In this document: in pieces, positions 1 to 40,163 of the stretch | Layout of the letters: each line of letters starts with the position of its first letter | How positions within the stretch are numbered: the first letter of the stretch is position 1 | Source of the DNA: a virus | Reading direction: 5' to 3' (one strand) | IMG/VR virus record: IMGVR_UViG_3300045988_030546 | DNA: 40,163 nucleotides | Made by a program: the position numbers and the translations under genes | Notes under the pieces: generated by a model | Told to the model about the DNA's origin: nothing | The model's input: only the letters and a program-made list of their open reading frames with translations | Databases searched by the model: none

Positions 1-67
1 CACGGCGCAGAGCGAACCGCAGGGAGGTTTCAGCGAGATCGAGGACGATGGGAACCTCCCGTTCTAA
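1..67 (+). CDS. ssb: Single-stranded DNA-binding protein, C-terminal end (continues 39777..40163 across the circular junction)
   Basis: The frame continues from 40163 and reads ...TAQSEPQGGFSEIEDDGNLPF-stop. This is an acidic tail ending in LPF, as in bacterial and phage SSBs. Confidence 0.8.
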   Translation, partial: TAQSEPQGGFSEIEDDGNLPF

Positions 68-79
68 GGCGGTGGGTGA

Positions 80-820
80 ATGCCGAACAGGATCATCAAG
101 GATAGCATCAGGACGAGCAAAAGCATCAACGCAATGTCGGATTTCCAATTCCGATTGTGGGCGTACCTGATCACCTACGTTGATGATTATGGGCGCGGCA
201 GCGCAGACCCGGAATTGCTCAAAGGCTTTGTATTTCCCCGCAGAAAAGGTGTGACTGAGGGAACGATCAGTAAGACGCTTGCAGAATTGGCGACCATAGG
301 CTCTGTGATCCTCTATGAAGTTGACGGAGAACCGTACCTATGTTTTCCAAACTGGAGCGAGCACCAGACGGTGAGAAACAAAGTAAGCAAATTCCCGGCA
401 CCTGCTGACGGATTGATTACATCTAAAATCAATTGCAATCAATTGCAAGCAGGTGAAAGCAAATGCGCCCGTAATCCAATCCAGAATCCAGAATCCAGAA
501 TCCAGAATCCAGAAGAAGTAGGCGGCGAGCCGCAAGCGGCATCCCCGCCGGTGGTTTCCATTCCGCTCAATGATGGCACTGAATATCCGGTGTCGCAGGA
601 GCAATGCCAGGAATGGGCGGGCGTATACCCTGCTGTCGACGTGATCCAGCAGCTGCGGGAGCTGCGGGAATGGTGCCTGAATAACCCAGCGAAGCGGAAA
701 ACGCCGAAAGGTGTGCGTGGATTCATTACCCGCTGGCTGGCGAAAGAACAGGATCGCGGTGGCCGTAAGGGCGCGAAAGGCCCCGGCTTTAAATGCGAGG
801 ACGCTTGGGGGTATGTGTAA
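80..820 (+). CDS. Phage replisome organizer / DnaD-like replication initiation protein
   Basis: The N-terminal region ends in ...LCFPNWSEHQ. The C-terminal ...NPAKRKTPKGVRGFITRWLAKEQDRGG is typical of phage replisome-organizer proteins. The gene follows ssb and contains an internal iteron array. Confidence 0.72.
   Translation: MPNRIIKDSIRTSKSINAMSDFQFRLWAYLITYVDDYGRGSADPELLKGFVFPRRKGVTEGTISKTLAELATIGSVILYEVDGEPYLCFPNWSEHQTVRNKVSKFPAPADGLITSKINCNQLQAGESKCARNPIQNPESRIQNPEEVGGEPQAASPPVVSIPLNDGTEYPVSQEQCQEWAGVYPAVDVIQQLRELREWCLNNPAKRKTPKGVRGFITRWLAKEQDRGGRKGAKGPGFKCEDAWGYV
479..513. repeat. Five perfect tandem copies of the 7-bp unit ATCCAGA, preceded by the partial copy AATCCA at 473-478; iteron-like
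   Basis: Read directly: aatcca atccaga x5. The 7-bp period is not a multiple of 3, so the array is translated as IQNPESRIQNPE in the linker of the organizer protein. Confidence 0.95.
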
Positions 821-1077
821 TGGCTGCGGATATTAAGCTTTCGGACTGCTACATTGCTCCGTATAGTCAGCCCTGCTGGGATTGCATCAATGCCTGCGGC
901 GGCTGTTTATGGTCCGCAAAAGGGGAACCCGTCCCCGGCTGGAAGGCGGAACCGAGCATCATCCGGAACCACCTGGACCGTGGCCCGGAAAATTTCTCCG
1001 CCAAATCTTACAAAATCTATGCCTGCCCCCAGTTCCGGGCAGACCCAAGGAGGGCGCATGACAAGGCTTGTGATTGA
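820..1077 (+). CDS. Hypothetical Cys-rich protein
   Basis: The ATG overlaps the preceding stop (TAATG). The protein carries CWDC...CGGC motifs. It is the internal start of ORF 793..1077. Confidence 0.5.
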   Translation: MAADIKLSDCYIAPYSQPCWDCINACGGCLWSAKGEPVPGWKAEPSIIRNHLDRGPENFSAKSYKIYACPQFRADPRRAHDKACD

Positions 1078-1195
1078 CATCCATGAGGACGGCGACCTGC
1101 TGGCAACCAAGGAGGCGGTGGCCATGCTACTGGAGCCTCTGGGCCGCGTCCGGGTGGTGCAGGTCATCATTGACGGAAAGGAAGAAAAACGATGA
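1058..1195 (+). CDS. Hypothetical small protein (45 aa)
   Basis: AAGGAGGG lies upstream of the ATG at 1058. The stop is coupled to the rusA start. The upstream part of ORF 854..1195 is Pro/Ser/Gly-rich and overlaps the previous gene. Confidence 0.5.
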   Translation: MTRLVIDIHEDGDLLATKEAVAMLLEPLGRVRVVQVIIDGKEEKR

Positions 1196-1599
1196 AAATT
1201 GAATTCGCGGTCCCCGGTATTCCGGTGGGCAAGGGCCGCCCACGGTTTATGAAAAACGGCCACACTTACACCCCGCAGAAAACGCGGGAGTATGAGAACA
1301 AGGTGGTCCAGTGCTGGCAGTGCCAGAGCGGAAAAGGCTTTGCGGACGGCATCCCGCTGACGGCCACCGTCACGGCGTTCTTTACGGTGCCCAAGAGTAC
1401 ATCGAAGAAGAAGGCCGCTGCGCTGGACGGTACACCACACACCAAGCGTCCAGACACTGACAATGTGGCGAAGGCCATCCTGGATGCGCTGAACGGCCAC
1501 GCCTACAACGATGACAGCGCAATCGCGATGCTGACCGTGCGAAAGTATCAGACAACCGGAGCCTCCCGCGTGGAGGTCATTATCGAGGAGGCAGAATGA
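1192..1599 (+). CDS. rusA: RusA-family Holliday junction resolvase
   Basis: Motifs seen: ...VPGIPVGKGRPRF..., ...KRPDTDNVAKAILDALNG...NDDSAI... These are characteristic of RusA endodeoxyribonucleases. Confidence 0.85.
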   Translation: MKIEFAVPGIPVGKGRPRFMKNGHTYTPQKTREYENKVVQCWQCQSGKGFADGIPLTATVTAFFTVPKSTSKKKAAALDGTPHTKRPDTDNVAKAILDALNGHAYNDDSAIAMLTVRKYQTTGASRVEVIIEEAE

Positions 1600-1952
1600 T
1601 GGATGCTGTGGAGTTTTTAAAAACATTATGCAGAATGTGTAACTACGAGTGCTACAAATGCGAGTTTGGGAAAAGGCTTAGCGGGTTTGAAACCTGCACA
1701 ACCTGGAGAAAAACCCACCCGGAGGAGGCCGTTGCCATCGTCGAAAAGTGGGCAAAGGAGCACCCCGCCAAAACCCGCCAGGGCGTGTTCCTTAAGCAAT
1801 GGCCGGAGGCATTGTCCAGAGAAGGAATTTTGCAGATCTGTCCTGCCAGCGTGTCACACGGTTTTAGGGGAAAAATCGGCGAATGTGTCGTGGAACCTAA
1901 AGATTGCCAGAAGTGCAAGCGGCAATTCTGGCTTGAGGAGGTGGAGGAATGA
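1596..1952 (+). CDS. Hypothetical Cys-rich phage protein
   Basis: Start is coupled to the preceding stop (ATGA). The composition is coding-like. No family recognised. Confidence 0.6.
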   Translation: MMDAVEFLKTLCRMCNYECYKCEFGKRLSGFETCTTWRKTHPEEAVAIVEKWAKEHPAKTRQGVFLKQWPEALSREGILQICPASVSHGFRGKIGECVVEPKDCQKCKRQFWLEEVEE

Positions 1953-2239
1953 CCCGTGAAGAGATTTTAGCCGCCGCCAAGCAGTGCGTGTGCGGAGACC
2001 GGGACCAGGATTACGGCAGCCCGGAAACGTCTTTCAACATGATCGCGGCCCTGTGGGAGCCGTACATCCGAGAAAAATGCGCCAGCCCGGATGCGGAGAT
2101 TTGCATCACCGGCGCTGACGTGGGGGCTATGATGTGCCTGTTTAAGCTGGCCCGCATCGCCACCGGCCACGGCAAAGCAGATAACTGGATCGATTTGGCC
2201 GGATATGCCGCCTGCGGCGGGGAATTGGAGGGCGCATGA
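1949..2239 (+). CDS. DUF6378-like / dATP-dGTP diphosphohydrolase N-terminal-like domain protein
   Basis: The pattern ...RDQDYGSPE...MCLFKLARIATGHGKADNWIDLAGYAAC resembles that family. Called by motif memory only. Confidence 0.5.
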   Translation: MTREEILAAAKQCVCGDRDQDYGSPETSFNMIAALWEPYIREKCASPDAEICITGADVGAMMCLFKLARIATGHGKADNWIDLAGYAACGGELEGA

Positions 2240-3114
2240 GCGACTTGGAGCAGACCGCAATCGAGCGGCTGAAAGCGGCATCGGATATGAGCCTGCGGCT
2301 TTTTGAGAAACCGTTAGTGATCACCTACTCCGGCGGAAAGGACAGCGACGTGATGCTACATCTGGCGGAGAAAAGCGGCATCCCGTTTGAAGCCCTGCAC
2401 TCCCTCACCACGGTGGACGCGCCGGAGACGGTGCGCCATGTGTATGATACGTTCCGGCGGCTGGAAGAAAAGGGCGTGAAGTGCACCGTAGATCGGCACG
2501 TCCAGCCGGACGGGAGCCGCGTGACCATGTGGAACCTGATTACCCGGAAGCTGATGCCGCCAACCAGAGTGAAGCGCTACTGTTGCGAGAAACTGAAAGA
2601 GAGCGGTGCGAAAGGACGGTTCATTGCCACCGGTGTACGCTGGGAAGAAAGCAAAACTCGCCAGAAAAACAGAGGGGAATTTGAGATATTGACGTCAAAG
2701 CCTAAAGATAAGCTGATCCTATCTAACGACAACGATGAGGACAGGAGACTGTTCGAGACTTGTCAGATGAAAGGCAAACGGGTGGTGAACCCCATCATCG
2801 ACTGGAAGGGCAATGAGGCACTGGATTATGCTGCTATTGAAAAAATTCCCATGAACCCGCTGTACTGCGAGGGTTTTCACCGGGTGGGCTGCATTGGCTG
2901 CCCCATGGCATCCAAAACCAGAATCATGGAATTTGCCCGCTATCCGAGAATCAAGGCGGCGTATATCCGTGCCTTTGATCGGATGCTGGAAGAGCGGAGA
3001 AAACGAGGCCGGTCGTGCCAGTGGCAATCCGGCGTGGACGTATTTCATTGGTGGATGGAGGACGGCGTGCTGCCGGGGCAGGAAGTATTAGACGGATTTG
3101 AGGAGGATGTATGA
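2236..3114 (+). CDS. Phosphoadenosine-phosphosulfate (PAPS) reductase family protein
   Basis: An N-terminal PP-loop-like ...VITYSGGKDSDVML... is present, with a C-terminal Cys cluster ...CIGCPMA... typical of phage PAPS-reductase-like proteins. Confidence 0.82.
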   Translation: MSDLEQTAIERLKAASDMSLRLFEKPLVITYSGGKDSDVMLHLAEKSGIPFEALHSLTTVDAPETVRHVYDTFRRLEEKGVKCTVDRHVQPDGSRVTMWNLITRKLMPPTRVKRYCCEKLKESGAKGRFIATGVRWEESKTRQKNRGEFEILTSKPKDKLILSNDNDEDRRLFETCQMKGKRVVNPIIDWKGNEALDYAAIEKIPMNPLYCEGFHRVGCIGCPMASKTRIMEFARYPRIKAAYIRAFDRMLEERRKRGRSCQWQSGVDVFHWWMEDGVLPGQEVLDGFEEDV

Positions 3115-3338
3115 AAGATCAAGAACTCGTAAAAGCGCTGCGTGAGCACGCAGAATGGGCGCGGGCAAATGAGTGGGAAACGCCAATCACGCTGGGCGAC
3201 GATCTGGCGGGAGCCGCTGACTTGATCGAAGCGCGGGCGAAAGAGATTGACGCCCTGCGGAACGAGCTGTGCCTGAAATGCGGAAACTACACGCTGGCCC
3301 ATGAGGGGGACTGCAACGGATGCCGGTGGAGGAGGTAA
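3111..3338 (+). CDS. Hypothetical protein
   Basis: Coupled start and coding-like composition. Has a C-terminal CxxC...CxxC. Confidence 0.55.
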   Translation: MKDQELVKALREHAEWARANEWETPITLGDDLAGAADLIEARAKEIDALRNELCLKCGNYTLAHEGDCNGCRWRR

Positions 3339-3342
3339 GAAG

Positions 3343-3840
3343 ATGGAACGATTAACTAAGCGTTTGCCCAGTGGAGCGGCTGACTATAATTACCATAAAA
3401 GCTGTTACATTGGGGATGGGTCTGGCGCAGATAGAATATCCCAAAGTGCTTTTAGGCAGAGATGTGTTGAACGGTTGGCCGACTATGAAGATACGAAGCT
3501 GACGCCCGGGGAAGTCAAGTCAATGCAAGAGGAGCACTTTAGCGGTCTGGAAATGGCAAAATTGCACAGCGCGCTCATGGAACTCAAAAAATATCAAGAA
3601 GCCGATAAGGCCGGTCGGCTGGTGGTGCGTCCGTGCAAGGTGGGGGACACGTTATTCAGAGTGTTTGCCGGAGAAATCTTAGAGCACAAAGTCAGCAACA
3701 TGAGATACCTCGCAATACAGGGACGGTGGGACATTGATACAACCCCGTTCTGCTCATACGTGGAAAGTTCCATAGGGAAAACGATTTTTTTGACCCGCGA
3801 GGAAGCCAAAGCGGCATTGGAGGAGATGAAGGATGAGTAA
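3343..3840 (+). CDS. Hypothetical phage protein (MERLTKR... type)
   Basis: GGAGG precedes the ATG at 3343 (internal start of ORF 3301..3840). No family recognised. Confidence 0.6.
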   Translation: MERLTKRLPSGAADYNYHKSCYIGDGSGADRISQSAFRQRCVERLADYEDTKLTPGEVKSMQEEHFSGLEMAKLHSALMELKKYQEADKAGRLVVRPCKVGDTLFRVFAGEILEHKVSNMRYLAIQGRWDIDTTPFCSYVESSIGKTIFLTREEAKAALEEMKDE

Positions 3841-4363
3841 AGCCGTACTTATCAGCATCCGCCCCAAGTGGGTGGAGAAAATCGCCAGCGGTGAAAAGAC
3901 CATCGAAGTCAGAAAGACCAAGCCGAAACTGGAAACGCCATTTAAGGCCTACCTGTACGTGACGGCGGGGAATCTGTCTTACAGATGCCCGAATGGGATG
4001 ATCTGCCATTGTAACGGAGGGCGAGAGGTCATTGGGGAGTTTGTCTGCAACAAGGTGGACTGGATTACTCGAATCGGTTTTTCCGGCTCCCCCGTTCCGT
4101 CAAGGTACAGCATTTGCAGCCACAGCAATATGAATGTCTTACCCATCAACGATTTGCTCTATGCAGCCCGCCTGACATATCCGGAGCTGGCGGACTATCT
4201 TGCTGGCGGCGAGGGCTACGGCTGGCATATCTCCGACCTGCGCATTTATGATACGCCGCGCGAACTGAGCGAGTTTACCGGTTTACGCAATACGAGATTC
4301 GGCGCAGCGCCATACGACATCAAGCGCCCGCCCCAGAGCTGGTGCTATGTGGAGGAGGGCTGA
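3833..4363 (+). CDS. ASCH domain protein
   Basis: The N-terminus ...LISIRPKWVEKIASGEKTIEVRKTKP... is the classic ASCH/PUA-like opening. The C-terminus is ...PPQSWCYVEE. Confidence 0.75.
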   Translation: MSKAVLISIRPKWVEKIASGEKTIEVRKTKPKLETPFKAYLYVTAGNLSYRCPNGMICHCNGGREVIGEFVCNKVDWITRIGFSGSPVPSRYSICSHSNMNVLPINDLLYAARLTYPELADYLAGGEGYGWHISDLRIYDTPRELSEFTGLRNTRFGAAPYDIKRPPQSWCYVEEG

Positions 4364-4365
4364 CA

Positions 4366-4809
4366 ATGGCTGAATATATCAAGCGGGAAGCGGCGATTGC
4401 TTATATCCGTGAGCAATCGGAAGAATGTCAAAAAGCGTTCGAAGAGCTTGGCGGGGAAAGCGGAATCTACGCAGACGCCTATAACGATTTGGCGGAGGAT
4501 TTTTACGGCATTCCTGCTGCTAAGGCAGTATCACTTCACGACATCTACAGAGTTATTGCAGGACATAGCTATTATCATGGCGACCGTATCCTTGCAGCAT
4601 TGACATGTATCGCAGAAGGAAAAGAAGTGAATCCTGTACGGCCTTCCGACGTGGCCCCGGTGGTGCATAGCTACTGGGAGCACAAAATTACAGATGACGG
4701 AGAAAATATTGGTATTTGTCATAACTGCAAATATCCTGTTAGCTGGTTTTGGGAACAAGCAAAATACTGCCCCAACTGCGGGGCGAAGATGGACGGAGGT
4801 GAAGAATAA
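4366..4809 (+). CDS. Hypothetical protein with C-terminal zinc ribbon
   Basis: Internal ATG of ORF 4342..4809. Has CHNC...CPNCG near the C-terminus. Confidence 0.55.
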   Translation: MAEYIKREAAIAYIREQSEECQKAFEELGGESGIYADAYNDLAEDFYGIPAAKAVSLHDIYRVIAGHSYYHGDRILAALTCIAEGKEVNPVRPSDVAPVVHSYWEHKITDDGENIGICHNCKYPVSWFWEQAKYCPNCGAKMDGGEE

Positions 4810-5006
4810 TGGCAAAGTATTTCAGAATTGCAGAGATTGATGCTGCTACGTTTGAGCGCATGACTGGTTACGAGCTTGATTGCCTGCAAGTGGCAATGCT
4901 TGCGGATGATGGAAACGTGTATGTTGCTGTCGATGAAGATGGGCAAGATTACATTGATGTCGACATTGAAATGTTTAACGCGGACGGGGGTGCTGACCAT
5001 GTATGA
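4809..5006 (+). CDS. Hypothetical acidic protein
   Basis: Start is coupled to the preceding stop (TAATG). Confidence 0.5.
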   Translation: MAKYFRIAEIDAATFERMTGYELDCLQVAMLADDGNVYVAVDEDGQDYIDVDIEMFNADGGADHV

Positions 5007-5340
5007 ATCGCCAATTAAAGTATTCCAAGGCAATCTTGAAATGCAGTTTGAGGGTGAAATTCTCAAAGCCGTGCAGCGGGCTGACATTACCGTTGATAGG
5101 GATGAACTAATCCGAGCGCTCCGCTATGACCGTGAGCAGTACCAGAAAGGTTTCGACGATGCAAGGAAGGGTGCTGTGCCGGTGGTGCGGTGCGAGGACT
5201 GCAAGCATTTGTGCGTGTGGAACCGAAAAGATATGTACGCATTTTGTCCCAAAACAAACATCGTGTTTTTGCCGTTTGATAAGGACACAAGGACATTCTT
5301 TTGCAGCCTTGGCGAGAGAAAGGACGGCGGGGATGGCTAA
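4999..5340 (+). CDS. Hypothetical protein
   Basis: Internal ATG (MYESPIKV...) overlaps the previous gene by 8 nt. Has a Cys cluster RCEDCKH...FCP. Confidence 0.55.
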   Translation: MYESPIKVFQGNLEMQFEGEILKAVQRADITVDRDELIRALRYDREQYQKGFDDARKGAVPVVRCEDCKHLCVWNRKDMYAFCPKTNIVFLPFDKDTRTFFCSLGERKDGGDG

Positions 5341-5686
5341 ACAATCCGGCATGATTGCTTTTGCCGAGCAATTCGCCCAGGCGAAAGTAGACGCCGCCCA
5401 GCGGCTAACCTCACAGTACATGATCGATACCCTGCAAATGACCCTCCACCAGACGGAGGGCTGGGGGTATGACCGGATCATGCGGCTGACGGAGGCGTGG
5501 CAGCAGACCCAAAAGGAGTACACGCCCGCCCTCAATTCCAACGACCCGGCGGCGGACGTGATGCAGGAGCACATGGACCGGGTGATGGCCCAGATCATCG
5601 GCGGCAAGCAACCGTTAAGGCCGTTCTCGGAGCGGTATCACGAGCTGCGGAAAGTGACATATGGGAGGCAACATGACAAACGATGA
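5333..5686 (+). CDS. Hypothetical protein
   Basis: Internal ATG (MAKQSGMIAF...) overlaps the previous stop. The upstream part of ORF 5126..5686 is an out-of-frame shadow. Confidence 0.55.
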   Translation: MAKQSGMIAFAEQFAQAKVDAAQRLTSQYMIDTLQMTLHQTEGWGYDRIMRLTEAWQQTQKEYTPALNSNDPAADVMQEHMDRVMAQIIGGKQPLRPFSERYHELRKVTYGRQHDKR

Positions 5687-5870
5687 CAAAGCCCTGCTAA
5701 AGGCATATGCGGAAAACGACATGATCCTGGAGCAGGCTGCACGGCAGGTCTATATGCACCGCAATACGGCGGACTACAGGTTTGAGCGCATCAAGAAAGA
5801 GACCGGGTTAGACCCGCATTGTTTTTATGACTTGGTGGCATTGCTGCGGAAGATTGGGGAGTGCGTATGA
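5661..5870 (+). CDS. PucR-C-terminal-like helix-turn-helix protein
   Basis: The pattern ...AARQVYMHRNTADYRFERIKKETGLDPHCFYDLVAL matches the HTH_30/PucR pattern (H.NT..YR...I...TG.DP). An alternative start lies at 5673. Confidence 0.6.
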   Translation: MGGNMTNDDKALLKAYAENDMILEQAARQVYMHRNTADYRFERIKKETGLDPHCFYDLVALLRKIGECV

Positions 5871-5883
5871 CCGAGGTGATAGC

Positions 5884-6114
5884 ATGAGCACATTTCCGGA
5901 GCGGCTGCGCAAATTGAGAGAATCTGAGCGGCCTGCTAAAAGTATGAGATTGAAAGCGGAGCTGATTGGAATCGGGCATGATACGCTGCGGAAGTACGAA
6001 ACCGGGGAGAACGAACCGGCTCTCAGCCAGTTAAAGCTGATAGCGAATCATTACCACGTCAGCTTGGATGAGCTTGCATGGGACGAGGGCGAGCGAGAGG
6101 GCAAACCTTTATAG
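5884..6114 (+). CDS. XRE-family helix-turn-helix regulator
   Basis: ...FPERLRKLRES...LRKYETGENEPALSQLKLIANHYHVSLDEL is a canonical HTH_3 layout. Confidence 0.75.
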   Translation: MSTFPERLRKLRESERPAKSMRLKAELIGIGHDTLRKYETGENEPALSQLKLIANHYHVSLDELAWDEGEREGKPL

Positions 6115-6261
6115 TATCGCAAAAAAAATTGGCCTTTGCCCCCAATTCGGGGCAAGCGTAGAAAAATATGTGTCAGAATGAGGGTGCGGGGTTATATCCG
6201 TATTCTCATTCTTCCCATCCATCCTTTCTTTCCTCCTGACCCCGGCGGATGCCGGGGGTAT

Positions 6262-6333
6262 GCAGACGTAGCTCAGTTGGTAGAGCACCGCACCAGGAGG
6301 TATGCGCAGGTTCAAGTCCTGCCGTCTGCACCA
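6262..6333 (+). tRNA. tRNA-like element with aberrant, shortened anticodon arm (isotype undeterminable; possible pseudo-tRNA or processing/structural module)
   Basis: Acceptor GCAGACG/CGTCTGC, D arm GCTC-AGTTGGTA-GAGC, T arm GCAGG-TTCAAGT-CCTGC, discriminator A and an encoded CCA are all canonical. Only 19 nt (ACCGCACCAGGAGGTATGC) lie between the D and T arms, where about 22-23 are expected. The best pairing is CGCA/TGCG around a 10-nt loop, CCAGGAGGTA. Confidence 0.6.
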
Positions 6334-7000
6334 CGGCGGGGAGCGTTTCGGGTGATGCGTCCTCGCTCCAAGAATATAAGCTGCGGCCTGTAAAAGCAGC
6401 TCGCCTCCGGCAACTGGTACTTGCCCTTGACGCCCCGGTGCAATTCCGGTTGGGTATAGGACCCCTCGCACCTCTCAACGATGTGTCCCAGAGGGGACAT
6501 TTGAACAAACTACGCTGCCGAAGTTCCAGCAGGTCACTGTGATTGCGCACGGTGGCAGCAGTTTTAGACGGCAGTACCGCAACGAAGGGCAGAACAGGCA
6601 GCTGCCGCCCGGACGTGAGGTCGCAAATGCTCATGCTGTTGGAGATGCCGGAGCGCTGACCGGCTCGTTGCGGAGATATACGGCATAGGTGCCCCGCAAG
6701 GGGCGACCACAGCGAGTGACGCCGAATGATGGCCGAAGTGCTAAAGCAGGGCAGGACTGCAATGCCGTACCATCCCGGTTAGCGGGCGAGGAAGCGTAAA
6801 AAGCTAAGTATTAGGCGGCTGGTATAATTGCCAAGTTCCTAATGGCTGGTAGGAAGACGCAGCGCAGCCGGGAGCCGATAAAAAAGATCTTGCGTACCAT
6901 GTTTGGCTCGGGGAGAGCCGGACACGCAAGATGTGTATGCCCTTCGGGGCGGGTAAAGTCTGCTATGTAAGGCCAAGGGGCGGGGGCTGGTAGCAAAACA
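6334..7000 (+). ncRNA. Candidate large structured noncoding RNA (class unknown; ROOL/GOLLD-like context)
   Basis: No credible ORF. Many strong hairpins are present, including GNRA-capped (6691-6704) and UUCG-capped (6939-6950) helices and a 9-bp stem enclosing a second hairpin (6887-6932). It lies directly 3' of a tRNA-like element. Strand and ends are inferred only. Confidence 0.45.
6820..6828 (+). promoter_or_regulatory. Possible extended -10 element (TGgTATAAT) upstream of the methylase/packaging genes
   Basis: TGGTATAAT was read directly. No good -35 is present, and the site lies inside the putative ncRNA region. Confidence 0.25.
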
Positions 7001-7010
7001 GGAGGATGGC

Positions 7011-8144
7011 ATGGAAATCACAAAACGGCGGCTTGCGGATATTGTACCGTATGCCGCAAACGCAAAAAAGCATGATAAGCGGCAAATCAACAACGTTGCG
7101 GAGAGCATCAAGCAGTACGGCTTTGTGCAGCCGATTGTGATTGACCGTGATGGCGTGATCGTAATCGGCCACTGCCGCGCTCTGGCGGCAAAGAAGCTAG
7201 GCATGGAAGAAGTACCATGCGTCTGCGTGGACGATCTCACACCGGAGCAGGTGAACGCTCTGCGGCTGGTGGATAACAAGAGCAACGAGAGCGACTGGGA
7301 TTTTGACCTGCTGGCTGACGAACTGCCTGATCTTGACCTGTCGGCGTTTGACTTTGATTGGGGCTTGCCGGAAGATCAACAGGAAGAAGTTATTGAAGAT
7401 ATGGCTCCCGCAGTAGATGAAGAAAACGATCCGGTTGCAAAGCCTGGGGATATATGGAAACTGGGAGAACACCGCTTAATGTGTGGGGACAGTACTAGTA
7501 TTGATGCCGTGGAAGCCCTTATGGGGGGGCAAATGGCAGATATGGTGTTCACTGATCCGCCATACGGCTATAGCTATCAGAGTAATATGCGCGAAAAATC
7601 GAAGAAGTTTGATGTATTGGAGAATGATGATAAAATTCTCGACTTCTTCCCCAATATTAGACTTTTGTGCAATGGATTCGTTTTTATTTGCACGACATGG
7701 AAAGTTCTGGACAAGTGGCTACCGCTGTTCAAACAATATCACGACCTGACCAATATGATAATTTGGGACAAAGGCGGCGGCGGGATTGGCGACCTCAAGC
7801 ACACATTCTCAACAGATTATGAAGTGATTTTATGCTCTAACAATGGGCGAGAAATTAAAGGAAAGCGGATCGGGTCTGTTTGGAATATACCAAAAGATTC
7901 GGCCAATGAGTACGCGCACCCGACACAGAAGCCGGTGAAGTTATCTGAATTTGCAATACGCAACACGACCGAACGGGGCGGAACTGTCCTCGATTTGTTT
8001 GGAGGGAGCGGAAGCACATTGATTGCTTGTGAGCAGTTAGACCGGAGATGTTGCATGATGGAGCTTGACCCGCGCTACTGCGATGTAATTATTAAACGAT
8101 GGGAGCAGTTTACGGGAGAAAAGGCGGTGCTTCTACATGACTGA
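7011..8144 (+). CDS. ParB-like N-terminal domain fused to N6-adenine/N4-cytosine DNA methyltransferase (orphan)
   Basis: The N-terminus ...NAKKHDKRQINNVAESIKQYGFVQPIVI...GHCRALAAKKLG is ParB/Srx-like. It is followed by ...VFTDPPYGYSY... (DPPY motif) and a C-terminal ...HPTQKPVKL...VLDLFGGSGST (AdoMet motif). No restriction-enzyme partner lies nearby. Confidence 0.9.
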   Translation: MEITKRRLADIVPYAANAKKHDKRQINNVAESIKQYGFVQPIVIDRDGVIVIGHCRALAAKKLGMEEVPCVCVDDLTPEQVNALRLVDNKSNESDWDFDLLADELPDLDLSAFDFDWGLPEDQQEEVIEDMAPAVDEENDPVAKPGDIWKLGEHRLMCGDSTSIDAVEALMGGQMADMVFTDPPYGYSYQSNMREKSKKFDVLENDDKILDFFPNIRLLCNGFVFICTTWKVLDKWLPLFKQYHDLTNMIIWDKGGGGIGDLKHTFSTDYEVILCSNNGREIKGKRIGSVWNIPKDSANEYAHPTQKPVKLSEFAIRNTTERGGTVLDLFGGSGSTLIACEQLDRRCCMMELDPRYCDVIIKRWEQFTGEKAVLLHD

Positions 8145-8316
8145 TGCTCAGGCGACTGCGCGGAGGATGTTGAAGAAAAACCAGCAGTATTTATCCACAC
8201 AGCAAATGAAAACACTGAACGGGCTGATTAAGTCCGGCAATATTACAGGGGCCATGAATGGCCTGCATACATTGGTTGCGAGAAAGCTGACTGCGAGAAA
8301 GAAATCTCTGGCATGA
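8137..8316 (+). CDS. Hypothetical small basic protein (59 aa; below the ORF-track cutoff)
   Basis: ATG at 8137 overlaps the methylase stop (ATGACTGA). It translates to MTDAQATARRMLKKNQQYLSTQQMKTLNGLIKSGNITGAMNGLHTLVARKLTARKKSLA. Confidence 0.45.
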   Translation: MTDAQATARRMLKKNQQYLSTQQMKTLNGLIKSGNITGAMNGLHTLVARKLTARKKSLA

Positions 8317-8338
8317 TCGAATCTTAAGGAATGGAGGG

Positions 8339-8680
8339 GTGGAAGTGGCGCGGACTGGAAGGCCGAAAAAGGTAATAAATCAAAAGCTGTTTGAGAACCT
8401 ATGTGGTATCCAGTGCACGGAAGCAGAAATCTGCGGGGTGCTTGAGTGCAGCGCGGACACCCTGAATCGATGGTGCAAACGGACGTATAAAATGACTTTT
8501 GCGGACACATATAAAAGCAAGAGTCAGGTAGGAAAGTCGAGCCTGCGGAGAGCGCAGTGGAATCTGGCCCAAAAGAACGCAAGCATGGCTATTTGGCTGG
8601 GGAAACAGTACCTTGAGCAAAAAGATATTGTGGAGCAGAACGTCAATGCGGACGGTGTCAAGGTGATTATCGATGTCTGA
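8339..8680 (+). CDS. terS: Terminase small subunit
   Basis: ...ARTGRPKK...CGIQCTEAEICGVLECSADTLNRWCK...NASMAIWLGKQYLEQKD is the HTH plus IWLGKQ pattern of Firmicute phage TerS. The gene overlaps the terL start. A GTG start at 8345 fits the GGAGG spacing better than 8339. Confidence 0.75.
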   Translation: MEVARTGRPKKVINQKLFENLCGIQCTEAEICGVLECSADTLNRWCKRTYKMTFADTYKSKSQVGKSSLRRAQWNLAQKNASMAIWLGKQYLEQKDIVEQNVNADGVKVIIDV

Positions 8681-9947
8681 TATTTTCTTGTCAGAAAAGA
8701 TCGGCCCTGCGTTTTATAGCATTGCACATGACATTTTTAGGCATGGGCATACGCACTACGATTTTAGCGGCGGGCGTGGCTCATTGAAATCCTCCACAGT
8801 ATCAATTCTTGTACCGCTTTTGCTGGTTGGCAATCCGGGAACGCATGCGCTTGTGTTGCGCAAGGTAGCAAATACAATCCGCGATAGCGTTTATGCCCAG
8901 TACATTTGGGCAATCGGCGAGCTGGGCATGGCGGCGTATTGGGAAGCGAAAGTATCCCCGATGGAGCTGATCTATAAGCCGACAGGCCAGAAGATTATGT
9001 TTCGCGGCGCTGATGACCCGATGAAGATCAAATCTATCAAAGTCCCGTTTGGCTATATCGCCGTGACGCACTTCGAGGAAAAAGACCAGTTTGCCGGACG
9101 TGCGGAAATCCGAACTATTTTACAGTCCACCATGCGCGGTGGCTCGATGTTCTGGAATTTTGAAAGCTATAACCCACCTATCTCGCGTGACAACTGGGCG
9201 AACAAGGACAGCTTGGAGGAACGGGCTGATCGCTTGTGTCATAAGTCAACATATCTGCAGGCACCGCCGGAGTGGCTGGGAGAACAGTTTCTTGCAGAAG
9301 CGGAACACCTGAAAGAAACGGACGAGCGTGCATATCAGCACGAATATCTCGGAATTCCGGTCGGCACCGGCGGAAATGTGTTTGAAAATTTGGAGTTGCG
9401 GGAAATCACTGACGAGGAAATTTCGCATTTCGACCGCATTTATAACGGCGTTGACTGGGGATATTTCCCCGATCCGTGGGCGTTCAACCGTTGCCATTAC
9501 GACGCCGCGAGACGAACACTATACATTTTTGCGGAAATGACCGCAAACAAAAAGAGGAACAAAGAAACGGCTGATATGCTGATTGATTATGGGCTGACCC
9601 GCGATGACCTCATCACCGCAGACGGTGCAGAGCCGAAGAGCGTCGCGGACTATCAAAAGTTCGGCTTGCGCTGCATTAGCGCAAGAAAAGGGCCGGGAAG
9701 TATTGACCGCTCTATGCAGTGGTTGCAAGGCTTGTCGAGCATCGTAATTGACAAGGTAAAATGCCCTAAAACGGCAGAAGAATTTATTTCCTATGAGTAC
9801 GAGCGGAACCGCGAGGGAGAGATCCTCAGCGGTTATCCTGATGCAAACAACCACCATATTGATGCGTGCCGATATGCGACAGAATCGATATGGAAAGCGC
9901 CCGGCCAAAAGGGCAAGAGCGATTATACCCCCATTTGGAACAGATAG
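8673..9947 (+). CDS. terL: Terminase large subunit (PBSX/Terminase_3-like)
   Basis: Has a Walker-A-like ...FSGGRGSLKSS..., is 424 aa long, and sits between terS and portal. Confidence 0.92.
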   Translation: MSDIFLSEKIGPAFYSIAHDIFRHGHTHYDFSGGRGSLKSSTVSILVPLLLVGNPGTHALVLRKVANTIRDSVYAQYIWAIGELGMAAYWEAKVSPMELIYKPTGQKIMFRGADDPMKIKSIKVPFGYIAVTHFEEKDQFAGRAEIRTILQSTMRGGSMFWNFESYNPPISRDNWANKDSLEERADRLCHKSTYLQAPPEWLGEQFLAEAEHLKETDERAYQHEYLGIPVGTGGNVFENLELREITDEEISHFDRIYNGVDWGYFPDPWAFNRCHYDAARRTLYIFAEMTANKKRNKETADMLIDYGLTRDDLITADGAEPKSVADYQKFGLRCISARKGPGSIDRSMQWLQGLSSIVIDKVKCPKTAEEFISYEYERNREGEILSGYPDANNHHIDACRYATESIWKAPGQKGKSDYTPIWNR

Positions 9948-9982
9948 GACGGTGAGCGGCTATCAAAACATATAACGACCTT

Positions 9983-11338
9983 GTGGCGGTGGGCGAGGAC
10001 GAAAAGGCGCGGATGGAGTTTATCCGCAGCGCAATCAACGAGCACCGCGAATCCCACGCATATAAGACGGCGGCGGATGCTGAGGAATATTACAACGGCC
10101 TGAATCCGACCATTAATCGCTATGAAAAGATCATCTACGATATGCAGGGCCGTTCCCACACGGATATGTGGACGGCAAACCATAAGCTGGCCAGCCGCTT
10201 CTTTGGTCTGGCGGTGGATCAGGAAGTTTCCTATCTTCTGGGTAACGGCGTAACCTTTGCGGAGAAGGAAACGCCGAACAAGCTATGCCCGGACTTCGAC
10301 CAGGAAGTCATGGATGCGGCGCGTGAAGCGAAAATCGCAGGCGTGTCCTTCGGTTTCTGGGATCTGACGCATTTGCGCGTGTTCTCCCTGCTTGAGTTCG
10401 TCCCCCTCTATGATGAAGAGGACGGTGCAATGAAAGCCGGTATCCGGTTCTGGCAGGTGGCACAGGATAAGCCTCTGAGAGCGACGCTATATGAGACCGA
10501 CGGCTTTACCGAGTATTTCCAGCCCAGCGGCGAGGATATGTCCGTCATGCAGCCGAAGCGCAGTTATAAGCTGATCGAGCGCAAGGCGGAGGTCGGCGAA
10601 ACCGAAATCTATGACGGCGGGAATTATCCGAGTTTCCCCATCGTGCCGCTGAAAAACAACAAGCGGTGTCTCTCCGAGATCGTCGGCAAGCGCAACACCA
10701 TTGACGCACTCGACCTTGCATCCTCTAACATGGTCAACAACGTGGACGAGGGCAATCTGATCTATTGGGTGCTTTCTAATTGCAACGGCATGGACGATCT
10801 GGACGATGCAAAGTTTATTGAACGGCTGAAAACCACCCATGTCGCCCACGCGAATGGCGATGATGGTGCAAAGGTGGAAAGCAAGACCATCGAGGCTCCC
10901 TATGAGGGCACCAGCAGCACCATTGATATGCTCAAAAAGAAGCTGTACGAGGATTTCCAGTGCTTTGACGCTGCGGCGGTATCCGCAGGGAACCAGACGG
11001 CGACCGCAATCAAGGCCAGCTATGTGCCTCTGGATTTGAAAACGGACAAGTTTGAATCCGAGGTAACGCGGTTTATTGTTGAGATTCTGCGTTTGGCAGG
11101 CATTGAGGATCAGCCGAGCTATACGCGCAATCAAATTATCAACAAGAGCGAGGAAACGCAGAACATTCTGCTGGGAGCGGCGTATTACGATGACGAATAC
11201 ATCACAAAGAAGCTGCTGACCATCAACGGCGACATTGACCAGTACGAGGATATGGCAAAGCGGAAGGCAGCAGAAGAACTTGACCGGAGCTTTGAAGATC
11301 CGGACGCGCCGGGGGTGAGCGGCGATGGCGACCAGTGA
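9983..11338 (+). CDS. Portal protein (SPP1 Gp6-like)
   Basis: 451 aa with an acidic C-terminus, located right after terL and before MuF. GTG start; an alternative ATG lies at 10013. Confidence 0.9.
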   Translation: MAVGEDEKARMEFIRSAINEHRESHAYKTAADAEEYYNGLNPTINRYEKIIYDMQGRSHTDMWTANHKLASRFFGLAVDQEVSYLLGNGVTFAEKETPNKLCPDFDQEVMDAAREAKIAGVSFGFWDLTHLRVFSLLEFVPLYDEEDGAMKAGIRFWQVAQDKPLRATLYETDGFTEYFQPSGEDMSVMQPKRSYKLIERKAEVGETEIYDGGNYPSFPIVPLKNNKRCLSEIVGKRNTIDALDLASSNMVNNVDEGNLIYWVLSNCNGMDDLDDAKFIERLKTTHVAHANGDDGAKVESKTIEAPYEGTSSTIDMLKKKLYEDFQCFDAAAVSAGNQTATAIKASYVPLDLKTDKFESEVTRFIVEILRLAGIEDQPSYTRNQIINKSEETQNILLGAAYYDDEYITKKLLTINGDIDQYEDMAKRKAAEELDRSFEDPDAPGVSGDGDQ

Positions 11339-12845
11339 CCTCGGCCACAAGCTGACCGACAAGGAGCTTGCAAAGCTGGAGCGGCGTATTGAGAAACTAT
11401 ACCGTGAGGTCGGGAAGGAATTGCAAGAGACCATTGATGCATATTTCAAGCAATTCAAAAAGCGCGACGAGGAAATGAAAGCGCTGATCGGCACCGTGCA
11501 GAACGGTAAGGAGTGGACGGAGGCCGACTATAAGCAATGGCGGTTGAACCAAATCGGGCGCGGGGAACGCTATCAGGCCATGCGTGACAAGGTGGCGCAC
11601 CGTGTGACCGATGCAAACGCCGTGGCGGTGTCTTACACCAATGACGCAACGCCCGGTATCTACTCTCTGAACCGCAATTATGCGGCGTACACCATCGAGA
11701 GCGTGGCCGGGGATGTCGGCTTTGACTTGTGGGACGAGCAGACGGTGAAACGCCTGATCGTGGAGCAGCCGGGGCTGATGCCGTACTATCCAAAGGATAG
11801 AGCACTGAAACGCGGGATCGATCTCGCATACGGCAAGAAGCAAATTACGGCCAGTGTCACCAGCTCCATCTTGCAGGGATTGAGCATCATGCACATGGCG
11901 GATAATCTGCAAAAGCGGATCACCACCATGAGCCGCGATTCCGCCATTCGCACGGCCAGAACCGCCGTGACCGGCGCACAGAACGCCGGACGCATGGACA
12001 GCTACACAGCAGCGGAGAAGATGGGCGTCAAGCTCAAGAAACAGTGGCTTGCGACGCTGGACAATCGCACGCGACACGCTCATGCCATGCTGGACGGTCA
12101 AACGGTGGACATTGATAAGCCGTTCAAAGTCGATGGCTATGACATCATGTTCCCCGGTGATACTTCTGCACCCGGCTACCTCGTGTATAACTGCCGCTGC
12201 ACGATGGTTGCGGACATTGGTAGGGTTAATTCCACGGGCCAAAGACGCGCCAGAAACCCGGTTACAGGCGAAAACGAGATCGTTTCAGATATGACCTATT
12301 CAGAGTGGGCGGCACAGAAAGAAGCGGAAAATGCTACAGCGTGGGGCATCTTTATCAAAAAAGGCCGAAATCTATCGGCAGACACGAAGCAATGGAAAGG
12401 ATACAAGGCGGTTCTGAACAAAAAAGTTCCGAATACCGTTGAAGATTTCCAGAATTTGAAGTATAATGAACCTGAAAAGTGGGCGCAATTAAAAACCACA
12501 AAGCGGCAGACTGTTGTTGTTAAAAATGCGGAGTGCGTAACAACACCCAAAAAATACACAGGCTATTTCCTGAAAAGTGGAGCTAAACACGCAGACCAAT
12601 TCTTTGATGTTGGATATACGTCAGACAATCCGCTCCAATTGCGCTATGATATGGCAAGGCAGTTTAACATGGAAAAGGCTGTGGATTTTAAAGAATTAGG
12701 CGGCGGAGCCGTGCGTTTTAATATTTACATGGAACTTGGGGTGACAAAACAACGAACGTTTTGCACTGGCTGGATAAAGGATGCGCCCGAAAGCAAACCG
12801 CGTATCATAACTGCCTTTAGGAAAAACAAGGAGGATGCGGGATGA
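11325..12845 (+). CDS. Head morphogenesis protein, SPP1 gp7 / Mu F family, with a C-terminal extension of about 200 aa
   Basis: The MuF core ...TARTAVTGAQNAGRMDSY...WLATLDNRTRHAHAMLDGQ...YNCRCTM ends near residue 300. Residues of about 300-506 form an extra domain (...KKYTGYFLKSGAKHADQFFDVGYTSDN...RTFCTGWIKDAPESKPRIITAF). Confidence 0.88.
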   Translation: MATSDLGHKLTDKELAKLERRIEKLYREVGKELQETIDAYFKQFKKRDEEMKALIGTVQNGKEWTEADYKQWRLNQIGRGERYQAMRDKVAHRVTDANAVAVSYTNDATPGIYSLNRNYAAYTIESVAGDVGFDLWDEQTVKRLIVEQPGLMPYYPKDRALKRGIDLAYGKKQITASVTSSILQGLSIMHMADNLQKRITTMSRDSAIRTARTAVTGAQNAGRMDSYTAAEKMGVKLKKQWLATLDNRTRHAHAMLDGQTVDIDKPFKVDGYDIMFPGDTSAPGYLVYNCRCTMVADIGRVNSTGQRRARNPVTGENEIVSDMTYSEWAAQKEAENATAWGIFIKKGRNLSADTKQWKGYKAVLNKKVPNTVEDFQNLKYNEPEKWAQLKTTKRQTVVVKNAECVTTPKKYTGYFLKSGAKHADQFFDVGYTSDNPLQLRYDMARQFNMEKAVDFKELGGGAVRFNIYMELGVTKQRTFCTGWIKDAPESKPRIITAFRKNKEDAG

Positions 12846-13012
12846 TCCGTGAATATGATCGTGTTAAGGTAAAAAGTACTGGAGATACCGGCATTGTTGT
12901 CGACATCAGAAATACCAACGGGACGTATTTTTTGGTGGAAAGAGATAGCGATAACGAGCTGATTGACTGCATTGCCAGCGAACTGGAAAAATTGGGCAGA
13001 GGACAACAATGA
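12842..13012 (+). CDS. Hypothetical small protein (56 aa), DUF4926/SH3-like by eye; candidate partner of the MuF extension
   Basis: ATGA-coupled at both ends. Translates to MIREYDRVKVKSTGDTGIVVDIRNTNGTYFLVERDSDNELIDCIASELEKLGRGQQ. Confidence 0.5.
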   Translation: MIREYDRVKVKSTGDTGIVVDIRNTNGTYFLVERDSDNELIDCIASELEKLGRGQQ

Positions 13013-13413
13013 ACATTGATATTCAGGATCACAGCGCGGAGGTTTCCGCTGAGATCAAGGCGGCGCTGCTGCGGGGCCTTGAAAAGATCGGGCTGGTGGC
13101 AGAGGGATATGCGAAAAAGCTGTGCCCCGTCGACACCGGCAATCTGCGCAACAGCATTACTCATGTGGTAGACGAGCAGGAACCGGCGGCAATCATCGGC
13201 ACGAACAATGAGTATGCCGCTTACGTCGAGCTTGGCACGGGCATTTACGCCGAAGGCGGAGGCGGACGGCCTACACCGTGGGTGTACCAGGACGCGAAAG
13301 GCAACTGGCATTACACGCGCGGCAACAAGGCACAGCCGTTTCTGAAACCAGCTGCCGCCGACCATGCGGGACAGTATCGGGACATTCTGGAAAGTGAGCT
13401 GAAAAATGGATAA
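13009..13413 (+). CDS. HK97 gp10-family protein (neck / tail-completion type)
   Basis: ...CPVDTGNLRNSITH...EYAAYVELGTG... is the signature of that family. It is unusually placed upstream of scaffold and capsid. Confidence 0.72.
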   Translation: MNIDIQDHSAEVSAEIKAALLRGLEKIGLVAEGYAKKLCPVDTGNLRNSITHVVDEQEPAAIIGTNNEYAAYVELGTGIYAEGGGGRPTPWVYQDAKGNWHYTRGNKAQPFLKPAAADHAGQYRDILESELKNG

Positions 13414-13537
13414 CGAGACCATCAAGGCCATTGAAGCCATTATACGGCGTGGCAATGACGCGGAAATCCGGCGCAAGGGCGACGGGTATATCGTATTAGA
13501 GGTCAAGAAAACAATCAAATATTCGACTTCCGCGTAA
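13406..13537 (+). CDS. Hypothetical small protein (43 aa)
   Basis: Overlaps the previous stop. Translates to MDNETIKAIEAIIRRGNDAEIRRKGDGYIVLEVKKTIKYSTSA and is followed by a strong terminator. Confidence 0.4.
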   Translation: MDNETIKAIEAIIRRGNDAEIRRKGDGYIVLEVKKTIKYSTSA

Positions 13538-13560
13538 TAGGGCGCGGGAAAGGGCAATAG

Positions 13561-13604
13561 GAGCCAGCTACTGAGAATTTCTCGGTGGTTGGCTCTTTTG
13601 TTTT
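13561..13604 (+). terminator. Rho-independent terminator
   Basis: A 16-bp stem (13561-13576 with 13580-13595, three G-U pairs) with loop ATT is followed by TTTTGTTTT. Confidence 0.8.
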
Positions 13605-13687
13605 CGGTAAAACCCGCGAGGTACAGCGGTTTTTATACAACGTTCGCCCCCGAAGAATTGGGGCCAAGGAAAAGGAGAACGAATAAC

Positions 13688-14311
13688 ATGGCGAAATTTA
13701 CGAGAGCGGAAATTAGAAATATTCTCGGCGAGGCTTGCACCGAAGAGATCGAAAATTGCTTGGTTGCGCTGCATCTGGGCGTGGTTGACCCCCTTAAGGA
13801 CGATCTCACGAAGTACAAGGCGGACGCGGAGAAGCTGCCCGGCGTCCAGAAGGAATTGGACGACCTCAAGGCAGCGGGTGACGGCGGCTATAAGGAAAAG
13901 TACGAGAAAGAACACTCGGCCTTTGAAACTTACAAATCCGACGTCACGGCAAAGGAGAGCAAGGCGGCGAAGGAAAAGGCTGTCCGGGCTTACTTTGAGA
14001 GCAAAAACATCACCGGCGCGAATTTGGACCTTGCCATGCGTGGTTGCGGCGAGGAAATGGCCGCATTGGAGCTGGACGGCGAGAAGATCAAGGACACCAA
14101 GTCCCTCGATGCACTCGTGGACGGCACCTACAAGGGGCTTGTTTCCACCACGCAGACGCACGGGGCGAATCCCGCCAATCCCCCGTCAAACACCGGCGGC
14201 GCGAATCTGACCAAGGCAGACATCTACAAAAAGGACGATAAGGGCCGCTATGTAATGTCTACTGCCGAACGGCAGAAAGCACTTGCCGAAAATCCTGATC
14301 TGATGAACTGA
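13688..14311 (+). CDS. Capsid scaffolding protein
   Basis: AAAGGAGAA RBS. The protein is charged and coiled-coil-rich (KADAEKLPGVQKELDDLKAAGDGGYKEKYEKEH...) and sits immediately upstream of the major capsid gene. Confidence 0.8.
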   Translation: MAKFTRAEIRNILGEACTEEIENCLVALHLGVVDPLKDDLTKYKADAEKLPGVQKELDDLKAAGDGGYKEKYEKEHSAFETYKSDVTAKESKAAKEKAVRAYFESKNITGANLDLAMRGCGEEMAALELDGEKIKDTKSLDALVDGTYKGLVSTTQTHGANPANPPSNTGGANLTKADIYKKDDKGRYVMSTAERQKALAENPDLMN

Positions 14312-14325
14312 AAGGAGCCTTTAAC

Positions 14326-15249
14326 ATGGCAGCAACTAAAGTTGAAACTTTGACCCAGCCCCGTGATTCTCTGCCCAATGTCTATACCAGCGTGACCGCA
14401 CGCGAGGTCGACTTTGTTACCCGGTTTGATGACAACTGGGAGGCGCTGAGAAATATTCTGGGCATCACTCGCCCTATCCGAAAGACCCCCGGTACGTCTC
14501 TGGTGTCTTACACCGCCAGTATTGACCTGGAGAGCGGCTCTGTTGACCCCGGCGAGGTCATCCCCTACAGCAAGACCACCATCGTGCAGGCGGCAAAGTC
14601 TGACCTGACAATTGAGAAGTACGCGAAGGCCGTACCCATCGAAGATGTGAACAAGTACGGCGCGGAAATTGCCGTAGAAAAGTCCGATGACGCATTCCTG
14701 ACAAAGCTTCAGAATGTTGTCATGGGTAAGTTCTACACATTCTTGAACACCGGCAGCCTGACAAAGACCGCCGCTACCTGGCAGGATGCGCTTGCCAAGG
14801 CTCAGGGCGAGGTTCTGAACAAGTTTGCCACTATCCAGAAGGATGTCACCCAGGTGGTAGGTTTTGCCAACATTCTGGATGCCTATGACTATCTGGGTAC
14901 TGCAAACATCACCGTGCAGACCCAGTTCGGCATCAACTACATCAAAGATTTCATGGGCTATTCCACCCTGTTCCTGCTGCCTGCGGCGCAGATCGCCCGG
15001 AATAAGGTTATTGCTACCCCCGTGGAAAACATTGACCTGTACTATGTGGATCCCGGCGATAGCGAGTTTGCCCGCCTGGGCCTGAACTACACCGTTCAGG
15101 GCGAGACTAACCTGATTGGTTTCCACGCCCAGGGCAACTACAGCACCGCCGTAGGCGAGAGCTACGCGCTGATGGGTATGTCCCTGTGGGCTGAGTATCT
15201 GGACGGTATCGCCGTTGTGACCGTAACACCCTCTAGCGTGGGGGGCTGA
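14326..15249 (+). CDS. Major capsid protein
   Basis: 307 aa with a strong RBS (AAAGGAG), located after the scaffold gene. Size and composition fit an HK97-fold capsid protein. Confidence 0.85.
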   Translation: MAATKVETLTQPRDSLPNVYTSVTAREVDFVTRFDDNWEALRNILGITRPIRKTPGTSLVSYTASIDLESGSVDPGEVIPYSKTTIVQAAKSDLTIEKYAKAVPIEDVNKYGAEIAVEKSDDAFLTKLQNVVMGKFYTFLNTGSLTKTAATWQDALAKAQGEVLNKFATIQKDVTQVVGFANILDAYDYLGTANITVQTQFGINYIKDFMGYSTLFLLPAAQIARNKVIATPVENIDLYYVDPGDSEFARLGLNYTVQGETNLIGFHAQGNYSTAVGESYALMGMSLWAEYLDGIAVVTVTPSSVGG

Positions 15250-15260
15250 TTGAGCCGCTA

Positions 15261-15404
15261 ATGGCAACGGCACCCGGCAATGACGCAGACCTTAGCAACT
15301 TAACAAAGGCGGAATTGCTTGCGTATGCGGAGGAAAACGGCATTGCTGGAGTTAGCGGCTCAATGAAAAAGGCCGAAATTTATAAAATTGTTGCAGGCAG
15401 CTAA
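15261..15404 (+). CDS. Small SAP / Rho-N-terminal-like domain protein (47 aa)
   Basis: ...LSNLTKAELLAYAEENGIAGVSGSMKKAEIYKIV is the helix-extended-helix motif often found just after capsid genes. Below the ORF-track cutoff. Confidence 0.55.
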   Translation: MATAPGNDADLSNLTKAELLAYAEENGIAGVSGSMKKAEIYKIVAGS

Positions 15405-15417
15405 AGGAGGCAGCGCA

Positions 15418-15849
15418 ATGCTTGAAAATGTTCTACGGCACTTAAACAACTGGTTCCTTGTGGAGATTCACGAGGGCACGTTCACCGTGGAGAATGGCAG
15501 CATTGCGCTGCCTTTTCTCCAAACCAATCAATATTTCCGCATCTGTGGCTCCGTGTTCAACGATGGCCTGCACCAGTATCCGGCGGCTGACCTGACGGAT
15601 GAAACCTTTACCGGGACGGTGTGGGTGCTGGCGGTGCCAAAGGCTGTGGTTGCGCTTGCCGAAGATATCGCCGCGTGGGAAGAAAAGAACGGGGAGGCCG
15701 TTGCAAGCCCGTATCAAAGCGAAAGCTTCGGGGGCTATTCTTACACCAAACGCAGCGCGGGAAGCGACAGCAACGCGTTAAACGGCTGGCAGGGCGCTTT
15801 TAAGGGCCGATTGAATGACTGGCGGAAGCTCAAGGGGGTGGAGCCGTAA
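15418..15849 (+). CDS. Putative head-tail connector/adaptor protein
   Basis: AAAGGAGG RBS with an internal ATG (MLENVLRHLNNWF...). Called from synteny between capsid and tail genes. Confidence 0.55.
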   Translation: MLENVLRHLNNWFLVEIHEGTFTVENGSIALPFLQTNQYFRICGSVFNDGLHQYPAADLTDETFTGTVWVLAVPKAVVALAEDIAAWEEKNGEAVASPYQSESFGGYSYTKRSAGSDSNALNGWQGAFKGRLNDWRKLKGVEP

Positions 15850-16205
15850 TGCTGTTGGATGCGTTTGGTAAAAAGTGTGTGCTGATTGAAAAGAAACGCA
15901 CGGCCGACGGCGCTGGCGGCTATATCACGGAATGGGTTGACGGCGCCGAGTTTCTCAACTATCAGGCGCTTGATACATCCATGGAGGCCCGGAGGGCGGA
16001 ACAGGAGGGCGTGACCTCGGTGTATTCCGCGCTGGTCAACCGGAACGTGCCCATTGAGTACAACGATTATTTCCGGGATGGGGAAACGGGGCTGACCTAC
16101 CGGGTGACGTCAAACCCGGAGGAAAAGGCAGCTCCGAAATCTGCCGGACCGGAAATCCGAGCGCTTAAATTCTTCACTGCGGAGCGAAAGGAGCTGCCGA
16201 AATGA
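15849..16205 (+). CDS. Putative head closure / head-tail joining protein
   Basis: Coupled start (TAATG), 118 aa. Called from synteny. Confidence 0.5.
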   Translation: MLLDAFGKKCVLIEKKRTADGAGGYITEWVDGAEFLNYQALDTSMEARRAEQEGVTSVYSALVNRNVPIEYNDYFRDGETGLTYRVTSNPEEKAAPKSAGPEIRALKFFTAERKELPK

Positions 16206-16570
16206 CGAAGGATAAGGCGCTCCATGCGTGGTTTTCTCAATTCCTCCCGGCATTCCCAACATCCAATGTGCCGGAGGACGCGACGTTCCCGTGGCTGACC
16301 TATGAACTGATTACCGGGTCATGGGAGAGCGGGGGAATCGCTCTGACGGTAAACCTCTGGTATTACACGGAAAGCGAGGCAATTCCCAACGCCAAGGCAC
16401 AGGAAATCTCTGACACCATCGGCATGGGCGGCGCGTTCGTGCCCTATGACGGAGGCGCGATGTGGATCAAGCGCGGGTCCCCGTGGTGCCAGAACATCGC
16501 GGACGAGAGCGATAAGAACATCAAGCGGCGGTATCTCAACATCACGGTGGAATATCTGTCGCAAAACTGA
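16202..16570 (+). CDS. Putative neck / tail-completion protein
   Basis: Coupled start (ATGA), 122 aa, immediately before the major tail gene. Confidence 0.5.
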   Translation: MTKDKALHAWFSQFLPAFPTSNVPEDATFPWLTYELITGSWESGGIALTVNLWYYTESEAIPNAKAQEISDTIGMGGAFVPYDGGAMWIKRGSPWCQNIADESDKNIKRRYLNITVEYLSQN

Positions 16571-16585
16571 TGAAAGGACGAAGCT

Positions 16586-17170
16586 ATGAAATTCACAAAA
16601 ATTCCTTCCGACGCATTTCAGAAATTACAGATCAACGCCGGTATTCTGACCACCGATTTCACCCCGGCCACCGGAACCATCGGAGAGGCGGGACAGATCG
16701 GCGCGACTACCGGCGGTGTAAATTTTACCGCAACGCCCAGCTTCTCCGATTTTGGCGAAGACATTGACAACTGCCCCAAGAACATGAAAGAGCTGAAACG
16801 GCTGGATTCCTGGGAAGCGAAGATGGCGGGTACGTTCGTCAACGCAGACACCAAGATTGCAAAGAGCCTTTGCGGTGCTGCCGATGTGAGTACCAGCGAT
16901 GGGAAGGTCACGCCTCGGAACGATCTGTCGGACGCTGACTTTGCCGACATCTGGCTGGTGGGCGACTATTCCGACAAGAACGGCGAGAAAAACGGCGGCT
17001 TCATCGCCATCCACATGATGAACGCACTGTCTACCGGCGGCTTCCAGCTGAAGACCAGCGACAAGGCAAAGGGCCAGTTTGCATTTGAGTATACCGCCCA
17101 CTACTCCATGGCAGCACAGAACACGGTCCCCTTTGAGATCTACATTAAGGCCGGTACGGCGGAGGGCTGA
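16586..17170 (+). CDS. Major tail protein
   Basis: 194 aa, positioned upstream of the chaperone pair and tape measure. Thr/Gly/Asp-rich, beta-type composition. Confidence 0.75.
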   Translation: MKFTKIPSDAFQKLQINAGILTTDFTPATGTIGEAGQIGATTGGVNFTATPSFSDFGEDIDNCPKNMKELKRLDSWEAKMAGTFVNADTKIAKSLCGAADVSTSDGKVTPRNDLSDADFADIWLVGDYSDKNGEKNGGFIAIHMMNALSTGGFQLKTSDKAKGQFAFEYTAHYSMAAQNTVPFEIYIKAGTAEG

Positions 17171-17171
17171 T

Positions 17172-17567
17172 ATGAAACTTTCCGATATTCACGGCGAGCG
17201 GGTGTTTGATGTTATCGCAGACATCATTGAACCCATTGCCAACATCGCAGAGGACGAGAAGGCTTCCGCCATGTTCCGGCGGGAAAAGCTGCCGGAGGGC
17301 ATGACGGCAAAGCAGTTTGCTACGCAGAGGGCGCGAAAAGCGCTCCCTGCGCTGCTCAAGGGTCACAAAGGCGACATCATCGCGATCCTTGCCGCCATTG
17401 AGGGCGTGAGTGCTGAGAGCTACAAGGGCGCTCTAAACCTTGTCAAGCTGATGCGAGACGCAACGGAACTTTTGACCGATGATGCGTTTACCGCGCTTTT
17501 TATCTCAGCGCAGAGCGGGAAATCCTCTGGCTCTGCGCAGGAGAATACCAAGGGCAAAGGAGAATAA
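17172..17567 (+). CDS. Tail assembly chaperone (gpG-like)
   Basis: Internal ATG (MKLSDIHGERVFD...), acidic, 131 aa, between the major tail and tape measure genes. Confidence 0.65.
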   Translation: MKLSDIHGERVFDVIADIIEPIANIAEDEKASAMFRREKLPEGMTAKQFATQRARKALPALLKGHKGDIIAILAAIEGVSAESYKGALNLVKLMRDATELLTDDAFTALFISAQSGKSSGSAQENTKGKGE

Positions 17568-17587
17568 AGCCGTTCCTGCGATACTGC

Positions 17588-17815
17588 GTGGCGCGGCTCA
17601 ATGTGAAAGCGAAAACCGAGGCGTATCGCATCTATGTGACCGACGCGCTACGCATTGTGGCCGAAAACACGGCGCGCTACGCGGGCGGGAACTACATCAA
17701 GGCGCGATACGCGGACATTATTGAGCCAAAAAAGCAGGACAACCGGACGTGCGAAGAGATTACCGCCGATATTATCGCGCGGTGCGGATTGGTGGTGAAA
17801 CATGAATCTACTTGA
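17588..17815 (+). CDS. Tail chaperone -1 frame extension (gpT-like) or independent small protein
   Basis: The -1 frame is open from 17483, overlaps the last 85 nt or so of the chaperone gene, and runs into the tape measure start. No canonical XXXYYYZ heptamer was identified. Confidence 0.45.
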   Translation: MARLNVKAKTEAYRIYVTDALRIVAENTARYAGGNYIKARYADIIEPKKQDNRTCEEITADIIARCGLVVKHEST

Positions 17816-19337
17816 TTTATTTGTCAAAATCAGCGTAGACGACGGAGACGTAGACAAGGGCTTTTCGGAGACAAGCAGCAAAGCGGAAACGCTTGCAGGG
17901 AAACTGAAAGGCGGGCTTGCTACGGCGGCAAAGGTCGGCGGCGCTGCGATTGCGGCGGCTGGCGCGGCTGCGATTGCCATTACAAAACAGGCCGTAGAAA
18001 ATTACGGCGAATACGAGCAGCTGGTTGGCGGCGTAGAAACGCTTTTCAAGTCCTCTGCCGATACCGTGATGCAGTACGCCGAGAACGCATACAAGACGGC
18101 GGGCATGAGCGCTAACGAGTACATGACTACGGTGACGGCGTTTTCCGCGTCGCTGCTGCAATCGATGGGCGGCGACACGGACGCGGCAGCGGAAAAGGCG
18201 AATCTGGCCATTACCGACATGTCGGACAACGCAAATAAGATGGGTTCGAGCATGGAATCTATCCAGAACGCCTATCAGGGCTTCGCCAAGCAGAACTACA
18301 CCATGCTTGATAACCTGAAGCTGGGCTATGGCGGCACAAAAGAAGAAATGCAGCGGTTGATCGACGATGCCAACGCCTTAAATGCCGCCCAGGGGAACTA
18401 CACCAATTACACCATTGACAGCTATGCGGACATCGTTGACGCTATCCATACCGTGCAAACGGAAATGGGCATCACGGGCACAACACAGCTGGAAGCCAGC
18501 ACGACGATCCAAGGCTCTATCGCGTCGATGAAAGCGGCGTATGACAACTTTATCACGGGGCTTGGCGATAAAAACGCCGACATGGCGGAACTCATTACAA
18601 ACCTCTTGGGCAGCACCGTAACGGTGGCGGAAAATCTCTTGCCGGTCATTGAGAGGATCCTTGAAAACATCGGCGTTGTGGTGCAGGAAAAAGGCCCCGA
18701 AATGATTGAGAAATTCGTCGGTTATGCCGTCGAAAAACTGCCGCAGGTCATTGAGCTGGGCATGAAGATGGTGTTGGCGATCGTCAGCGGCCTTGCTAAT
18801 AATTTTCCGCAGATCGTTCGGTCGGTGCTTGACATGATGGCAACCATTGTAAAGGCCTTCGTTTCCTCGCTCCCTGACATCGTGGATGTGGGCAAGCAGA
18901 TCGTGAAGGGGCTGTGGGAAGGTATCAAGGCAATGGGCAGCTGGATCAAAGAAAAAGTTTCTGGCTTCTTTGGCGGCATTGTGGATAACGTCAAAGGCGT
19001 TCTTGGTATTCATTCCCCGTCCCGCGTATTCGCTGGGATCGGCGAAAACATGGCGCTGGGTCTTGGCGAGGGATGGGATGACGAGTACGGCAATATCAAG
19101 CGAGGCATTACCTCTGGGCTGGACTTCGGTACGGCGTCGGTAGGCTTTGCGGATTCCGGCATCGGCATTTCCAGCGCGGCTATTGTGAATGGGCTGGGCG
19201 AAGGGAAGCAATCCGGCGGATCATTTACGTTTAACCTGATGTTCCCTGACATGACCAAATTTGCATCCTATGTGTTTGACCCGCTGACCGGCTATGCGCA
19301 GGCAAACGGTACGCCAATCCTGAACCCCATTGCATGA
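17802..19337 (+). CDS. Tail tape measure protein
   Basis: 511 aa, Ala/Gly-rich and helical, with ...AGMSANEYMTTVTAFSASL... and ...GIHSPSRVF... motifs typical of tape measure proteins. Confidence 0.9.
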   Translation: MNLLDLFVKISVDDGDVDKGFSETSSKAETLAGKLKGGLATAAKVGGAAIAAAGAAAIAITKQAVENYGEYEQLVGGVETLFKSSADTVMQYAENAYKTAGMSANEYMTTVTAFSASLLQSMGGDTDAAAEKANLAITDMSDNANKMGSSMESIQNAYQGFAKQNYTMLDNLKLGYGGTKEEMQRLIDDANALNAAQGNYTNYTIDSYADIVDAIHTVQTEMGITGTTQLEASTTIQGSIASMKAAYDNFITGLGDKNADMAELITNLLGSTVTVAENLLPVIERILENIGVVVQEKGPEMIEKFVGYAVEKLPQVIELGMKMVLAIVSGLANNFPQIVRSVLDMMATIVKAFVSSLPDIVDVGKQIVKGLWEGIKAMGSWIKEKVSGFFGGIVDNVKGVLGIHSPSRVFAGIGENMALGLGEGWDDEYGNIKRGITSGLDFGTASVGFADSGIGISSAAIVNGLGEGKQSGGSFTFNLMFPDMTKFASYVFDPLTGYAQANGTPILNPIA

Positions 19338-19345
19338 GGTGAAAC

Positions 19346-19765
19346 ATGACGGAATTGATTTTAGACACCAACGGCATGGCGGTGGCGCTGCCGGAGAGCC
19401 GGGATGGCGGATACAATGTGCAAAATATCCCCCTGTCGGTTGATGTACAGATGATCTCGGGACGAACGGCACGGGAGCTGCGGGGAAATGTGTGGCAGGT
19501 ATCCTATCAATACGGATATTTTGACGGGGAAATGAAAAACAAGGTGATCGCGGCCTGCGAGAAGGGAACACGGGAACCAATTATCTGCGGTTTTTTGCCA
19601 CAGGAATCCGATGGGGCGCTGAAATACTCCACTTTTCTCGTAACGTCTTTTACCCGGCCTAAATTTATGTGGTCGCGGCGAAGCGGACGTGGAGAGGAAA
19701 CCAAGGAGACCCCGTTGTGGGCAGACTTTACCGTGGAATTGCGGGAGGTGACACCGCATGATTAA
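19346..19765 (+). CDS. Putative tail component (distal-tail-protein position)
   Basis: 139 aa, directly after the tape measure gene. Smaller than typical Dit proteins. Confidence 0.45.
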   Translation: MTELILDTNGMAVALPESRDGGYNVQNIPLSVDVQMISGRTARELRGNVWQVSYQYGYFDGEMKNKVIAACEKGTREPIICGFLPQESDGALKYSTFLVTSFTRPKFMWSRRSGRGEETKETPLWADFTVELREVTPHD

Positions 19766-21881
19766 GAGCGGGCAGGCGTATCATGCAGCGATCACAGGAG
19801 ACGCGCGGCGGGTGCTGCTGCGGGCGGTCATTGACATCATTTCCCCGGACATCGTGTTCGGTGCCGGGGAGACCTCCGGGCAGATTCCGTGGAGCAATCT
19901 GGAGCAGATCCACGATAAGGTTTTTGGAAATCCCACCAAGTACGCAACATTAGAGCGTGACCGGTGGGCGCTGGACGGGACGTGGGACCTTCTCCCGGAC
20001 GATCCCACTCAGACGGTGTGCCAGATGGGCTACATCGGCAACGTGCTGTCCGGCGAGGACGGGACGTTTGCAACGCCTCCGTGGGTGGAGCTGCGGTTTT
20101 CCGGGGTTTCCGTGCTTCAGGCGTGCTCCGTTTACTTCCCCGGAAACGCCTACGACGGCGTGCCGGAGGATTTCACGGTGGAGGTCAAGCAGGGCGGTAC
20201 GGCGTACCACACGCGGACGTACACTGGCAACACGGCATCCTCCGTATCGCTGGAGGGCTTCACGGTCAACAACCCCGACGCCATCCGGGTGACGGTGGCC
20301 AAGTGGTCGCGGCCCAGCAGACGGATGCGGGTGGTGGAGATCGTGCCGGGGGTGTATGAGACGTGGGACGGCGGGATGATCGCGGAGTTCAGCGTTAAGC
20401 AGCAGGGCAATGTGGCGGCGACGGCGCTGCCGTATGGCACGTGCACCCTCAAGATCGACAACCTGTCCCGGCGGTTTGAACCGCGCAGCAAAAACGGCAT
20501 TTTCCAATCCATCGAGGAGCGGCAGGGCATCGACGTCTCTCTGGGCGTCCGTCTGGCGGACGGCACGGACGAGTACAAGCGGCTGGGGATCTTCTACCAG
20601 TTCTCCGGCGGCTGGCGGACCGGCGACAACGGCCTGACCATGCAGTGGAATCTGGCGGACATCATCGGCCTGCTGGCAAACCGGGAATTTCTGGCACCCT
20701 CCACGCTCCCCACCACGTTGGGCGGGTGGATCGGCGCTCTGGCGGCTCAGCTGGGCGTGAATTTCAAGGATCGCTGGCACGTGGACCCGGATTACACGGC
20801 CCTGCCGGTGACGGTGCGGACGGCAGAGGATGTGCAGGGAAAGAAGTGCGGGGACATCCTCCGTTGGGTGTGTCAGGCAACCGGCACATGGCCCCGGGCG
20901 GATGCCTCCACCGGAGAGCTGACCGCCGAGCCGCTGTGGAGCGAGGGAAACCGGGTGACGCTGGACAACCTCAACAGCTACCCCACCATGAAGGCCAACG
21001 GGGACGTGGCGGCGCTAATCTTCACCCTCAACGATGGAGCGGATACGAAATACATCGTATCCGGAAACGCCACATCGTCCAGCGAGACGGTGAGCATCGA
21101 CAATCCGTTCATTAAGACGGAGGTGCAGGCGCTGGCGGCGGCGCGGCTGATCCTCTCCACCTACGGCGGCAACGTGCTGGATCTGACGGGCCGGGGCGAT
21201 CCGTCCTCCGAGATCGGGGACGTGGAGACGGTGTGGCTGGACGAGAGTCAGGCCACCACGGCCCGGCTGACCATGCAGACGTTCCAGTTTTCGGGCGGTG
21301 TCATGCAGGGTTGCCAGAGCCAGTTGCTACAGGCGGACGGCAGCTTCCTGTATCAGGGGCGCGAGGTCATCACTTCCCCCGGCACATGGAAGGCCCCGGC
21401 GGGGAAGAAATCTCTGCGGGTCATCCTTGTGGGCAAAGGCGGCGATGGCACTCGTGGACAGGATGGCACATGGGACGCTGCCGGTGCGGACGGCGTGGAC
21501 GGTTTGGGCGGTCTGGTATGGGCCGGGACCATCAACATCAACGATGGGCAAGAGTTTCCAGTGGCCTTTGGCGAAAACACAACCTTCGGGGCGTATTCCT
21601 CCGCCAACGGCAAGCGCTATGAAAACGGCTATACGGACGTGGCCAGCGGCGACAGCTTCGCCCGGACGGGCGTGGCGAAGCCCAGGGCGGGAACCGGAGA
21701 CGGCGGGGCCAAAGGAACCGGCGGCACGCAGGGGCGACGGCACAGAGAAACGAGCTACGATTTAGACGGAAACCCATCTGGAAGCTATTGGGAGATTGAC
21801 GCCTACCCCGGAATCGGTACGAATGGAAAATCCGGTGTATTGGGCTGCGTGGTGGTCTACTGGGACAAGGAGGACACATGA
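19758..21881 (+). CDS. Tail tip / baseplate protein with C-terminal glycine-rich domain
   Basis: 707 aa at the Tal position. The C-terminus ...TSPGTWKAPAGKKSLRVILVGKGGDGTRGQDG...GADGVDGLGG... matches the glycine-rich-domain pattern of phage tail proteins. Confidence 0.7.
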   Translation: MIKSGQAYHAAITGDARRVLLRAVIDIISPDIVFGAGETSGQIPWSNLEQIHDKVFGNPTKYATLERDRWALDGTWDLLPDDPTQTVCQMGYIGNVLSGEDGTFATPPWVELRFSGVSVLQACSVYFPGNAYDGVPEDFTVEVKQGGTAYHTRTYTGNTASSVSLEGFTVNNPDAIRVTVAKWSRPSRRMRVVEIVPGVYETWDGGMIAEFSVKQQGNVAATALPYGTCTLKIDNLSRRFEPRSKNGIFQSIEERQGIDVSLGVRLADGTDEYKRLGIFYQFSGGWRTGDNGLTMQWNLADIIGLLANREFLAPSTLPTTLGGWIGALAAQLGVNFKDRWHVDPDYTALPVTVRTAEDVQGKKCGDILRWVCQATGTWPRADASTGELTAEPLWSEGNRVTLDNLNSYPTMKANGDVAALIFTLNDGADTKYIVSGNATSSSETVSIDNPFIKTEVQALAAARLILSTYGGNVLDLTGRGDPSSEIGDVETVWLDESQATTARLTMQTFQFSGGVMQGCQSQLLQADGSFLYQGREVITSPGTWKAPAGKKSLRVILVGKGGDGTRGQDGTWDAAGADGVDGLGGLVWAGTININDGQEFPVAFGENTTFGAYSSANGKRYENGYTDVASGDSFARTGVAKPRAGTGDGGAKGTGGTQGRRHRETSYDLDGNPSGSYWEIDAYPGIGTNGKSGVLGCVVVYWDKEDT

Positions 21882-22045
21882 GTGATTACACAATGCTCCT
21901 CCCTAAGATCGCATCAGTGAACTTTACGCCAAATCCTGTTGACATCAACGCAAAAACAAAGCTGACAGTAACGGTTACAGAGGAAACCATTGTTTTAGAG
22001 CCGGAGATCTGGTATTCCGGCGAGATCTACGCCGGGGAGGTTTAA
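21878..22045 (+). CDS. Hypothetical small protein (55 aa) with an Ig-like strand motif
   Basis: ATGA-coupled. ...SVNFTPNPVDINAKTKLTVTVTEE echoes the C-terminus of the next protein (SATITPNPVDAGKSMVITVEIV). Confidence 0.4.
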   Translation: MSDYTMLLPKIASVNFTPNPVDINAKTKLTVTVTEETIVLEPEIWYSGEIYAGEV

Positions 22046-22046
22046 C

Positions 22047-22949
22047 ATGGCGATCAAAACAGTACAGGCAATTATCAACGGCCAAGCGTACACCCTGACC
22101 CTCAACAGCGGGACGGGGAAGTACGAGGCCACCATCACAGCGCCGGGGAAAACGTCCTTCAACCAGCCCGGCGGCTACTACAACGTACAGGTCAAGGCCA
22201 CCAATGAGGCCGGGACAGTCGGCACGGCGGACGCCTCCACTATGGCGGGGCTGAAGCTGGTGGTGCGCGAGCGGGTGGCTCCTGTTATTACCATCATCTC
22301 GCCGTCCACCGGCGCATACGTCAGCAACAGCAAGCAGCCGGTAGTCTTTACCGTTGTGGACGAGGCGGACGGCTCCGGGGTAGATCTGTCCACGCTGGTG
22401 GTCAAACAGGACGGCGCGGCGGTGGCGTCCTCTGCCATCACCTCCACGGCCATTGCAAACGGCTATCAGGTGACGTACGCCCCGGCCACGGCTCTCACGG
22501 ACGGCAGTCACACCGTCACGGTGGACTGCCGTGACCATGACGGCAACGCGGCGGCGCAGAAGACCACCACCTTCAAGGTGGACACCGTACCGCCCACGCT
22601 GAACATTACGGCTCCCGTGGCGGGCCTCATCACGGCATCCCCGGCCCAGACGGTGGCGGGCACCACCAACGATGCCACCAGCAGCCCCGTGACCATCAGC
22701 ATCACCCTCAACGGCGTGGATCAGGGCGCGGTGACGGTGGCCTCCAACGGCAGCTTTACCAAGTCCGTGACGCTGCGGGAGGGCAGCAACACCATTGTGG
22801 TGACGGCCAAGGACGCGGCGGGCCAAAAGACCACAGTCTCCCGGACGGTAACGCTGGACACCTCCGTGCCGGTCATCAAGTCGGCCACCATCACGCCCAA
22901 CCCGGTTGACGCGGGTAAGTCGATGGTGATCACGGTGGAAATCGTATGA
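22047..22949 (+). CDS. Ig-like (Big-type) domain repeat structural protein
   Basis: Repeated beta-sandwich-type segments of about 90 aa (..PVITIISP..., ..PPTLNITAP..., ..VPVIKSATITPNPVD..). Confidence 0.7.
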   Translation: MAIKTVQAIINGQAYTLTLNSGTGKYEATITAPGKTSFNQPGGYYNVQVKATNEAGTVGTADASTMAGLKLVVRERVAPVITIISPSTGAYVSNSKQPVVFTVVDEADGSGVDLSTLVVKQDGAAVASSAITSTAIANGYQVTYAPATALTDGSHTVTVDCRDHDGNAAAQKTTTFKVDTVPPTLNITAPVAGLITASPAQTVAGTTNDATSSPVTISITLNGVDQGAVTVASNGSFTKSVTLREGSNTIVVTAKDAAGQKTTVSRTVTLDTSVPVIKSATITPNPVDAGKSMVITVEIV

Positions 22950-23560
22950 GTACGCAGGGTTTAAGCGTCATGCTGCCCTCTGAGATCATCTATGTGACGG
23001 GCACCGTCAACGGGACGGCTTACACATGGACGCTGATCGAGGGGGCGTGGACGGCTACGGTGGACCGGGCAGCGGATGATACCTATCACGTCGCCCTCAC
23101 CGCCGTCAACGCGGCGGGGACAAGTACCAACTTTGAGCTGACGCTCTACTACGGGCTGCTGACTCTCGTTACAGACCGGACGGCGATGGACGTGGCGCAG
23201 AAGACCGCGAAGGGCTTTTACAACGCCACGGACCTCAACCGGGTAGGTGCGGCGGTTGAGTATGTAGCGGGACGGTTCCAGGCGCTGGGCTATGATTGCC
23301 CCGTGTCGGTAAAAAAGGACTGGTCCGAATCGGACACGCCGACAATGGGGCAGATGGAGACTTACCGGCTTAATATAGCGCATTTACGGGCAGTCATCTC
23401 CGTGATGGCGTCCACGCCGGAGACGCCAGAAACCATGCGGTTTTTGGATTACATCAAGGCGAATGACATCGAGCGCATCCTGCTTGACCTCGACAAGCTG
23501 CTCGACAAGCTGACAAAATCGTGGTACTTCTCCGGCGACCTTTATGCCGGAGAGACTTGA
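22946..23560 (+). CDS. Hypothetical tail-associated structural protein
   Basis: Coupled start, 204 aa, between the Ig-like protein and the fibre gene. Confidence 0.55.
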   Translation: MSTQGLSVMLPSEIIYVTGTVNGTAYTWTLIEGAWTATVDRAADDTYHVALTAVNAAGTSTNFELTLYYGLLTLVTDRTAMDVAQKTAKGFYNATDLNRVGAAVEYVAGRFQALGYDCPVSVKKDWSESDTPTMGQMETYRLNIAHLRAVISVMASTPETPETMRFLDYIKANDIERILLDLDKLLDKLTKSWYFSGDLYAGET

Positions 23561-23571
23561 AAGGAGACTCT

Positions 23572-24516
23572 ATGCAAGACAGAGTACCTCTTTACCCTGG
23601 ACGGGTTAAGCTGACCCCGGTATCTGGGCAGGAAAACACTTATGACATGACACGAGCCGATAGCCCCACCCAAGAGGGCACCCCGCTGAATAAGGCAAGC
23701 CTGCTCACGGATGCCACAGCGGCAATGCTTGCTTTGGGAGCAGATGCGGTTCCGGATGATGCCTTCAAAATACTGTCTCGATTGCACACGCATCTGGGCG
23801 ATGATTATTTATGGCGAAAGCAATCAATTTCAGGAGAAATCAAGGAAGCCACTGAAGATGTCTCGTTAGGAAGAATGGAAGATGATGCTACATATTATTA
23901 TTACGATTCAGTACAGCTTGATTTGGCCAACAAAAAGATTGTGGGGGTTGGAGAGCACATAATTAAAAATCAGTCCAATGGATCCAGCGAATGGAACAAG
24001 ATTATCGGAAAATACATACTTTATCCATACGCTAAAGGTTCTTGGCCTCCTGACACGTTTTATAGGGTTACTGCTAGAACCTACTCTCATGATGCTATTT
24101 TTACAGCCTATGCCGAATACGCGGAGTTCACTTCAGGCCCTGCACAATATCTCAATTCTCCGAATGCTGATGCGCATCCTAGCGGCGTTGTAGGTGACGT
24201 TCAGTATGATGCACTAGGAAAGATAGGCAACAAGTTGCAAATGCAGACTGGACACTACGTAGGCTCTGGCGTATACGGTTCGGATAATAAAAACAGTTTA
24301 ACATTTAATTTTGTTCCCAAAATCGTCATTGTGATGAAACAAACACTTACAGATTTAGGGGTTGAATCTACCTTTATATACATTGGCCAGCCGGGTTCTG
24401 AAAGTAACAAGCTATTTATGTTACATGACAAAACACTATCCTGGTATAATACGGATTCGGCAGCAGCGCAGTGCAATAGTTCTAGTGGTGTTTATTACTA
24501 TATTGCGCTTGGATAA
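23572..24516 (+). CDS. Tail fibre / receptor-binding protein candidate
   Basis: The N-terminus MQDRVPLYPGRVKLTPVSGQENTYDMTRADSPTQEGTPLNKASLL is a conserved fibre anchor in Clostridia phages. The distal two thirds is markedly AT-richer than the rest of the genome. Confidence 0.65.
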   Translation: MQDRVPLYPGRVKLTPVSGQENTYDMTRADSPTQEGTPLNKASLLTDATAAMLALGADAVPDDAFKILSRLHTHLGDDYLWRKQSISGEIKEATEDVSLGRMEDDATYYYYDSVQLDLANKKIVGVGEHIIKNQSNGSSEWNKIIGKYILYPYAKGSWPPDTFYRVTARTYSHDAIFTAYAEYAEFTSGPAQYLNSPNADAHPSGVVGDVQYDALGKIGNKLQMQTGHYVGSGVYGSDNKNSLTFNFVPKIVIVMKQTLTDLGVESTFIYIGQPGSESNKLFMLHDKTLSWYNTDSAAAQCNSSSGVYYYIALG

Positions 24517-24536
24517 AGAGAAAGGAGAAAAGTAAA

Positions 24537-24887
24537 ATGACCATCATTGAACTTACATCGTTGGGAAACGGAGCGCACCGCAATCAGACCATCAGTGGGG
24601 TGTTCCCCGTTCCGAACGGCTGGGCGGCGATCCCCGAAGATATGGAGATTCCGGAGACATTCCCCTTTGTGGGTGTGGAGGCAGCGAATGGAGTGGTGAC
24701 GGCGCTAACGCCCGGCACTGTGCCGGAGCCGCAGCCGGAACCGGAACCTATACCAACGGTGGATGCTCGGGTAGCAAAGCTGGAAAACGAGAACAGCAAA
24801 CTGAAAAGTCAACTCCAGATGCAGGCACAGCAGCAGGAATTTCTGGAAAACTGCTTGTTAGAGATGGGCAATGTTGTTTATGCGTGA
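24537..24887 (+). CDS. Hypothetical protein (Pro/Glu linker plus C-terminal coiled coil)
   Basis: GAAAGGAGAAAAG RBS. Contains ...PEPQPEPEPIP.... Confidence 0.55.
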   Translation: MTIIELTSLGNGAHRNQTISGVFPVPNGWAAIPEDMEIPETFPFVGVEAANGVVTALTPGTVPEPQPEPEPIPTVDARVAKLENENSKLKSQLQMQAQQQEFLENCLLEMGNVVYA

Positions 24888-24945
24888 GTTTTGGGCCGAT
24901 CTGGCCCTGAACCTATATTTTTACTTATCGAAAGGAGATCAAGAG

Positions 24946-25137
24946 ATGATGGCTATGTTGTATGCGAGCAAGATCTGTATGGAGGCGAAAAACCCCAAGA
25001 CGAAAAAGCCCTGGGAGTTTGCAGATGTGCCCCCTAAGCTGAAGCAGCAGGTGGCGGACATTCTCATCAACGAGTGCGGCCTGCCGGAGCTGGTGCCTGC
25101 CGAGTTTGGCGGTACAAAGGAAACGCCGGAGGGTTAA
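24946..25137 (+). CDS. Small conserved phage protein (XkdX/CD1375-like by eye)
   Basis: GAAAGGAGA RBS. MMAMLYASKICMEAKNPKTKKPWEFADVPPKLKQQVADIL... resembles small proteins found between fibre and lysis genes. Confidence 0.5.
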   Translation: MMAMLYASKICMEAKNPKTKKPWEFADVPPKLKQQVADILINECGLPELVPAEFGGTKETPEG

Positions 25138-25274
25138 TCCTCCGGCAGGTCCCACAATGCTTCCGACGCTTTTTGCTGCTGGGCGATCTTATGCTTGAGG
25201 GCGTCCAACTCGTCCAAAATTTCTACGGTCATGTAGTAAAGTTCCTCGTAGGCCTGTTTTTGCGCTGCGGTCAT
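25134..25274 (-). CDS. Reverse-oriented small protein (46 aa) embedded in the late region
   Basis: On the minus strand, AAAGGAGGTGG lies 6 nt before the ATG. Translates to MTAAQKQAYEELYYMTVEILDELDALKHKIAQQQKASEALWDLPED. The stop overlaps the stop of the convergent + gene. A TGcTATACT extended -10 lies upstream. Confidence 0.55.
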   Translation of the reverse strand: MTAAQKQAYEELYYMTVEILDELDALKHKIAQQQKASEALWDLPED

Positions 25275-25368
25275 GTGGACCACCTCCTTTACCGGGAGTA
25301 TAGCACAGAGGCCGCGTCGAAACGCGTCGGAATGTGACCTTAAAACTGCAACTTTTAAGGAGTGTATT

Positions 25369-25599
25369 ATGACAGAAACAATCGTATGCGCCCTCATCAC
25401 CGGGGGGCTGACGCTGATGGGGGTGCTTATCGCCAACAGCAAGACCCAGGCGGTGACGGAGGCCAAGCTGGACGAGCTGACCCGGGAGGTGCGGGAGCAT
25501 AACCACTTTGCCCAGCGGATGCCGGTTGTGGAGGAGCAGATCAAGGTGATCAACCACCGGATCCAAGACCTTGAGAAGGAAGCACAAAATAATACATAG
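25369..25599 (+). CDS. Holin-like / lysis-associated membrane protein (N-terminal TM plus coiled coil)
   Basis: TAAGGAG RBS. MTETIVCALITGGLTLMGVLIA (TM segment) is followed by ...HNHFAQRMPVVEEQIKVINHRIQDLE. Confidence 0.6.
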   Translation: MTETIVCALITGGLTLMGVLIANSKTQAVTEAKLDELTREVREHNHFAQRMPVVEEQIKVINHRIQDLEKEAQNNT

Positions 25600-25613
25600 G
25601 GAGGTAAAAAACT

Positions 25614-25805
25614 GTGGAAAACCTGAAAAAGCGGCTGGCCAATCTGCTGGCCGTCAAGAGCCTGGTGACCCTGACCCTCACCGTTGTCTTTGCGGTGCTG
25701 TCCTGCACCGGCAGGGTGACGCCGGAGCAGTTTATGACCGTTTTTACGGTTGTGATCGGCTTCTACTTCGGCACCCAGCGGGTGAGCGAGGACAAAAACG
25801 GTTGA
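25614..25805 (+). CDS. Holin candidate (two TM segments)
   Basis: GGGAGG RBS, GTG start, 63 aa. Two hydrophobic helices (LVTLTLTVVFAVLSC; FMTVFTVVIGFYFG) and a charged C-terminus. Confidence 0.65.
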   Translation: MENLKKRLANLLAVKSLVTLTLTVVFAVLSCTGRVTPEQFMTVFTVVIGFYFGTQRVSEDKNG

Positions 25806-25839
25806 AAATTCAACCGAAAATTTGAAAGGAGAACATACC

Positions 25840-26163
25840 ATGGACATGAAATTTGCTGACATCATCAACGAGGGCCGCAAGGCTGGCAAGACCGTGGAGC
25901 AGATCAACGCAGAGCTGAAGGCCGCCGGGGCCAATTTTCACCTGAATCCCGACGGCGGCGTGGCCGGTTGGACGGAACAGGAGATGAAGGAGGGCTTCAT
26001 CCCCACGGAGGAAGAACCTGCCGACGTGAAGCACATGTATGACTACTTCAACTATGACCCGGCCAATGCGGGCCAGACCATCCGGGTCACCGCACCGGAG
26101 GGCACCTATGACGTGACGTGGGACGAGGACGGACGGCCCGTAAAGGCAGTGCGCCGTGGTTGA
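25840..26163 (+). CDS. Hypothetical protein
   Basis: GAAAGGAGAA RBS with an internal ATG (MDMKFADII...). Confidence 0.5.
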   Translation: MDMKFADIINEGRKAGKTVEQINAELKAAGANFHLNPDGGVAGWTEQEMKEGFIPTEEEPADVKHMYDYFNYDPANAGQTIRVTAPEGTYDVTWDEDGRPVKAVRRG

Positions 26164-26836
26164 TATCTTTGACTGCGCCAGGGCGCAGATCTACCACAAC
26201 ACCGGCAAGCTGACCCCGGCCCAGATCAAGGCCAAGACCGGGTGTACCCACATCATCAACGGGTATCTTTTCAACAGCAAGTTTCAGCCGGTGGGCTGGA
26301 CGGTGATCGACGGCAAGGTCATCAGCCGGGACAAATACCAGGACTGGGGCGTGTCCATCAGCTCTGACGGCGTACCGAAGATGCTAACGGGCCGGGGAGT
26401 ATCCTTCCTTTCCGGCGTCCCGATCCTCAAGGGCGGCTCCAAGCTCTACCGGGGCCTGACCGCCGACGTGGCCCGGCCTGCTGCCCGGACGGCGGTGGGC
26501 TGGATGCCCAACGGCAAGGTATGCCTGTGGTGCGACAAGACCAGCCTGACCCGTGAGCAGCTCCAGAACAAGCTGCTGGGGCTTGGCGTGGTGGATGCCC
26601 TCATGCTGGACGGCGGCGGCTCCACGCAGGGCATTTTCCCCAAGGAGAAAGTGACCAGCACCCGGAAGGTGCCTACGCTGCTGCTGTTTTGGGAGCGGTC
26701 GGCCAAGGTGGAAGATCAAGCCCTTGTATGGGGCGAGGCTCACGGCCTGCTGACGGACGCCAACGCTGGAGAGACTGTGACCCGCGCCGACATGGTCCGG
26801 GCGCTGTATCAGATCTGGGGGGATAACCATGGTTGA
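26156..26836 (+). CDS. Phosphodiester glycosidase (NAGPA/DUF2233) family protein, putative cell-wall hydrolase
   Basis: ...ARTAVGWMPNGKV... and ...VDALMLDGGGSTQ... motifs are present. The gene lies in the lysis cassette. GTG start. Confidence 0.65.
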   Translation: MVDIFDCARAQIYHNTGKLTPAQIKAKTGCTHIINGYLFNSKFQPVGWTVIDGKVISRDKYQDWGVSISSDGVPKMLTGRGVSFLSGVPILKGGSKLYRGLTADVARPAARTAVGWMPNGKVCLWCDKTSLTREQLQNKLLGLGVVDALMLDGGGSTQGIFPKEKVTSTRKVPTLLLFWERSAKVEDQALVWGEAHGLLTDANAGETVTRADMVRALYQIWGDNHG

Positions 26837-27230
26837 GATCCACGCTTACAGCAAAGCCGCCTCCGGGGGCAAGCAGCTCTCCGCCCATTTTAAAGTGCGG
26901 GAGTTTGCCTGCCGGGACGGATCGGACGCCGTTTTGGTGGCCCCCCGGCTGGTGATGGTGCTGGAGAGCATCCGCACCCACTTTGGGGCGGCTGTGACTA
27001 TTAACAGCGGTTACCGCACGCCGCAATATAATGCCAAGGTGGGCGGGGTGGCCCACAGCCAGCATTGCTACGGCACGGCAGCGGACATCACGGTCAAGGG
27101 GCAGACGCCGGAAGCCGTGGCGACCTACGTGCGGCAGCTCATGCCGGATTGGGGCGGCGTGGGCGTGTACAGTCAGAAGGGCTTCACGCACATCGACGTG
27201 CGGGAGGCCAAGGCCGACTGGACGGGCTAA
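26829..27230 (+). CDS. Peptidase M15A-type endolysin (L-Ala-D-Glu / D,D-peptidase fold)
   Basis: ...HFKVREFACRDG... and ...INSGYRTPQYNAKVGGVAHSQHCYGTAADI... supply the zinc-binding H/D/H pattern of M15. Confidence 0.85.
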   Translation: MVEIHAYSKAASGGKQLSAHFKVREFACRDGSDAVLVAPRLVMVLESIRTHFGAAVTINSGYRTPQYNAKVGGVAHSQHCYGTAADITVKGQTPEAVATYVRQLMPDWGGVGVYSQKGFTHIDVREAKADWTG

Positions 27231-27272
27231 ACTACTGAGAGGAGGGCCAGAAGATGGCAACATCCACGCGGC

Positions 27273-27539
27273 ATGGCCGCGCTCTGCAAGTCTGGAAAAC
27301 CCATGGAGAAAACAAACCGAGAGATCCGGGCGCTGTTGTCATCGATGGCCCCGGCCCGGGCGGCGCAGGCCATTCGGCTGGTAGGCCTCCCGCCTGACGA
27401 GGAGACGGCGGTGCTGGCGGTGGACGTCCACGGCCAGAGCTGCCTACAGGCGGCGGCGCTGCTCCACGTCAGCGTGGACGGGTTGGCCAAGATCCGGCGG
27501 CGTGCCTATGCAAAAATCGCGGATGATATGCAAGGATAG
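27273..27539 (+). CDS. Sigma-70 region-4-like HTH protein
   Basis: ...DEETAVLAVDVHGQSCLQAAALLHVSVDGLAKIRRRAYAKI has the region-4 layout. The start is uncertain (27273 or 27303). Confidence 0.5.
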   Translation: MAALCKSGKPMEKTNREIRALLSSMAPARAAQAIRLVGLPPDEETAVLAVDVHGQSCLQAAALLHVSVDGLAKIRRRAYAKIADDMQG

Positions 27540-27542
27540 AGA

Positions 27543-27580
27543 AAAGCCGTGTCCGATTCGGACACGGCTTTCTTATTTTT
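27543..27580. terminator. Bidirectional rho-independent terminator between convergent operons
   Basis: A perfect 13-bp stem, AAAGCCGTGTCCG-ATT-CGGACACGGCTTT, is followed by a T-rich tract (CTTATTTTT) on the + strand and by TTTTCTCT on the - strand. Confidence 0.85.
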
Positions 27581-28064
27581 CTTCCCACGCCACCAGCGTC
27601 CATCCCTTATACGTGGACACCGTGCATGGCTTCCCGTTTGCTCTGCGGAAATTTCCCTCCATGGAGCGTTTGATCTGGCGGAAACCGGAGGAAATGGCAG
27701 CGGCGCTGGCCTCCGTCGGCTCCATATCAAAGTCGGAGGTGTGCTGTCTGGCCCAGTCCGTCAGATTGGTCACAACAACCGGCTCACCGTCCGGCGTGCG
27801 CAGGTGCCAGATTTTGGCGTTGCGGTTCTGCGGTCCACGCTGGCCCTCCGGCAATGCAAGTGCGGCCTTCGTGCCGTGGGCCAGATTCCCGGTTCTTTCC
27901 GCTGCCGCAGCGGCGTTCCGCTTGGCGGCGGCGCTCCACTTGTTGTGCCGTCCCTTGTGCTGTTGGCTGCGCCATGCGGCGGAGCAGGTTGGGGAGCAGG
28001 TGCGCTTGTTGTTGGACGGCGGCGTATCAAATTCCACGCCGCAGATCACACACTTCTGGATCAT
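27573..28064 (-). CDS. Zinc-ribbon protein with C-terminal domain of unknown function
   Basis: The N-terminus is MIQKCVICGVEF...CSPTC. The C-terminus ...KIWHLRTPDGEPVVVTNLTDWARQH...YKGWTL is reminiscent of DNA-binding modules of phage homing-endonuclease-like proteins (weak). Confidence 0.6.
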   Translation of the reverse strand: MIQKCVICGVEFDTPPSNNKRTCSPTCSAAWRSQQHKGRHNKWSAAAKRNAAAAAERTGNLAHGTKAALALPEGQRGPQNRNAKIWHLRTPDGEPVVVTNLTDWARQHTSDFDMEPTEASAAAISSGFRQIKRSMEGNFRRANGKPCTVSTYKGWTLVAWEEK

Positions 28065-28342
28065 ATCAGTCTGCGGATATCCACATGGAGCGCGTCGGCT
28101 ATAGCGATCAGGTTCTTAGCGGTGAGATTTCCGGCCTCCGCCTCGCCCAGCTCCACCCGCTGGATCTGGCGGATGTTGACGCCGGACGCCTCCGCAAGCT
28201 GTGCCTGCGTCAGCCCCTCCGCCCGTCGGGACCACTCCAGTTTGCTGATGAAGCGATTGTGGCAATCCAGGCCATAGTTGGCCAGAGGGCAGATGGTGCA
28301 GTCACCATCTGCCCTCCGGCAGTCTGCGTATTTCTTGCGCAT
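28061..28342 (-). CDS. XRE-family HTH protein with N-terminal Cys cluster
   Basis: ...CRRADGDCTICPLANYGLDCH... is followed by ...RRAEGLTQAQLAEASGVNIRQIQRVELGE... Confidence 0.7.
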   Translation of the reverse strand: MRKKYADCRRADGDCTICPLANYGLDCHNRFISKLEWSRRAEGLTQAQLAEASGVNIRQIQRVELGEAEAGNLTAKNLIAIADALHVDIRRLI

Positions 28343-28354
28343 CGTGGGCCTCCT

Positions 28355-28552
28355 TTAGAGCTTGATTTCCGGTGTGTAGTAGAGCACTTCGTATTTTTGA
28401 TATTGGGCGCCGACAGGCTTTCTGACAATGGCGGTTGTTTCTTCCCCGGTAACCCGCTTTATAAGCGCGTAGCCGTAAAAATAGCCGCCTTCCACAAATG
28501 TTTTTCCGGGGGCCTGTTCCAGCCTTTGAATCAATTCGTTTTTCTCCATCAT
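28355..28552 (-). CDS. Hypothetical protein (65 aa)
   Basis: AGGGAGGAAAGA RBS on the minus strand. Confidence 0.5.
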   Translation of the reverse strand: MMEKNELIQRLEQAPGKTFVEGGYFYGYALIKRVTGEETTAIVRKPVGAQYQKYEVLYYTPEIKL

Positions 28553-28563
28553 TCTTTCCTCCC

Positions 28564-28833
28564 TTATTTCAGATAACGGTTCGTCTGAGAAACCACGGCC
28601 ATGCCGACCTGATCCGGGGTGCTGTTGAAGTTTACGAAGCGGAGGACGTCGATCAGCTTGCTGGCGTACTCTACGGAGTTGATGCGGTTGATCTGGAAGT
28701 CAATCCCCTTGTTCCACATCTCGATGTTTGCCTTGCCGGGGTCGCTGGGGTTCTCTCTCATCCACTCCAGTGCGGTGATGGCTTTGGCCTTGAGATCTTC
28801 GGCCCACGCGATCTGCTTCTCAGTACCCTTCAT
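28564..28833 (-). CDS. Hypothetical protein (89 aa)
   Basis: AAGGAGGAAAAAAATT precedes the ATG on the minus strand. First gene of the leftward module. Confidence 0.55.
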   Translation of the reverse strand: MKGTEKQIAWAEDLKAKAITALEWMRENPSDPGKANIEMWNKGIDFQINRINSVEYASKLIDVLRFVNFNSTPDQVGMAVVSQTNRYLK

Positions 28834-28874
28834 AATTTTTTTCCTCCTTGGGTTGCCCCTCTCTTTATGCTTTT

Positions 28875-28903
28875 AATATACGCTAATATTAGCGTAAAGT
28901 CAA
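28875..28903 (-). promoter_or_regulatory. Sigma-70 promoter (TTGACT-17-TATATT, leftward) with an 18-bp perfect palindrome in its spacer
   Basis: On the minus strand, -35 TTGACT is at 28898-28903 and -10 TATATT at 28875-28880. The palindrome TACGCTAAT|ATTAGCGTA is at 28879-28896. Confidence 0.65.
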
Positions 28904-28935
28904 GAGAAAAGAGCAAAAAAGTCAAAATATTTTTA

Positions 28936-28979
28936 GGGCAGTTTGAGGGCAGAATACAGGCAGTTTCCGGGCAGTTTAG
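28936..28979. repeat. Four direct GGCAG-core repeats with exact 11-bp phasing
   Basis: GGCAG starts at 28937, 28948, 28959 and 28970 (GGGCAGTTTGA GGGCAGAATAC AGGCAGTTTCC GGGCAGTTTAG). The array lies just upstream of a weak -10 (TATCAT, 28996-29001). Confidence 0.85.
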
Positions 28980-29026
28980 CTGTCCGGATTTTTTGTATCA
29001 TGAGGGTAAGAAAAAGGAGGCGCGCA

Positions 29027-29149
29027 ATGTATGACCGACTGCTTGCCATCGGCTACACGGAGCAGATGGCAATGGACATTTTAAAGCTGTTCCCGGACCC
29101 GGAGGAGCTGCAAACTTACGTGTATTTTGCGGAGCTGTTCCATGTTTGA
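29027..29149 (+). CDS. Hypothetical small protein (40 aa)
   Basis: AAAAAGGAGG RBS. Translates to MYDRLLAIGYTEQMAMDILKLFPDPEELQTYVYFAELFHV. Confidence 0.4.
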   Translation: MYDRLLAIGYTEQMAMDILKLFPDPEELQTYVYFAELFHV

Positions 29150-29522
29150 GTACTTCAACCAAAATCCCTGCGGCAAAAATGTGGGGGACTGCACCGTGCG
29201 GGCTATTTCCAAGGCAACCGGCAAGGATTGGGGCGAGACGTATCTGCGATTGTGCATCCAAGGGTATCTTGACGGAGATATGCCATCCGCCAACGCCTGC
29301 TGGGGCCGGTATCTCCGCAGCATCGGGTACAAGCGGTACATCGTGCCGGACACCTGCCCAGATTGCTACACAGTGGGCCAATTTGCGGAGCAGCACTCGG
29401 CAGGGACGTATATTTTGGCGCTGTCCGGCCACGTAGTCTGCGTACAGGACGGGGTAATTTGGGACAGCTGGGACAGCAGCAATGAGACAATCTTATATTA
29501 CTGGGTCAAGGAGGATGATTGA
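29142..29522 (+). CDS. Hypothetical protein with possible Cys-His(-Asp) papain-like arrangement
   Basis: ...NPCGKNVGDCTVRAISKA... and ...LALSGHVVCVQDGVIWDSWD.... The fold call is inference only. Confidence 0.55.
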   Translation: MFEYFNQNPCGKNVGDCTVRAISKATGKDWGETYLRLCIQGYLDGDMPSANACWGRYLRSIGYKRYIVPDTCPDCYTVGQFAEQHSAGTYILALSGHVVCVQDGVIWDSWDSSNETILYYWVKEDD

Positions 29523-29523
29523 C

Positions 29524-29964
29524 ATGGCATACACACCTTACGGCTGGCAAAATCCCTATTACGCACAGCCTATGCCGGATAACCTGGCACAACTCCGCCA
29601 ACAGCAGATGCCTCCAATGATGGCACCGCAGCCCCCGCAGAATCCGATGGCGCAGAGCGGTGTCCAGTGGGTCAGTGGGGAACAGGAGGCCCGAAACTGG
29701 ATGATTGCGCCAAACGCAGCCGTGGCGCTGTGGGACAGTACGGCTCCCACCGTCTATCTCAAGCAGGCGGACGCCAGCGGCAAACCGTCCCTTAAAATTT
29801 ATGACCTCGTAGAGCGCTCTCAGACGCCGCCTGCCTCACCGCAGGCTAAGGCCGTGGATTTTGTCACGCGGGAGGAGTTTGACCGTCTGGCGGCGATTGT
29901 GGGCGAAATTCGGGGCAAAGAAAAGCCAGCGAAGAAAGTAAAGGAGGCTGACGCTGATGGCTAA
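29524..29964 (+). CDS. Hypothetical protein (Pro/Gln-rich N-terminus, Lys-rich C-terminus)
   Basis: AAGGAGGA RBS. Translates to MAYTPYGWQNPYYAQPMPDNLAQLRQQQMPPMMAPQPPQNPMAQ... Confidence 0.6.
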   Translation: MAYTPYGWQNPYYAQPMPDNLAQLRQQQMPPMMAPQPPQNPMAQSGVQWVSGEQEARNWMIAPNAAVALWDSTAPTVYLKQADASGKPSLKIYDLVERSQTPPASPQAKAVDFVTREEFDRLAAIVGEIRGKEKPAKKVKEADADG

Positions 29965-30175
29965 TCCTTTTTTTAAGGCCATGGGCGGCGGTCAGATGCC
30001 AGGGCCGATGGGCCAATTCCAGCGGCTCATGCAGCAATTTAACCAGTTCCGCGCCACATTTCAGGGAGATCCAAAAGCGGAGGTGGAAAAGCTGCTGCAA
30101 TCCGGCAAAATGAGCCAGCAGCAACTGAACCAGCTGCAGGCAATGGCAAAGCAATTTGAGAGCTTTTTGCGGTAA
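29957..30175 (+). CDS. Hypothetical Gln-rich small protein
   Basis: Coupled start. Followed by a near-perfect 13-bp palindrome or hairpin (30174-30200). Confidence 0.55.
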   Translation: MANPFFKAMGGGQMPGPMGQFQRLMQQFNQFRATFQGDPKAEVEKLLQSGKMSQQQLNQLQAMAKQFESFLR

Positions 30176-30226
30176 TCAAAATCGTGGCCACGATTTGATT
30201 GATAAAATTTTGAAAGGAGAGATATT

Positions 30227-30949
30227 ATGTCTCTATCTGACGGTATGCCGACGATGACCATGCCTGTGGCTCCCGCCAACACCTCCGGCAGCGGAAACGG
30301 CTTTGGCTGGGGCGGTGACGGTGCATGGTGGATCATTATCCTGTTTTTGTTTGTTTTTTGCGGCTGGGGCGGCAACGGCTGGGGCAACAACGGCGGCAAT
30401 GGCGGCGGCGTGGTCGACGGCTATGTGCTGACCTCTGACTTTGCCAATGTCGAGCGCAAGATCGACAGTGTAAATCAGGGTCTTTGCGACGGATTTTACC
30501 AGCAGGCGCAGCTTGTCAACGGCACCAACATGGCGATGGCAAACGGCTTTGCACAGGCCGAGCTTTCCCGCAGCAACCAGCAGGCGGCTCTCATGCAGCA
30601 GTTGACTGCCATGCAGATGCAGGCCCAGCAGTGCTGCTGCGACCAGCGGGCCGACACGGCACAGCTCCGGTATGACATGGCTACGCAGGGCTGCGACACC
30701 CGCAACACCATCCAGACCGCAACGCGGGACATCATCGACAACGCCAACAGCAACAGCCGCGCAATCCTCGACTTTTTGACCCAGAGCAAGCTGCAGGATC
30801 TCCAGAGCGAGAACCAGGGCTTGAAGCTGGCCGCATCTCAGGCGGCGCAGAACAGCTATCTGGTGTCTCAGCTCCGGCCCTCTCCCATTCCGGCCTACAC
30901 GGTGCAGAACCCCTATTGCTGCAACCAGTTTGCCGGTTGCGGCTGCTGA
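30227..30949 (+). CDS. Hypothetical membrane protein: Gly/Trp-rich N-terminus with TM, Gln-rich middle, Cys-rich end
   Basis: GAAAGGAGAG RBS. Motifs seen: ...GNGFGWGGDGAWWIIILFLFVFCGWGGNGWGNNGGNGGG..., an internal QQCCCDQ, and a C-terminal ...YCCNQFAGCGC. Confidence 0.6.
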   Translation: MSLSDGMPTMTMPVAPANTSGSGNGFGWGGDGAWWIIILFLFVFCGWGGNGWGNNGGNGGGVVDGYVLTSDFANVERKIDSVNQGLCDGFYQQAQLVNGTNMAMANGFAQAELSRSNQQAALMQQLTAMQMQAQQCCCDQRADTAQLRYDMATQGCDTRNTIQTATRDIIDNANSNSRAILDFLTQSKLQDLQSENQGLKLAASQAAQNSYLVSQLRPSPIPAYTVQNPYCCNQFAGCGC

Positions 30950-31064
30950 CAACTGCATAGCATAGCTTTTTCCCCATGCGGGGAAAATGGTCGGCCCCGT
31001 GCCGATACTACGACAACGCGGCGGGGCAATAGCTCCGCCGCTGTTACATGAAAGGACAAAAATT

Positions 31065-31277
31065 ATGAAAACAGTCGACGAACTCAAGCAGGAATTTGTG
31101 GACCACATCGCAACTCTGAACAAAACCAGCATGACCCTTGTTGAGCTTGGCTATTATGCGGAGCTCTTGCGCAAGGCAGATGATCTCTTTAGGCCGAGCT
31201 ACACGGACATGATGGCCGGCATCGGCCTGGCTCCGTTTGCCATGGCTGCGAGAAAGGAGGGGGCAAAAAATGGCTGA
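31065..31277 (+). CDS. Hypothetical small protein (70 aa)
   Basis: GAAAGGACAAAAATT precedes the internal ATG (MKTVDELKQEF...). Confidence 0.5.
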   Translation: MKTVDELKQEFVDHIATLNKTSMTLVELGYYAELLRKADDLFRPSYTDMMAGIGLAPFAMAARKEGAKNG

Positions 31278-31692
31278 GTATACCAACGCCAACATTGTCG
31301 AGGTCGCAGCGGGTCAAAACGTGCCCCTGACGGAAAACGTAGTCAACAGTAAGCCTTGCATTGTCCATCGTGAGGGCGCGGGTATCGTGACCTTGCGGGG
31401 TCTGACCAACCAGTGCAAGGCCCGTTTCCGCGTGGCTTTTGGCGGCAATATTGCCATTCCCACCGGCGGCACGGTGGAGGCCATCACCGCCGCTTTGGCT
31501 ATCAACGGCGAGCCGCTGACCAGCGCCACGGCTACCATAACCCCGGCGGCGGTGGAGAACTATTTTAACATTTTTGTCAGCGCCATTGTGGAGGTGCCTC
31601 GGGGCTGCTGCCTGACGGTGGCCATGGAAAATACCAGCACACAGGCGATTAACTTTGCCAACTCCAACCTGACTGTTGACCGTGTGTCGTGA
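31270..31692 (+). CDS. Hypothetical beta-rich protein (BclA-C-terminal / C1q-TNF-like jelly-roll suspected)
   Basis: GAAAGGAGGGGG RBS. Alternating beta-strand pattern ...IVTLRGL...ARFRVAFGGNIAIPTGG...ALAINGEPL...NIFVSAIVEVPRGCCLTVAMEN...SNLTVDRV. The fold call is inference only. Confidence 0.55.
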   Translation: MAEYTNANIVEVAAGQNVPLTENVVNSKPCIVHREGAGIVTLRGLTNQCKARFRVAFGGNIAIPTGGTVEAITAALAINGEPLTSATATITPAAVENYFNIFVSAIVEVPRGCCLTVAMENTSTQAINFANSNLTVDRVS

Positions 31693-31705
31693 AAGGAGAC
31701 GGACT

Positions 31706-32089
31706 ATGCGAGATTATGATGATCTGCGGGAGATGCTGTGCAAGGAATTGGACGATCTCTACGATGAAACCGCTAAGAAGGGCGGCGTAAATGCTGCTGA
31801 TCTGGATGCCATCCGGGATATTACCAGTGCCATCAAAAACACCTACAAAATTGAGATGTTTGAGGGCGGCGACTACTCCCGTGATGGAGACTGGGGCGCC
31901 AGCATCCGGGGCACCTATGGCCGGGGGAATTCCTATGCGCGGCGCGGTACCCATTATGTGCGGGGCCACTACAGCCGTGGGAATAGTCAGGAGCGGATGC
32001 GCATGCAACTGGAGAACATGATGCGGGAGGCTGATACTGACGCTGCCCGCGATGCAATCCGCCGCTGCATGGATGCTCTTGGAGACTAA
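31706..32089 (+). CDS. Hypothetical protein with central Gly/Arg/Tyr/Ser-rich segment
   Basis: GAAAGGAGA RBS. Translates to MRDYDDLREMLCKELDDLYDE...GDYSRDGDWGASIRGTYGRGNSYARRGTHYVRGHYSRGNS... Confidence 0.58.
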   Translation: MRDYDDLREMLCKELDDLYDETAKKGGVNAADLDAIRDITSAIKNTYKIEMFEGGDYSRDGDWGASIRGTYGRGNSYARRGTHYVRGHYSRGNSQERMRMQLENMMREADTDAARDAIRRCMDALGD

Positions 32090-32104
32090 AGGGGGTATGC
32101 CCCC

Positions 32105-32410
32105 ATGGTCGACGAACGCGAACTGTCGTTATGGATTAGCCGGTTAGAAACAGAGGAGTCCAGCTGGGCAAACTATGAAAAGCTGGCGGCGCTGTATATT
32201 ATCCAAAACCAGAACCGGGAACCGATAAGGGAAAGCCGTATGGTTGAGGCGTATTCTGAGGCCCCCGCGCCTGACAGCGATTTCCTCCGGGCGGTGTCTA
32301 ACGTTGACCCAGCCCGTGCGTGGGATGTCATGGACGAGCTGATGGACAGCTTGAAAGTGGTCAACGAGCGGGTTTATAATAGCGTCATGCGGAAATTGGA
32401 AGCGTTTTAA
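32105..32410 (+). CDS. Hypothetical protein (101 aa)
   Basis: Last gene of the rightward cassette. Followed by a hairpin. Confidence 0.55.
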   Translation: MVDERELSLWISRLETEESSWANYEKLAALYIIQNQNREPIRESRMVEAYSEAPAPDSDFLRAVSNVDPARAWDVMDELMDSLKVVNERVYNSVMRKLEAF

Positions 32411-32414
32411 AAAC

Positions 32415-32440
32415 GTCCCCTGCCTGTATAGGCGGGGGAC
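32415..32440 (+). terminator. Hairpin terminator candidate after the accessory cassette
   Basis: GTCCCCTGCC-TGTATA-GGCGGGGGAC (10 bp, one G-U pair). The downstream T tract is weak. Confidence 0.45.
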
Positions 32441-32465
32441 AATTTCCCAAGTAAAAATAGCAATA

Positions 32466-32489
32466 TTGCAGATGAAATTACAGATGAAA
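32466..32489. repeat. Two tandem 12-bp copies of TT(G/A)CAGATGAAA (candidate integrase arm-type sites, left arm)
   Basis: TTGCAGATGAAA at 32466-32477 and TTACAGATGAAA at 32478-32489. Confidence 0.8.
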
Positions 32490-32531
32490 ATTGAAAAACA
32501 TTGAAATCACAATGATTATAAGCGCATAAAC

Positions 32532-32559
32532 AGGGGTTCGACTCCCCTCGGCTCCACCA
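32532..32559 (+). other. tRNA/tmRNA 3'-end fragment (T arm, acceptor 3' strand, ACCA): candidate attP core
   Basis: AGGGG-TTCGACT-CCCCT CGGCTCC A CCA. No matching 5' acceptor strand (GGAGCCG or GGGGCCG) occurs upstream, so only the 3' part of the gene is present. It lies about 160 bp from the integrase stop. Confidence 0.65.
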
Positions 32560-32564
32560 AATGA

Positions 32565-32610
32565 GAAAACCGAGAATCCACAATGGATTCCCGGTTTTCC
32601 TTTTATTTTC
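32565..32610 (+). terminator. Rho-independent terminator following the tRNA/tmRNA fragment
   Basis: GAAAACCGAGAATCCA-CAA-TGGATTCCCGGTTTTC (16 bp, one mismatch) is followed by CTTTTATTTTC. Confidence 0.7.
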
Positions 32611-32685
32611 AACGTTTTTTGGCGGTTCTAAAAATAGCAAGCCTTAACGATAATCGGCAAGGTGAAGGGCTATTTGCAAATAAAA

Positions 32686-32707
32686 TTACAGATGAATTAC
32701 AGATGAA
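32686..32707. repeat. Two tandem 11-bp copies of TTACAGATGAA (candidate arm-type sites, int-proximal arm)
   Basis: Copies at 32686-32696 and 32697-32707, in the same orientation as the copies at 32466-32489. Confidence 0.8.
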
Positions 32708-32718
32708 AAATGAAAAAA

Positions 32719-33738
32719 TTAAGAGAGATGCAGCAGCTCTTCAAATCGCTGGTCAATCTCTTCGGAATACTTTTTCTGTTCTTCCTGAATGGTGTGCTGG
32801 TAGACGGTTTTCAGCATATTGTCTGTGGCGTGACCCATGCGTTCCTGCGCGTATTTATTAGGGACGCCGACTGCCAGCATGACAGAGGCGTTCATGTGCC
32901 GCAGATCATGGAAGCGGAAATGGGGGGTCCCTGCCTTTTCACAGATACGTTCAAAGCCGTTATACATGGCGTGACCGGACAGGTTTACAATGTGTTCTTT
33001 GGAATGATCCTGTGCCTGAATCAGCGCGGCGAGATATGGGGGCAGATGCAGGGTGCGGGTTCCACTGAACGTCTTCGTCCCTTTTTCGACAGGGCCAGCT
33101 TCGCCCTGGACGATAGCCCGTTTGACGGAAATATATTCGCCGTCGATATCTTCCCATTTCAGGCCCCGTATTTCAGAAGCCCGCAAGCCCAGCCATACGG
33201 CCAGCAAGATCGGCAGCTCATATTTCGTCTCTTTGGCTGCTTTGAAAATGGCGGATAGTTCTGCCTCGGACGGGATCGCTATCTTCGGCTTCACCTTTTG
33301 CGGAAGCGTTGTGCGGAGCGTCATATCCGGGCGGTAGGACGCAAGGACGGCGCTCAACAGGCCGTGGGCATTGGAAACGGTCTTTGGCTTTTTCCCCTGC
33401 TTGACCAGCGCATTTACCCACCGCTGCACCTGCTCCTGGGTCAGGTTTGCCAACGGCATATTTGCAATCGGTTCCAACAGGTTCTTTTGGATCCGGCGAT
33501 ACCCGGCGACTGTGGCAGGTGAGAGGACGGCGCTTTTGCTGTCTATATATCGGTCAAATGCTTCCGTCACGGTCAGGGCTATATTATGCTGGGCGCTTTT
33601 GATGCCGGATTTCAGAGCAGCCGCTTCCCGCTCCGCTTCCTTCTTCGTGGGCATGGTGATGGAAATCCGCTGCCCATTTACCATGACGTTTACATACCAA
33701 CTTCCGGATGGAAGTTTTGTTGCTTTTGGTATCTTCAT
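32719..33738 (-). CDS. int: Tyrosine-type site-specific integrase
   Basis: 339 aa. An N-terminal SAM-like/arm-binding region is followed by ...LAVWLGLRASEIRGLKWEDID..., ...HDLRHMNASVML..., ...ERMGHATDNMLKTVYQH (R..H-x-x-R..H..Y catalytic layout). Confidence 0.93.
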   Translation of the reverse strand: MKIPKATKLPSGSWYVNVMVNGQRISITMPTKKEAEREAAALKSGIKSAQHNIALTVTEAFDRYIDSKSAVLSPATVAGYRRIQKNLLEPIANMPLANLTQEQVQRWVNALVKQGKKPKTVSNAHGLLSAVLASYRPDMTLRTTLPQKVKPKIAIPSEAELSAIFKAAKETKYELPILLAVWLGLRASEIRGLKWEDIDGEYISVKRAIVQGEAGPVEKGTKTFSGTRTLHLPPYLAALIQAQDHSKEHIVNLSGHAMYNGFERICEKAGTPHFRFHDLRHMNASVMLAVGVPNKYAQERMGHATDNMLKTVYQHTIQEEQKKYSEEIDQRFEELLHLS

Positions 33739-33739
33739 A

Positions 33740-34174
33740 TTATTCCCTCCAAAAACCGATATTTAGGGCGTGCATATCCACAAATACGCACCAGCACAAC
33801 AGCAGGCTAATTGCTATGCCCATAACCAGAATCACGCAGTTCCGAATCCGCAGACCCTTTTCCATGACGTGAATGGTATAGTTTTGCACGTCAATCATCT
33901 CCCGCTTGTTGGACAGGCGCTTTTCCAACCCGTCCTTTTCCGCCTGCAAGGTTTCTTCCGTGGCGGTACAGTGATCGCCAATACCAAAAAATGCGTCCAA
34001 AGACACCCCCAGTGCCGCACAGATACCAGCTGTGGTATAAAGGGCCGGGGATTTGGACGCATGGGCGAAGAAATTATTAACGGTGGAGAGGGGGATGTTT
34101 GAAGCATCGGCAATGTCCTGGGCCGTCATACCCAGCGCGTTCTTTTTTTCTCTGCATAATTCTTGAATCGTCAA
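33740..34174 (-). CDS. Membrane-anchored XRE-family HTH protein
   Basis: TTG start with GGGGGGA upstream. The HTH ...LGMTAQDIADASNIPLSTVNNFF... is followed by a coiled coil and a C-terminal TM segment (ILVMGIAISLLLCWCVFV). Its stop lies 1 nt from the int start. Confidence 0.7.
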   Translation of the reverse strand: MTIQELCREKKNALGMTAQDIADASNIPLSTVNNFFAHASKSPALYTTAGICAALGVSLDAFFGIGDHCTATEETLQAEKDGLEKRLSNKREMIDVQNYTIHVMEKGLRIRNCVILVMGIAISLLLCWCVFVDMHALNIGFWRE

Positions 34175-34390
34175 AAAAATATCCCCCCTGCATGATTAGA
34201 CAAGATATGGACAGGCAGAGTACCAATTTTGGTTTTGTAACAATTTGTCGGAAGGTGTCGAATACCCAAATTTGAAAATTGCCCTACCTATCCTGTTTCT
34301 GTTACAGTTGCATCATGGCAAGCCAATCCCCCCAAGGCTTGCCATCCGGCCCCCGCCGTTTGTTGCAGAGGCGGCGGGGGATTTGGTTAC

Positions 34391-34825
34391 TTATTGCTTC
34401 TCAAGTTTTACGGTCTGCGTAACTCCCATGGCAGACACTTCGTAACTGATTACGCCGTCCTGATAGGTAAATGTCTTTGTGTCATCGCCGCTGGCGAGAA
34501 TTGCCGTATCGGTCTGATCTTTATCATTTTCCGATTCCCAGGTGTACGGCTCATCCGCCGTGGTAGGGGCATCGAAAGAGCCAGCCCAATAGAGGGCTTT
34601 GGTGTCTCCGTTATCAGATACCCAATACACCTCAATGGCATCTCCGGCAATGGTAGCGGCCTGCCATGCGTCATCTGCATTGCTGTTTGTCTGCTTCCAC
34701 TCTCCAACGAGATCGGGTGGAGTTACCGGCTCGTTTTCTGGCTCGGCCTGATTCGTTTCCCCGCAGGCGGTTAACATGCCGAGTGCGAGAACCGAAGACA
34801 GCGCGATAAGCAAAAACTTTTTCAT
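34391..34825 (-). CDS. Lipoprotein (candidate superinfection-exclusion or lysogenic-conversion factor)
   Basis: MKKFLLIALSSVLALGMLTAC carries a lipobox (L-T-A-C). GGAGAG RBS. Two strong hairpins lie downstream (34349-34379; 34305-34336). Confidence 0.75.
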   Translation of the reverse strand: MKKFLLIALSSVLALGMLTACGETNQAEPENEPVTPPDLVGEWKQTNSNADDAWQAATIAGDAIEVYWVSDNGDTKALYWAGSFDAPTTADEPYTWESENDKDQTDTAILASGDDTKTFTYQDGVISYEVSAMGVTQTVKLEKQ

Positions 34826-34916
34826 CTTAACTCTCCATTTTCTTATATTTTCGACTGCACAAAGTGCAATAATCGACATATAGCCCCGTTACTATAATTA
34901 TTGGGAGGGACACAAA

Positions 34917-35090
34917 ATGTTGTGTAATGACGTGGAAAGTGATATAATGATTAGAGAAAAACTGAAAGAAAAAATTCTCACTATGAGCGATGCGCAGCAA
35001 AACGCATTGCTGCTTGCCGCGCGTGAGATCAGGAGAAAATCGAAAGAACAAAGGAGAGAACTTTATGAAAATGCTCAACAAGCAAGGTAA
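34917..35090 (+). CDS. Possible small + strand ORF (57 aa) inside the leftward lysogeny module
   Basis: GGGAGGG lies 8 nt before the ATG, with a TATAAT at 34893-34898. Translates to MLCNDVESDIMIREKLKEKILTMSDAQQNALLLAAREIRRKSKEQRRELYENAQQAR. Its 3' end overlaps the convergent gene 35029..35322. Confidence 0.3.
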   Translation: MLCNDVESDIMIREKLKEKILTMSDAQQNALLLAAREIRRKSKEQRRELYENAQQAR

Positions 35091-35322
35091 GCAAAACGCT
35101 TGTGACACTGGAGAAGCCGGCAACGACAAAGTCGTGCTTTCTCTGCTTTTGGCGATCAATGACCGCCTGTCTCTCCTTCCGGTCATTCTCGGCCTGTTGG
35201 TAGGCAACATATTGGCGAAGCTCATCGATGCGCTTTTCTTCTAATTTCTTGAGCTGTCCAGCTGCGGAATCATCCTCGCTGATATAGCCGGTCTCAAACC
35301 CGTCCTTCAACCAATCGTTCAT
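35029..35322 (-). CDS. Hypothetical protein with C-terminal hydrophobic segment
   Basis: ATGA-coupled to the repressor gene. Charged coiled coil followed by ...FVVAGFSSVTSVLLTLLV.... Confidence 0.5.
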   Translation of the reverse strand: MNDWLKDGFETGYISEDDSAAGQLKKLEEKRIDELRQYVAYQQAENDRKERQAVIDRQKQRKHDFVVAGFSSVTSVLLTLLVEHFHKVLSFVLSIFS

Positions 35323-35657
35323 CGCTTGCTCATCAAAAATTGCGCATAGCGCAACAACTCGTTCAACTCGGCGTCGGTCGCCGTGTCGATAAAATCAAAC
35401 AGCTCTTGAATGGTAGGACTTACGCCCTCGATCTTCGGATCGAGGGTTTCTTTTTTCCCCGACAGGGCATCACCGACCAGCTCGTCAACGGTCACATGGA
35501 AGTAATTTGCGACTTTCAATACCGTTGCATCACGAGGTTTCGTTCCTGACTTCCATCTTGTTACAGACGGCTTCCCTAACTTTAATTCGATTGCCACAGC
35601 AGAGGGAGATTTTCCTATTTTATTGCACAGATGCACATAGTTTTCGTAAAAAGCCAC
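35319..35657 (-). CDS. CI-like XRE-family repressor
   Basis: GTG start with GGAGGGGG upstream. ...LCNKIGKSPSAVAIELKLGKPSVTRWKSGTKP... is an HTH. Divergent from a consensus rightward promoter. Confidence 0.8.
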   Translation of the reverse strand: MAFYENYVHLCNKIGKSPSAVAIELKLGKPSVTRWKSGTKPRDATVLKVANYFHVTVDELVGDALSGKKETLDPKIEGVSPTIQELFDFIDTATDAELNELLRYAQFLMSKR

Positions 35658-35716
35658 AGCTATGCCCCCTCCGTTTTGTGCAATATAATAAAGTTTCGTA
35701 TGTTATCACTTATCTG

Positions 35717-35745
35717 TTGACAGTTCCGCTTGTTAACGCTATAAT
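35717..35745 (+). promoter_or_regulatory. Consensus sigma-70 promoter, rightward (early lytic, PR-like)
   Basis: TTGACA (35717-35722), a 17-nt spacer, then TATAAT (35740-35745). Flanked by inverted GTTATCA half-sites (35703-35709; 35764-35770). Confidence 0.78.
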
Positions 35746-35884
35746 AAGCCTGTAGGTTGCAAATGATAACACAAACCCAAACCCAAGCGAAACCGCCTGT
35801 GTTTGAAAAAATTATTATGTTCCTCGCAAGTTCATAATAACACGGTTAGTTAACTTATGCAACCCTAAAGTTGACTGCGGCGGA

Positions 35885-36185
35885 GAAAAAAGCACCCGTG
35901 GTTCGTTCACGGATGCTTTTCCCCCAAATTTGTTTACCAAAACGCGTTGCACGGGATGGTCGGACACTTTGCTTCGCATTCGTCCGAATTGATGGGTTTC
36001 TTTCCATCGGCTCGGCAATGCCATCCCGGCACAAAACGAACTTGCGCTTCTATGACGCACCGCTCACTTTGACAGTTTTGGTTCTGCCCTTTGCCCTATC
36101 GCATCGCGCCGTTTCTTCGGTTTGGAACGGGCAAAGTCAAAAGGTTGGTCAAGAAACCACCTCCTTGAGATTGCCACAGAGGGCT
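35885..36185 (-). ncRNA. Predicted antisense RNA of about 300 nt, complementary to the early-operon leader
   Basis: Bounded by a near-consensus leftward promoter (36192-36220) and a hairpin with a T-rich tract (TTTTTCT, 5-6 T) on the minus strand (35917 down to 35884). Contains a three-way-junction-type fold (35952-36028). Confidence 0.5.
35891..35917. terminator. Hairpin terminator, stronger for leftward than rightward transcription
   Basis: AGCACCCGTG-GTTCGTT-CACGGATGCT (10 bp, one mismatch). It is followed by TTTTT(T)CTC on the minus strand but only about four T (3 unpaired) then CCCCC on the plus strand. Confidence 0.6.
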
Positions 36186-36191
36186 AATGGC

Positions 36192-36220
36192 AGTATAGCA
36201 AATCTCCCCGCCGCAGTCAA
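36192..36220 (-). promoter_or_regulatory. Near-consensus sigma-70 promoter, leftward, with extended -10
   Basis: The minus strand reads TTGACT-gcggcggggagatttgc(17)-TATACT, with TGc immediately upstream of the -10. It points into the 500-nt early leader. Confidence 0.72.
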
Positions 36221-36245
36221 CGAAATTAACAATTAAAAGGGAGGA

Positions 36246-36452
36246 ATGACATTGCTTGAAGCATGGACTGGCCGAGCGGTCGGTAAGATGCACATGAACC
36301 GCATCTCGTTTGAAGATGTCGCTGGGGAGCTGGGCGTGACAAGGGCGTACATCAGCATGATCTTGAACGGCAAGCGGAAGCCGCCTGACGCACGGAAGCG
36401 CGTGGAGGGCGCAATCGACGCGATCATCAAGCGGCGCGCCGGGGAGGACTAA
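36246..36452 (+). CDS. Cro-like small HTH protein
   Basis: AAAAGGGAGGA RBS. ...ISFEDVAGELGVTRAYISMILNGKRKP.... Confidence 0.7.
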   Translation: MTLLEAWTGRAVGKMHMNRISFEDVAGELGVTRAYISMILNGKRKPPDARKRVEGAIDAIIKRRAGED

Positions 36453-36473
36453 CACCAGAAAGGGGAAACCTAT

Positions 36474-36905
36474 ATGAGTATCAGAGAATTGGAGGCCGCG
36501 TTCATGGCAAGAACGGATGCGCTGTGCGAGAACAAGCCCCCGCGTGAGTGCAACTGCGCTGCCTGCCCCTGCAAATGGATGTGTGATGCACTGTGCGCAG
36601 ACGAGGGCAAATGGGTGCAAAAAAATGCCCCGTCCGGGGGATCAGACCGGGCGGAGCGTAAGCAGAACAACGGGGAGTGTGTTCTTGTGCTGAGTATAGC
36701 ACAGGGGAAAGGAAAATGCAATGCCGAAAGTAAAGTTGAATCGGGATATGCGGCAGGAGCGGATCGACTTCCGCCGGAACCTGATCGAAAGCAAGGCACA
36801 TTTACGAGGATACCGGAACCAGCGGAGCATGGAACGGGCTATGGGCCTGCCGGACGCATGGGTCAGCAAGCGAATCTGCGGTATAACGCGCATGACGCTG
36901 GATGA
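36474..36905 (+). CDS. Hypothetical Cys-rich protein (C-terminal extent doubtful)
   Basis: AAAGGGGAAACC RBS. The N-terminal 80 aa or so look coding (…ECNCAACPCKWMCDALC…). The last 185 nt or so overlap, out of frame, the better-supported gene 36721..36975. Confidence 0.4.
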   Translation: MSIRELEAAFMARTDALCENKPPRECNCAACPCKWMCDALCADEGKWVQKNAPSGGSDRAERKQNNGECVLVLSIAQGKGKCNAESKVESGYAAGADRLPPEPDRKQGTFTRIPEPAEHGTGYGPAGRMGQQANLRYNAHDAG

Positions 36906-36975
36906 CCTGGACAAGCTGGACAAGCTTTTGAAATTTGACGCGCAGGAACTGGCGCAGTTAGTGAGGTGCCGGTAA
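36721..36975 (+). CDS. HTH-like small protein
   Basis: GGAAAGGAAAA RBS. ...NQRSMERAMGLPDAWVSKRICGITRMTLDDLDKLDKLL.... Confidence 0.6.
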   Translation: MPKVKLNRDMRQERIDFRRNLIESKAHLRGYRNQRSMERAMGLPDAWVSKRICGITRMTLDDLDKLDKLLKFDAQELAQLVRCR

Positions 36976-37079
36976 TGGATTGGAGTCTGTTTTTTATGAT
37001 TCTGGGCGTGGCGTATGCGGCTACGTGGCCGTTCAAGATCGTGGATTTCATTGAGGGGAGGGGACGGCATGAAGTGTGA
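36975..37079 (+). CDS. Micro-protein with one hydrophobic helix (34 aa)
   Basis: TAATG-coupled. Translates to MDWSLFFMILGVAYAATWPFKIVDFIEGRGRHEV. Confidence 0.4.
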   Translation: MDWSLFFMILGVAYAATWPFKIVDFIEGRGRHEV

Positions 37080-37191
37080 CAGACGGACGCGGGAGCAGCG
37101 GAAGACGGACGCCTCCGCATGGTTGGGCTTTGTGAGTTTTCTGGCGCTTTTATTGATTGCCCTGTCGTATATGGCGGTGAGTGCGAGATGA
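37069..37191 (+). CDS. Micro-protein with one TM helix (40 aa)
   Basis: Overlaps its neighbours by 11 and 4 nt. Translates to MKCDRRTREQRKTDASAWLGFVSFLALLLIALSYMAVSAR. Confidence 0.4.
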   Translation: MKCDRRTREQRKTDASAWLGFVSFLALLLIALSYMAVSAR

Positions 37192-37388
37192 ACGCAAGGA
37201 ATCGAAAAGAGCGGATGCCGCTATCGCCCTGCCCGGTGTGCGGGACGGACAGCGGTGAGCGGGTGCAATCCACGGACGCGCCGTTTAAGCATTACGTGCG
37301 CTGCGGGTTCTGCGGGGCCAAGACCGGCGGTTACACTAGCCAGAACAGCGCCACGAAGGCGTGGCAGAGAGGGGATGCGTGGAAATGA
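37188..37388 (+). CDS. Lar-family restriction-alleviation-like zinc-ribbon protein
   Basis: ...LSPCPVCG...VRCGFCGAKTGGYTSQNSATKAWQRG matches the Lar pattern (CPxCG...CxxCG...A..aW). Confidence 0.55.
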   Translation: MNARNRKERMPLSPCPVCGTDSGERVQSTDAPFKHYVRCGFCGAKTGGYTSQNSATKAWQRGDAWK

Positions 37389-37594
37389 GATGCAAGGTAT
37401 ATCCGGTGTGCGCCCACTGTTCCACGGTGATGGACCCCGGCCTTTACGATGACGTGGCTCCCGGGTTTTTGATCAACGGCGAGTGCTACTGCCCGGAGTG
37501 CTTCAAGGAGTGGATGAAGGATGCGGTGGACAGCGACCCGGAAACCGTGGCGCGGGCCATGGGGGTGGCGATCATCGACATCCCGGAGGACTGA
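37385..37594 (+). CDS. Hypothetical zinc-ribbon protein
   Basis: ATGA-coupled. CAHC...CPEC. Confidence 0.5.
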   Translation: MRCKVYPVCAHCSTVMDPGLYDDVAPGFLINGECYCPECFKEWMKDAVDSDPETVARAMGVAIIDIPED

Positions 37595-37595
37595 T

Positions 37596-37805
37596 ATGAC
37601 GCAGTGTGAAAAGATCCTGGCTTACTTGGATGAGCACGGCAGCATTACCACAATGGAGGGTATGAGCAAACTGCGCATCGCCAACTTTACGGCACGGATC
37701 TCCGACCTGCGGAAGGCTGGCGTTGAGCTGACGAAGGAAACGGTCATCAAGAAGAACAAAGACGGCGAGACCGTGCGGTTTGCGAGATATAGGAGGAAAG
37801 CATGA
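37596..37805 (+). CDS. Winged-helix DNA-binding protein
   Basis: MTQCEKILAYLDEHGSITTMEGMSKLRIANFTARISDLRKAGVEL... is a common small phage wHTH family. Confidence 0.65.
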   Translation: MTQCEKILAYLDEHGSITTMEGMSKLRIANFTARISDLRKAGVELTKETVIKKNKDGETVRFARYRRKA

Positions 37806-38284
37806 ACCTTTACGAAATTGATGCGGCCATTACGGCCCTGGTAGACCCGGAGACCGGCGAGGTCAGCGACTTTGACGCCTTCGACCAACTGAGCATGGCA
37901 CGGGATCAGAAGATCGAGAACATTGCGCTATATTACAAGAATCTGGTGGCGGATGCCGCTGCGTACAAGGCTGAGAAGCTTGCCTTTGCCGAACGGCAGA
38001 AGGCGGCGGAGAACAAGGCCCAGCGTCTCAAGGACTATCTGGCGTATGCTTTGCAGGGTCAGAAATTTGAATCCCCCCGCTGCGCGGTGAACTTCCGTAA
38101 GACTACCAGCGTGAATGTGGCTGATCCTGACGCCGTTTTGACGTGGCTGCAGGACCACGCACATGAGGACTGTATCCAGTATGCAGAGCCGACCATCCGC
38201 AAGGCGGAGCTTGCCAAGATCCTGAAAACAGAAGCCGTCCCCGGCGCGGGGTTGGTGGATGGTTATAGCGTGGGGGTGAAGTGA
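37802..38284 (+). CDS. Siphovirus Gp157 family protein
   Basis: MNLYEIDAAITALVDPETGEV... opening, 160 aa, directly upstream of an ERF recombinase as is usual for Gp157. Confidence 0.72.
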   Translation: MNLYEIDAAITALVDPETGEVSDFDAFDQLSMARDQKIENIALYYKNLVADAAAYKAEKLAFAERQKAAENKAQRLKDYLAYALQGQKFESPRCAVNFRKTTSVNVADPDAVLTWLQDHAHEDCIQYAEPTIRKAELAKILKTEAVPGAGLVDGYSVGVK

Positions 38285-38958
38285 TGAATATCTTTGAAAG
38301 CATTACCGCGATCATGCAGGAGATTCCGGCAATCGGGAAGGATAAGAAGAACCAGCAGCAGGGATTCAAGTATCGCGGCATCGACGATGTGATGAACGCA
38401 CTGCAGCCGATCCTGTCCAAGCACAAGGTATTCGTTGTGCCGGAGGTGATCGATCAGTCACGGGAGGATCGTGTGACCAACAAGGGCGGTACGCTGCTGT
38501 ATTCTATGCTGAAAGTCAAATACACGTTCTACGCGGAGGACGGCACCAGCGTTTCGGCGGTGGTGATCGGTGAGGGCATGGACAGCGGAGACAAGGCCAG
38601 CAACAAGGCGATGGCGATTGCCATGAAGTATGCGTTTTTCCAGGTATTCTGCATCCCCACCGAGGAAATGAAGGACCCGGACGCGGAAACGCCGGAGCCG
38701 AGCAGACCGAAGGAACCGGCGATCCCAACGCGGCAGAAGCCAGGGTACAGATTGCCTCCGCAGGGCGATGCCACCGTTATCTGTGAGCGCTGCGGCGGTC
38801 AGGTGATGGATTATTTTGACGGCAGAGCCACGGTGAAGGCGGCACGTCTGGCGGCGAGAGCGAAGGAACTGTACGGCCATGCGCTGTGTGAGAAGTGCGT
38901 AGCCGAGACCAAGATGTGCGTAGCCGAGGCCCAGGAGGCCAACGATGCAGCGGGTTAA
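38281..38958 (+). CDS. erf: ERF-family single-strand annealing recombinase
   Basis: ...IPAIGKDKKNQQQGFKYRGIDDVMNALQPILSKHKVFVVPEV...KASNKAMAIAMKYAFFQVF... is the ERF core. Has a C-terminal Cys4 tail. Confidence 0.85.
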   Translation: MMNIFESITAIMQEIPAIGKDKKNQQQGFKYRGIDDVMNALQPILSKHKVFVVPEVIDQSREDRVTNKGGTLLYSMLKVKYTFYAEDGTSVSAVVIGEGMDSGDKASNKAMAIAMKYAFFQVFCIPTEEMKDPDAETPEPSRPKEPAIPTRQKPGYRLPPQGDATVICERCGGQVMDYFDGRATVKAARLAARAKELYGHALCEKCVAETKMCVAEAQEANDAAG

Positions 38959-39478
38959 TGCCACATCGTTCCGCTGGACGATGGATGCCGCCGGTGACTG
39001 GCTGTGCATCCAGACCAACAAGGCGCGACAGGTGCTTGACAGCCTGAAAGAGGGCAAGCCCTATGACGTGGAGATCAAGGAACACCGGGAGAAGCGAAGC
39101 CTCGACGCGAATGCGTACTTCTGGGTTTTGGCTGACCGACTGGCTGAAAAGACCCGGATACCCAAGACGGATATTTACCGGAGCTACATCCGGGAAATCG
39201 GCGGAAACAATGAGACGGTGTGCATTCCGGCCAAAGGCGTAGACAAGCTGCGGAGCGGTTGGGAACACAATGGGCTGGGCTGGCTGACGGATACCATGCC
39301 CAGCAAGCTTCCGGGCTGCACGAACGTTGTACTTTACTACGGGTCCAGCACCTACGATACCGCGCAAATGTCACGGTTGATCGATATGGCGGTGCAGGAC
39401 TGCCAGGAGCAAGGCATTGAGACCCTGCCTCCGGATAAGCTGGCGGGGATGATGGAGGAATGGGGATGCACAAAATGA
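38945..39478 (+). CDS. Conserved recombination-module protein (NinB-like motif, function unverified)
   Basis: ...REKRSLDANAYFWVLADRLAEKTRIPKTDIYRSYIRE.... Located between erf and HNH/ssb. Confidence 0.45.
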   Translation: MQRVNATSFRWTMDAAGDWLCIQTNKARQVLDSLKEGKPYDVEIKEHREKRSLDANAYFWVLADRLAEKTRIPKTDIYRSYIREIGGNNETVCIPAKGVDKLRSGWEHNGLGWLTDTMPSKLPGCTNVVLYYGSSTYDTAQMSRLIDMAVQDCQEQGIETLPPDKLAGMMEEWGCTK

Positions 39479-39783
39479 CAAAGGCGACGGCCATTCCGCA
39501 ATCCGTGAAAGTTGTGGTATGGGCACGGGACAATCACCAGTGCGTGATCTGCGGGTCTCCCGCAGGCGCGCCTGTGGCCCATGTGGTACGGCGATCCCAA
39601 GGGGGCAAGGGAATTGAACAGAACATTGTGACCCTCTGCCCCCGCTGCCACCGCCTGTATGACGAGGGGCCATTAAGAGACCGCGAGCGCATCTACGTGC
39701 GGCTGGTGACGCACATGAAAGCATTTTACCCGGATTGGAACCGGGAGGACATGATTTACAGAAAGGGAGCTATTTCATGCTGA
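39475..39783 (+). CDS. HNH endonuclease
   Basis: ...RDNHQCVICGSP...AHVVRRSQGGKGIEQNIVTLCPRCH... (H-N-H with two CxxC). Confidence 0.8.
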   Translation: MTKATAIPQSVKVVVWARDNHQCVICGSPAGAPVAHVVRRSQGGKGIEQNIVTLCPRCHRLYDEGPLRDRERIYVRLVTHMKAFYPDWNREDMIYRKGAISC

Positions 39784-40163
39784 ACAGAATCATTGTGATG
39801 GGCCGGATAACCCGTGACCCTGAATTGCGCCGCACTAACAGCGGCACGGCGGTGGCATCCTTCACCGTGGCGGTTGATCGGGACTTCAAGTCCCAGTCCG
39901 GCGAGAAGGAAACGGATTTCATTGACGTGGTGGTATGGCGCAACACCGCCGAATTTGTGAGCAAGTACTTCTCTAAGGACCGCATGGCCGTGGTGGAAGG
40001 CCGCTTGCAGCTGCGTGACTGGACGGACAAGAACGGCAATAAACGCCGCAGCGCCGAGATCGTGGCCGACAGCGTGTACTTTGGCGATTCCAAGCGGGAC
40101 GGCGGGGACACGGCGCAGAGCGAACCGCAGGGAGGTTTCAGCGAGATCGAGGACGATGGGAAC
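39777..40163 (+). CDS. ssb: Single-stranded DNA-binding protein (N-terminal 129 codons; runs off the window end, completed at 1..67)
   Basis: GAAAGGGAG RBS. MLNRIIVMGRITRDPELRRTNSGTAVASFTVAVDRDF...DFIDVVVWRNTAEFVSKYFSKDRMAVVEGRLQLRDWTDKNG is a canonical OB-fold SSB. Confidence 0.92.
   Translation, partial: MLNRIIVMGRITRDPELRRTNSGTAVASFTVAVDRDFKSQSGEKETDFIDVVVWRNTAEFVSKYFSKDRMAVVEGRLQLRDWTDKNGNKRRSAEIVADSVYFGDSKRDGGDTAQSEPQGGFSEIEDDGN
40109..40163. repeat. 55-bp terminal overlap identical to 1..55 (circular-assembly signature)
   Basis: cacggcgcagagcgaaccgcagggaggtttcagcgagatcgaggacgatgggaac occurs at both ends. Confidence 0.97.

Follow-up and report, generated by a model that had tools for sequence, protein, structure and literature searches.

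A conserved gene block of gut phages and the membrane-anchored stalk with a TNF-like head that it may encode

Introduction

The ExsF/BxpB-BclA/F-Anchor system of the exosporium combines a stand-alone TNF-like trimer with a Pro-rich docking peptide and CC motifs (PMC12357932).

Here we describe a cassette of nine phage genes, g1 to g9, located on a viral DNA of 40,163 nucleotides (the window). Judged from sequence comparisons, the cassette is a conserved, self-regulated gene block that moves as a unit among thousands of gut phages. It seems to form a stalk that is anchored in a membrane and carries a TNF-like protein at its top.

Results

The cassette spans positions 29027-32410 of the window and consists of nine plus-strand open reading frames (Table 1). 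Each is preceded at 6-10 nt by a GGAG-type Shine-Dalgarno site, the weakest being those of g6 and g9. The nine co-directional genes with a ribosome-binding site each, as well as their slot between the lysis genes and attP, were correctly described in the original prediction: the neighbours are an M15 endolysin gene and an attP with a tmRNA 3' fragment. Searches of the cassette products against Pfam, NCBIfam, PADLOC and PDB sequences gave no match.

Table 1. Features of the cassette and its surroundings in the window.
Feature	Position	Strand	Description
M15 endolysin	26829-27230		upstream neighbour of the cassette
sig88	27273-27539	+	88 aa, sigma-70 region-4-like HTH protein; Pfam Sigma70_r4_2, E = 2.3e-4, under the Pfam gathering cut-off
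Terminator hairpin	27543-27571	+	3' of sig88, strong; 13-bp stem then T-run; terminator scan
Cassette control region	28834-29026	+	repeats, inverted repeat, -10-like element
g1	29027-29149	+	40 aa, acidic, helical; AGGAGG site
g2	29142-29522	+	126 aa, putative papain-like cysteine peptidase
g3	29524-29964	+	146 aa, low-complexity N-terminus
g4	29957-30175	+	72 aa, Met/Gln/Phe-rich, helical
g5	30227-30949	+	240 aa, hallmark protein of the cassette
g6	31065-31277	+	70 aa, variable member
g7	31270-31692	+	140 aa, predicted stand-alone TNF/C1q-like (BclA-C/ExsFA-like) jelly roll
g8	31706-32089	+	127 aa, Arg/Gly/Tyr/Ser-rich disordered core
g9	32105-32410	+	101 aa, acidic, helical
Terminal hairpin	32415-32440	+	closes the cassette; 11-bp stem
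attP with tmRNA 3' fragment	32435-32559		Rfam E = 2.8e-7
Integrase	32719-33738	-	beyond attP

Co-conservation was counted in 80 related viral contigs that for the most part have different genes on either side of the block. Seven genes (g2, g3, g4, g5, g7, g8 and g9) occur together, in unchanged order, in 75-80 of them; g9 is kept in 79 and has homologues in Dulem virus 33, Ceridwen and CPD1. The two variable members are g1, detected by tblastn in 34/80 loci, with divergent forms seen 5' of g2 in further loci, and g6, detected in just 11/80. The same gene order is found again in unrelated phages at 30-57% identity, in other genome slots. In these genomes the genes form an ordered block, which agrees with the earlier claim of one unit rather than a collection of unrelated morons. 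The block has a patchy distribution and is an accessory element, not a core one.

An AlphaFold2 model of g7 has a pLDDT of 94.7 and a pTM of 0.86. Its top Foldseek matches in the PDB, at a TM-score of about 0.7, are BclA-C, F-BclA, ExsFA, BxpB, EDA, 4-1BBL and C1q; the model was also searched against BFVD. From this model we confidently assign g7 the TNF/C1q jelly-roll fold that had been proposed from the letters of the sequence, its nearest neighbours being BclA-C, ExsFA and BxpB; the Pfam BclA-C family gave no match to it. Relatives of g7 form 7318 homologous clusters. Among the best 150 of 574 representative clusters every one is short (72-196 aa) and none is fused to a larger protein; having no shaft of its own, g7 must presumably attach via a partner. 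In distant versions of the block, the proteins in the slot of the 140-aa beta protein are at best candidate homologues, a point against the assembly favoured below.

The putative papain-like cysteine peptidase g2 matches phrog_3754 (E = 5e-35) and has no match in Pfam or among PDB sequences. An alignment with seven divergent homologues shows D16, C17, R20, A21, H97, D108 and W110 to be invariant, and the Cys-His-Asp arrangement suspected earlier (Cys17, His97, Asp108) is among them. This protein also occurs alone, in early regions of Bacillus, Geobacillus and Lak phages. In the blocks of L086, L111, L115, L116, L117, cr116_1 and the Bacteroides phage C3_41T2LP it is replaced by a small HExxH...E family, whose C3_41T2LP member was labelled a PolyVal metallopeptidase by its depositors. 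A small peptidase-like gene of either the Cys-His-Asp or the HExxH type thus goes along with g5.

The hallmark protein g5 matches phrog_16490. It starts with an acidic N-tail. A hydrophobic helix flanked by Gly/Trp (about aa 33-46) comes next and is followed by a Gly-rich linker and by two long helices, at 101-138 and 148-216, with a CCC motif at 136-138; the protein ends in an RPxPIPAY...NPY...GCGC tail. Across alignments CCC, P220 and P229 are invariant, and P222, C238 and C240 nearly so; the original description of a TM helix, an internal CCC and a Cys-rich C-terminus fits this single hydrophobic segment and these conserved residues. The AlphaFold2 model has low overall confidence (pLDDT 50) and the helices are read from its secondary structure, so that a stalk is suggested at the level of secondary structure only. 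Charge statistics of the family show an acidic flank on the N-terminal side and almost no charge on the Gly-rich C-terminal side. A membrane-type hydrophobic helix is unusual in a virion fibre, a point against the assembly favoured below.

Both crAss-like phages and viruses assigned to the methanogenic archaea Methanomassiliicoccales encode homologues of g5; altogether, g5-type proteins span phages of monoderm Clostridia and diderm Bacteroides as well as these archaea. The partner beside g5 varies: it is the TNF-like g7 in the window, a Cys-rich beta protein in L111 and, in vir215, a virus of archaea, a protein that carries Listeria-Bacteroides repeats.

Low-complexity compositions, noted at the outset, are confirmed for g3, g4 and g8. 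In g3, an N-terminus of low complexity, rich in Tyr, Pro and Gln, precedes a small beta domain and a C-terminal helix; the protein matches phrog_21718, and its family adjoins g5 in nearly all Firmicute-phage versions. Between the two, the position of g4 (a match to phrog_22984) is always occupied by a gene of 66-100 aa; that of g6 holds a gene of 70-76 aa in L086, L116 and L117. The weak phrog_28802 match g8 has a helical N-domain, a disordered core and a helical C-terminus, and its homologues of 146-231 aa directly follow the beta-protein gene in other versions. Both g3 and g8 are largely disordered. No signal peptide was predicted in any of the nine products and g5 alone has a hydrophobic segment, so the other eight would stay cytoplasmic until lysis.

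The control region proposed for the cassette proved real and specific. It carries four GGCAGWWT repeats at 28937, 28948, 28959 and 28970, spaced by exactly 11 bp (span 28937-28977), an inverted repeat with a T-run at 28966-28988, and a -10-like TTTTGTATCAT at 28991-29001 that is its sole match within the window; GGCAGWWT itself matches 12 times in the window against 5.9 expected. Diverse loci have the same layout 5' of g1/g2, with 3-4 xCAxTTT repeats at 11 bp, a hairpin and then TTTTTTGTACCATAA. As far as sequence can tell, this architecture is conserved upstream of the block across diverse loci. The predicted hairpin at the other end of the cassette is also present and folds stably (-23 kcal/mol, z = -4.65); no T-run follows it, and the terminator scan did not pick it up.

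The gene of sig88, presumed to be the cassette's dedicated regulator, stands at the end of the late/lysis operon, before a hairpin folding at -24.7 kcal/mol (z = -6.5). The sig88 gene lies 5' of the cassette in 70/80 related loci, mostly at a distance of 200-600 bp. Its family HMM also matches CPD1_027, encoded 5' of the block by a phage of C. perfringens, and L111 has an analogous protein of 77 aa with matches to sigma-factor PHROGs. The own promoter and regulator, and the att- or integrase-side positions in several phages, equally fit a non-virion accessory function.

Discussion

We tentatively favour, as possible rather than probable, a reading of the cassette as a self-contained, separately regulated structural module for an anchor-stalk-head assembly of the lytic cycle, exposed at lysis. 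The sigma-like protein would turn on the cassette promoter from the end of the late/lysis operon. Oligomers of g5 would form the helical stalk, with the Gly/Trp-flanked helix inserted in the cytoplasmic membrane, N-out/C-in by charge bias, or alternatively shielded by the Met/Gln-rich g4. The Pro/Cys-rich C-tail of g5 would dock in clefts of a g7 trimer, as Pro-rich exosporium leader peptides do in ExsF, and the CCC and CC motifs may lock the assembly through disulfide or metal bridges. One component would be matured by g2, with g3, g8 and g9 as low-complexity adaptors. Built in the cytoplasm, the assembly would be exposed only at lysis, on virions or membrane fragments, where its TNF-like head may serve as a binding or protective surface. 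Lytic use is suggested because phages judged virulent or without integrase carry the block (the Butyrivibrio phage Ceridwen, judged virulent, and a PolIII-alpha-encoding phage) or g5 (crAss-like phages).

The location of the block raises the question of a role in lysis or egress. It stands directly 3' of endolysin or holin genes in the window, Dulem virus 33, Ceridwen and bajarodcaudo virus 5, and four genes from a holin and a carboxypeptidase in cr116_1; an XhlA-like 'hemolysin' gene precedes it in L111. Like the i-spanin Rz, g5 combines a hydrophobic helix near its N-terminus with long helices and conserved Cys, and the membrane is the sole envelope layer common to Clostridia, Bacteroides and Methanomassiliicoccales. 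As a spanin- or class-I-fusion-like, membrane-active coiled coil, g5 could disrupt or remodel the cytoplasmic membrane as infection ends, with the other products regulating or assisting. Such a role is nonetheless unlikely: no lipoprotein partner was found and monoderm hosts have no outer membrane, neither a TNF-like trimer nor a set of low-complexity proteins is known to act in lysis systems, and the block, accessory and patchy as it is, elsewhere lies far from lysis genes, in the head module, after integrase or after replication genes.

Equally unlikely, in our estimate, is that peptidase-matured low-complexity and helical products enter the capsid as pilot or ejection proteins and are delivered with the DNA, a g5 peptide inserting in the recipient membrane. 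The block does lie between portal/minor head protein and scaffold/capsid genes in Dulem virus 35 and bajarodcaudo virus 2, between connector and tail fibre in L111-113, and upstream of the capsid gene in cr116_1. The recurring processing peptidase (one named PolyVal), the disorder of g3 and g8, and hosts that cross domains would suit injection too. A rigid beta jelly-roll trimer such as g7, however, is ill-suited to passage through a tail channel, and in the window and 70/80 relatives the block stands outside the structural operon under its own promoter.

The original prediction was a lysogenic-conversion or host-surface moron system expressed from the prophage, for instance for superinfection exclusion or a surface structure. 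Its own promoter and terminal hairpin, the single membrane-type helix of g5, and the position beside attP and integrase in the window, beside integrase in L117 and Dulem virus 39, and at a prophage end adjoining host dnaJ in L116 would fit. We consider this unlikely too: without signal peptides, g7 and the others could not reach the surface of a living lysogen, the block also occurs in phages judged virulent or without integrase, the lysis-attP slot is one of several, with many non-att positions occupied (within the head module, between connector and tail fibre, or following the tail genes) and a position after the integrase besides, and the regulator gene ends the late/lysis operon. An envelope-specific structure is hard to reconcile with g5 relatives that span monoderm, diderm and archaeal hosts. 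What stands of the proposed surface-assembled, possibly disulfide-linked structure is a composition resembling disulfide- or Cys-locked surface assemblies; its placement in the host envelope is weakened.

The products might instead organise the infected cell from within, as a scaffold or condensate that is tethered to the membrane at its cytoplasmic face and concentrates phage replication or assembly there, with g5 as anchor and g3 (prion-like), g4 (Gln-rich) and g8 (RG/Tyr-rich) as a multivalent matrix. By charge bias all products are cytoplasmic or cytoplasm-facing, three are of low complexity, none apart from the peptidase is an enzyme, and in C3_41T2LP the block lies beside replication and recombination genes. 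This reading is improbable, its basis being purely compositional, a TNF-like trimer having no precedent in such a role, and the block being accessory, not core. That unrelated morons became adjacent by accident, as the solitary g2 and the variable g1 and g6 might suggest, is very improbable and contradicted by synteny: the ordered co-occurrence persists with unrelated flanks and in distant phages, and the promoter architecture is common to diverse loci.

For the anchor-stalk-head assembly that we favour, the exosporium is the system to compare. The phage proteins differ from it in that the exosporium-leader model TIGR03720 finds no match in the g5 tail, nor the Pfam BclA-C family in g7. Like the ExsF/BxpB-BclA/F-Anchor system, the cassette has a stand-alone TNF-like protein (g7), a Pro/Cys-rich tail (that of g5) and CC motifs.

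A nine-gene block kept in order across unrelated phages

The nine cassette genes g1-g9 lie between the lysis genes and the integrase of the window, a complete, circularly assembled phage genome of ~40.1 kb with an exact 55-bp terminal direct repeat (1-55 and 40109-40163). Each of the nine ORFs has a GGAG-type Shine-Dalgarno site, and the coordinates and sequence quotations of the original prediction proved correct. Family scans identified no holin in the lysis region of the window. Within the attP core lies a tmRNA 3' end, where ARAGORN recognizes no complete tmRNA gene; as this fragment adjoins a tyrosine-type integrase ORF, the phage probably integrates into ssrA. Of 80 related loci, 52 encode, downstream of cassette and integrase, an HTH protein of 144 aa that has a hydrophobic helix at its C-terminus and may be a membrane-tethered repressor.

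Positions of the cassette, of its neighbours in the window and of related features in other loci
Genome or locus	Feature	Coordinates	Strand	Remark
Window	g1, ORF	29027-29149	+	
Window	g2, ORF	29142-29522	+	
Window	g3, ORF	29524-29964	+	
Window	g4, ORF	29957-30175	+	
Window	g5, ORF	30227-30949	+	
Window	g6, ORF	31065-31277	+	
Window	g7, ORF	31270-31692	+	
Window	g8, ORF	31706-32089	+	
Window	g9, ORF	32105-32410	+	
Window	NAGPA-like gene (phosphodiester glycosidase-domain protein)	26156-26836		upstream of cassette
Window	small M15 peptidase endolysin	26829-27230		upstream of cassette
Window	sig88, 88 aa	27273-27539		upstream of cassette
Window	strong terminator	27543-27571		after sig88
Window	four-gene leftward operon	27573-28833	-	between sig88 and cassette promoter
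Window	terminal hairpin	32415-32440		-23 kcal/mol, z = -4.65 (folding)
Window	tmRNA 3'-end fragment, attP core, …GGGGTTCGACTCCCCTCGGCTCCACCA	32435-32559		Rfam tmRNA, E = 2.8e-7
Window	tyrosine-type integrase ORF	32719-33738	-	downstream of cassette
Window	144-aa HTH protein	33740-34174	-	
Dulem virus 33 (L001)	block			after lysin, before integrase
Butyrivibrio phage Ceridwen (L084)	block			after lysin
Dulem virus 35, bajarodcaudo virus 2	block			inside head module, portal/minor head protein to scaffold/capsid genes
bajarodcaudo virus 5	block			after holin and lysin
Dulem virus 36	block			after receptor-binding protein
Dulem virus 39, L117	block			directly after integrase
L111-113	block			between head-tail connector and DGR-associated tail-fibre gene
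L115	block			between tail genes and PolIII-alpha replication module
L116	block			at prophage end, adjoining host dnaJ
C. perfringens phage CPD1	g3, g5, g9			present
L001	homing endonuclease gene	8918-9469		
L084	homing endonuclease gene	10929-11723		
L118 (C3_41T2LP)	homing endonuclease gene	4270-4890		
L086	HExxH...E gene	9977-10294		
L111	HExxH...E gene	10072-10455		
L115	HExxH...E gene	11838-12158		
L116	HExxH...E gene	12202-12522		
L117	HExxH...E gene	12275-12592		
L002 (cr116_1)	HExxH...E gene	1886-2233		
L118	HExxH...E gene	7770-8234		
L111	XhlA-like gene	6473-6784		
L112	reverse transcriptase gene	13011-14093		
L093 (vir215)	reverse transcriptase gene	4152-5186		

We sampled synteny in 80 viral contigs fetched through g7, which are 85-96% identical. 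Genes g2, g3, g4, g5, g8 and g9 stand in the same order in 75-80 of them, and the lysin, integrase and leftward operon of the window are found in only 1-9. Divergent forms of g1, detectable in 34 of the 80 loci, are visible in more; g6 occurs in only 11. Identity differs between genes of a single locus (54% for g3 and 99% for g8 in the fetched locus L004), a pattern that indicates recombination inside a retained block. The same order recurs in unrelated phages at 30-57% protein identity and in different genome slots, so that the block, judged from gene order, behaves as an autonomous cassette inserting at junctions between modules. This ordered synteny excludes a set of unrelated adjacent morons, a reading that the original prediction had also set aside.

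Among the close relatives, the hosts are uncultured Oscillospiraceae, Clostridium sp. CAG:413 and Lawsonibacter, and a 120-kb bacterial contig holds one copy of the cassette. Butyrivibrio and C. perfringens are also among the hosts of relatives, and relatives of g5 occur in viruses assigned to archaea as well. Prevotella, Alistipes and Alloprevotella MAGs include phage-sized contigs (18-47 kb; L102, L107 and L108/L109) with the cassette; this probably reflects mis-binning and not true host range, since every other host belongs to the Clostridia.

Three unrelated phages have a homing endonuclease gene of the HNH or I-HmuI type inserted within the cassette or directly adjoining it. Reverse transcriptase genes lie a few kb from the cassette in a Firmicute phage (L112) and in the archaeal virus vir215, in both of which they adjoin tail or tail-fibre genes; they probably belong to diversity-generating retroelements.

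A putative small sigma-like regulator upstream of the cassette

The late/lysis operon ends with the gene for sig88, an 88-aa protein resembling sigma-70 region 4. In 70 of the 80 loci this gene is kept upstream of the block, most often at 200-600 bp. The leftward operon separates the two in the window and in a few relatives; it encodes a 163-aa Cys-rich protein with a weak match to an HNH-endonuclease PHROG, an XRE HTH protein of 93 aa and two further proteins (65 and 89 aa). Most relatives are without this operon, which looks like an insertion between sig88 and the cassette promoter.

Against Pfam Sigma70_r4_2, sig88 scores 21.2 bits for a cut-off of 25.7 (E = 2.3e-4). The HMM of its family also matches CPD1_027, upstream of the C. 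perfringens version, and a 77-aa protein at the same place in L111 matches the C-terminal part of sigma-factor PHROGs; the analogues in L111 and CPD1 reach 1e-5 to 1e-3 against these PHROGs. Directly upstream of the sigma-like gene and cassette of L111 is a gene for an XhlA-like 'hemolysin' (phrog_937), a tail-anchored coiled-coil protein. A structural operon surrounds this gene, and the annotated holin lies far off.

In the control region of the cassette (28834-29026), four GGCAGWWT repeats succeed one another at a spacing of exactly 11 bp; the last sits in an inverted repeat, after which comes a T-run. The TTTTGTATCAT element after the repeats is the only match in the window. Divergent loci follow the same plan with other repeat sequences, namely three or four copies of xCAxTTT at 11 bp, a hairpin and then TTTTTTGTACCATAA. 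We infer that the small sigma-like protein would activate the cassette promoter.

In their matches to Sigma70_r4_2 or to the C-terminal part of sigma-factor PHROGs, and in their position directly upstream of the presumed target genes, sig88 and its analogues resemble region-4-only phage regulators and sigma factors. They differ from phage sigma factors in measuring only 77-88 aa, in lacking region 2, in the score of sig88 below the Pfam cut-off, and in a putative target promoter with 11-bp phased repeats instead of a -35 box.

The hallmark protein g5

An alignment of 106 diverse homologues of g5 reveals invariant positions that include W47, G85, D88, C136-C138, S204, Q205, P220 and P229, with C238, C240 and P222 nearly invariant. 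Members of the family have 8-17 cysteines per protein. The N-terminal tail of ~30 aa is acidic (on average 3 D/E and 0.4 K/R); it is followed by a single hydrophobic helix (33-46) flanked by Gly and Trp, and then by a Gly-rich stretch that is almost uncharged. The AlphaFold2 model built from this alignment has low confidence (pLDDT 50), with helices at 34-44, 101-138 and 148-216. A holin reading of g5 was dropped in view of the single helix and its uncharged flanks, as was a RiPP precursor reading, given the absence of a modifying enzyme and the length of 240 aa.

Full-length g5 homologues with the same landmarks occur in at least 18 crAss-like phage records, in which depositors annotated them as 'spike protein/glycoprotein' or 'outer capsid protein/viral fiber'. 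Further carriers are C3_41T2LP, a cultured phage of Bacteroides uniformis, and two tailed viruses that have been assigned to Methanomassiliicoccales. The C. perfringens phages phiCP13O, phiCP39-O and phiCP26F, of the same terminase type and with published virion proteomes, are absent among the g5 matches listed and so provide no proteomic shortcut. No sequence similarity of g5 to Pfam families was detected, and PDB sequence and profile searches with g5, g2, g3, g7 and a beta protein of L111 found nothing.

The g7 jelly roll

Homologues of g7 fall into 7318 clusters, or 574 at 50% identity. The best 150 of these 574 are all short (72-196 aa), none being fused to a larger protein or a shaft. AlphaFold2, run on a 59-sequence alignment, returns an all-beta model of high confidence (pLDDT 94.7, pTM 0.86), in which g7 is predicted to be a ten-strand jelly roll of the TNF/C1q type. 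Foldseek matches it with probability 1.0 and TM 0.67-0.75 to 9h38, 7r1m, 8d02, 1wck, 1rj7 and 4qq2. The top matches are the F-BclA C-domain (9h38), ExsFA (7r1m), an ExsF-peptide complex (9h3d), BxpB (8d02) and BclA (1wck), with EDA, 4-1BBL, C1q and knobs of phage fibres ranking next; g7 shares 7-16% identity with its structural matches. Its best BFVD matches, stand-alone and ~135 aa long, come from uncultured sipho-, podo- and myoviruses.

The 140-aa BclA-C/C1q-TNF-like jelly roll proposed from the sequence is thus borne out at the level of the fold and not at that of sequence families: g7 has no match at E <= 1 in Pfam or NCBIfam, BclA-C and C1q families included. We do not claim a TNF-like identity for the proteins in the 140-aa slot of distant versions, because hhalign of the g7 profile against them was not significant.

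Putative peptidases and other products

In g2, the residues D16, C17, R20, A21, H97, D108 and W110 are invariant across seven homologues of 31-57% identity, from gut phages, Bacillus phage Tsamsa, Geobacillus phage GBK2 and a Lak megaphage. The possible papain-like Cys-His-Asp arrangement noticed earlier keeps its invariant C17, H97 and D108 in papain order, and is consistent with a putative peptidase of this type; it differs from papain-like peptidases (e.g. C39-like) in that no profile match to a known peptidase exists in Pfam, NCBIfam or the PDB. Nor was any similarity of g2 to a Peptidase_C39_2 lysin from a related phage detected (hhalign probability 0.35%). The g2 gene also occurs alone in the early regions of Tsamsa, GBK2 and the Lak megaphage.

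Where the block lacks g2, it has a small HExxH...E protein instead (105-154 aa), usually encoded right after a g8-like gene, and this family accompanies g5 in both Firmicute and Bacteroides phages. In the crAss-like cr116_1 it is VOG3488, directly upstream of the g5 homologue; in C3_41T2LP the depositors named it a PolyVal metallopeptidase. BLAST between the latter and the L111 protein was not significant, and a multiple alignment shows HExxH...E to be common to both. The presence of such a protein, comparable to small PolyVal-type HExxH phage metallopeptidases, in place of g2 suggests a processing peptidase in the system. HExxH...E for g2 looks like a non-orthologous replacement, and since the g2-less versions carry such a protein, a peptidase-like gene seems to be a recurrent component drawn from two unrelated families.

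Among the remaining products, g3 combines an N-terminus rich in Tyr, Pro and Gln with a small, conserved beta domain and a helix at the C-terminus; it accompanies g5 in nearly all Firmicute versions. The g4 product is rich in Met, Gln and Phe; in that of g8, helical ends enclose a core rich in Arg, Gly, Tyr and Ser. Scanning the nine products against Pfam, NCBIfam and PADLOC gave only sub-threshold noise, with no PADLOC match to known anti-phage defence at E <= 1, and PHROGs place g2, g3, g4, g5 and g7 in families of 'unknown function'. Literature searches on a PHROG id, or on BclA/TNF-like proteins with phage, returned nothing relevant. Apart from the fold of g7 and the catalytic residues of g2, the products fall outside every family tested.

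Possible function of the cassette

The cassette looks like a purely structural, self-assembling set that is produced in the cytoplasm during lytic growth and whose only enzyme-like product is a peptidase. By analogy with the Bacillus exosporium, our best explanation, a tentative one, is that g5 and g7 may assemble as stalk and head, exposed at lysis. The g5 protein would form an oligomeric stalk ending in the membrane-type helix, while the invariant RPxPIPAY/Cys tail at its other end would dock into a g7 trimer and the Cys motifs would lock the assembly. Maturation would be carried out by g2, with the assistance of g3, g4, g8 and g9, and the assembly would appear at lysis on virions or membrane fragments. 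The slot adjoining g5 holds different beta-rich or adhesin-like proteins by lineage: the TNF-like g7 in the window, a Cys-rich beta protein in L111 and a Listeria-Bacteroides-repeat protein in vir215. This variety fits a conserved stalk with exchangeable heads.

A role as lysis or egress accessory is unlikely. With its N-terminal hydrophobic segment, long helices and conserved cysteines, g5 recalls the i-spanin Rz and class-I fusion coiled coils, and it often adjoins lysis genes; a spanin-type topology would rely on helices 33-46, 101-138 and 148-216, predicted at low model confidence, with flanks that carry no positive charges. In contrast to spanins, no o-spanin lipoprotein partner was found for g5, none of the other eight products having a hydrophobic or signal segment, and its hosts include monoderm bacteria and archaea. 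We also deem it improbable that the products are packaged and injected proteins.

Lysogenic conversion or modification of the host surface, the reading of the original prediction, has been weakened and appears still less likely. The cassette does have the autonomous promoter and terminator at a module junction that characterize morons. Against this reading, eight of the nine products have no way out of a living cell: no signal peptide is found in any of the nine, and g5 alone has a hydrophobic segment. Nor is the block confined to temperate phages, as it occurs in the plaque-forming Ceridwen, an integrase-free phage regarded as virulent by its authors (PMC7372960), and in a PolIII-alpha-encoding phage, with g5 in crAss-like phages; in addition, the regulator gene stands at the end of the late operon. 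An intracellular organiser, which would suit products kept inside the cell, is the least probable of these explanations. A spore-specific function was dropped, the block occurring in phages of non-sporulating hosts.

Both g5 and g7 form more than 7000 clusters each (90% identity) in public gut metagenomes, none with a name, a Pfam family or a solved relative. The cassette families are among the most abundant unnamed proteins of the gut virome. It is a rather doubtful prospect that the cassette is a genuinely new, horizontally mobile multi-protein system, common to tailed viruses of Clostridia, Bacteroidota and gut methanogenic archaea. The parts of such a system may be a sigma-like switch, a processing peptidase, a CCC membrane/stalk protein, an exchangeable beta-rich head and low-complexity adaptors. 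It may be a new type of appendage or membrane device that follows exosporium-like principles (a TNF trimer, a docking tail rich in Pro, and Cys locks). Its function would be specific to anaerobic gut ecosystems and would not depend on the type of host envelope; it could, for example, help virions adhere or protect them after lysis, or serve as a universal membrane-active device for entry or egress. Treating seven to ten 'hypothetical' genes as one regulated unit makes this large portion of gut-phage dark matter testable as a single system, and cultured carriers exist in Butyrivibrio phage Ceridwen, C. perfringens phages CPD1 and 17DYC, and Bacteroides phage C3_41T2LP. Should the anchor, stalk and head be real, phages would re-use the architectural logic of spore surfaces; should the hallmark g5 act at both bacterial and archaeal membranes, it would point to a new, host-independent step in gut phage entry, egress or persistence.

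Relation to known appendages

Exosporium parts appear to be assembled in the mother-cell cytoplasm without signal peptides and exposed by lysis. Similarly, g7 lacks a signal peptide; its assembly would take place in the cytoplasm, and it would become exposed only once the cell lyses. Like ExsFA/BxpB of Bacillus, g7 is a stand-alone jelly roll of ~140 aa with no collagen or shaft region, as judged from the best 150 of 574 clusters. ExsF/BxpB is a stand-alone TNF-like trimer whose clefts bind the Pro-rich leader of F-Anchor, and a similar BclA leader is probably bound likewise (PMC12357932). The partner g5, with its invariant RPxPIPAY tail, Pro-rich only by eye, and its CC/CCC motifs, is reminiscent of this docking and of the Cys-linked ENA appendages.

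The differences from the exosporium are nonetheless clear. Identity of g7 is only 10-14%, and NCBIfam and Pfam scans of all nine products give no match to BclA-C, to the exosporium leader (TIGR03720) or to the ExsY/CotY basal-layer lattice protein. The cassette has no collagen repeats, g5 being helical with a membrane-type helix and not a collagen fibre, and the block is phage-encoded, including in phages of non-sporulating Butyrivibrio.

Viral attachment commonly uses a helical stalk with a trimeric head, to which we liken the design of the cassette, and the fold of the g7 head is that of TNF/C1q-knob fibres such as the central spike knob of phi812, the short tail fibre of cyanophage A-1(L) and the collagen/C1q proteins of giant viruses. 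Unlike in these fibres, the putative stalk and head are encoded by separate genes, with no shaft fusion in the best 150 g7 relatives; the stalk has a hydrophobic membrane-type helix, and the cassette is autonomous, with its own regulator, outside the tail module.

As a whole, the cassette matches no described phage system. By analogy, it may be a variant of viral or spore-type stalk-and-head appendages, unusual in its separate stalk and head genes, membrane-type anchor, dedicated sigma-like regulator and associated peptidase, and the Bacillus exosporium appears to be its closest solved analogue.

Follow-up and report, generated by a model that had tools for sequence, protein, structure and literature searches.

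What occupies the leader of an early phage operon when a second promoter inside it fires back toward the repressor gene? The question is raised by positions 35717-36245 of a viral DNA of 40,163 nt (IMG/VR record IMGVR_UViG_3300045988_030546; the whole of that stretch is the window referred to below), for which the original prediction was of face-to-face promoters and an antisense RNA of about 300 nt. The leader almost certainly holds a complete minus-strand gene for a structured RNA of the FuFi-1 class, some 300 nt long. The whole reading developed here, that this unit is convergent with the early promoter PR and lowers early lytic expression by antisense action or interference, is one that we consider evenly poised between right and wrong.

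The RNA gene within the early leader

The minus strand from 35886 to 36109 matches the Rfam family RF02986 (FuFi-1) with 117.7 bits against a gathering cut-off of 59.6 (E = 3.5e-25) over the full length of the model (positions 1-175 of 175), and 14/14 tested homologues also score as FuFi-1. The predicted RNA extends on the minus strand from ~36185 to ~35884/35886. What had been proposed as an antisense RNA of about 300 nt has thus survived as a predicted leftward unit with its own promoter and terminator, belonging to a curated family; that it is FuFi-1 had been missed.

FuFi-1 was described in 2017 by Weinberg et al. (PMC5737381), in a paper whose main text assigns no function to the motif and gives it no phage-switch context. 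According to the same text, FuFi-1 was picked out among few widespread bacterial RNAs with conservation hinting at an elaborate function, its features being judged suggestive of a ‘sophisticated biochemical function’, and it is seldom found in potential 5′ UTRs (PMC5737381). In our literature search that discovery paper was the sole mention of FuFi-1, with no later ones found. The element in the window is a new member of this established Rfam family, in a new genomic context. It shares with the family the hairpins, the conserved junction and loop nucleotides and the 3′ intrinsic terminator, and scores about twice the gathering value, but it differs in that one hairpin bears a branched insertion of 57 nt and the first stem is weak. 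The family is one of Firmicutes and Fusobacteria. The sequences related to the window copy come from Firmicutes (Clostridia), the closest being in gut viral contigs and in Clostridia genomes and MAGs (Eubacteriales, Lachnospiraceae, Oscillospiraceae, Ruminococcoides), and the cI region of the window is similar to that of a Flavonifractor phage. Among named cultured phages the search for FuFi-1 gave one partial match, an unannotated faecal phage record. One of the homologous loci, L146, is on contig NZ_JBBMEY010000008.1 of the cultured bacterium Ruminococcoides intestinihominis CLA-AA-H171.

In the direction of its predicted transcription, the gene comprises the following features, all on the minus strand:

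36192-36220: promoter P_FuFi, TTGACT-17-TATACT with a TGc extended -10 (10/12 plus TG)
~36185: putative transcription start
36173-36184: 5′-terminal hairpin GCC-CUCUGU-GGC, from RNA folding and the alignment
36160-36166: Shine-Dalgarno (SD) sequence AAGGAGG, 7 nt 5′ of the TTG start
36096-36152: micro-ORF of 18 codons starting with TTG at 36152, peptide MTNLLTLPVPNRRNGAMR
36129-36136: element b, CUUUGCCC, micro-ORF codons 6-8 and 5′ arm of a long-range helix
36089-36096: element b′, GGGCAAAG, located in the P1 ‘internal loop’ of FuFi-1 and pairing with b
35886-36109: FuFi-1 core (RF02986, full model 1-175)
35952-36028: expanded hairpin, CGGGAUGG/CCAUCCCG stem bearing the 57-nt branched insertion
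35924-35938: unpaired stretch GGUAAACAAAUUUGG, highly conserved, immediately 5′ of the terminator and in upper case in the Rfam consensus
35886-35920: intrinsic terminator, a 13-bp stem and then U6, the stem covarying among homologues

The order is thus extended -10 promoter, 5′ hairpin, SD with TTG micro-ORF, core, unpaired GGUAAACAAAUUUGG and terminator. Since promoter, 5′ hairpin, SD with micro-ORF and long-range helix are all included, the true unit exceeds the Rfam model, which covers the 3′ 175 positions only and leaves the 5′ hairpin, SD, micro-ORF and long-range helix outside. In many phages there is, besides, an extra module of ~110 nt that is likewise absent from the model.

A promoter scan gave 7 promoter-like sites versus 2.2 +/- 1.5 in shuffles, the top two of the 7 being PR and P_FuFi. 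Near-consensus as it is, P_FuFi looks constitutive. In 10/13 homologous representatives scanned, a promoter-like site ends 35-43 nt upstream of the micro-ORF start, and in the cluster L074 there is one at a spacing equal to that of the other homologues. At the far end the terminator arms (35888-35900 and 35908-35920) are 13 nt long and 92% complementary; the A6 at 35886-35891 of the plus strand is U6 on the minus strand, whereas the plus strand has T4 past the hairpin (35917-35920), which is the asymmetry that had been claimed for it.

RNAalifold, applied to the window sequence with 14 homologues, recovers the FuFi-1 architecture with compensatory changes in 30/37 core pairs, the covariation in related phages that had been named as a check on the idea, and many G-U pairs of the core are legal on the minus strand only. 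The copy in the window shows the consensus arrangement of an outer stem around a small hairpin followed by a multi-stem junction with two hairpins; its first stem has two non-canonical pairs, and it keeps the GCAGAACCAAAACUGC hairpin, the AUAGAAG junction and GGUAAACAAAUUUGG, then the Rho-independent terminator. The 57-nt insertion sits in the loop of the third hairpin of the Rfam model. There the exact complementary 8-mers CGGGATGG/CCATCCCG (35952-59 / 36021-28) are found, and the three-way junction pointed out originally is indeed part of the minimum-energy fold of the minus strand (z = -4.8), but as a lineage-specific insertion it is no feature of the core: in most homologues that site holds a short GAAA-type loop, and those of L048, L156, L124 and L143 carry unrelated long insertions.

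The unpaired stretch was used as a homologue search key, and is itself exact or with 1-2 differences in 64/78 loci fetched by an independent key. Sequence conservation in the loops and single-stranded stretches is greater than a simple antisense RNA of the OOP or sar type would need. Loops, junctions and this 15-nt unpaired stretch are kept across phages with differing repressors, and so point to an additional conserved partner.

The surrounding immunity region and its relatives

The gene has the following neighbours in the window:

35319-35657, minus strand: CI-like repressor gene, 112 aa, with a Cro/C1-type HTH (HTH_3, HTH_26)
35701-08 (minus strand), 35764-71 (plus strand) and 35835-42 (plus strand): three T[GA]ATAACA repeats flanking PR
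35717-35745, plus strand: early promoter PR, TTGACA-17-TATAAT, 12/12
36246-36452, plus strand: Cro-like first early gene, 68 aa (HTH_3, E = 1e-5)

Both promoters of the original prediction are where it had placed them. The predicted PR transcript crosses the entire FuFi-1 unit antisense and continues into the Cro-like gene, whose start is 25 nt beyond the P_FuFi -35 box; FuFi-1 is clear of the ribosome-binding site of that gene. On the other side the CI-like gene is co-oriented with FuFi-1, 229 nt past its terminator. The T[GA]ATAACA repeats, of which 3 of the 4 copies in the 40-kb window cluster at 35701-35842, are probably repressor operators.

Could the leader encode protein instead? A plus-strand ORF of 121 aa (35871-36236) and a minus-strand one of 81 aa were considered, and neither is conserved. 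On either strand a frame is open across the whole unit in at most 2 of 29 clusters, and no conserved ORF spans it; a conserved protein across the interval, the finding that was to tell against an RNA gene, was not found among them.

These clusters are the comparison set: conserved FuFi-1 words served to retrieve the homologues, all of them from gut Clostridia phages and MAGs and none from Fusobacteria or other contexts, and they form 29 sequence clusters of gut Clostridia phages and prophages. Nearly all the features originally noted recur in identical order in homologous units from the 29 clusters, and are for that reason beyond chance. A promoter facing FuFi-1 and matching the consensus at 11/12 or better is present in 23/29 clusters, at a density of 0.70 per kb versus 0.053 per kb elsewhere in the loci, a 13-fold enrichment over the remainder of the same sequences; with a 10/12 threshold the number is 27/29, L121 and L138 being the two without. 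The next same-strand gene downstream is of the Cro/CI HTH type in 14 of the first 15 loci, at a distance of 55-1022 nt, and three of these have a Peptidase_S24 domain; a CI-type gene comes next on that strand in most of the 29 clusters. There are two layouts, with FuFi-1 either ahead of the first early gene or right after a small cro-like gene, and either way it lies antisense to the PR operon. All copies examined are oriented alike with respect to the early gene and cI. Comparison thus shows FuFi-1 inside the predicted PR transcript, head-on to PR and pointing at the CI repressor gene, and the face-to-face arrangement first noticed in a single sequence proves to have been kept, as a predicted PR facing FuFi-1 beside a CI-type gene, across many phages.

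The 5′ module

The part of the unit that precedes the Rfam model is found in 73/75 loci, and in 68/78 when an independent search key is used. In nearly every cluster the RNA begins with an equivalent UGCC-loop-GGCA hairpin, of which GCCC/GGGC, GCGC/GCGC and ACGC/GCGU are variants; in an alignment that is partly misaligned here, 79% of cells are paired and 2 pairs are double-changed. A purine-rich SD-like stretch, mostly AAGGAG, precedes the start codon in 29/29 clusters, and the start is NTG (ATG, GTG or, most commonly, TTG) and never CTG. The first 10 codons are likewise kept in the 29 clusters, as M-[T/S/K]-x-[L/F/I]-L-x-L-P-[A/V]-P with the core M-T-K-L-L-x-L-P-x-P. The length varies from 10 to 40 codons with the position of the stop, which in the window copy (AAGGAGG, TTG and 18 codons, just as originally read) lies within the first stem of the core. 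Variation in the micro-ORF shows no three-base periodicity, the entropy by codon position being 0.68 / 0.62 / 0.71. As a small protein-coding gene the micro-ORF fails, its conserved parts being the SD and the NTG start; its translation is no more than plausible. The conserved SD and start codon are left unexplained by antisense action.

Codons 6-8, element b, pair with b′ in a pseudoknot with P1. The 8-bp helix that had been seen in the window, CTTTGCCC/GGGCAAAG (36089-96 / 36129-36), consists of exact complementary 8-mers. MAFFT alignment of the 5′ module and b′ region put b′ wrongly in divergent clusters, and b:b′ was therefore counted from sequence anchors, namely GCC and the final GGC ahead of the hairpin. 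CCC goes with GGGC in 5/5 clusters and CCU with AGGC in 18/22, and two double compensations separate the window from L156; taken overall, the permutation test comes out weak, at 129 of 2000.

Several other pairings were tried and, but for the first, set aside. A candidate SD-sequestering hairpin, AGGAG-UGGU / ACCA-CUUUU, is conserved, yet consists mostly of G-U pairs with almost no covariation. For an alternative between the 5′ hairpin and b:b′ the co-variation is inconsistent, the clusters L008, L052, L095 and L121 breaking it, and where the unpaired stretch might pair with ORF codons 2-5 no covariation was apparent by eye. On the opposite strand, the anti-SD CCACCTCCTT (36157-36166, plus) had been suggested to pair with the SD of the Cro-like gene; both sequences exist, but their pairing is seen only in a local fold that does not beat shuffles (z = -1.0) and vanishes when the whole leader is folded, and this suggestion is not retained.

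What the RNA may do

The most likely role of FuFi-1 is to hold early lytic expression in check, as a countertranscript or a convergent transcription unit. In a lysogen P_FuFi would be unopposed and fire freely because PR is repressed, and FuFi-1 would build up. Its convergent transcription would interfere with polymerases escaping PR, and the RNA would pair with PR-leader transcripts through perfect complementarity, the two together leading to less Cro and early gene expression and so stabilising lysogeny. On induction, strong transcription from PR would overrun and silence P_FuFi. The terminator would shield PR, PRM and cI from P_FuFi transcription. The 5′ module, with its hairpin, strong SD and short ORF, most likely stabilises the RNA, and may also gate its folding because ORF codons 6-8 pair with the core. 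The fixed spot of FuFi-1 in phage immunity regions gives an orphan motif a testable role in a switch; if confirmed, there would be a conserved RNA layer in the lysis-lysogeny decision of many human-gut Firmicutes phages.

Countertranscripts from promoters convergent with the early promoter have precedents in P22 sar, lambda OOP and lambda PRE, and FuFi-1 would be like the first two types if, as its predicted promoters imply, it is transcribed from the opposite strand and overlaps the early mRNA. P22 sar is, as FuFi-1 is predicted to be, a small countertranscript ending at an intrinsic terminator and driven by a promoter that opposes a strong early one; it lies beside a small repressor gene, in an intercistronic or leader position, and is expected mainly when the opposing promoter is quiet. 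It is, however, of ~69 nt with little structure, is known from close relatives only and covers the ant ribosome-binding site, whereas FuFi-1 has 300-480 nt, an elaborate fold, a sequence kept across heteroimmune phages and its own SD and ORF. Lambda OOP, of 77 nt and targeting cII, and the PRE transcript are leftward and convergent with PR and counteract early rightward expression to the benefit of the repressor side, as proposed for FuFi-1, and the PRE transcript runs antisense through cro into cI, which is the FuFi-1 layout with a cro-like gene before cI. PRE requires activation by CII and is not known to have a terminator ahead of cI; P_FuFi, in contrast, is constitutive-looking and near-consensus, with a strong terminator after it. 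P1/P7 c4 and P4 CI are also structured immunity-region RNAs that act on early transcripts, as is proposed for FuFi-1, but they are processed from a same-strand transcript and act by short loop complementarities within it, whereas for FuFi-1 a separate promoter is predicted on the opposite strand. For the 5′ module the likeness is to the STAB-SD of cryIIIA and the aprE and ermC leaders of Firmicutes, which similarly have a 5′ hairpin, a very strong SD and a short ORF near the 5′ end, and where bound or stalled ribosomes guard the downstream RNA from 5′-to-3′ decay; these precede protein genes, whereas the body so guarded in FuFi-1 would be a non-coding structured RNA, partly paired with the ORF.

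The parallel with PRE also suggests a different use of the same parts, namely a leader-gated attenuator for repressor establishment, in which P_FuFi would be an upstream cI promoter and the micro-ORF, fold and terminator the attenuator. Whether the terminator forms would depend on ribosomes occupying codons 1-10, or on binding of a ligand or protein by the core; the alternative outcome would be read-through over PR into cI, and the host's condition would thereby bear on repressor synthesis. It is consistent with this that FuFi-1 is co-oriented with the CI-type gene that so often follows it, that its position convergent with PR and reading back to cI resembles that of PRE, and that SD, NTG and first 10 codons are kept but the stop is not, as if only early ribosome occupancy matters. 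Codons 6-8 covary with the core, and pairing between them makes translation and folding mutually exclusive. The complexity of the core is like that of a riboswitch aptamer, with a terminator directly after it (PMC5737381 in its main text). Against it, the permutation test for b:b′, the sole alternative pairing seen, is weak; no antiterminator that would capture the terminator's 5′ half was found; that terminator, 13 bp plus U6, is strong; and the motif is rare in potential 5′ UTRs according to the main text of its description (PMC5737381). Instead of the direct connection of an attenuator or riboswitch leader to its gene, PR and usually a PRM-like promoter too intervene before the CI-type gene. 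Such PRM-like promoters are present between terminator and repressor gene in 10/15 loci scanned (10/12 threshold), and cI therefore needs no read-through; in the window the candidates directed at cI in this interval are only weak, at 9/12. Altogether we think an attenuator unlikely.

A broader proposal combines such gating with the countertranscript: FuFi-1 would be a third, RNA-based component of the switch in a large group of gut Clostridia phages, gated by the ribosome, whose conserved 10-codon ORF and pseudoknotted core sense host translation capacity, a ligand or a protein, and set either cI read-through or the level of the countertranscript against PR. Through its conserved core a resident prophage would also act in trans on early leaders of heteroimmune phages that carry FuFi-1, which would amount to RNA-based cross-immunity. 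This we offer as a doubtful extension.

Equally tentative is a structured RNA acting in trans with a conserved host or phage partner, be it protein or RNA. Overlap with PR would then be incidental and placement in the immunity region would just secure expression in the prophage, while the RNA might serve to exclude superinfecting phages, titrate a host factor or carry out some other biochemical task. The loops and the unpaired GGUAAACAAAUUUGG are conserved across phages with unrelated repressors, as such a partner would lead one to expect, and the gene has its own predicted promoter and terminator. It also behaves like a sharply bordered cassette open to exchange (94% identity within the borders, ~60% beyond them), and one backbone carries different variants. 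However, the only proteins consistently found in association are generic HTH regulators, the search of the 40-kb window for a target or second site complementary to GGUAAACAAAUUUGG gave none beyond chance, and an RNA acting purely in trans would have no need of so constant a position and orientation with respect to PR (27/29 clusters).

It is very improbable that the micro-ORF peptide (MTKLLxLPxP...) is the effector and the RNA a structured mRNA, since the properly spaced SD-like sequence of all clusters, the start that is never CTG and a decapeptide kept with conservative swaps (T/S, L/F/I, A/V) are set against variation that is flat over codon positions, lengths of 10-40 codons that match random-sequence expectation, downstream nucleotides that are conserved whether the frame is open or closed, conserved codons that coincide with RNA helices, and ~200 nt of conserved, covarying RNA beyond the stop.

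Finally, the unit is bracketed in the window by an inverted repeat:

36205-36221: left arm, GTTGACTGCGGCGGGGA in minus reading, overlapping the P_FuFi -35 box
35870-35886: right arm, directly past the terminator, at the edge of a mosaic module

The inverted 13-mer of the original prediction is exact at 35871-35883 (plus) and 36208-36220 (minus), extends to 17 nt at 94%, and has no further exact copies in the 40-kb window. Clusters L040 and L052 carry the same repeat in both corresponding places, and sequence-unrelated repeats are at similar positions in those of L029/L036 and L048. Between the arms the window and L117 have 94% identity, outside them ~60%, which is the background level. Repeats of 16-17 nt that coincide with mosaic borders, exact in three clusters (the window, L040 and L052) and unrelated in sequence yet similarly placed in others, might be taken for MITE-like termini, or for the recombination sites of an invertible promoter segment by which the FuFi-1 unit and its terminator are flipped relative to PR. 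Such a small mobile or invertible DNA cassette is hardly credible, given a single orientation in all loci examined, on which DNA inversion of the repeat-bounded unit was rejected, some two-thirds of the clusters examined being without a convincing flanking repeat, and neither a target-site duplication in the window sequence nor an associated invertase or transposase. The repeat may equally be a pair of protein-binding sites or a closing helix of the PR leader; in the predicted fold of that leader, the two arms do form the closing helix.

A FuFi-1 RNA between repressor and Cro-like genes

When the whole window is scanned against Rfam, the one strong match in this region is FuFi-1 (RF02986), full length on the minus strand (35886-36109) and scoring 117.7 bits where the gathering score is 59.6. 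The element is a newly found member of a known, functionally orphan RNA family, reported in PMC5737381 (2017) not to self-cleave, to be an improbable riboswitch and to be without known function, and presented in the main text of that description without any phage context; full-text searches found no later paper mentioning it. The integrase gene and the flanking repressor and Cro-like genes mark its interval as a temperate phage's immunity region, laid out as follows.

32719-33738, integrase gene
35319-35657, minus strand, CI-like repressor gene (Cro/C1-type HTH)
35717-35745, plus strand, predicted rightward early promoter PR, TTGACA-17-TATAAT, 12/12 in the consensus scan
35888-35900 and 35908-35920, arms of a hairpin followed by U6 on the minus strand and by U4 only on the plus strand
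36220-36192, minus strand, predicted FuFi-1 promoter P_FuFi, TTGACT-17-TATACT with TG, 10/12 in the consensus scan
36246-36452, plus strand, Cro-like gene (HTH_3)

The face-to-face promoters of the original prediction were both recovered by the consensus scan (seven promoter-like sites, versus 2.2 in shuffles). Its other features also stand where it placed them: the hairpin with its longer T tract on the minus strand, the two 8-bp helices, the SD with its 18-codon TTG micro-ORF, and the inverted 13-mer, now seen to span 17 nt. The family gives several of these a new identity: the hairpin is the FuFi-1 terminator, at the 3' end, and the proposed three-way junction corresponds to 57 nt of branched sequence inserted where the model's third hairpin has its loop. 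At the model's 5' edge and past it come the 8-bp helix and the micro-ORF.

Three of the window's four copies of T[GA]ATAACA flank PR (35701-35708 minus, 35764-35771 plus, 35835-35842 plus) and are probably repressor operators; none of the four is at P_FuFi. An early-region ORF at 37119-37388 matches the Lar restriction-alleviation family (PF14354, 29.7 bits).

Anatomy of the unit in homologues

Exact-word scans with two independent FuFi-1 words yielded about 150 true copies, in which those words are invariant by construction; the copies are from viral contigs and gut Clostridia genomes (Lachnospiraceae, Oscillospiraceae, Acutalibacteraceae, Faecousia, Eubacterium and Ruminococcoides), so the sample covers the Clostridia side of the family and not its Fusobacterial members. 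Rfam confirmed FuFi-1 in all 14 representatives tested (79-147 bits), and the 61 distinct complete units found with the first word form 29 clusters at 92% identity or less. RNAalifold on 15 cores, the part covered by the Rfam model, reproduces the Rfam architecture with compensatory changes in 30 of 37 pairs; since many core G-U pairs would be C-A mismatches if read on the other strand, the functional fold lies on the window's minus strand.

The unit extends past the Rfam model, with upstream elements common to the homologues in fixed order.

Element 1, predicted promoter, -10 box ending 35-43 nt before the start codon
Element 2, 5'-terminal hairpin UGCC-loop-GGCA, with variants GCCC/GGGC, GCGC and ACGC/GCGU
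Element 3, strong SD (AAGGAG)
Element 4, NTG start, TTG being commonest and CTG never seen
Element 5, ten conserved codons, M-[T/S/K]-x-[L/F/I]-L-x-L-P-[A/V]-P

This 5' module precedes the core in 73 of 75 matches, and in 68 of 78 new loci found with an independent search key; in the window, the micro-ORF at 36152-36096 represents this conserved leader ORF. Does it encode anything of consequence? The conserved SD and NTG start make ribosome binding plausible, but variation is flat over codon positions (0.68/0.62/0.71), length ranges from 10 to 40 codons without a conserved stop, and the nucleotides downstream are conserved whether the frame is open or closed, so that a functional peptide is unlikely and a peptide effector as the business of the unit highly improbable.

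Codons 6-8 (UUGCC[U/C]) form a pseudoknot helix with [A/G]GGCAA, which belongs to the 'internal loop' of the first core stem, and this is the CTTTGCCC/GGGCAAAG helix of the original prediction. All five clusters with CCC have GGGC as its partner, 18 of the 22 with CCU have AGGC, and two double compensations separate the window from the homologous locus L156; the permutation test is weak overall (129/2000). A candidate SD-sequestering hairpin is conserved, but covariation in it is almost absent.

About 18 of the 29 clusters, though not the window, have a conserved module of ~110 nt between micro-ORF and core. It is outside the Rfam model and ordered AAGGUCGCA..CCAAAGCAC..UAAAACUGG..ACUGAUACGGCG..CUCAGAGAAGAG..hairpin..GUACUCCUU (e.g. 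the L045, L019, L043 and L008 units), with a terminal anti-SD-like ACUCCUU. In two loci, L138 and L148, the 5' module (SD plus ATGACAAACTTTTTGAAC...) occurs once more, ~395 nt upstream of the complete unit, and there no FuFi-1 15-mer comes after it.

Convergent setting and possible role

Of the first 15 loci, 14 have a Cro/CI-type HTH gene as the next same-strand gene downstream of FuFi-1, three of these genes having the Peptidase_S24 domain that marks classical cleavable repressors, and most of the 29 clusters follow this pattern. Between terminator and HTH gene there is almost always a predicted opposite-strand promoter, near consensus and directed against FuFi-1: at least 11/12 in 23 of 29 clusters (0.70 per kb, versus 0.053 per kb elsewhere in those loci) and at least 10/12 in 27. 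Two layouts were found: in one, that of the window, FuFi-1 occupies the PR leader ahead of the first early gene; in the other it directly follows a small cro-like gene of the opposite strand. Either way it runs antisense to the beginning of the PR operon, in the direction of cI. The facing promoters are therefore a conserved design, not a peculiarity of the window. On neither strand do the homologues share a long ORF over the unit, so the conserved protein across 35750-36240 that would have refuted the original prediction is not there.

Family membership, unit anatomy and the convergent position relative to PR and cI are established by these comparisons. The original observation holds, and the RNA-level layer of lysis-lysogeny control proposed with it is supported in part, the switch function itself being inferred. 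In a lysogen, with PR repressed, near-consensus P_FuFi would yield abundant FuFi-1, its transcription ending at its own terminator, short of PR, PRM and cI. Its head-on transcription, and the RNA's full complementarity to the PR leader, would hold down any cro and early-gene transcription that escapes repression; on induction, PR transcription would run over P_FuFi. The 5' hairpin, strong SD and short ORF, a combination like the known 5' stabilisers of Firmicutes RNAs, may also gate folding via the pseudoknot helix. The countertranscript logic is that of P22 sar, lambda OOP and lambda PRE. We give this account of restraint on early lytic genes roughly even odds. Loops and unpaired sequence are conserved between phages beyond what antisense action needs, and promoters, start and termination are predicted. 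Two rival readings are each rather unlikely: an attenuator of the PRE kind that feeds cI under control of the leader ORF, and a trans-acting RNA with a conserved partner. The place in the phage switch, conserved and newly documented, and the extended anatomy make FuFi-1 function directly testable.

Flanking repeats and other structured RNAs

One arm of the TTGACTGCGGCGGGGA repeat overlaps the P_FuFi -35 box and the inverse copy directly follows the terminator, an arrangement that the window shares with two clusters of homologues, L040 and L052, whose units are 70-80 nt longer with the repeat positions kept. The L029/L036 and L048 clusters have repeats unrelated in sequence at similar positions, and about two-thirds of clusters examined have none. 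The repeats mark a mosaic border: the window and locus L117 are 94% identical between them and ~60% (background) outside, and L117 and L034 have the L040 cluster's backbone, with identical flanks outside the repeats, but a short window-type unit (~340 nt) in place of the long one (~410 nt), a sign that modules were exchanged precisely at the repeats. With its left arm upstream of the predicted start site, the repeat can have no role inside FuFi-1 RNA; in the predicted PR-leader fold its arms form the helix closing the whole antisense domain. Paired binding sites for a protein, or a recombination joint, would be equally plausible. DNA inversion is unsupported, only one orientation of the unit having been seen in the loci compared, and a mobile or invertible cassette, compatible as it is with the other readings, merits very little credence.

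FuFi-1 is not the only orphan RNA here. The window has a skipping-rope RNA (RF02924, 49.8 bits; 6578-6672, plus strand), another orphan motif of the same 2017 paper (PMC5737381), ~250 nt after an Rfam tRNA match (6262-6330, 54.6 bits) that is absent from the ARAGORN calls. Downstream of the skipping-rope RNA, a 377-aa ORF (7011-8144) resembles, by eye, a ParB-like nuclease fused to a DNA methylase. A second FuFi-1 phage, L052, has a skipping-rope RNA at 10560-10630, ~3.5 kb from FuFi-1, so the two orphan RNAs co-reside in at least two prophages. A FuFi-1-bearing viral contig, L057, has a RAGATH-31 RNA (RF03101, 75.9 bits) at 2776-2829.
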